Source: a virus (taxonomy: Duplodnaviria; Heunggongvirae; Uroviricota; Caudoviricetes). Taken from it: DNA of 20,162 nucleotides. The stretch is taken from IMG/VR virus record IMGVR_UViG_2684623171_000007. One strand, 5' to 3'. The position numbers and the translations under genes are program-made. Position 1 is the stretch's first letter. Every line of letters begins with the position of its first letter. Positions 1 through 20,162 of this stretch are shown here, piece after piece. The notes under the pieces were generated by a model. It searched no databases, had not been told where the DNA came from, and was given only the letters and a program-made list of their open reading frames with translations.

Positions 1-274
1 ATCTACAAGTGCCTTTTTCTGTCAGCGGTTCTCCTTTCCAGCCAATGAGAACCGTCAGGCGCGCGCCCCGTGGCGGTAGCTGCAACTGACCATCTGCATC
101 ATCCAGCGTGATGGTGAGCTGGTCCGCCTCAAATCCCCGGTTGTCGGTCAGTGACAGGCTCATCAGGCGCTCTGCCACGCCTGACAGCGTTTTACCCTCC
201 GCGAGAATATCAAAATCCGGCACTTTCACGTGGTCTGTGCCCTGACTGAGCAATTGCATGGTGGTGTCGGTCAT
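1..274 (-). CDS. D: tail protein D (P2 gpD-like), N-terminal part; gene continues beyond the window start
   Basis: Minus-strand ATG at ~272-274 preceded by a GGGAGGG Shine-Dalgarno. Translation MTDTTMQLLSQGTDHVKVPDFDILAEGKTLSGVAERLMSLSLTDNRGFEADQLTITLDDADGQLQLPPRGARLTVLIGWKGEPLTEKG contains the LTDNRGFEADQ / LDDADGQ block I recall from P2 gpD. Not in the ORF track because it runs off the window edge. Confidence 0.55.
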   Translation of the reverse strand, partial: MTDTTMQLLSQGTDHVKVPDFDILAEGKTLSGVAERLMSLSLTDNRGFEADQLTITLDDADGQLQLPPRGARLTVLIGWKGEPLTEKGTCR

Positions 275-1434
275 CTGTTCCCTCCCTGTGCGGCATGGTC
301 GCATGTGCGTGCGGAGGGGGTTACTGCTTTTTGTTGTCGCCGTGGCGGGAGAACGGCGCAGGGGTGAGATTACGCGAGTGGTGGGTGATGATTGTTGCCG
401 AATCATTTAACGGATACAAGGGGCTGAAGCTATGAGTGAAACTCGTTTTCATGGTGCCCGTGTTACGGAAAGTACCGACCTGGTAACAGCGATTAATGAT
501 GTTGATTCCAGTGTTATCGGTATCGTGGCAACGGCAGATGATGCGGACGCGGAGCTGTTCCCGCTGAACAAGCCCACACTGCTGACCCGCGTCAATGACG
601 TGCTGGGAAAATGCGGGACTACGGGGACGCTTTATCGTGCGCTTAAGGCTATCGCAGACCAGGTGAGCACAAAAGTGATCGTCGTTCGCGTGGCTGAACA
701 CAAAGAAGAAGGCGGTAAGACGCAGGATCAACTGGTTATCGGTGGTTCTGAATCTGACGGCAGCTATACGGGGATGTATGCGCTGCTTGTTGCAGAGCAG
801 GATGAAAGCATCGGATACCGTCCGCGTATTCTGGCCGCGCCGGAGCTGGACACGGAGGCGGTAACAAAATCCCTGTGCGTGATTGCGGGTAAACTGCGCG
901 CGTTTGTGTATGCCACATGTCATGGTTGTAACACGATGGCTGAGGCGATTACCTACCGCCAGAAATTCAACGAACGTGAGGTGATGCTCTTATGGCCTGA
1001 CTTCATCGCCTACAACCTGAAAAGTGGCAAAAACGAAACGTTCCCCGCGCCTGCTTATGCGTGCGGCCTTCGTGCGTACATTGACCATGAGCAGGGCTGG
1101 CACAAATCGCTGTCCAACGTTCCGGTTAAAAATGTGCTTGGGATGTCGAGGCATGTGTTCTGGTCGTTGCAGGCCGAAGACAGTGATGCCAACAGCCTCA
1201 ACAACAAAGAAATCACGACCATTATTCGTCGCAACGGGTTCCGCTTCTGGGGCAACCGCACACCGGAAACGAACGCCTACATCTTTGAGGTGTATACCCG
1301 AACCGCACAGGTGCTGGCTGATTCAATTGCGGAAGCGCAGTTTGAAACCATCGACAGTCCACTGACACCTGCGAACGTGAAGGATGTTATCAGTGCCATC
1401 AGGGCAAAACTGGATTCACTGGTTACTGCCGGGA

Positions 1435-1437
1435 AAC
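1435..1437. repeat. target-site duplication AAC, left copy
   Basis: AAC immediately outside the IS end at 1438; identical AAC at 2748-2750. A 3-bp duplication is typical for IS3-family elements. Confidence 0.75.
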
Positions 1438-1479
1438 TGAACCGCCCCGGGTTTCCTGGAGAGTGTTTTATCTGTGAAC

Positions 1480-2370
1480 TCAGGCTGCCAGATCATCGTT
1501 TCCGATGGAAGCATAATAAGCTTTTTCTGCTTCTGCCGGAGGAGTATGGCCCAGCCTTCCCAGCAATCGTCGATTGTTATACCAGTCCACCCACGTTAGT
1601 GTGGCCAGTTCCACTTCTGCACGGTTTTTCCAGCTCTTACGGTGTATTACCTCCGCTTTGTAAAGACCATTGATGCTCTCAGCCATCGCGTTGTCATACG
1701 AGTCGCCTGTACTCCCTGTTGATGCCAGTAATCCGGCTTCTTTTAGTCGCTCCGTATAGGCCAGTGACACATACTGAGAGCCTTTATCGCTGTGATGGAT
1801 GGTGCCAGACGGACGACGGGCCCACAACGCCTGCTCCAGCGCATCCAGCACGAATGTCGTTTCCATAGACGATGAGACCCGCCACCCCACGATGTATCCG
1901 GCAAACACATCAATGATAAACGCCACATAGACGAAGCCCTGCCATGTGCTGACGTAAGTAAAATCAGCCACCCACAGCTGGTCAGGTCGTTCTGCCACGA
2001 ACTGACGGTTTACGCGGTCGCCTGCGGCAACGGCTTTCCGGCTGATGGTCGTACGGACCTTTTTACCCCGGAGAACACCGGCAAGTCCCATAACCGCCAT
2101 GAGACGTGCCACTGTACATCTGGCCACCCTGATTCCTTCCCGTAACAACTGACGCCAGACTTTACGCACACCGTACACCTGATGATTTTCATCGTATACG
2201 CGCTGTATCTCTCTCTTCAGCCAGTCGTCGTGCTGCGCACGGGCACTGCGTTTATCCGGATGATGTCGCTGTTGCTGACAATGGTAATACGTTGACGGGG
2301 CAATATGCAGTTCGCTGCATACCGGTCCGACCCCGTACTGCTCACGCAGCTTATCCAGCAGTGGCATCAT
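1480..2370 (-). CDS. IS629-like transposase OrfB (catalytic part; normally expressed as an OrfAB fusion by -1 frameshifting in IS3-family elements)
   Basis: ORF track 296 aa in the -1 frame relative to OrfA, overlapping OrfA by 4 nt at an A6 run; contains the DDE-family motifs. Confidence 0.85.
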
Positions 2371-2693
2371 TTTTTCCAGAGGCGGTCGAACTCCGCCTTC
2401 GCAAAATAAGCGGAAGCCTGGCGAAGGATATCGTTACTGCGGCGCAGTTCACGATTTTCACGTTCCAGCTCTTTCAGACGCTGACGTTCAGCGCTGGTGA
2501 GCCCACCATCACCGCCCCCGGTATCCCGCTCATGCTGGCGAACCCAGACACGCAGAGTCTCCGGCGTACAGCCAATCTTTGGGGCAATGGAACAAATTGC
2601 CGCCCACTGTGAGTCATATTCATCCTGACTTTCCAGAACCATACGAATCGCCCGCTGACGGACTTCGGGGGAAAAACGAGTATTTTTAGTCAT
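2367..2693 (-). CDS. IS629-like transposase OrfA (HTH DNA-binding part)
   Basis: ORF track 108 aa: [98 protein letters not shown]. Stop overlaps the OrfB start in an A-rich run (GGAAAAAATGATG). Confidence 0.9.
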
Positions 2694-2747
2694 CCTGTTT
2701 ACCTCTTTCTCAGGGAGTTTAGTCTCCAGGATTTCCGGGGCGGTTCA

Positions 2748-2750
2748 AAC
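2748..2750. repeat. target-site duplication AAC, right copy
   Basis: AAC immediately outside the IS end at 2747; the FI reading frame resumes here. Confidence 0.75.
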
Positions 2751-2928
2751 TGATTGGCGCGGAGTGCTGGTATGACATCGAGGATAACAGCACCACGAAT
2801 TTACGTCAGGGGCGTGTGCGTATTCGCTACAAATATACGCCCGTTCCTCCGCTGGAAGACATGGAGCTTTACCAGTCGTTTACTGATGAATTCTTTGGTC
2901 CCGCATTTGCGGTGCTGGGAGGTGCCTG

Positions 2929-3441
2929 ATGGCTGTACCAAAACATCTTCGCTTTTTTACGCTGTTTGTGGATGGTGAAAACGAAGTGGGTAAGGTGACG
3001 TCCGTCACCCTGCCTAAACTGACGCGCAAAACCGACAGCTACCGGGGTGGTGGCATGATGGGTGCGGTAAGTATTGACCTCGGCCTGGACGACTCCGCGC
3101 TTGATGCGAGCTTTGTCATGGGGGGCGCAGTTCGTGAGCTGTTCCTGAAGTATGGCGGCACGATTGACGGCACGCTACTGCGTTTTGCGGGGGAATACTA
3201 CACCGATGATGAAAGCGACCTGTATGAAGTCGAAATGCGCGGACGTGTGACGGAAATTGATATGGGGGAAGCCAAACAGGGCGAAGCCACATCACACACT
3301 TACGCCATTAAAAACACCTACTACAAGCTGAGTGTTAACGATCGCCCGTTGTGGGAGATTGACCTGCTGAACTTCATTTACCGGAAGGACGGCAAGGACA
3401 TTGTGCCCGATCGCATCCGTTCCGCGCTTGGGCTTGGCTGA
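2929..3441 (+). CDS. FII: tail tube protein (P2 gpFII-like)
   Basis: ORF track 170 aa; ATG overlaps the FI stop (TGATG). Motifs TLPKLTRKTDSYRGGGMMGAVSIDLGLDD...LRFAGEYYTDDESD..EMRGR..EIDMGEAKQGE resemble P2 FII as I recall it. Position directly after the sheath gene. Confidence 0.85.
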   Translation: MAVPKHLRFFTLFVDGENEVGKVTSVTLPKLTRKTDSYRGGGMMGAVSIDLGLDDSALDASFVMGGAVRELFLKYGGTIDGTLLRFAGEYYTDDESDLYEVEMRGRVTEIDMGEAKQGEATSHTYAIKNTYYKLSVNDRPLWEIDLLNFIYRKDGKDIVPDRIRSALGLG

Positions 3442-3495
3442 TAAGTAATATGCAGGCGGCGCAGTGCGTCGCCTCTGACTGAAAGGAGTTTCCTG

Positions 3496-3861
3496 ATGAA
3501 AGAGACGAAAAACATCGATACCGAAAACACGGTAGTTACTGACACTGTGAAAGAAACCAGTGAGCGTGGTGTAAAACTTACCCAACCAATTGAGCGAGGC
3601 GGCGAAAAAATCACGTATGTGGAGATCACCGGGGCTATTGAGCAGGCTGGATCTCTGCGAGATTTGTCGCTGTCTGATGTGCTGAATCTGAAAGCGGAAT
3701 CCATGTTTACGCTGCTGTCACGCGTGACATCACCGCGACTGGATGAAGTGACGATCAAAAAAATGGCATCCCGTGACTTTATTCAGTTATGTGTGGTTGC
3801 CGTAAATTTTTTGAGCGGTGCGGACTCTGGCGGGAAGAACGAACAGGCGACGGAAGCCTGA
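3496..3861 (+). CDS. E: tail assembly chaperone (P2 gpE-like), zero-frame product
   Basis: ORF track 121 aa; GGAG-type Shine-Dalgarno upstream (GAAAGGAGTTTCCTGATG). Position between the tube and tape-measure genes; contains a TTTTTTG slippery heptamer near its 3' end. Confidence 0.7.
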   Translation: MKETKNIDTENTVVTDTVKETSERGVKLTQPIERGGEKITYVEITGAIEQAGSLRDLSLSDVLNLKAESMFTLLSRVTSPRLDEVTIKKMASRDFIQLCVVAVNFLSGADSGGKNEQATEA

Positions 3862-4025
3862 TCACGGTTGTGTGCTTTGAGCACATAGAAGACTTTGTGG
3901 CAGATATTGCCGTTATTTTTAACTGGTCGCCCGCCGAAATCTTCATGATGACGCCCGGCGAAGTGGTTAGCTGGCGTGAGCGGGCGGCACTTCGCAGCGG
4001 GAATGCAGACAATGAAGACTCTTGA
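3496..4025 (+). CDS. E': tail assembly chaperone E+E' fusion, predicted -1 programmed frameshift product (3496..~3812 joined to the -1 frame ending 4025)
   Basis: Heptamer T_TTT_TTG at ~3807-3813 is in the correct phase in the E frame (codons AAT TTT TTG). The -1 frame (ORF track 3789..4025) is open from the slip site for ~70 codons and ends just inside the start of the tape-measure ORF. The same G/GT-type arrangement and T6G motif are established for the P2 E/E' genes. Confidence 0.6.
3807..3813 (+). other. candidate -1 ribosomal frameshift slippery site TTTTTTG
   Basis: Seen directly in the sequence, phased X_XXY_YYZ in the E reading frame. Confidence 0.6.
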
Positions 4026-6815
4026 TATCCGGGTCGCTTTCAGCGCCGTTGACAGGCTGACCCGACCTGCCGAAAACGCACGCCGCCTGATGGGGCAGTT
4101 TGGTGACTCCATCCAGCGAACGCAGGGGGCGATCAAAAATCTCGAGCGTCAGGCGCGATCATTTGAGCGCGCCCGCGACGCTGTCAGTAAAGCGGATGCT
4201 GGCATCGTGAAAGCACGACGCCAGCTTAACGCCCTTAATCAGTTACAACGCACGGGTACAGTGCTCAGCGAAAAACAACAAAAGCTGATGCAGCAGTTAA
4301 GCACCCGGCTTGAACGCCTGAATGAATCGCGCACACGGGAAATTCAGAAAATGAGGGAACTTGGCGGAGAGCTGAAACGCCACGGCATTTCCCTGACAGG
4401 CAGCGATAACACCATTCAGCAGGCCATCAGACGCACCGAACAATACAACAACCAGCTTGAACGCGAACGGCAGGCGCTTGCGCGTGTAACGCAGGCGCGT
4501 GAGCGGTATTCGCACGCGCAGGAAACCGCGGGAAAACTGAAAACAGGTGGTGCGCTGGCAATTGGTGCGGCAGCGGCGGGCGGCTATGCTGCCGGGCGTT
4601 TTTTGCAGCCTGCGATCGGGTTCGGCAAAGAGATGTCCCGCGTTCAGGCACTGACGCGAATCGACAAAAACAGCCCGCAGTTTAAGGCGCTGCGTGAGCA
4701 GGCGTTAAAACTTGCTGAAACACAGTTTACTGCGAGTGATGCCGCCAGTGGGCAGAGCTTTCTGGCAATGGCTGGTTTTACTCCGCAGGCCATTCAGGCC
4801 GCATTGCCCGGTGTTCTTAATATGGCGCTGGCAGGTGGCGTCGAACTCGGCGAGACGGCTGATATAGGCTCCAATATCCTCACACAGTTCAACCTGACAG
4901 CCGATCAAATGGACCGGGTGGGCGATACGCTGACAGCAGCATTTACCCGGACCAATACTGATTTACGCGCGCTGGGCGAAACCATGAAGTATACCGGTCC
5001 GGTTGCCGCAAAACTTGGTATCAGTCTTGAAGAAGCGGCGGCCATGGCCGGGATGCTTGCCAATAATGGTCTTCGCGGAAGCGATGCTGGCACGGCCATG
5101 CGCGCAAGTCTGTCCCGCCTTGCATCACCGCCAAAAGCTGCGGCTGATGCACTGAAAGAGCTGGGGGTGTCAGTTGCTGAGGCCAGAGGCAAAATGCGCC
5201 CGATGGAGGATGTGCTGCTTGATCTCTATAAGGCGACACAAAAATACGGACAGGTGGACCAGGTCTCCTTCTTCAAGGACATCGCCGGAGAAGAGGCGTT
5301 CGTTGGTTTGCAGACGCTTGTTGCGGCGGCTGGTTCAGGAGAGCTGCAAAAACTGACCAGAGAATTGCAGGGGGCAAGGGGAGAGGCCGATCGCGTCGCA
5401 AAAGTAATGGCTGATAATCTTGATGGGGACCTGAAAAATCTCGACAGCGCATGGGAAGGTCTTCGTATTCGCATCAGTGATCTGGTTGACGGTCCGCTGC
5501 GTTCTGTCACGCAGTGGCTCACGCGGGTGCTTGAAAAAATCACCTCGCTGGCGCAGGCCCATCCGGTACTGACGCGCCAGCTACTGATAGCAGGCGGTGC
5601 GTTGCTGGCAATGACTGCAACGATTGGCTCGTTGTCGCTGGTTATTGGGGTGCTTTACGGGAAGCTGGCCACCCTGCGTCTTGGTTTTGACATTCTTACC
5701 CGGTCAATGAATGTCGTCAGGGTGTTACCTGCGCTATGGGGAATGGTGACGGGTTCCGTTTCTTTACTGGGAGGCGTTATCGGGGCGTTGTTCAGTCCGG
5801 TTGGTCTTATCGTGGCTGCGCTTGCCGGAGCTGCCGTTCTTATCTGGAAATACTGGGATCCTATCAGGGCTTTCTTTGCCGGGGTGTTCAGCGGGATTAT
5901 GGAAAGGCTGACCCCGTTGCGCGACACCTTTGAACGGTTTGGCCCTGTTTTTGACGTAATCGGAAGCGGTTCAGCCAGGTGTTTAACTGGTTTAAATCGC
6001 TGCTGTCACCGATGGAGTCCAGCAAGGAAACGCTGGATAAATGTACCAGTGCTGGCGAGGTATTCGGTAACGTTCTTGGTGGTGCGTTACAGCTTGTTCT
6101 GACGCCTGCAAAAATGTTGCTGGATACGCTGGCGTGGATACTTGAAAAACTCGGTGTGCTTCCGGATGAAGCGGAAAGGGCGCGCAAGAAAATCGAAGAC
6201 GCACAACGTGCGGCCATTCTTCAGGACAAGGTTGCTCTGTTTCAGGGAGACATTGCGAAAATCAATCCGCCGAAGTCTGCGGGAAATAGCAATGGCACCG
6301 GAGATGATAAACCCAAAGACAACAAACCTCTCACAGACAGCAATACCGGCACGCTACGCAGACTCAGCAAAATTGCTGATAACACAGGTAAGCTGGTTGA
6401 TGAGACAAAAAAACGCATTGGCCCCGGCGATATTGTCTTTAAGAACCTGCCCCGCGCACTTGCTGTTCGTGGGGAGTGGCAGGAGCGGAAGATTGCGCAG
6501 GTCAGTAAGCCTGCCCCCGCAATTAATATCACACCCGTGGTCCCGGCTCCGCTGCCTCCGGCGCTGGTCCCTGTTGTTGCGGCCAGCTCCCGCCCGGTGG
6601 TGGAGGCCATACGATCGCCAGTGGCATCAGTTCCTGCAACTTCCCGTAACCGGGAGCCTGTTGCCTCCGGATTTGGCGGTGAAATTCATGTTCATCTGCA
6701 TAACGTTGTTACGCAGAATCCCCGCGAACTGGCGAAACTGGTCGGCGAAATGGTCAGGGCAGAAATGGAACGGCGCGCCCGTGCCAGGCGTGGCAGTTTT
6801 TACGATAAAGATTGA
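3976..6815 (+). pseudogene. T: tail tape measure protein (P2 gpT-like), split into two frames by an apparent 1-bp frameshift near 5966-5980
   Basis: ORF track 3976..6102 (708 aa, GTG at 3976; alternative in-frame ATGs at ~4003 and ~4012) is coiled-coil-rich with a long hydrophobic stretch, as expected for a tape measure. ORF 5979..6815 (278 aa) continues in the -1 frame with no gap. Around GGAAGCGGTTCAGCCAGGTG, one extra T (GGTTTCAGC) would give a continuous ..FDVIGSGFSQVFNWFKSLL.. reading. The C-terminal frame ends 13 nt before the U gene. Confidence 0.7.
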
Positions 6816-6827
6816 GGAGTCATGGCC

Positions 6828-7316
6828 ATGATGATGATCTACGGCATGTTTGTTTTTGAGCTGCGCACGTTGCCGCATCAGCAGTTACAGCAAAACAAAA
6901 GCTGGCGACATGTGAAAAATGAACGCGTTAACCGTTCAGCAAGCTGGCAGTATATCGGTGCAGGTGATGATCGCATCGTTCTTTCTGGTGTTCTTTATCC
7001 TGAGATTACTGGTGGCGAAGTGTCGCTGTCGTTGTTGACCACGCAGGCATATACAGGACGTCCTTGGCCTTTGATTGATGGCGTCGGGCAGATTTACGGC
7101 ATGTATGTCCTGACCGGAACGAATACGACCCGCTCCGAGTTTGATCGCTACGGTAAGGCGAAAAAGATAGAATTTTCACTGACTCTTGAACGCTGTGATG
7201 AGGATTTGCGGGAGCGCCTGCAATCCTCATCGTTCAGCGATATGCTGTCCGGCTTCAAAGATAAGGTGACATCATCCCTTAATAGCGCGGCCAGCTCAGT
7301 TAAGGGGCTGCTCTGA
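6828..7316 (+). CDS. U: tail protein (P2 gpU-like)
   Basis: ORF track 6822..7316. GAGGAG Shine-Dalgarno at ~6814-6819 is best spaced for the ATG at 6828 (MMMIYGMFVFELRTLP...). Motifs YPEITGG and WPLIDGVGQIYGMYVLTG resemble P2 gpU as I recall it. Confidence 0.8.
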   Translation: MMMIYGMFVFELRTLPHQQLQQNKSWRHVKNERVNRSASWQYIGAGDDRIVLSGVLYPEITGGEVSLSLLTTQAYTGRPWPLIDGVGQIYGMYVLTGTNTTRSEFDRYGKAKKIEFSLTLERCDEDLRERLQSSSFSDMLSGFKDKVTSSLNSAASSVKGLL

Positions 7317-7439
7317 TTTAACGTATGTCGCCAATTTCCTGATGAAGGTGACTGGCGACTTGCTGTTGTATGTCCTTCTCAGAAAATTGTTTTTGAATAA
7401 CAAATAACAGGATTTTATAATCTCTTAACCTTATAACAT

Positions 7440-8045
7440 GTGTGGTCTGAAATAATAATTAAGGAGATTATCGTGCTATCTTACTTAATGGCAATTCACT
7501 TTGTTTTATTTGGAAACTCTACTAATTTAAAAAACTTCTGGAAACATGAAGTAATTCGGCGGAAACGTATGGATATCTGGAGGCTTTTAAGAGAGAAAAA
7601 ACAGCGTAACCGGAATTTCCTTTTCTGGTGGCGGTTGGCTAACGAAATGTATATTAATGGTAATAAATTACATAAGAAAGCAGCCAAAAAGTTAAACAGT
7701 AAAATAATTAACAAGTTTGGTTGTGAAATAGGATTGGGCGCAAATATTGGAAAAGGGTTGACAATTCCCCATCATGCTGGAATTGTTGTTCATTTTGCTG
7801 TTGATGCGGGTGAAAATCTGGTATTACGACAGAATACTACCATTGGACAGATAGATGGTGATATGCCTAGTTCAAGAGTAAAAATTGGTAGTAACGTTGA
7901 TATCGGAGCTAATTGTTGCATCATTGGATTATCACGTAAAATTGGGGATAATGTAAAAATAGGTGCAATGTCTTTTATAAATAAAGATATACCATCAAAC
8001 TGCACATATATAACTAAAAAGAGTGGTGTTGTATTGTATAAATAG
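7440..8045 (+). CDS. hexapeptide-repeat (left-handed beta-helix) acyltransferase, serine/sugar O-acetyltransferase-like; low-GC cargo gene
   Basis: ORF track 201 aa. Likely true start is GTG at ~7473 after AAGGAG (MLSYLMAIHF...). Tandem hexapeptide [LIV]-G-x-x-x-x pattern (GCEIGLGANIGKGLTIPHHAGIVVHFAVDAGENLVLRQNTTIGQIDG...VKIGSNVDIGANCCIIG..KIGDNVKIGAMSFI) typical of the CysE/WcaB/LacA acetyltransferase family. The segment 7320-8090 is visibly AT-rich compared with the flanking tail genes. Confidence 0.7.
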   Translation: MWSEIIIKEIIVLSYLMAIHFVLFGNSTNLKNFWKHEVIRRKRMDIWRLLREKKQRNRNFLFWWRLANEMYINGNKLHKKAAKKLNSKIINKFGCEIGLGANIGKGLTIPHHAGIVVHFAVDAGENLVLRQNTTIGQIDGDMPSSRVKIGSNVDIGANCCIIGLSRKIGDNVKIGAMSFINKDIPSNCTYITKKSGVVLYK

Positions 8046-8054
8046 AGTACATAA

Positions 8055-8090
8055 AGCCATCGATATTTCTGTCGATGGCTTTTTCTTTTT
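8055..8090. terminator. candidate bidirectional rho-independent terminator between convergent genes
   Basis: Perfect 9-bp stem AGCCATCGA / TCGATGGCT with an 8-nt loop, followed by TTTTTCTTTTT on the plus strand and preceded by an A-rich run. Lies between the acyltransferase stop (8045) and the tfa stop (8089). Confidence 0.55.
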
Positions 8091-8621
8091 ATTGTGGGGC
8101 GACTGGCCACTCAACATCCGCTGCTACTGTTGTATCAACACGATTCAACAATACCCGATATGTCTTCCATGCAGCCAGTAACGATGCCTCTTCCTCCGTC
8201 GCAATATCCAAATCTACGGCATCCTGAAGTGGCGCAATATGCTCACTGGCTACCTGCATCAGGCTGTTTTTTGTTTCTTCTGCCTCCCGTACCCGAAACA
8301 GTTTTTCTGCTTCTGCATCTTTCGCCCAGGATGTGCCGTTCCACTTCTGACACTCTCCATCCGGCGACAACCAGGTAACATTTTCCGGTAACGGACCGAG
8401 TTCAGAAATAAATAACGCGTCGCCGGAAGCCACGTCATAAACCGTTTTACCCCGATGATCTTCAACGAGATGCCACGATGCCTCATTACTGTTGAAAACA
8501 GCCACGAAGCCAGCCGGAATATCTGGCGGTGCAATATCGGTACTGTTTGCTGGCAGACCTGTATGAGGCGGAATGTATGCGTCACCTTCACCAATAAATT
8601 CATTAGTTCCGGCCAGCAGAT
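8089..8621 (-). pseudogene. tfa: tail fibre assembly protein (Tfa, P2 gpG-like), 5'-truncated by the IS629-like insertion at 8622
   Basis: ORF track 8089..8505 (GTG-initiated) ends ..[30 protein letters not shown], the characteristic Tfa C-terminus. The same frame stays open upstream to the IS boundary (..[45 protein letters not shown]..), matching the internal part of Tfa proteins as I recall them; about 15-20 N-terminal codons and the start codon are missing. Confidence 0.85.
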
Positions 8622-8675
8622 TGAACCGCCCCGGGAATCCTGGAGACTAAACTCCCTGAGAAAGAGGTAAACAGG

Positions 8676-9002
8676 ATGACTAAAAATACACGTTTTTCCC
8701 CCGAGGTCCGTCAACGGGCAGTCCGTATGGTTCTGGAAAGTCAGGGCGAATATGACTCACAATGGGCGGCAATTCGTTCCATTGCCCCAAAGATTGGCTG
8801 TACACCAGAGACTCTGCGTGTGTGGGTTCGTCAGCATGAGCGGGATACCGGGGGCGGTGATGGTGGACTCACCACCGCTGAACGTCAGCGTCTGAAAGAG
8901 CTGGAACGTGAAAATCGTGAACTGCGCCGCAGTAACGATATCCTTCGCCAGGCTTCCGCTTATTTTGCGAAGGCGGAGTTCGACCGCCTCTGGAAAAAAT
9001 AA
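8676..9002 (+). CDS. IS629-like transposase OrfA (copy 2)
   Basis: ORF track 108 aa; differs from copy 1 OrfA at 4 residues (V16, G24, R34, T67 versus I, D, C, S). Confidence 0.85.
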
Positions 9003-9678
9003 TGCCGCTGCTGGATAAGCTGCGTGAGCAGTACGGGGTCGGACCGGTATGCAGTGAACTGCATATTGCCCCGTCAACGGATTACCACTGTCAGCAACAG
9101 CGACATCATCCGGATAAACGCAGTGCCCGTGCGCAGCGCGATGACTGGCTGAAGAGAGAGATACAGCGCGTATACGATGAAAATCATCAGGTGTACGGTG
9201 TGCGTAAAGTCTGGCGCCAGTTGTTACGCGAAGGTATCAGGGTGGCCAGATGTACAGTGGCGCGCCTCATGGCGGTTATGGGACTTGCCGGTGTTCTCCG
9301 GGGTAAAAAGGTCCGTACTACCGTCAGCCGGAAAGCCGTTTCCGCAGGCGACCGCGTAAACCGTCAGTTCGTGGCAGAACGTCCTGACCAGCTGTGGGTG
9401 GCTGATTTTACTTACGTCAGCACATGGCAGGGCTTCGTCTATGTGGCGTTCATCATTGATGTGTTTTCCGGATGTATCGTGGGGTGGCGAGTCTCATCGT
9501 CTATGGAAACGACATTCGTGCTGGATGCACTGGAGCAGGCGTTGTGGGCCCGTCGGCCGTCCGGCACAGTCCATCACAGTGATAAAGGTTCTCAGTATGT
9601 ATCACTGGCCTATACGGAGCGACTAAAAGAAGCAAAACTGCTGGCATCAACAGGGAGTACAGGTGACTCGTATGACAA
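9002..9678 (+). pseudogene. IS629-like transposase OrfB, C-terminally truncated (copy 2)
   Basis: ORF track 9002..9691 (229 aa); the last residues (..DSYDNVFY*) are read from non-IS sequence, so the conserved C-terminal ~70 aa of OrfB are missing. Confidence 0.8.
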
Positions 9679-9710
9679 TGTATTTTATTAGTTCACATAC
9701 AATTATCAGA

Positions 9711-10025
9711 TTATTCTGGGAATAAGGTCTGAATATTCTTTTTTATTTTATAAAAATTGCATTCAACTCCGCTAGGCTGATTAGCCTGGTATGTTTCCTT
9801 GATGCTAACGGTATTGAAGGGGAGGTTGTCCTCTGGCCATTCGGCCATCCAGTAGGCAAATGCTGGGTTGCGCTTTATGAGTGCTAGCCCAGCCAGAAAG
9901 GCCGCGCGTTGCGCGCGGCTGCGTTCGGAGGCTGGCAGGCTATCGAGGTAATTGCACGCCTCCTGTTCACTCTTGACGGCGGCGGGCTTCAGATAGAAAC
10001 TTATCCGTCTGGTTGGTGTCGTCAT
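9711..10025 (-). CDS. parR: ParR/StbB-like centromere-binding partition protein (ribbon-helix-helix)
   Basis: ORF track 104 aa; starts 5 bp after the parM-like stop. N-terminal half (RRISFYLKP...LDSLPASERSRAQRAAFLAGLAL) resembles ParR of plasmid R1 as I recall it (..TIAFKLNP..LDSIPQGERSRLNRAALTAGLAL..). The C-terminal third is divergent and encoded by AT-rich DNA next to the IS junction. Confidence 0.6.
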   Translation of the reverse strand: MTTPTRRISFYLKPAAVKSEQEACNYLDSLPASERSRAQRAAFLAGLALIKRNPAFAYWMAEWPEDNLPFNTVSIKETYQANQPSGVECNFYKIKKNIQTLFPE

Positions 10026-10029
10026 TGGT

Positions 10030-10989
10030 TTACTCCTTGTTCATTGCGTACAACCCATTAACCAGAGCAAACTGTGGCACCCCGTCCGCGATGAAAGTCG
10101 CATTAACTCCGCAGGCTTCGCGGATAGCGGTTGCCACAATCTCCGCCCCGCCACCGACAACCATCACCCGCCCGTAACCCGAAAAAACCGCCAGCGCGCG
10201 GATCACGCGTTGTTTCAGTGTTTCTTCCTTTTCACGAATAACCGCCATCAGGCTGGCGTAATGCGCGTCATTGTGGATGTGCTGGCGCAGCCAGGCTTCA
10301 TCATGGCGATGTTCGATAATGGTATTGGCGATGTGGTGACTGGTGCGCATACCGTTAGTGGCCATCACCGACAGTACGGCATCGGCCATCAGAGAAACGC
10401 CTACGTGTGGATCGCAAAACACCTGGCTGATACCTGCCAGTTGCCCCTGAACCTTTGCCACATCCAGCGTGGTTCCGCCCAAATCCACAATCAGCAGGGA
10501 TTCAAACGGACTCATGTCAGCCAGTGCCTTAAAGCCAGCAGGAATGGATTCAGGCATAACCCGTACGTTACGGATAGTGAATGCTTCGCCGTTCTGGTAC
10601 TCCACCGGGCGCATGACGTTCGCTTTTTTGCGGTTGATGTTGGCCATGTCCGGCTGTGCGTTTGTATCGAAATACTCGCTCAGTGGCAGGGTGACAACCA
10701 CATCCACTTCCTGTGGTGTGATGCCTGATTTGACCAGCGCGTGATGAATGGCAATTACATTCACATCGCTGTACTGGTATTGCGTGTCGGTCGTCTGGAC
10801 AAAGCGATCGCTGACCGGATCAAAACCATAGCGCACGCCATCAAGCATGTAGTTCGCGGGCTGCGTGCCACCGAATGGCGCAGACCATTCCGACTTGAAG
10901 CTGTTCGGGCTGATGGCGTTGCGGCGTTCGCCGTTCTCAGTCCATGCCAGCTTGATGTTGGTGGAGCCGTCGTCGATACAAATTTTCAT
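10030..10989 (-). CDS. parM: ParM/StbA-like actin-type partition ATPase
   Basis: ORF track 319 aa with AAGGA Shine-Dalgarno. Family-defining blocks IDDGSTNIKL, ISPNSF, YQYSDVNVIAIHHAL, MPESIPAG, LIVDLGGTTLD, GVSL, FSGY..VMVVGGGAE and LVNGLY align with R1 ParM/StbA as I recall it. Confidence 0.85.
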   Translation of the reverse strand: MKICIDDGSTNIKLAWTENGERRNAISPNSFKSEWSAPFGGTQPANYMLDGVRYGFDPVSDRFVQTTDTQYQYSDVNVIAIHHALVKSGITPQEVDVVVTLPLSEYFDTNAQPDMANINRKKANVMRPVEYQNGEAFTIRNVRVMPESIPAGFKALADMSPFESLLIVDLGGTTLDVAKVQGQLAGISQVFCDPHVGVSLMADAVLSVMATNGMRTSHHIANTIIEHRHDEAWLRQHIHNDAHYASLMAVIREKEETLKQRVIRALAVFSGYGRVMVVGGGAEIVATAIREACGVNATFIADGVPQFALVNGLYAMNKE

Positions 10990-11023
10990 GTCGCTTTTCC
11001 TTATGTTGATTAATTAATCGGTT

Positions 11024-11132
11024 ACAGGATTTTTAAATCCCGCTTTTGCCTGTTTTGTGCGCGCTTCATATATCGCGGCGCGTTTTTTGCTCATTTACGG
11101 GATTTGTGAGTCCCGTTTCTGTCTGTTTTTTG
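11024..11132. repeat. two ~36-bp direct repeats, each with internal dyad symmetry, upstream of parM (candidate parC-like centromere/operator or tandem hairpins)
   Basis: Copy 1 ~11024-11059 ACAGGATTTTTAAATCCCGCTTTTGCCTGTTTTGTG; copy 2 ~11097-11132 ACGGGATTTGTGAGTCCCGTTTCTGTCTGTTTTTTG (about 27 of 36 positions identical). Cores GGATTT..AAATCC and ACGGGA..TCCCGT are inverted repeats followed by T-rich tracts. Copy 2 lies inside the last ~20 codons of gene A. Confidence 0.4.
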
Positions 11133-13888
11133 TTTCCACTGGTCAGGCCACCCCGCAGCAGGTCTGCTTTGCGGCTGGCGCGTTCAGTGGTTTCACTGAT
11201 TCTCTGTGCGTGCTCTGCGTCGCGGATGGCGCGCAGCATGTCAGAAAGCACGGTAACGGGTGTTTTCATGGTGTTCTGGTCCTGCTGAAGTGTGGATGCC
11301 AGGCGTGCGGCGGCTTCAGGGTCTGATGCCCCCAGCTGTGCCAGATAGCTGGCGACCGGGTTATGGCGGATCTCCGTGCTGCTTACGCCATGATTACGGC
11401 TCAGGCGCTGCCAGAGCTGCGTGATTCGGCTGTCCGGGCGGGTATCCGGTTTGCGTACAATTTCAAATCCCTGCGGTGCAATGATGCTGCCGTCAACGTA
11501 CAGACTGCCGCCCCGTAACAGGTGCTGCATCTGTTGTTCACCGATATGCAGGCCGAGAGATTCAGCAGACTCCCGCCATTCTTTAGCGAGTAATTCGTGG
11601 TTATCAGGCAAAGGCCGCTGCTGTTTGCGGCTCTGTGTCCAGCTCTGCATTTCATCACTGCTGTTTTTTGCCTGTTTGTCACGAAGCGAACGCATCAGCG
11701 CCCGGCGTTCGTGCCGTTTCAGTGAGCGCATCCATTCGTTCACGTCAACGCCGTCAGGAAGCTGCGGCCACGGTGCTGGCCGTTCTTCCGGCTGTTCTGT
11801 CCCGTTGTTGTCCGTTTCCTGTACACGGGGACAGTTATTGCCACGAGTCCAAGGGGCGGCAGGGCCGCCCTGAAGGTCAAAACCATTTTCGCGGGCGCTG
11901 TCTTCTACTCCCGGTTTACGTCTTACCAGCTTCCAGTTATCCGGGTGCGTGCACACACGGGAGGATTCCCCGATGAGTGGTGACCAGATCCCGTAAATCT
12001 GTACGCTCTGTTCGCCGTAATCGTTCAGCTCATCTGCGAGGTCGTAGGCGGTGCGAATCAGGTAGTCCTTGCGTGGAACAAGTACGCCTCCCTGTTTCTC
12101 AATGTAGGTGGTAAAACATCCGGCATCAGCGGCAGCAAGAACCGCATCCATTGCGTCATCCTTCAGCCGTTGCGGGCCTTCCGGGTTGCGTGCCATCTGG
12201 CTGGCAAGGCGACGCAGTTCACGCCACACCTGACGGGAGGGGATGCCAAAGAACTGGAACTGGCGGACCCGGTGAAGGCGCGCCCAGCCAATGGCGCGTT
12301 CCACGCTCTCGGTCATTGATTTTCCGGTTTCGTGGTCAACGCGTGGTTTGCCTGTTTTCGGGTCGATGCCATCCACGGCGCGGCTGTCCAGGTTTTTTCC
12401 GATGTAGGTGGCGATGTAGCTGGTTGGCGTGCCTTTTGAGCCGTCGACATACTCCGCCTTAAAGCGCGGAGTAATATCATCGCCCAGCTCGTGACGATCT
12501 TCCTGAATGGCAATATCGCGGGTGTGGGACACAATGGTGTCGATTTCTTCCGGATGAGCAAAGACCATCATATGCCAGTGCACGGTGCCGTCATGGTGAG
12601 GCTCCACCGTGCGGATGCCATACCAGCGCAGGCCGTCGCGGTTCAGTTTCTTGCGGACCGCCGCAAAAAACGTGTTAACCAGGTAATCGCTGGAGTCGCG
12701 CATGGTGGCCCCGTTCCATTTGGGATTCGGATGACCGTTCTCTGTTGTAGCGTGGTATTTTGACGGGCAGGTGACAGTCAGAAACACCGCTTTGTCGCCA
12801 CGGGCTTCGGCCAGAAGTTCCAGCCCCTTCATGGTGGCCATCATTTCTGCCTTACGGTGAACCGGGTTACTTACTCCCGCGTAATACACTGTCTCGAGAT
12901 CAATCGTGAACCCGTCTTCGTTTTCCAGCATGAAACTTTTCAGGAAATCGCGTGTTTTCTCGCGCTGTGCGCGAAACTCGCTTAACGCGTCCTGGCTCAG
13001 ATAGGGCGATGTTTTTCTGGAAACCAGACAGGCGGCGCGGAGTTGTTCTTCTCTCCACTCGCAACGTAACAGCCACAGTTTGCGTTTCCACCATTCCGCA
13101 CAGGTCAGGCGAAGGATTGCGCCCGGCAGCAGCTCCGTGTCCGGTTCGTTCCTCCGGTCTTTGTCTGTTGTCAGTGCGTCATAATGTGGAGGCATGGCGT
13201 GCAGGTGTAACGCCATGCGGGCCAGCATCTGATACGCCTTCAGCGTTACATCCATGGTCAGTTCGCCATCGGTCGCGCCAAAGCCATCGCAGAGTTTTTC
13301 GAAGGTGCTGCTGAACATCGCCGCCGTCATGGTGGCCAGCGTCTGTATCTGGTGTTTGTTGAGCTGCGGCAGGTAAAGCAAATCGTCCAGGCGTTCGCGT
13401 CCGGCAAGGGAGCGATAACCCTGTGTCAGCCAGCGGTGATCGGTGCGCTCCAGACGTTCGAATATTTTGCGCAGGTTTCCGCGCGCGTAGCGTTCAGCCT
13501 GCCAGCTCTTTTTGCCTTTCTGACGATCGGCTTCCTGTTTTTTGCGCAGGAAGGAGAGGTGGCGAATAAGCGGATCGCGCAGATAGGACGGCAGCAGGCG
13601 CAGCGAGGCCATGGCTTCATCCACCGCACCGCGTGCCTGTTTTCTGGCGTCTCCTGCCAGTGTGATGGTTTTGTCCTGTTTTTCCTGTGCGTCCAGGCTT
13701 TTATTAATCAGGTTGCCCAGCGGCGTTGCGGAGAACGCCGCATCAGCCATTTCCTGGCGGCGCTCGTTCTCTACCCGGTAGGCATCCAGCCAGGAGGAAA
13801 GCGCGGATTCAGGAGCGGGGATCCCCGTTCCTTCACGCCCCACTGCGTGGCGCGGTTGTTGCCAGTCCCTGATGTACTCTGCCGTCAT
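11066..13888 (-). CDS. A: replication initiation endonuclease (P2 gpA-like, HUH rolling-circle initiator)
   Basis: ORF track 940 aa. Contains an HUH-type motif (DGTVHWHMMVF) and a downstream tyrosine motif (TPTSYIATYIGKNLDS), the arrangement established for P2 A-family initiators. Sits at the distal end of the early operon as in P2. It is longer than P2 A as I recall it (~760 aa), so the real start or C-terminal tail may differ. Confidence 0.8.
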   Translation of the reverse strand: MTAEYIRDWQQPRHAVGREGTGIPAPESALSSWLDAYRVENERRQEMADAAFSATPLGNLINKSLDAQEKQDKTITLAGDARKQARGAVDEAMASLRLLPSYLRDPLIRHLSFLRKKQEADRQKGKKSWQAERYARGNLRKIFERLERTDHRWLTQGYRSLAGRERLDDLLYLPQLNKHQIQTLATMTAAMFSSTFEKLCDGFGATDGELTMDVTLKAYQMLARMALHLHAMPPHYDALTTDKDRRNEPDTELLPGAILRLTCAEWWKRKLWLLRCEWREEQLRAACLVSRKTSPYLSQDALSEFRAQREKTRDFLKSFMLENEDGFTIDLETVYYAGVSNPVHRKAEMMATMKGLELLAEARGDKAVFLTVTCPSKYHATTENGHPNPKWNGATMRDSSDYLVNTFFAAVRKKLNRDGLRWYGIRTVEPHHDGTVHWHMMVFAHPEEIDTIVSHTRDIAIQEDRHELGDDITPRFKAEYVDGSKGTPTSYIATYIGKNLDSRAVDGIDPKTGKPRVDHETGKSMTESVERAIGWARLHRVRQFQFFGIPSRQVWRELRRLASQMARNPEGPQRLKDDAMDAVLAAADAGCFTTYIEKQGGVLVPRKDYLIRTAYDLADELNDYGEQSVQIYGIWSPLIGESSRVCTHPDNWKLVRRKPGVEDSARENGFDLQGGPAAPWTRGNNCPRVQETDNNGTEQPEERPAPWPQLPDGVDVNEWMRSLKRHERRALMRSLRDKQAKNSSDEMQSWTQSRKQQRPLPDNHELLAKEWRESAESLGLHIGEQQMQHLLRGGSLYVDGSIIAPQGFEIVRKPDTRPDSRITQLWQRLSRNHGVSSTEIRHNPVASYLAQLGASDPEAAARLASTLQQDQNTMKTPVTVLSDMLRAIRDAEHAQRISETTERASRKADLLRGGLTSGNKKQTETGLTNPVNEQKTRRDI

Positions 13889-13894
13889 AGTGAT

Positions 13895-14260
13895 TTACTT
13901 CGTCATGCCATTCAGGGTGTCGCGGCAGGCTGTAGCCAGCCGCTGAATTTCCAGCACGGTGTCTTCTGTGTCGGCATGGCGATGTGTGATGCGGATGCTG
14001 TCGGCAATCACATCGACGATTGCAGAGGATGGGCGCTGGTAAATGCCAATAACGGACGGGGTGCCACCTTCAATGCGGTAAAGCCTGTAATTTCCCTCGT
14101 GGCTGTCAATCATGTAGCGACCATCAATAACAATCTTTCCGTCAGCGAGCTGCGGTACAGGCAGGGATTTCAGGTACATGTCATAACGATCACGCACGCG
14201 AGCGGCAAGATCACGTTCTGTGTTGAGCAGGTATTCAAGAAAGTCGTTGGCGAGAATCAT
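13895..14260 (-). CDS. hypothetical protein (early operon, immediately upstream of A)
   Basis: ORF track 121 aa, same strand and tightly spaced with A; no family recognised by eye. Confidence 0.45.
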   Translation of the reverse strand: MILANDFLEYLLNTERDLAARVRDRYDMYLKSLPVPQLADGKIVIDGRYMIDSHEGNYRLYRIEGGTPSVIGIYQRPSSAIVDVIADSIRITHRHADTEDTVLEIQRLATACRDTLNGMTK

Positions 14261-14332
14261 TGCGGCAATCCTCTTGTTACAGATGTGCGAAGGCCTCCCG
14301 CCGCAAGGTGCAGGAAAGGCCCGGAACAGGAA

Positions 14333-14563
14333 TTAATGGAGTTTGTTTTGCTGCTGGATGAGCTGTTGAAACTCGTGCAGATCATCCGCCAGATAGCTGA
14401 AAACAGAGGCGGAATAAATGTTTGATAGTGCGTGGCTGCGCTCATGCAGCATATTGATGTGCATGATTTGCGCGACGCGTGATGCGCGGGAAAGTCTGCG
14501 GTTGATTTCAGTCTGGATGTGACGACGCTCCGCGATAGCGCGGTGCTGTTTGCGGTCTGCCAT
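14333..14563 (-). CDS. hypothetical small basic protein (76 aa)
   Basis: ORF track; AAGAGG Shine-Dalgarno about 8 nt upstream of the ATG. Preferred over the overlapping 205-aa ORF 14257..14874, which has low-complexity composition. Confidence 0.4.
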   Translation of the reverse strand: MADRKQHRAIAERRHIQTEINRRLSRASRVAQIMHINMLHERSHALSNIYSASVFSYLADDLHEFQQLIQQQNKLH

Positions 14564-14740
14564 GGTGTGGCCTCTTTGCTCGGTGATAGAAATAACTCAC
14601 CATCCAGAGTTGAGAATCTCGGGGTGGCGAGACGTACAGGGTTCTCAACACCGGAGAGCAAAGAATCCGGCCCGACCGAAGTCGGCCCCGTACGCCCCGC
14701 CATAATTCTGACGCGAAAAAGACGTGGCAATACAGTACGC

Positions 14741-14764
14741 ACAAAAAAACCGCTAGCGCGGTTA
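14741..14764 (-). terminator. candidate rho-independent terminator on the minus strand
   Basis: On the minus strand: 6-bp stem AACCGC/GCGGTT with a 4-nt loop, followed by TTTTTTT (plus strand reads ACAAAAAAACCGCTAGCGCGGTT). Confidence 0.4.
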
Positions 14765-14835
14765 TGCGCTTTGCTCTGTATCGGGTTGAGAATCCCGGCA
14801 CCCGTTTTATGAGGTGCAGCGGAAATGTAACCTGA

Positions 14836-14864
14836 CCGATTGCGGCATGGCAAGCGGTTTTTTT
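14836..14864 (+). terminator. candidate rho-independent terminator on the plus strand (antisense to the early operon)
   Basis: CCGATTGC-GGCATG-GCAAGCGG (8-bp stem with one mismatch, 6-nt loop) followed by TTTTTTT. Confidence 0.4.
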
Positions 14865-14885
14865 GTGTGTGCATGTTCTGGTTTC

Positions 14886-15185
14886 TTACTGGTTCAGAAA
14901 AAAATCAAAAACGTTATCGATGCGTTGCAGCAGCTCTTGCTGCATTGCTTCCGGCGTTTCCGGTTCGCCAGGTGCCCCCAGCGTTGCGCAGAAATCAGCG
15001 ATTTCATGATGGAGCGTGAGGCGAATGGCAGGAGCCGTGGTTCTGGCGTGCTCCAGCTGATCCAGCAGTGCCAGCACAGCAGACGGCGAGAGCATTGCGC
15101 GAAATGCCAGTAATTTTTGAGGCGTTGCCATTCGTTGCAGGGCAAATGCCAGTTCGCGTAGCTTCTGGTGGTTGATGGTGCTCAT
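14886..15185 (-). CDS. hypothetical protein
   Basis: ORF track 99 aa; 4-bp overlap with the upstream ORF 15182..15448 suggests an operon. Confidence 0.45.
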   Translation of the reverse strand: MSTINHQKLRELAFALQRMATPQKLLAFRAMLSPSAVLALLDQLEHARTTAPAIRLTLHHEIADFCATLGAPGEPETPEAMQQELLQRIDNVFDFFLNQ

Positions 15186-15448
15186 GCTCTGGCTTCCTTC
15201 AGTAGCTGGTTAAACATGTGAGTAAGTGGATTGCTACACCCGAACGGCATCGGGTTTACGTGGTAAGAAGCCTGGCCTCCTGTTTTGCGAGCGCGACCAC
15301 CTGTGCTGCGGTTTGTTCTGATGACTAAGCCGCCGCGCCAAAGTCGGCGTAACTCAGCATTAATGGCTGTGGTTGGGGTATTCAGTGCTGCGGCGATCTC
15401 TCCGCCGCTACACCCCGGATGAGTAGCGATGTAGTCCAGAATGGTCAT
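15182..15448 (-). CDS. putative winged-helix DNA-binding protein
   Basis: ORF track 88 aa; N-terminus (ILDYIATHPGCSGGEIAAALNTPTTAINAELRRLWRGGLVIR) has a helix-turn-helix/wing pattern. Function not assignable by eye. Confidence 0.45.
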   Translation of the reverse strand: MTILDYIATHPGCSGGEIAAALNTPTTAINAELRRLWRGGLVIRTNRSTGGRARKTGGQASYHVNPMPFGCSNPLTHMFNQLLKEARA

Positions 15449-15648
15449 CTGCGTGGCTCCTGTACCTGTCGGATAAGATTTACTCGCGCCACGTTGGTGG
15501 CGCAGAAGTAAGTGCCGTCAGTGAGGTAGATGTGGTGTGCATCCTTTTCCGAACGATGTTTGTCGATAGTGGTAATCAGGCGTTCGTCGACCTCGTATTC
15601 GCGCCCTCTGGAGGTAAAGCGAACGACGGGAAAATGCTTAATTGCCAT
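15445..15648 (-). CDS. hypothetical protein
   Basis: ORF track 67 aa; 4-bp overlap with the downstream ORF. Confidence 0.4.
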   Translation of the reverse strand: MAIKHFPVVRFTSRGREYEVDERLITTIDKHRSEKDAHHIYLTDGTYFCATNVARVNLIRQVQEPRR

Positions 15649-15671
15649 TGCGCCCCCTTTGTCCAGTAACC

Positions 15672-16088
15672 CTATGCGTTAAATACGGCACGTTGCGCGT
15701 CATCAATGAATACAGCTTGAGAGCGTTCTATCAGGCGGAGATTTGTCAGAAGCTCTGACTCTTTTGTGTGGTAAGGCGTTATCAGGTATTTGCCGTGCAG
15801 TTCGGCAATAATGGTGTATTGCAGCATCATTGCTGAACCAAGAATATAAATGCAGCGTCCAATGCTGGACGGATTCATGGCTGCAACTGTTGACTGTGTT
15901 TTAAGAGTGTCGATTTCTTTGCTCTGTTCCTCAATAACTTTGGCTGCTTCAGGGGTGGCTATTGCGATGGTCAGTGCGTAAAGCGCTGCCATATGTTGAT
16001 TATCTTTCTGGGCTGCCCTGGACAGCTTGTCTTGCTCTGCTGACACTATTTTTAATGTATTGATAATATTTTTTTCTTTTGCGTTCAT
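15672..16088 (-). CDS. hypothetical protein
   Basis: ORF track 138 aa; GGAG Shine-Dalgarno (GGAGATATAAAATG); AT-rich coding region. Confidence 0.5.
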   Translation of the reverse strand: MNAKEKNIINTLKIVSAEQDKLSRAAQKDNQHMAALYALTIAIATPEAAKVIEEQSKEIDTLKTQSTVAAMNPSSIGRCIYILGSAMMLQYTIIAELHGKYLITPYHTKESELLTNLRLIERSQAVFIDDAQRAVFNA

Positions 16089-16180
16089 TTTATATCTCCG
16101 TTATTTACGTGTGCGAATACCTCCGCGAATGCGGATAGTTTTCAGGTTTTCGGGTTTAATCTGGTGTTCTGTTTAAGCTG

Positions 16181-16294
16181 TTATTTGTCAGTGAAAAAGC
16201 GTTCAATCTTTTTTACTGAATGAATAATTCGCATAATCCCAATGGCGCAGGCCACCGAAATAATCAGAACAAGCCATGAGATAAATATACTCAT
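16181..16294 (-). CDS. small hydrophobic membrane peptide, 37 aa (MSIFISWLVLIISVACAIGIMRIIHSVKKIERFFTDK), not in the ORF track
   Basis: Read by eye. ATG overlaps the TGA stop of ORF 16291..16533 (ATGA), suggesting translational coupling. One predicted transmembrane helix followed by a basic tail. Coordinates approximate to 1-2 bp. Confidence 0.4.
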   Translation of the reverse strand: MSIFISWLVLIISVACAIGIMRIIHSVKKIERFFTDK

Positions 16295-16533
16295 GCGATA
16301 TTCCCCAGCTTATATGGTTCAATGTGTTCCCCGCATTCTGCGGCACAGATCAGCTCGGAAAGTTCGTTAAGTGCATCCAGATCATCAGCGTAAAAAGCAA
16401 CGTCATACAAACTCCGGATTGCCCTGGTCAATGAGTCACGGGCTGCACGTTCAGCATGAGCGCCTGATGCACTTAAGCGAAAATAAAATCGTTCAGGTGC
16501 TTTGTTAATGAGAGTTTTATATTCTTTGCCCAT
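16291..16533 (-). CDS. hypothetical protein
   Basis: ORF track 80 aa; operon context. Confidence 0.45.
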   Translation of the reverse strand: MGKEYKTLINKAPERFYFRLSASGAHAERAARDSLTRAIRSLYDVAFYADDLDALNELSELICAAECGEHIEPYKLGNIA

Positions 16534-16544
16534 CGCAACGCCCT

Positions 16545-16823
16545 TTAATCTGCTTTCTGAATTTCAGCTTCTGAATCCATACAAATAATTTCGATATAGG
16601 GTTCATCGCCATTAACCTGACGAGCCTTTTCAGCTTCGCTAATGATTTCTCGTACGGTCTGGTACGGAAGCTCCACAGTCAGGCGCGTACCGTTCAGATA
16701 AACGTAAGTAGCTGCGTTTTTTTCGGATGGAACAATTCCGTCAATGGCTGATGCGCGTAATAACAGTTCACCGCGAAAATCAATAAAACGGATAAATACA
16801 CCTTGTGCATGCTCTTTGGTCAT
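16545..16823 (-). CDS. hypothetical protein (start taken at the internal ATG 16823; ORF track extends to 16883)
   Basis: The ORF-track start at 16883 would overlap the upstream gene by 50 nt. The internal ATG at 16823 (MTKEHAQG..) follows an AGGTG Shine-Dalgarno and lies 10 nt after the upstream stop. Confidence 0.45.
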   Translation of the reverse strand: MTKEHAQGVFIRFIDFRGELLLRASAIDGIVPSEKNAATYVYLNGTRLTVELPYQTVREIISEAEKARQVNGDEPYIEIICMDSEAEIQKAD

Positions 16824-16833
16824 AAAGCACCTG

Positions 16834-17184
16834 TTATAAATCAGCCTGTTTAATAAAACTTTGCCCGCGAAGCAGACGATCAACCGTGCGAAGTGCTTCG
16901 TATAATGTGAAATCCTGCCCGAAGTGATTGTCGCCGCAGTTCAATGCAAAAATGCGGTTCCCGGTAAACGGATTGCGTGGGCATTTGTGGACCACGATTC
17001 CAGCTTTCTCAATCAGCCAGGCATGTTCGCCGATTTGTTTTACAGCGTGGCCATCCGGTGTTGCATGCGTCTCGTTCAGGTTATAGCGACTGTTACTACG
17101 TGATGCACTGGTAGCGACGTGGTGTACATGGCGTTCTACGCCATTACGAAATTTGGAGTATGGATTATTAGCGTTTTTTTTCAT
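16834..17184 (-). CDS. hypothetical protein
   Basis: ORF track 116 aa; operon context. Confidence 0.45.
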   Translation of the reverse strand: MKKNANNPYSKFRNGVERHVHHVATSASRSNSRYNLNETHATPDGHAVKQIGEHAWLIEKAGIVVHKCPRNPFTGNRIFALNCGDNHFGQDFTLYEALRTVDRLLRGQSFIKQADL

Positions 17185-17205
17185 GATGGTGCTCTGTTCA
17201 TTGTT

Positions 17206-17409
17206 TTAGCTGTTAGCCAAAGCGTCTTTTAACATCGCCACAAGGTTTACTTCAGGCTTTTCCATTTTGGCGCGTTTGGGGCGGATAATAATTCGACCGT
17301 CAGCCAACATCTTTTTGCATGTATTAAGAGGGATACCTGTTATCTCTGCATATTTCTGCAGGGATACATAGGGGGCATTCACATTGATATTGATGGTTAT
17401 ACCTGACAT
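17206..17409 (-). CDS. Cox/excisionase-like small HTH protein
   Basis: ORF track 67 aa. The segment PYVSLQKYAEITGIPLNTCKKMLADGRIIIRP resembles the P2 Cox segment as I recall it (IPYQEFAKLIGKSTGAVRRMIDKGKLPVI). Second gene of the early operon. Confidence 0.5.
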   Translation of the reverse strand: MSGITININVNAPYVSLQKYAEITGIPLNTCKKMLADGRIIIRPKRAKMEKPEVNLVAMLKDALANS

Positions 17410-17425
17410 CCCACTAGCCTCCTGA

Positions 17426-17632
17426 TCAGGAAGATTTGTTTTGTTCTTTCTGGGTTAGCTCTAGGCCGCGAAGGGAGATCATGCGCGCCATGTTAGAGGA
17501 TGAGCGTTGTTCTTTAGCTGCCATTTCATCAATGACGGCTCGCTCCTCGAGGGACAGCCGAAGTGCCAGTCTTGGACCTGTGGCGGTGTTACGCGGAATG
17601 CGTGATCTGGTATCGTGAAGAACTTGTTTCAT
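17426..17632 (-). CDS. ribbon-helix-helix (Arc/CopG-like) DNA-binding protein, first gene of the early operon
   Basis: ORF track 68 aa; the pattern PRLALRLSLEERAVIDEMAAKEQRSSSNMARMI fits a beta-strand followed by two helices as in RHH repressors. Immediately downstream of the divergent promoter region. Confidence 0.5.
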   Translation of the reverse strand: MKQVLHDTRSRIPRNTATGPRLALRLSLEERAVIDEMAAKEQRSSSNMARMISLRGLELTQKEQNKSS

Positions 17633-17707
17633 AGTGGTATATTGTGATCATCTAATAGCTCGTGAAATCATTTTGGTATCAAAAAAGATACCTGTCAAGG
17701 TTTTTGT
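17633..17707. promoter_or_regulatory. divergent promoter/operator region between the repressor gene and the early operon
   Basis: 75-bp intergenic region between divergent genes. Contains the perfect inverted repeat GGTATC-AAAAAA-GATACC (~17675-17692) next to a consensus TTGACA -35 hexamer on the minus strand (~17693-17698), plus TATATT/TAATAG -10-like hexamers. Confidence 0.5.
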
Positions 17708-18112
17708 ATGAAAAATGATATTGGTCGGCGGTTGCGTGAGGAAAGGGAAAGATTGGGACTTAGTCAAGTTGCCATGAGCGACATTGGTGGAGTCAAAAAG
17801 CTAACTCAGCTTAGATATGAGAAAGGAGATAGCTTTCCTGATGCTGCGTATTTGGCAGCGCTGTCTCGTTTTGGCCTTGATGTTCAGTATGTTGTGTTGG
17901 GAATTCACTCACCTGAAACTTATAACGATGATGAGCAGGAATTGATTACTCGCTTTCGAGCAGCTTCGTTAGATGTGAAAAACGCGGTGATTGGGGCTTT
18001 AAAAGGTGCGATCAGTGAAAAGGAAACTCAGCCATCAGGACGTGAGTTAAATATTTCTGGTGGTAATAACCGTATCGCTGGTCGTGACTATAACGAAACT
18101 AAGGGTAGGTGA
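17708..18112 (+). CDS. XRE-family HTH repressor (P2 C / 186 CI-like immunity repressor candidate)
   Basis: ORF track 134 aa. N-terminal Cro/C1-type HTH (IGRRLREERERLGLSQVAMSDIGGVKKLTQLRYEKGDSFPDAAYLAALSRFGLDV); divergent from the early operon and on the integrase strand, as in P2. Confidence 0.7.
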   Translation: MKNDIGRRLREERERLGLSQVAMSDIGGVKKLTQLRYEKGDSFPDAAYLAALSRFGLDVQYVVLGIHSPETYNDDEQELITRFRAASLDVKNAVIGALKGAISEKETQPSGRELNISGGNNRIAGRDYNETKGR

Positions 18113-18127
18113 TAGTAGGGAGGTGAC

Positions 18128-18778
18128 ATGGCCGTCAACTCAAACGGTTCAAACAATCGCGTTGCTGGGCGTGATTTTCACGAAAAGAATATTCAGATAG
18201 AGCGATATGATGGTTCTCATACCGTCAATATCGCAATCCCTTCGAATAATGATGATGACGATCGCCCTTTGCTTAAGGCTCAGCGTAAGGAGCTAAATAG
18301 CTTGGTTGCTGCTATTGCAGAAGCTAGCAATACTGAAGCGTTTATTATTTGGCAAAAAGTACATGCGGAGATTGGTGTAGCTGGTATTGATGATATGACA
18401 GTAAATCAATATAAAACAGCGGAGAGTTTTCTGCATGCAATGCTTGAGCGATGTAAAGATCATGATGCCTGTAAGGCTCTTGTAAGTTTATTACTACGTA
18501 ACAGTGAAGACTGTGGACTTCGACAAAAACTTCTGCGGTATTGCCATATCAATTTCGGTACAGGACGTTTAAACGATCTTACTCGTTCTCAGTTACAGTC
18601 TGCATTGTCGTGGTTAGAGCAACAATCGGCATCAAGCCACATAGAGAGTTCGACCTTACCAGAAGTCCGACTTCGTGCTTCAGAATTAATCCGACTTTAT
18701 CCAAAAGAAATAATATTCTTTATCTGCGTAGGGGTTTTGGTAGGCGGTGTCATTTCTAGGGCGTTTTTTAATTTGTAA
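18128..18778 (+). CDS. hypothetical protein with a C-terminal transmembrane anchor (cargo between repressor and integrase)
   Basis: ORF track 216 aa; GGGAGG Shine-Dalgarno 6 nt upstream. C-terminal hydrophobic segment IIFFICVGVLVGGVISRAFF. N-terminus repeats the motif found at the repressor C-terminus (GSNNRVAGRDFHE versus GGNNRIAGRDYNE). Confidence 0.55.
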   Translation: MAVNSNGSNNRVAGRDFHEKNIQIERYDGSHTVNIAIPSNNDDDDRPLLKAQRKELNSLVAAIAEASNTEAFIIWQKVHAEIGVAGIDDMTVNQYKTAESFLHAMLERCKDHDACKALVSLLLRNSEDCGLRQKLLRYCHINFGTGRLNDLTRSQLQSALSWLEQQSASSHIESSTLPEVRLRASELIRLYPKEIIFFICVGVLVGGVISRAFFNL

Positions 18779-18807
18779 TCTTACTTGAGCTAAATTGAGG
18801 TAATGAT

Positions 18808-19155
18808 ATGAAAGTAAAAAAGGTTCAACTATTAGTTACTTTTTTATCTATGTTTTCTTTTTCCGCCGTCGCAATGCCTTTTAAAACTATTGAACGTGAG
18901 AGTTTCAATGGGGTATGGCCATTTAATACTGATGAGGTTCAATTACAGTGTCTTGATGGTAATCCTTATGTGATGAATTTTGACGATAATAAGTTATATG
19001 CACTTACAGGTTTGGCTCGAATAAAAGGTAAAACATTTGGTGCGTTACCGTTAGATAACAATAATCCATTTTGGCTAGATAATGATGCCGCCCCAGGGTT
19101 AAAAAAGAGTCTGGGGGATGTCACTAAGGCTGCATTTGATTTATGTGATAAGTAA
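18808..19155 (+). CDS. hypothetical secreted/periplasmic protein with predicted signal peptide
   Basis: ORF track 115 aa; N-terminus MKVKKVQLLVTFLSMFSFSAVA looks like a Sec signal peptide. Mature part has two cysteines and is encoded by AT-rich DNA. Confidence 0.55.
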   Translation: MKVKKVQLLVTFLSMFSFSAVAMPFKTIERESFNGVWPFNTDEVQLQCLDGNPYVMNFDDNKLYALTGLARIKGKTFGALPLDNNNPFWLDNDAAPGLKKSLGDVTKAAFDLCDK

Positions 19156-19160
19156 CTAAA

Positions 19161-20162
19161 ATGTCGGTTCGTAAGATTCCATCAGGTAAATGGCTTTGTG
19201 AATGTTATCCCTACGGGGCATCGGGAAAACGCATTCGTAAACAGTTTGCGACAAAAAGTGAGGCGCTCTCTTATGAGCGCCGTTTAATGAATAGTAGAGT
19301 TGGAGACGAGTTTCAAGATGGTTCTGGTTCTCGTCTTTCTGAGTTGATTGCTCGTTGGTTTGAGATGTACGGTAAAACCTTGTCCTCTGGTGCAGAGCGC
19401 AAAGTCAAACTTGAGGCGATTTGTTCCAGGCTGGGAGATCCATTTGCTTCTCAGTTTGACAAAAATATGTTTGCTACTTATCGGGAAAGAAGGCTATCAG
19501 GAGAATGGAATCCCAAGGGGAAGAAAAAACTTAGTGAAGCAACCGTTAATCGCGAGCAGTCATATCTACATGCTGTTTTTGCCGAACTGAAGCGCCTTGG
19601 GGAGTGGTCTGGTGAAAACCCCCTGACTGGTATTCGCAAGTTTCGTGAGGAAGAAAAGGAACTGGCGTTTCTGTATGTAGATGAGATTGAACGCCTTCTG
19701 ATTGCGTGTGATGAGTCACGGAATAAAGATTTGGGGGTTGTTGTCCGTATTGGGCTTGCGACTGGTGCTCGGTGGAGTGAAGCAGAAGGATTAAAGCAAT
19801 CTCAAGTACTGCCCGGTCGAATCACATTTGTTAAAACTAAAGGAAAGAAGAACCGCACTGTACCGATTTCACCTCAATTGCAAGCTATGCTTCCTAAAAA
19901 ACGAGGAGCGCTATTTTCACCATGTTATGAGGCTTTTGACGCTGCAATTAAGAGAGCGAAGATCGAGCTTCCTGATGGGCAATTAACTCATGTGCTACGT
20001 CACACGTTTGCCAGTCATTTTATGATGCGGGGTGGAAATATTCTTGTGTTGCAAAAAATACTGGGGCATAGCGATATAAAAATGACTATGCGTTATGCGC
20101 ATTTTGCTCCAGGTCATTTAGAGGCTGCTGTTGAATTGAACCCTTTTGACAATAGAGGGTAA
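19161..20162 (+). CDS. int: tyrosine recombinase, phage integrase (P2 Int family)
   Basis: ORF track 333 aa; the catalytic-domain signature ..ATGARWSE.. / HVLRHTFASHFMMRGGNILVLQKILGHSDIKMTMRYAHF contains the conserved R, H-x-x-R and Y of tyrosine recombinases. The stop codon is the last triplet of the window, so any attachment site lies outside. Confidence 0.9.
   Translation: MSVRKIPSGKWLCECYPYGASGKRIRKQFATKSEALSYERRLMNSRVGDEFQDGSGSRLSELIARWFEMYGKTLSSGAERKVKLEAICSRLGDPFASQFDKNMFATYRERRLSGEWNPKGKKKLSEATVNREQSYLHAVFAELKRLGEWSGENPLTGIRKFREEEKELAFLYVDEIERLLIACDESRNKDLGVVVRIGLATGARWSEAEGLKQSQVLPGRITFVKTKGKKNRTVPISPQLQAMLPKKRGALFSPCYEAFDAAIKRAKIELPDGQLTHVLRHTFASHFMMRGGNILVLQKILGHSDIKMTMRYAHFAPGHLEAAVELNPFDNRG

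Follow-up and report, generated by a model that had tools for sequence, protein, structure and literature searches.

Why should a peptide at the C-terminus of a prophage repressor recur at the N-terminus of the membrane protein encoded directly downstream? The pair in question lies in a 20,162-nucleotide stretch of DNA (the window), a P2/186-like prophage remnant of Escherichia coli O157:H7. Both motif genes belong to the prophage immunity operon, in which an XRE repressor is followed by a 216-aa tail-anchored Flk_N protein, a DUF2511 protein, and an integrase whose ORF ends on the final base of the window, 20162 (Table 1). This meets the P2/186-type layout, where the repressor is the first gene of a leftward operon ending in the integrase and diverges from a Cox-type early operon that reads toward the replication gene. 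Here, the repressor gene points away from the Arc-like and Cox-like early genes and so occupies the position of an immunity repressor; the region is identical to an annotated region of O157:H7 strain PA20, which provides the synteny basis for this assignment. The two-gene module remains intact although IS elements and a frameshift have degraded the rest of the prophage, and 525/5426 complete E. coli genomes contain it.

Table 1. Coordinates of the module and neighboring features in the window
Feature	Position	Strand	Basis
Cox-like excisionase/repressor	17206..17409	-	phrog_575 (E 1e-27)
Arc-like small repressor, first gene of divergent early operon	17426..17632	-	phrog_3431 (E 4e-27)
XRE-family helix-turn-helix immunity repressor, 134 aa	17708..18112	+	ORF; HTH_31/HTH_3; phrog_8; RstR/DicA-like; synteny
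Repressor tail motif LNISGGNNRIAGRDYNE, residues 114-130	18047..18097	+	BLASTP match, shuffle test, conservation
Repressor/partner junction	18110..18127	+	Sequence: stops TGA TAG TAG, then Shine-Dalgarno
Tail-anchored membrane protein, Flk_N family, 216 aa	18128..18778	+	ORF; PF27202; phrog_5825 (E 8.5e-103); NF007987; AF2
Partner N-terminal motif VNSNGSNNRVAGRDFHE, residues 3-19	18134..18184	+	BLASTP, shuffle test, 29 homologs
Cytoplasmic helical Flk_N domain, residues about 45-168	18260..18631	+	
C-terminal transmembrane anchor, residues about 190-215	18695..18772	+	Hydropathy scan; AF2 helix 192-215
DUF2511 protein, signal-peptide-like N-terminus, third operon gene	18808..19155	+	PF10709 (E 2.3e-6); phrog_2950
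P2-type tyrosine integrase, 333-aa ORF, last operon gene, adjoins yecA	19161..20162	+	ORF list, synteny

In the window, the repressor and partner genes share a reading frame across a gap of 15 nt. Three consecutive in-frame stops (18110-18118) stand between them, a Shine-Dalgarno sequence (GGGAGG, 18118-18123) lies 4 nt upstream of the partner ATG, and no promoter-like or terminator-like site was found between the two genes. Read-through or fusion of the two ORFs is ruled out by these stops and by the varying frame and spacing of the genes elsewhere.

The repressor ends in ..ELNISGGNNRIAGRDYNETKGR and the partner begins with MAVNSNGSNNRVAGRDFHEKNIQ. BLASTP of the pair aligned repressor residues 114-130 with partner residues 3-19 at 10/17 identical and 15/17 positive positions (E = 3e-5). 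The best ungapped 17-mer scored 62, compared to 23.5 +/- 3.7 (maximum 42) when both proteins were shuffled (z = 10.4), and none of the 2000 shuffles reached the observed score. Within the matched DNA, 30 of 51 nt are identical, and different codons are used at 6 of the 10 identical residues. The tail motif is kept as VNVSGxGNRVAGRDYNE in enterobacterial repressor homologs; on the partner side, the N-terminal motif is nearly invariant across 29 homologs, with S5, G7, N10, R11, D16, and E19 unchanged in all. The motif is genuine: it lies at a terminus of each protein, is conserved, and has been retained at the protein level. The original prediction, made from the sequence alone, had placed the shared block at 18058-18200, which covers most of the two exact segments; its ORFs, both peptides, and the divergence of the DNA were confirmed. 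Its labels of repressor and membrane protein also held, the former through the XRE-type HTH and immunity position and the latter through the one C-terminal hydrophobic helix. It had stated that absence of the motif from homologs of either protein would favor chance similarity, and the motif is retained on both sides.

Structurally, the repressor comprises an HTH domain (residues 1-65), two helices (74-105), and a disordered tail (106-134). In its AF2 monomer, pLDDT is >90 for residues 11-60 and <50 for residues 105-134, and the tail is coil throughout; repressor tails close with a Lys/Arg-rich stretch. The Flk_N family (PF27202) was assigned to the partner via precomputed annotation of cluster representatives. 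Flk model NF007987 matches partner residues 37-166 (E = 8e-16), but at 58.2 bits against a cut-off of 353 the partner is not a Flk equivalog. Its single hydrophobic helix is C-terminal. In the partner AF2 monomer, pLDDT is <50 for residues 1-19 and 35-38, 10-residue block means are <=54 up to residue 40, and the motif is non-helical apart from one 5-residue helix (15-19) at pLDDT <50. Both motif peptides are therefore modeled at pLDDT <50 beside confidently folded domains. The partner also carries a degenerate second motif copy at about residues 26-38 (YDGSHTVNIAIPS), and such a second N-terminal copy is clearer in relatives, e.g., locus L004 (..NRAAGRDFHEGNIQVDQLIGRDVLNITIP).

The arrangement is not peculiar to this prophage. 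A survey of 161 related loci yielded 113 unique repressor/next-gene pairs, and a pair was scored as sharing a terminal peptide if it exceeded every one of 20 tail shuffles. By this measure, 60/113 unique pairs have a terminal peptide common to both neighbors, with the match ending a median of 4 aa from the repressor C-terminus and starting a median of 2 aa from the partner N-terminus. The genes of these 60 pairs are collinear, with spacing mostly of -4 to +34 nt and a frequent 4-nt overlap, and both reading frame and spacing differ among loci. Both P2-like prophages and transposable prophages of the BcepMu/B3 type carry the module in their immunity operon, examples of the latter being B3 ORF18/ORF20, BcepMu gp17/gp18, and KS10 gp13/gp12. 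Partners vary among Flk_N tail-anchored, small 2-TM, and longer 1-TM proteins, and nearly all are membrane proteins. The motif itself spans about 17-25 aa and is enriched in Gly (15.8%, 2.5x) and Asn (12.2%, 3.7x) and depleted in Leu (0.1x), Pro, Trp, and Cys; its short hydrophobic stretches are interrupted by Gly, and the main class is rich in the charged residues R, D, and E. At 583 identical motif residues in the 60 non-redundant pairs, the two genes used the same codon in 43% of cases versus 44% expected if each gene drew its codons independently according to its own usage. Synonymous codons are thus independent, and selection therefore acts on the peptide. Gene conversion or recent duplication is ruled out by this codon analysis.

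Tail peptides sort into about 22 classes, and the class co-varies between neighbors across distant lineages. Among the 22 tail classes, the mean score was 45.3 for cognate and 24.7 for non-cognate combinations; the neighbor was the best match for 14/22 tails, and the observed sum was reached in 0/100,000 permutations. Tail similarity tracked similarity of the partner N-terminus (rho 0.51) as opposed to that of the repressor core (rho 0.12) or the partner body (rho -0.05). The partial correlation of tail with N-terminus was 0.51, a value reached by 0/5000 Mantel permutations. Since the loci are phylogenetically related, these permutation figures overstate independence. Several motif classes occur inside one host genus (Pseudomonas, Gilliamella, Pectobacterium), and one class is found across E. 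coli, Pseudomonas, and Oleiphilus. In E. coli, the AGRDF class is joined to a tail-anchored Flk_N protein; in Pseudomonas phage B3, it is joined to an unrelated protein of the 2-TM type. In the large AGRD class, the cognate partner does not stand out as the one best match, and pairing specificity is established at class level only. The peptide co-evolves independently of both globular domains, and phage families differ in the membrane partner to which it is joined. The independence of the co-variation from both the globular domains and host taxon speaks for direct recognition of one peptide by the other rather than for a shared factor in processing or docking. Of the two broader claims in the original prediction, selection on the peptide rather than recent duplication held, and a functional link between repressor and membrane protein is supported by conservation and class co-variation; which of the link types it had offered (anti-repressor, sensor, docking, processing) applies is a matter of inference.

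The association has exceptions in both directions. Repressor homologs without such a tail had no matching neighbor in the surveyed loci. Eight repressors with G-rich tails (L151, L152, L156, L158, L160, L026, L028, and L031) had no detectable partner, so the tail must also serve some role that needs no partner, perhaps self-association of the repressor. Conversely, in three Pseudomonas prophages, a Flk_N partner lies downstream of an XRE repressor without a G/N tail, so the peptide pair is not the sole way in which the two proteins are associated. Distant Flk_N loci were gathered by homologous-protein search, followed by retrieval of the contigs encoding matches; for the distant Flk_N proteins P0284 and P0332, a sequence-pattern search of viral contigs gave nothing. 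Two further candidates were set aside. A natural HTH-Flk_N fusion (the Rosetta-stone test) was found in none of 138 family representatives (E <= 0.001, search of 1.84 billion proteins), none of which has room for an N-terminal HTH; two outliers among the Flk_N representatives, P0350 and P0378, are Rha/Ant-like phage proteins. A known defense system was rejected for want of any PADLOC match.

We propose that the locus represents a two-gene immunity module of temperate phages in which a direct peptide-to-peptide link couples the repressor to the membrane protein. We favor this reading by a modest margin, as both the binding and its function are inferred. In this module, the repressor bears its short, disordered, G/N-rich peptide at the extreme C-terminus, and the partner, encoded directly downstream in the same operon, bears the same peptide at its far N-terminal end, which faces the cytoplasm. 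The two peptides are predicted to recognize each other like with like, probably via a shared β-sheet, although this geometry, like the binding, is inferred. From its anchor in the membrane, the partner would then trap repressor molecules or assemble with them, which may tie the level of free repressor, and with it the lysogeny switch, to the membrane protein; the effect on repression is likewise an inference. The partner would thus modulate the repressor while tethered to the membrane, most likely as an antagonist resembling an anti-repressor, but the direction of signaling is a guess. A literature search found no description of this repressor/membrane-protein module.

Partial precedents exist. 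In Bacillus subtilis SinR/SinI (and SlrR/SlrA), a protein encoded by an adjacent gene copies the C-terminal self-association element of an XRE repressor, binds the repressor through this shared element, and antagonizes it. The module resembles SinR/SinI in pairing an XRE repressor with an adjacent product that copies the repressor's C-terminal element. In contrast, the SinR/SinI elements are helical hooks and SinI is small and soluble, whereas here the peptide is non-helical and G/N-rich and the partner is membrane anchored; the systems are not homologous. Flk, a flagellar biosynthesis regulator of Salmonella and E. coli that is listed among the E. coli tail-anchored membrane proteins (PMC6794478), is similar to the partner in combining a cytoplasmic Flk_N domain with a C-terminal tail anchor. 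The partner, however, is phage-borne and has 216 aa, compared to 339 positions in Flk model NF007987, and chromosomal Flk is not known to have an N-terminal G/N motif or a repressor neighbor. In the cI-rexA-rexB operon of phage λ, a membrane protein is co-transcribed with the repressor in lysogens. The λ operon is like the module in uniting a repressor and a membrane protein, but CI and Rex share no peptide and there is no homology. The Mlc repressor is sequestered at the membrane by PtsG. Holding a repressor at the inner membrane is a possible outcome here as well, but the Mlc/PtsG principle of recognition differs, the system is not phage-borne, and it involves no matched peptide.

A possible special case of direct recognition is amyloid-type signaling, in which the cross-β template of whichever side is oligomerized would convert the motif on the other; fibril formation is inferred. 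Two outcomes can be envisaged: the membrane protein would inactivate the repressor by templated aggregation, leading to induction, or the state of the repressor would trigger a membrane-damaging effector, leading to abortive infection. Precedents for such conversion are HET-S/NWD2, Bell/NLR, and Bab/Agp (10.1101/2020.01.06.895854; 10.1101/2024.11.07.622273). In favor of this reading, the pair shows the genomic signature by which amyloid motifs were discovered, namely a motif shared between a C-terminus and an N-terminus in adjacent collinear genes that nearly abut or overlap (Dyrka et al., 10.1101/2020.01.06.895854; Ibarlosa et al., 10.1101/2024.11.07.622273); in the former study, spacing was <= 10 bp in 57% of pairs. 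The length, G/N-rich and Leu/Pro/Trp/Cys-poor composition, Gly-broken hydrophobic stretches, and disorder in monomer models also count in its favor, with any β or amyloid propensity inferred from composition alone, as do the several orthogonal classes, the two tandem copies at some N-termini (like HET-S), the RHIM-like G-phi-Q-phi-G core on both sides of locus L064 (SVQVG / NLQVG), and the resemblance of small 2-TM partners to membrane effectors.

Against the amyloid reading, the loci lack both an NLR/STAND or TGP sensor and a Bell/HeLo/TIR/CHAT effector, the partners being XRE HTH proteins and Flk_N, 2-TM, or 1-TM proteins. Charged residues are abundant in the main class, and the orientation is reversed relative to known systems, as the membrane protein holds the N-terminal copy. 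A Pfam search of seven tails/N-termini gave no match even at E <= 10, and a search of whole proteins gave no known amyloid or short-motif family at E <= 0.1; the Pfam library includes RHIM, PP, sigma, and HET-s models. The known pairs (HET-S/NWD2; BASS1-10 Bell/NLR; BASS11 Bab/Agp) share with the module the C-terminus/N-terminus motif in adjacent collinear genes, minimal spacing or overlap, G/N richness with short hydrophobic runs, orthogonal families, and one partner at the membrane, and Bab/Agp is, like the module, located in an E. coli prophage (10.1101/2024.11.07.622273; 10.1101/2020.01.06.895854). They differ in joining an NLR/TGP sensor to a Bell/HeLo effector, where here a DNA-binding repressor is joined to an integral membrane protein, and in occupying a defense hotspot as opposed to an immunity operon. 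Neither preprint mentions HTH, XRE, or repressors. By analogy, the module has the gene-pair signature of amyloid signaling motifs and their G/N-rich, Leu-poor composition; the partner domains are new. A bolder reading, which we regard as no more than possible, is that tail and N-terminus constitute a new family of functional amyloid (prion-like) signaling motifs, and that a cross-β assembly at the inner membrane might switch the repressor off or the repressor might trigger a membrane effector. If true, this would be the first amyloid signaling to control a transcription factor and a lysis-lysogeny decision, in both P2-like and Mu-like (B3, BcepMu) phages.

A toxin-antitoxin or addiction-like pair is an unlikely alternative. 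Here, the disordered tail of the repressor would neutralize a putatively harmful membrane protein, and loss or inactivation of the repressor would kill the cell or exclude phages. This is consistent with the HTH gene coming first and its partner second, often with a 4-nt overlap, and with the disordered C-terminal tail, both as in type II toxin-antitoxin modules, with the small membrane-protein partners, and with the persistence of the module in a degraded prophage and its frequency in E. coli genomes. However, there was no match to PADLOC defense/toxin models or Pfam toxins, the tails of known antitoxins do not copy the toxin terminus, and the cytoplasmic Flk_N domain appears more like a protein-binding module than a toxin.

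Mimicry is less likely still. Under this hypothesis, the tail docks on a globular domain, either the repressor core or the partner Flk_N domain, and the second copy competes for the site. The orphan tails suggest an intramolecular or self-association role, and the fold of Flk_N is similar to that of the Red-beta C-terminal domain, a binder of peptide tails. Against this, tail class is uncorrelated with either the repressor core or the partner body, and unrelated partner bodies carry the same class. Similarly improbable is a common third factor (a host protease, chaperone, or lipid surface) that reads both peptides, which would serve as a common degron or processing site. Both peptides are terminal and disordered, and the Lys/Arg-rich ends of repressor tails recall C-terminal ClpX recognition signals. 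But several classes coexist in one host genus while one class crosses E. coli, Pseudomonas, and Oleiphilus, and neighbor-specific co-variation is not expected for a host-encoded reader. Finally, an accidental likeness, or a neutral remnant left by a partial duplication or a split gene, to which the common reading frame of the two window ORFs might point, is all but excluded by the shuffle test, the conservation of both sides, the randomized synonymous sites alongside retained residues, the variable frame and spacing, and the lack of an HTH-Flk_N fusion among the 138 family representatives.

In P2-like and B3/BcepMu-like temperate phages, DNA-damage (SOS) cleavage of the master repressor is not known, and the natural trigger of the switch in these phages is poorly understood. 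The module provides a lead on that switch, a conserved immunity-operon partner that a co-evolving peptide tag ties to the repressor. It is open to testing in the culturable phages B3, BcepMu, KS10, and Escherichia phage 520873 and in a prophage that roughly one in ten complete E. coli genomes carry, O157:H7 among them, and its approximately 22 apparently orthogonal classes could serve as small, portable protein-protein pairing tags. In Proteobacteria, NLR-like architecture is reported to be rare or absent, and no Bell domains were found (Dyrka et al., 10.1101/2020.01.06.895854). The module would extend matched terminal motifs in adjacent genes, so far found in immune NLR/effector pairs, to transcription control and to Proteobacteria. 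The co-varying peptides point to an undescribed, and as yet inferred, connection that ties the lysogeny switch directly to the cell membrane.

The original prediction, made from the sequence alone, was that the C-terminus of the repressor and the N-terminus of the membrane protein encoded downstream (the partner) share a peptide. The repressor is an XRE helix-turn-helix (HTH) protein, and both peptides proved to be as described. BLASTP matched residues 114-130 of the repressor (LNISGGNNRIAGRDYNE) to residues 3-19 of the partner (VNSNGSNNRVAGRDFHE; 10 of 17 positions identical, 15 of 17 positive, E = 3e-5). The best ungapped 17-mer score was 62, compared to 23.5 ± 3.7 (maximum 42) in 2000 shuffles of both proteins. 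The DNA of the matched segments is only 59% identical, and codons differ at 6 of the 10 conserved motif residues.

In the AF2 model of the repressor, a confident HTH domain (residues 5-64) and two more helices (74-105) precede a tail with pLDDT <50 from residue 105 to the end. In that of the partner, pLDDT is <50 at residues 1-19 and 35-38 (10-residue block means ≤54 up to residue 40), followed by a cytoplasmic helical domain (50-173) that a short linker connects to a C-terminal transmembrane (TM) helix (192-215). The domain order therefore indicates a tail-anchored protein with the motif at its far cytoplasmic end. The partner belongs to PF27202 (Flk_N) and matches phrog_5825 across its full length. 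Residues 37-166 resemble the N-terminal portion of Flk, a flagellar regulator (NF007987, E = 8e-16), although the score is far below the cut-off of that equivalog. Some close Flk_N relatives (P0387, P0392) have a precomputed PF06252 match in place of PF27202, and the Flk_N three-helix unit is also repeated in Rha/Ant-like phage proteins (P0350, P0378); Flk_N therefore seems to be one of a broader group of helical regulatory modules in phages. The Flk_N partner family itself is small: a set of 1.84 billion proteins yielded 138 representatives at E ≤ 0.001, none of which carries a fused HTH domain. In the window, three successive in-frame stops (TGA TAG TAG) end the repressor gene, and the 216-aa gene starts 15 nt past that end in the same reading frame. 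A distance of exactly 87 nt (29 codons) separates the copies of the motif, and a deletion between them would therefore yield an in-frame HTH-Flk_N fusion; this frame and spacing are not kept at other loci.

Over the stretch tested, the window matches a region of the E. coli O157:H7 chromosome at 100% identity, and 525 of 5426 complete E. coli genomes contain similar sequence. The annotation of strain PA20 describes this region as the remnant of a P2-like prophage, flanked by a tRNA cluster and yecA. It includes tail genes, insertions of IS30 and IS3, a tape-measure gene with a frameshift, ParM-like genes and a replication endonuclease. The shared peptide sits in the immunity region, where four closely packed genes run from the repressor to the integrase, and the Arc-like and Cox-like genes diverge from the repressor gene towards the replication gene. 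This order places the 134-aa protein in the position of the P2 C/186 cI immunity repressor. The repressor and 216-aa genes have no promoter-like or terminator-like site between them, and the latter has a strong Shine-Dalgarno sequence (GGGAGG) with its ATG 4 nt further on.

The immunity module is intact although the prophage is degraded. In the degraded part, IS30 has inserted beside a truncated gpD and the tape-measure gene is frameshifted. This part also holds a fragment of IS3, a moron encoding serine O-acetyltransferase, and ParM-like and partition genes, which are unusual in a P2-like phage. RefSeq annotation of the identical region (locus L001) places a 45-aa open reading frame (ORF) opposite a gene whose 68-aa product strongly matches an Arc-like repressor (phrog_3431, E = 4e-27), and this ORF is probably misannotated. 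Between the repressor gene and the divergent Arc-like gene is an imperfect inverted repeat (arms 74% complementary, containing GGTATC-AAAAAA-GATACC), which overlaps a promoter-like site and is a possible operator.

Positions of features in the window and at fetched loci (L-numbers) around homologues
Sequence	Feature	Position	Strand	Remarks
Window	Degraded part of prophage	about 1-14900		L001 2600-17500
Window	Cox-like gene	17206-17409	-	phrog_575
Window	Arc-like gene	17426-17632	-	phrog_3431
Window	45-aa RefSeq ORF	17481-17618	+	L001 20082-20219
Window	Inverted repeat	17667-17719		arms 17667-17685 / 17701-17719
Window	Promoter-like site	17698-17670	-	
Window	XRE HTH protein (repressor)	17708-18112	+	134 aa
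Window	Matched segment, repressor	18047-18097		
Window	Lys/Arg-rich stretch	18098-18109		
Window	Junction, three in-frame stops to next start codon	18110-18130		
Window	216-aa protein (partner)	18128-18778	+	
Window	Matched segment, partner	18134-18184		
Window	DUF2511 protein	18808-19155	+	
Window	Integrase	19161-20162	+	20162 is the last base of the window
L011	Long partner type	4423-5400		
L017	Long partner type	4402-5322		
L038	Long partner type	4411-5193		
L138	Long partner type	2962-3771		
L122	118-aa partner	3402-3758		
L162	Tail-less repressor, then Flk_N protein	2543-3744		
L164	Tail-less repressor, then Flk_N protein	2508-3654		
L165	Tail-less repressor, then Flk_N protein	2558-3672		

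In 29 partner homologues (58-96% identical; Escherichia, Klebsiella, Serratia, Erwinia and others), few parts are as well conserved as the N-terminal motif MxVNSxGxxNRxAGRDFNE, in which S5, G7, N10, R11, D16 and E19 are invariant. Enterobacterial repressor homologues end in VNVSGxGNRVAGRDYNExKK; more distant ones carry different G-rich tails or none. Directly past the motif, nearly all repressor tails (the window and loci L002-L161) terminate in a short Lys/Arg-rich stretch (e.g., ..NENKK, ..GKSKE, ..GGSKRKK, ..VGRKKK, ..TKGR) without equivalent at the partner N-terminus, possibly a degron or a contact with DNA or lipid.

Matching was extended to loci around repressor homologues, 80 from genomes and 80 from viral contigs, by comparing the last 40 repressor residues with the first 45 residues of ORFs beginning just downstream. 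A shared terminal peptide (score ≥33 and above all 20 shuffles of that tail) was found in 60 of 113 non-redundant repressor/next-gene pairs. It is not always of the AGRD type of the window's pair, as shown by (tail versus partner) Bordetella (KQVFHGQVGQ.. versus TQIFRGQVGQ..), Pseudomonas (QQFNGPVGSVTSGDVVNQ versus QQFNGAVEQVAAGDIKNF), Pectobacterium (IFNGDISGQFAGNQIINN versus EFNGTAQGQFSSRDIINI) and Gilliamella (GQIAGGNIY versus EQIAGRDIY), and by the Jeongeupia peptides (..YGNAQIGQASAGDIVNK versus ..FGGAQIDQAAAGDINNY). When tails were clustered into 22 classes with one pair kept per class, cognate pairs scored a mean of 45.3 versus 24.7 for non-cognate pairs, the best match was the tail's own neighbor for 14 of 22, and none of 100,000 partner permutations reached the observed total. 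No neighbor match was found for repressor homologues lacking such a tail, many of them chromosomal Pseudomonas regulators with a response regulator downstream. At some loci, G-rich tails have no detectable partner, and therefore the tail likely also serves the repressor alone, e.g., in self-association.

The gene pairs are collinear, mostly spaced by -4 to +34 nt. The motif has a median length of 17.5 residues and lies a median of 4 residues from the repressor C-terminus and 2 from the partner N-terminus. Gly accounts for 15.8% of its residues and Asn for 12.2% (2.5-fold and 3.7-fold enriched over the rest of the proteins), and Leu (0.1 times), Pro, Trp and Cys are almost absent; glycines interrupt short hydrophobic or polar runs (e.g., VNVS-G-x-G-NRVA-G-RDYNE). 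Many partner N-termini carry a degenerate second copy, such as NRAAGRDFHEGNIQVDQLIGRDVLNITIP at L004.

Across 23 representative pairs, tail similarity correlated with partner N-terminus similarity (Spearman 0.51; partial correlation still 0.51; reached by 0 of 5000 Mantel permutations) and not with the folded part of the repressor (0.12) or the partner body (-0.05). Closely similar repressor cores bear different tails, each matching its neighbor. The repressor core of phage B3 is only distantly related (a similarity score of 0.35 against L002, and 34.5% identity to the repressor of the window by tblastn), its tail is of the AGRDF class, as in the E. coli prophage, and its partner is an unrelated two-TM protein (GISVTGDGNRTAGRDFHE in the tail versus IEVTGSNNIVAGRDFIE in the partner). 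This modular behavior favors peptide-to-peptide recognition over docking on either globular domain. Several motif classes occur within one host genus and one class spans several orders, which speaks against a reader encoded by the host, e.g., a protease. Over the 60 pairs, the same codon was used in 43% of 583 identical residues, compared to 44% expected if codons were drawn independently according to the usage of each pair, and median nucleotide identity of matched segments was 59%; similarity is thus preserved in the protein sequence. The likeness reflects selection on the protein and not copying, as originally predicted.

The partners are diverse, but nearly all are membrane proteins whose cytoplasmic N-terminus bears the motif. 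They comprise tail-anchored Flk_N proteins (190-230 aa), small two-TM proteins (140-195 aa; B3 ORF20 among them), longer single-TM proteins that end in a small domain containing Cys (260-325 aa; BcepMu gp18 among them), and a few that have no TM helix (L053, L051 and KS10 gp12). In the long type (table; also proteins P0332, P0346 and P0366), the domain past the single TM helix conserves a C-x-[FY]-x-G-x-x-[YF]-x-[VL]-G-S-[IV] signature and a second Cys, and could be a periplasmic sensing or binding domain. In the partner at L122, the AGRDY motif leads straight into two CxxC pairs (zinc-ribbon-like), after which come two TM helices, a further case of the motif grafted on a different body. The module occurs in P2-like prophages with a related integrase in Enterobacteriaceae and Aeromonas, and in BcepMu/B3-like transposable prophages, adjoining an rve transposase and a DUF3102 protein, in Pectobacterium, Bordetella, Gilliamella and Pseudomonas. 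Named phages with the module are B3 (ORF18/ORF20), BcepMu (gp17/gp18), KS10 (gp13/gp12) and Escherichia phage 520873. Three Pseudomonas BcepMu-like prophages (L162, L164, L165) are exceptions, with an XRE repressor lacking the G/N tail followed by an Flk_N protein. The initial helix of that partner (DDRLAKLAEMLK) weakly resembles an internal repressor helix (AERLARIVDLLE), with parallel changes at L165 (PRLTQITDMLE versus EKLNKISTRLA). At scores of 16-28, this likeness alone is not significant; it may represent a helical, SinI-like form of the same idea.

On balance, we lean towards direct like-with-like contact between the repressor tail and the partner N-terminus as the best-supported explanation, with binding and its geometry inferred. 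We propose that part of the repressor pool would be tethered at the inner membrane through this pairing, and that the membrane partner would regulate the lysogeny switch, most likely as an antagonist. The antagonistic role is proposed by analogy with SinI/SinR, in which the product of an adjacent gene copies the repressor's own association element; its direction and phenotype are likewise inferred.

The most interesting special case of direct pairing is amyloid-type signaling, in which the peptides would form fibrils. Its defining genomic signature is fully met: about 20 G/N-rich residues at the C-terminus of one protein and the N-terminus of the product of an adjacent collinear gene, with minimal spacing and several orthogonal families. 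One such pair, Bab/Agp, already functions in an E. coli prophage. However, the partner domains are entirely different from those of known systems, the peptides match no Pfam family, the main motif class is highly charged and fibril formation is only hypothesized; we consider this version unlikely. A toxin-antitoxin-like arrangement of the two genes, mimicry for a globular site and a degron shared by both proteins are all less well supported than direct pairing, and we consider each very unlikely.

No description of the module was found in the literature searched for it, nor was a function for B3 ORF20 or BcepMu gp18, and HTH, XRE and repressors go unmentioned in the amyloid-signaling papers checked. 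Matched terminal motifs in the products of adjacent genes are a known principle; what is new is the functional setting, a phage repressor and its membrane partner.

What the first reader, a model, noticed from the sequence alone, without database searches (positions are those of the whole stretch)
18128..19155. Low-GC two-gene cargo between the immunity repressor and the integrase: membrane-anchored protein plus secreted protein
In P2, int follows C closely. Here two AT-rich genes are inserted between them: a 216-aa protein with a single C-terminal transmembrane segment and a 115-aa protein with a signal peptide. I recognise neither family. They are on the repressor strand and so would be expressed from the prophage in the lysogen, which is the typical position and expression pattern for superinfection-exclusion, defence or lysogenic-conversion genes.
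Basis: partly seen in the sequence, partly recalled or inferred. Interest (0 to 1): 0.7.

Follow-up and report, generated by a model that had tools for sequence, protein, structure and literature searches.

The report
Repressor-linked membrane protein plus YebY moron
The two genes are not one cargo pair: the 216-aa membrane protein is a conserved, uncharacterised partner of the prophage repressor, and the two share a matching peptide at their adjoining ends, while the 115-aa secreted protein is an exchangeable YebY-family accessory gene.

Summary
Both ORFs exist as described in the E. coli O157:H7 P2-like prophage Sp13. They lie on the repressor strand, with no terminator before int.

Both families are recognisable. 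orf216 is a "mini-Flk": a disordered N-terminus, one Flk_N helical domain (PF27202) and a C-terminal membrane anchor. orf115 is a signal-peptide YebY/DUF2511 protein.

They are two different things.
- **orf115 sits in a variable slot.** Only 6 of 59 diverged related loci carry it. Others carry BRCT, DUF8087 or membrane genes, or nothing.
- **orf216 always follows the repressor.** This holds in 100 of 102 loci, usually with a 9-15 nt gap, and also in Mu-like transposable prophages of Pectobacterium, Gilliamella and Pseudomonas.

The repressor's C-terminal tail (NNRIAGRDYNE) and orf216's N-terminal head (NNRVAGRDFHE) carry the same roughly 16-aa motif. The motif type co-varies locus by locus (26 loci, 0 of 200,000 permutations). 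It is maintained at the protein level, not the DNA level. A tail-less repressor homologue has no Flk_N neighbour.

Best reading: a portable immunity cassette in which a membrane-anchored protein is coupled to the repressor through matched termini. The coupling mechanism and its output are inferred, not shown. No PADLOC model of known defence systems matched either protein.

The parts
17708..18112 (+). Immunity repressor, XRE-family HTH, 134 aa. It ends with three in-frame stops (TGA TAG TAG).
   Evidence: HTH_31/HTH_3 and phrog_8 hits. It is divergent from the Arc-like/Cox-like early operon. PMC2669165 calls it the Sp13 repressor lacking a peptidase motif.
18050..18097 (+). Repressor C-terminal tail motif, N115-E130 (NISGGNNRIAGRDYNE).
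   Evidence: Conserved in 47 of 120 listed repressor homologues. It matches the head of the downstream protein in each locus. The motif occurs only twice in all six frames of the window.
18128..18778 (+). orf216: tail-anchored 'mini-Flk' protein, made of a head motif, an Flk_N domain and a C-terminal TM segment.
   Evidence: phrog_5825 E 8.5e-103. PF27202 Flk_N on cluster representatives. 28% identity to K-12 Flk residues 26-146. AF2 model.
18134..18184 (+). orf216 N-terminal head motif, V3-E19 (VNSNGSNNRVAGRDFHE). AF2 gives it low confidence (pLDDT < 50), so it is probably disordered when alone.
   Evidence: S5 G7 N10 R11 D16 E19 are invariant in 28-30 homologues. pLDDT < 50 for residues 1-42. 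Co-varies with the repressor tail.
18266..18646 (+). Flk_N helical domain, residues 47-173.
18701..18772 (+). C-terminal transmembrane anchor, residues 192-215.
   Evidence: Hydropathy. AF2 helix. A conserved YPKE-hydrophobic-end pattern in the family.
18808..19155 (+). orf115: secreted YebY/DUF2511-family protein. The signal peptide spans 18808-18873. It occupies the variable moron slot.
   Evidence: Pfam PF10709 28.4 bits, above the cutoff of 21. PDB YebY 7n0j by sequence E 0.0027 and by fold TM 0.75, then MlbQ 2mvo. Cys48 and Cys113 are invariant, the same positions as the YebY disulfide (PMC8689200).
19161..20162 (+). Tyrosine integrase, last gene of the operon. The window ends at its stop codon.
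   Evidence: Int_N and Phage_integrase hits.
17206..17632 (-). Divergent early operon start: Arc-like (17426-17632) and Cox-like (17206-17409) genes.
   Evidence: phrog_3431 E 4e-27 and phrog_575 E 1e-27. A promoter-like site on the - strand at 17698-17670.
14333..14563 (-). P4 epsilon-like 'derepression' (antirepressor) gene. It is a candidate third partner of the repressor.
   Evidence: PF25738 31.9 bits. Annotated as such in RefSeq. Discussed for Sp13 in PMC2669165.

Best explanation
The region holds two independent things.

**(1) Repressor plus orf216: a portable two-gene immunity cassette.** orf216 is a cytoplasm-facing, C-tail-anchored inner-membrane protein with one Flk_N helical domain. 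Its disordered N-terminal peptide has the same sequence motif as the repressor's C-terminal tail.

The most likely mechanism is that the two matched peptides mediate a direct homotypic contact (beta-strand pairing), or compete for the same partner. A fraction of the repressor is thereby tethered to, or regulated at, the membrane. This tunes maintenance or exit from lysogeny, in the way lambda RexA/RexB, co-transcribed with cI, bind CI and modulate the switch.

- Shown: gene order, strict linkage, motif match, co-variation, protein-level selection, and the domain and membrane architecture.
- Inferred: physical interaction, its direction, and its effect on the switch.

**(2) orf115: a separate lysogenic-conversion moron.** It is a periplasmic, disulfide-bonded YebY paralogue. 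It probably acts in the periplasm like YebY or MlbQ, either damping YebZ/YobA copper import or binding a small ligand or peptide. This too is inferred.
For: **Linkage.**
- 100 of 102 loci with an Flk_N homologue have the repressor homologue immediately upstream, with gaps mostly of 9 or 15 nt.
- This holds across Escherichia, Klebsiella, Citrobacter, Erwinia, Rosenbergiella, Mixta, Izhakiella, Enterobacter, Kosakonia, Buttiauxella, Yersinia, Hafnia, Serratia and Arsenophonus.
- The same pair occurs in Mu-like transposable prophages (rve transposase context) of Pectobacterium, Gilliamella, Pseudomonas and metagenomes.

**Motif match and co-variation.** Four or more motif types occur, each shared by the tail and head of one locus.
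- In 26 non-redundant loci the cognate mean score is 43.7 against 26.8 +/- 2.1 for permuted pairings. None of 200,000 permutations reaches the observed value.
- In the 15 loci without the NRxAGRD motif type the figures are 37.1 against 24.3 +/- 1.8.

**Protein-level selection.** Only 38 of 98 identical motif residues use the same codon.

**Negative control.** A tail-less repressor homologue in a similar P2-like prophage has no Flk_N gene.

**The head motif is modular.** It also heads other downstream proteins, most of them membrane proteins: a zinc-ribbon-plus-TM protein, and coiled-coil-plus-TM-plus-periplasmic-domain proteins.

**Architecture.** AF2 gives a disordered head, a helical domain and a C-terminal helix. 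There is homology to Flk.

**orf115.** Searches support the family assignment. Its variable presence is shown. PMC8689200 already noted yebY homologues next to a recombinase and a CI-like HTH. PMC11923076 shows YebY lowers YebZ-mediated copper uptake.

**Analogy.** RexA binds CI (bioRxiv 10.1101/2021.04.19.439022).
Against: - No interaction was computed or measured.
- The head is low-confidence in AF2.
- Within the NRxAGRD type alone, co-variation is only marginal (p = 0.025).
- Two cognate pairs (L165, L187) score poorly.
- About four loci keep a repressor tail while the downstream gene has lost its head and Flk_N part (L195, L198, L199, L201). The tail may therefore have a role of its own.
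- In L159 and L165 the head-bearing partner has no C-terminal TM.
- No isolated, characterised phage carries the gene. Only one of 50,697 phage records does, and there the gene lies in 3 pieces and is unannotated. Hence there is no phenotype to lean on.
Confidence: 0.5

Rival explanations
1. The shared motif is a recognition tag for a common third partner rather than a tail-head contact. Candidates are the epsilon-like antirepressor or a protease or adaptor (ClpXP, Lon, FtsH). orf216 would then act as a membrane decoy, buffer or adaptor that sets how easily the repressor is inactivated.
For: - Sp13 is mitomycin-C inducible although its repressor lacks a peptidase motif, and it carries an epsilon-like gene (PMC2669165).
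- P4 epsilon binds the P2 C repressor, and C-terminal tails of the Mu repressor control ClpXP degradation (established knowledge).
- Locus-specific co-variation is equally expected if both peptides track one lineage-specific partner.
- A long disordered cytoplasmic N-terminus on a membrane protein is the kind of end from which FtsH initiates degradation (established knowledge).
Against: - No third protein in the window carries the motif.
- The same recognition peptide working at a free C-terminus and at a free N-terminus is unusual for proteases.
- The cassette moves between P2-like and Mu-like phages, whose antirepressor sets differ.
Confidence: 0.2
2. orf216 is a superinfection-exclusion, abortive-infection or defence membrane protein, simply co-inherited with the repressor and acting independently of it. 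orf115 would be a second conversion or defence gene.
For: - Its position and strand match lambda rexAB, P22 sieA/sieB and similar genes (established knowledge).
- It is a membrane protein expressed from the prophage.
- The neighbouring slot holds diverse accessory genes, some with weak similarity to the candidate defence system PDC-S48 (E 1.4e-8).
Against: - No PADLOC hit for orf216 or orf115.
- Independence does not explain the matched, co-varying termini, nor the absence of Flk_N next to the tail-less repressor.
- Defence cargo is normally variable, whereas orf216 is constant and only the next gene varies.
Confidence: 0.15
3. orf216 is a phage-encoded Flk mimic. It acts on a type III secretion export gate (flagellar FlhA/FlhB, or the LEE injectisome in O157) and holds it in early-secretion mode. 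This would be a lysogenic conversion affecting motility or virulence.
For: - It is homologous to the N-terminal module of Flk and has the same tail-anchored topology.
- Flk/Fluke blocks the flagellar secretion-specificity switch and interacts with FlhA-C in a bacterial two-hybrid assay (PMC13344023).
Against: - The match covers only one module (58 bits against a family cutoff of 353).
- The family is very common in Klebsiella pneumoniae (cluster P0098 on 754 contigs), a classically non-flagellate species (established knowledge).
- Genuine Flk proteins lack the head motif.
- This reading does not explain the link to the repressor.
Confidence: 0.08

Closest known systems
Flk (RflH, 'Fluke'), the flagellar secretion-switch regulator of Salmonella and E. 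coli
   Same: It shares a homologous Flk_N helical module (28% identity over 124 aa). It also has a single C-terminal membrane anchor with the bulk of the protein in the cytoplasm (PMC13344023).
   Different: orf216 has one module rather than two and is 216 aa rather than about 331 aa. It scores far below the family cutoff. It carries the repressor-matching head peptide that Flk lacks. It is prophage-borne and always follows a repressor, and it is abundant in non-flagellate hosts.
Lambda cI-rexA-rexB (accessory genes co-transcribed with the repressor that bind CI and modulate the switch)
   Same: The genes lie directly downstream of the repressor on the same strand and are expressed in the lysogen. 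One partner is a membrane protein. The proposed role is modulating lysogeny or exclusion (bioRxiv 10.1101/2021.04.19.439022).
   Different: There is no sequence similarity and no PADLOC hit at all. Here there is a single tail-anchored protein, and the coupling is suggested by matching terminal peptides, a feature not described for Rex.
Amyloid-signalling gene pairs (fungal HET-S/NWD2; bacterial BASS; E. coli prophage Bab/Agp with BASS11)
   Same: Two adjacent genes carry the same short G/N/Q-rich motif, at the C-terminus of the first product and the N-terminus of the second. The motif is more alike within a pair than between pairs. Bab/Agp also sits in E. coli prophages (bioRxiv 10.1101/2024.11.07.622273; 10.1101/2020.01.06.895854).
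   Different: The partners here are a DNA-binding repressor and an Flk_N membrane protein, not a Bell/HeLo pore-former and an NLR/TPR sensor. The motif is shorter (about 16 aa). It lacks the G-phi-Q-phi-G signature quoted for BASS3/RHIM, but no comparison with the BASS motif profiles was made. Fibril formation is untested.
YebY (E. coli AZY operon) and MlbQ (lantibiotic self-resistance), the DUF2511 family
   Same: orf115 has the signal peptide, the two invariant cysteines at positions 48 and 113, and the fold (PMC8689200).
   Different: It is about 30% identical to YebY. It is not in a yobA-yebZ-yebY operon but in a prophage immunity operon. It belongs to a small sub-family of 18 clusters, all eight contexts examined being prophages.

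Membership tests
Flk (NCBIfam PRK10715, flagella biosynthesis regulator) | Full-length match above the curated cutoff (353 bits) | tested here: not met
   58.2 bits; only profile positions 20-149 of 339 are matched.
Flk (NCBIfam PRK10715, flagella biosynthesis regulator) | Flk_N domain (PF27202) present | tested here: met
   Precomputed PF27202 on nearly all cluster representatives and on neighbours. BLASTP to K-12 Flk E 2e-10. PF27202 is not in the local Pfam copy, so it was not rescored.
Flk (NCBIfam PRK10715, flagella biosynthesis regulator) | Single C-terminal transmembrane anchor with a cytoplasmic body | tested here: met
   Hydropathy and AF2 helix 192-215. Topology is inferred, not tested.
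Flk (NCBIfam PRK10715, flagella biosynthesis regulator) | Controls the flagellar type III secretion-specificity switch | not testable with these tools
   Requires FlgM secretion and class 3 reporter assays (PMC13344023).
YebY / DUF2511 (PF10709) | Pfam score above the gathering threshold | tested here: met
   28.4 bits against 21; residues 28-113 cover profile positions 2-87 of 87.
YebY / DUF2511 (PF10709) | Signal peptide and two conserved cysteines forming the Cys48-Cys113 disulfide | tested here: met
   The signal sequence is seen directly. C48 and C113 are invariant in 15 homologues. The disulfide itself is inferred from PMC8689200.
YebY / DUF2511 (PF10709) | YebY/MlbQ fold | tested here: met
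   Foldseek top hits are 7n0j (TMt 0.75, prob 1.0) and 2mvo. The model is only moderate (pLDDT 62).
YebY / DUF2511 (PF10709) | Encoded in a yobA-yebZ-yebY (copper uptake) operon | tested here: not met
   It lies between orf216 and int in a prophage.
Amyloid-signalling pair (BASS/FASS type) | Same short motif at the C-terminus of one product and the N-terminus of the adjacent gene's product, more alike within pairs than between | tested here: met
Amyloid-signalling pair (BASS/FASS type) | Partners are a Bell/HeLo-type effector and an NLR/STAND or comparable sensor | tested here: not met
   The partners are an XRE HTH repressor and an Flk_N tail-anchored protein.
Amyloid-signalling pair (BASS/FASS type) | The motif forms cross-beta fibrils or prion-like foci | not testable with these tools
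   Needs peptide ThT/EM assays or GFP-foci assays.
Known anti-phage defence systems (PADLOC-DB v2) | Match to any defence-system protein model | tested here: not met
   No hit for orf216 or orf115 at E <= 1.

The most novel reading that the evidence does not exclude
The matched tail and head peptides act as a templating or beta-zipper signalling motif, of the amyloid-signalling type. In this reading a membrane-anchored sensor (orf216) converts or sequesters the prophage repressor, or the repressor's state activates the membrane protein. Lysogeny maintenance, induction or abortive infection would then be coupled to a membrane or envelope signal by a self-propagating protein-protein switch. That would be a new, SOS-independent way of controlling a prophage switch, carried as a portable two-gene cassette by P2-like and Mu-like phages.
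Probability: 0.12. Interest if true: 0.9.

Novelty: new variant of a known kind. Interest (0 to 1): 0.62.

Why it matters
Accessory genes transcribed with the repressor are a known kind (rexAB, sie genes). Here, however, the accessory gene is tied to the repressor by a co-evolving terminal peptide.

The cassette is widespread:
- hundreds of E. coli O157 genomes;
- more than 750 K. pneumoniae contigs for one cluster alone;
- many other Enterobacterales, plus Pseudomonas and Gilliamella.

It crosses phage types (P2-like and Mu-like) and has never been studied. Only one of 50,697 deposited phage genomes carries it, and there it is unannotated.

The cassette offers a directly testable hypothesis for how non-SOS-cleavable repressors of P2-like and Mu-like prophages are regulated. 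The mitomycin-C inducibility of Sp13 is unexplained.

It also gives the poorly understood Flk_N domain a second biological context.

Finally, it separates a true moron slot (YebY, BRCT and others) from the conserved module. This matters for anyone mining prophages for defence or conversion genes.

Tried and rejected
**Hypotheses rejected.**
- **Read-through or fusion of repressor and orf216.** The two ORFs are in the same frame in 5 of 5 P2-like loci checked, with 9 or 15 nt spacers. But three consecutive stops separate them here, the Mu-like loci are in other frames, and no fused HTH-Flk_N protein appeared among 120+120+90 listed homologues.
- **Gene conversion or a direct DNA repeat as the cause of the similarity, and ribosome hopping between matching codons.** Only 38 of 98 identical residues share a codon, and the Arg codon is often AGG in the tail but CGN in the head.
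- **A third motif-bearing protein in the phage.** None was found in any of the six frames.

**Searches that gave nothing decisive.**
- **Foldseek against PDB with the orf216 model.** Nothing below E 0.8.

**Runs that could not be done.**
- **afdb50 fold search.** Library unavailable.
- **The search for related loci with very diverse alignments.** Failed. Single distant queries in viral contigs gave 0-1 loci.

**Literature.** Searches for Flk_N, phage Flk-like proteins, or tail-anchored partners of repressors found nothing relevant.
Full report
**What is there.** The window is the right-hand ~20 kb of the defective P2-like prophage of E. coli O157:H7 next to yecA.
- It is 100% identical to many O157 chromosomes. 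599 of 5,426 complete E. coli genomes have a match, and RefSeq annotation is given.
- It is 97.9% identical to Escherichia phage 520873, a Xuanwuvirus.
- This is prophage Sp13 of strain Sakai. It lacks most morphogenetic genes yet is excised and replicated about 30-fold after mitomycin C, although its repressor has no peptidase motif (PMC2669165).

On the + strand lie four tightly spaced genes:
- the XRE-type repressor, 17708-18112;
- orf216, 18128-18778;
- orf115, 18808-19155;
- int, 19161-20162.

orf216 and orf115 have good ribosome-binding sites. No terminator-like site lies between the genes. The Arc-like and Cox-like early genes diverge on the other strand.

The low-GC claim holds clearly only for orf115 (35.3%). 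orf216 (41.2%) is close to the repressor (44.0%) and int (44.5%).

**What the two proteins are.**

orf216:
- It matches phrog_5825 end to end, and its relatives carry Pfam PF27202 'Flk_N'.
- It aligns with residues 26-146 of E. coli K-12 Flk at 28% identity. It hits NCBIfam Flk only partially, 58 bits against a cutoff of 353.
- AF2 with 28 homologues gives a low-confidence N-terminus (1-42), a helical domain (47-173, pLDDT about 80) and a C-terminal helix (192-215) that coincides with the hydrophobic maximum.
- It is thus a 'mini-Flk': one Flk_N module on a C-terminal membrane anchor.
- Flk itself is a cytoplasmic, tail-anchored protein that keeps the flagellar export gate in early mode and interacts with FlhA-C (PMC13344023).

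orf115:
- It is a YebY/DUF2511 protein. Pfam scores above threshold. PDB YebY 7n0j matches by sequence and by fold, followed by MlbQ.
- It has a Sec signal, and cysteines at 48 and 113 are invariant. These are the positions of the YebY disulfide (PMC8689200).

PADLOC has no match for either protein.

**They are not one cargo unit.** Contexts of homologues show the order repressor, Flk_N gene, 0-3 variable genes, int.
- Of 102 loci carrying an Flk_N homologue, 100 have the repressor homologue just upstream, mostly 9 or 15 nt away.
- Among the 59 loci whose Flk_N protein is less than 95% identical to orf216, only 6 carry the YebY gene.
- The others carry a 288-298-aa BRCT-domain protein, an 85-111-aa DUF8087 protein, a 244-aa membrane protein, other small genes, or nothing. 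A few show weak similarity to the candidate defence system PDC-S48.
- In Erwinia the YebY gene sits between the repressor and the Flk_N gene.
- The YebY sub-family is small, with 18 clusters. Its presence next to a recombinase and a CI-like HTH gene in Enterobacteriaceae was already noted in PMC8689200.

orf115 therefore occupies a moron slot, while orf216 belongs with the repressor.

**The unexpected feature: matching termini.** The repressor ends with ...NISGGNNRIAGRDYNETKGR and orf216 begins MAVNSNGSNNRVAGRDFHE.... The motif occurs nowhere else in the six frames of the window.

Both copies are conserved across genera. More distant repressor homologues have other tails, and the downstream protein of the same locus has the corresponding head:

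| Locus | Repressor tail | Downstream head |
|---|---|---|
| Pectobacterium | FNGDISGQFAGNQIINN | FNGTAQGQFSSRDIINI |
| Gilliamella | GEGQIAGGNIY | TAEQIAGRDIY |
| Pseudomonas | QQFNGPVGTVTSGDVVN | QQFHDRVHQVAAGDIKN |
| Metagenome 1 | FHGAVSGGVAARDIINN | FQGNVDGGVAGRDIVN |
| Metagenome 2 | TFHGSVGQSVAGSITNKSGVTFNV | DFHGEVGQAAGGDINNYGVNISF |

These distant loci are Mu-like transposable prophages, with a divergent Ner-like gene and an rve transposase. The pair is therefore a portable cassette, not a P2 speciality.

Statistics and controls:
- On 26 non-redundant loci the mean cognate tail-head score is 43.7, against 26.8 +/- 2.1 for permuted pairings. None of 200,000 permutations reaches the observed value.
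- In the 15 loci without the NRxAGRD type the figures are 37.1 against 24.3 +/- 1.8. Within the NRxAGRD type alone the signal is marginal (p = 0.025) (first version).
- Two paralogous peptides diverging independently would not stay more alike within a locus than between loci, so some matching constraint acts.
- This is not DNA homogenisation. Only 38 of 98 identical motif residues use the same codon.
- A repressor homologue without the tail, in a similar P2-like prophage with the same kind of integrase, has two unrelated genes and no Flk_N gene downstream.
- The head also occurs on other downstream bodies, most of them membrane proteins: a zinc-ribbon-plus-TM protein in L168, and coiled-coil-plus-TM-plus-periplasmic-domain proteins in L123, L173 and L184. 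This indicates the head is a modular coupling element.

Exceptions exist:
- Four related loci keep the tail but have a downstream gene reduced to a TM segment plus a periplasmic domain.
- Two pairs match poorly.
- In L159 and L165 the partner has no terminal TM.

**How it most likely works.**

Shown: a repressor and a tail-anchored cytoplasm-facing protein are inherited together, probably co-transcribed, and carry co-evolving peptides at their adjoining ends. One of these peptides is predicted disordered.

Inferred: the peptides pair with each other, or compete for one partner. The membrane protein thereby tethers, sequesters or otherwise regulates the repressor, tuning lysogeny maintenance or exit.
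- The nearest functional precedent is lambda RexA/RexB, transcribed with cI. RexA binds CI and promotes the lysogenic-to-lytic transition (bioRxiv 10.1101/2021.04.19.439022).
- The nearest architectural precedent is the amyloid-signalling gene pair. There the C-terminus of one product and the N-terminus of the next share a motif. One example, Bab/Agp, lies in E. coli prophage hotspots (bioRxiv 10.1101/2024.11.07.622273; 10.1101/2020.01.06.895854).
- Membership of that class is not claimed. The partner domains differ and fibril formation is untested.

Rivals:
- A common third partner, such as the epsilon-like antirepressor at 14333-14563 or a protease.
- An independent exclusion or defence protein.
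- A Flk mimic acting on type III export gates. This is disfavoured by the gene's abundance in K. pneumoniae and by the repressor link.

orf115 most likely acts in the periplasm as a YebY paralogue. YebY lowers YebZ-dependent copper uptake (PMC11923076), and its structural relative MlbQ is proposed to bind a lantibiotic (PMC8689200). Which ligand the phage copy handles is unknown.

**Novelty and verdict.**
- The gene families are known by name only, and neither phage copy has a tested function.
- Only one of 50,697 deposited phage genomes encodes an orf216 homologue, and there it lies in three pieces and is unannotated.
- Literature searches found no description of a tail-anchored partner of a repressor with matched termini.
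- I rate it a new variant of a known kind: repressor-operon accessory genes and matched-terminus gene pairs.
The position and expression logic are right. The 'two-gene cargo of unknown families' reading is wrong in that one gene is a conserved repressor partner and both families are identifiable.

Noticed in passing
window 1480-2693 (-) and 8676-9691 (+): There are two copies of an IS3-family element (HTH_Tnp_1 orfA plus phrog_157 transposase orfB). One lies beside or inside the tail-sheath gene region (432-1673). This is consistent with Sp13 being a defective prophage.
   Followed up: partly
window 14333-14563 (-): This is a P4 epsilon-like 'Derepression' family gene (PF25738, 31.9 bits) inside the P2-like prophage. 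PMC2669165 suggested it may explain the mitomycin-C inducibility of Sp13. It is a candidate partner of the repressor tail.
   Followed up: partly
window 17426-17632: RefSeq/PGAP annotates a 45-aa hypothetical ORF on the + strand (17481-17618) here. The - strand ORF is a clear Arc-like repressor (phrog_3431, E 4e-27), and is annotated as such in phage 520873.
   Followed up: partly
window 18110-18130: The repressor ends in three consecutive in-frame stops (TGA TAG TAG). orf216 starts 15 nt later in the same frame. The five P2-like loci checked all have 9 or 15 nt spacers (in frame), whereas Mu-like loci do not. This may be a trace of an ancestral single gene, but no fused protein was found.
   Followed up: partly
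L003 5647-6513, L022 4635-5513, L024 4663-5538 and about 20 viral loci: The commonest alternative cargo in the slot before int is a 288-298-aa protein with an N-terminal BRCT domain (Pfam E 5e-5). It has weak similarity to the PADLOC candidate system PDC-S48 (E 1.4e-8) and to WYL models.
   Followed up: partly
[not shown]
   Followed up: no
L123 3411-4223, L173 3008-4033, L200 2955-3737, L195 2886-3221: In some Mu-like loci the head-bearing partner has its TM segment followed by a small periplasmic cysteine-containing domain (C-x-F-x-G-K-x-Y-[ST]-x-G). In L195, L198, L199 and L201 only this TM-plus-domain remnant is left while the repressor keeps its tail.
   Followed up: no
L031 3069-3455 and 3697-3966 (Arsenophonus triatominarum): Two tandem copies or fragments of the tail-bearing repressor precede the Flk_N gene. 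In the endosymbiont Symbiopectobacterium (L027) the tail motif, the Flk_N head and int are all degraded.
   Followed up: no
NC_049344.1 / CP025923.1 (L002 3513-4553): In the only deposited phage record with this region, orf216 aligns in three pieces, orf115 is not annotated, and int is split in two. These are probably sequencing frameshifts rather than biology.
   Followed up: no
L082/L083 versus the window: These loci have a repressor 93% identical to the window's but an Flk_N protein only 72% identical, with DUF8087 instead of YebY. This indicates recombination within the cassette.
   Followed up: no
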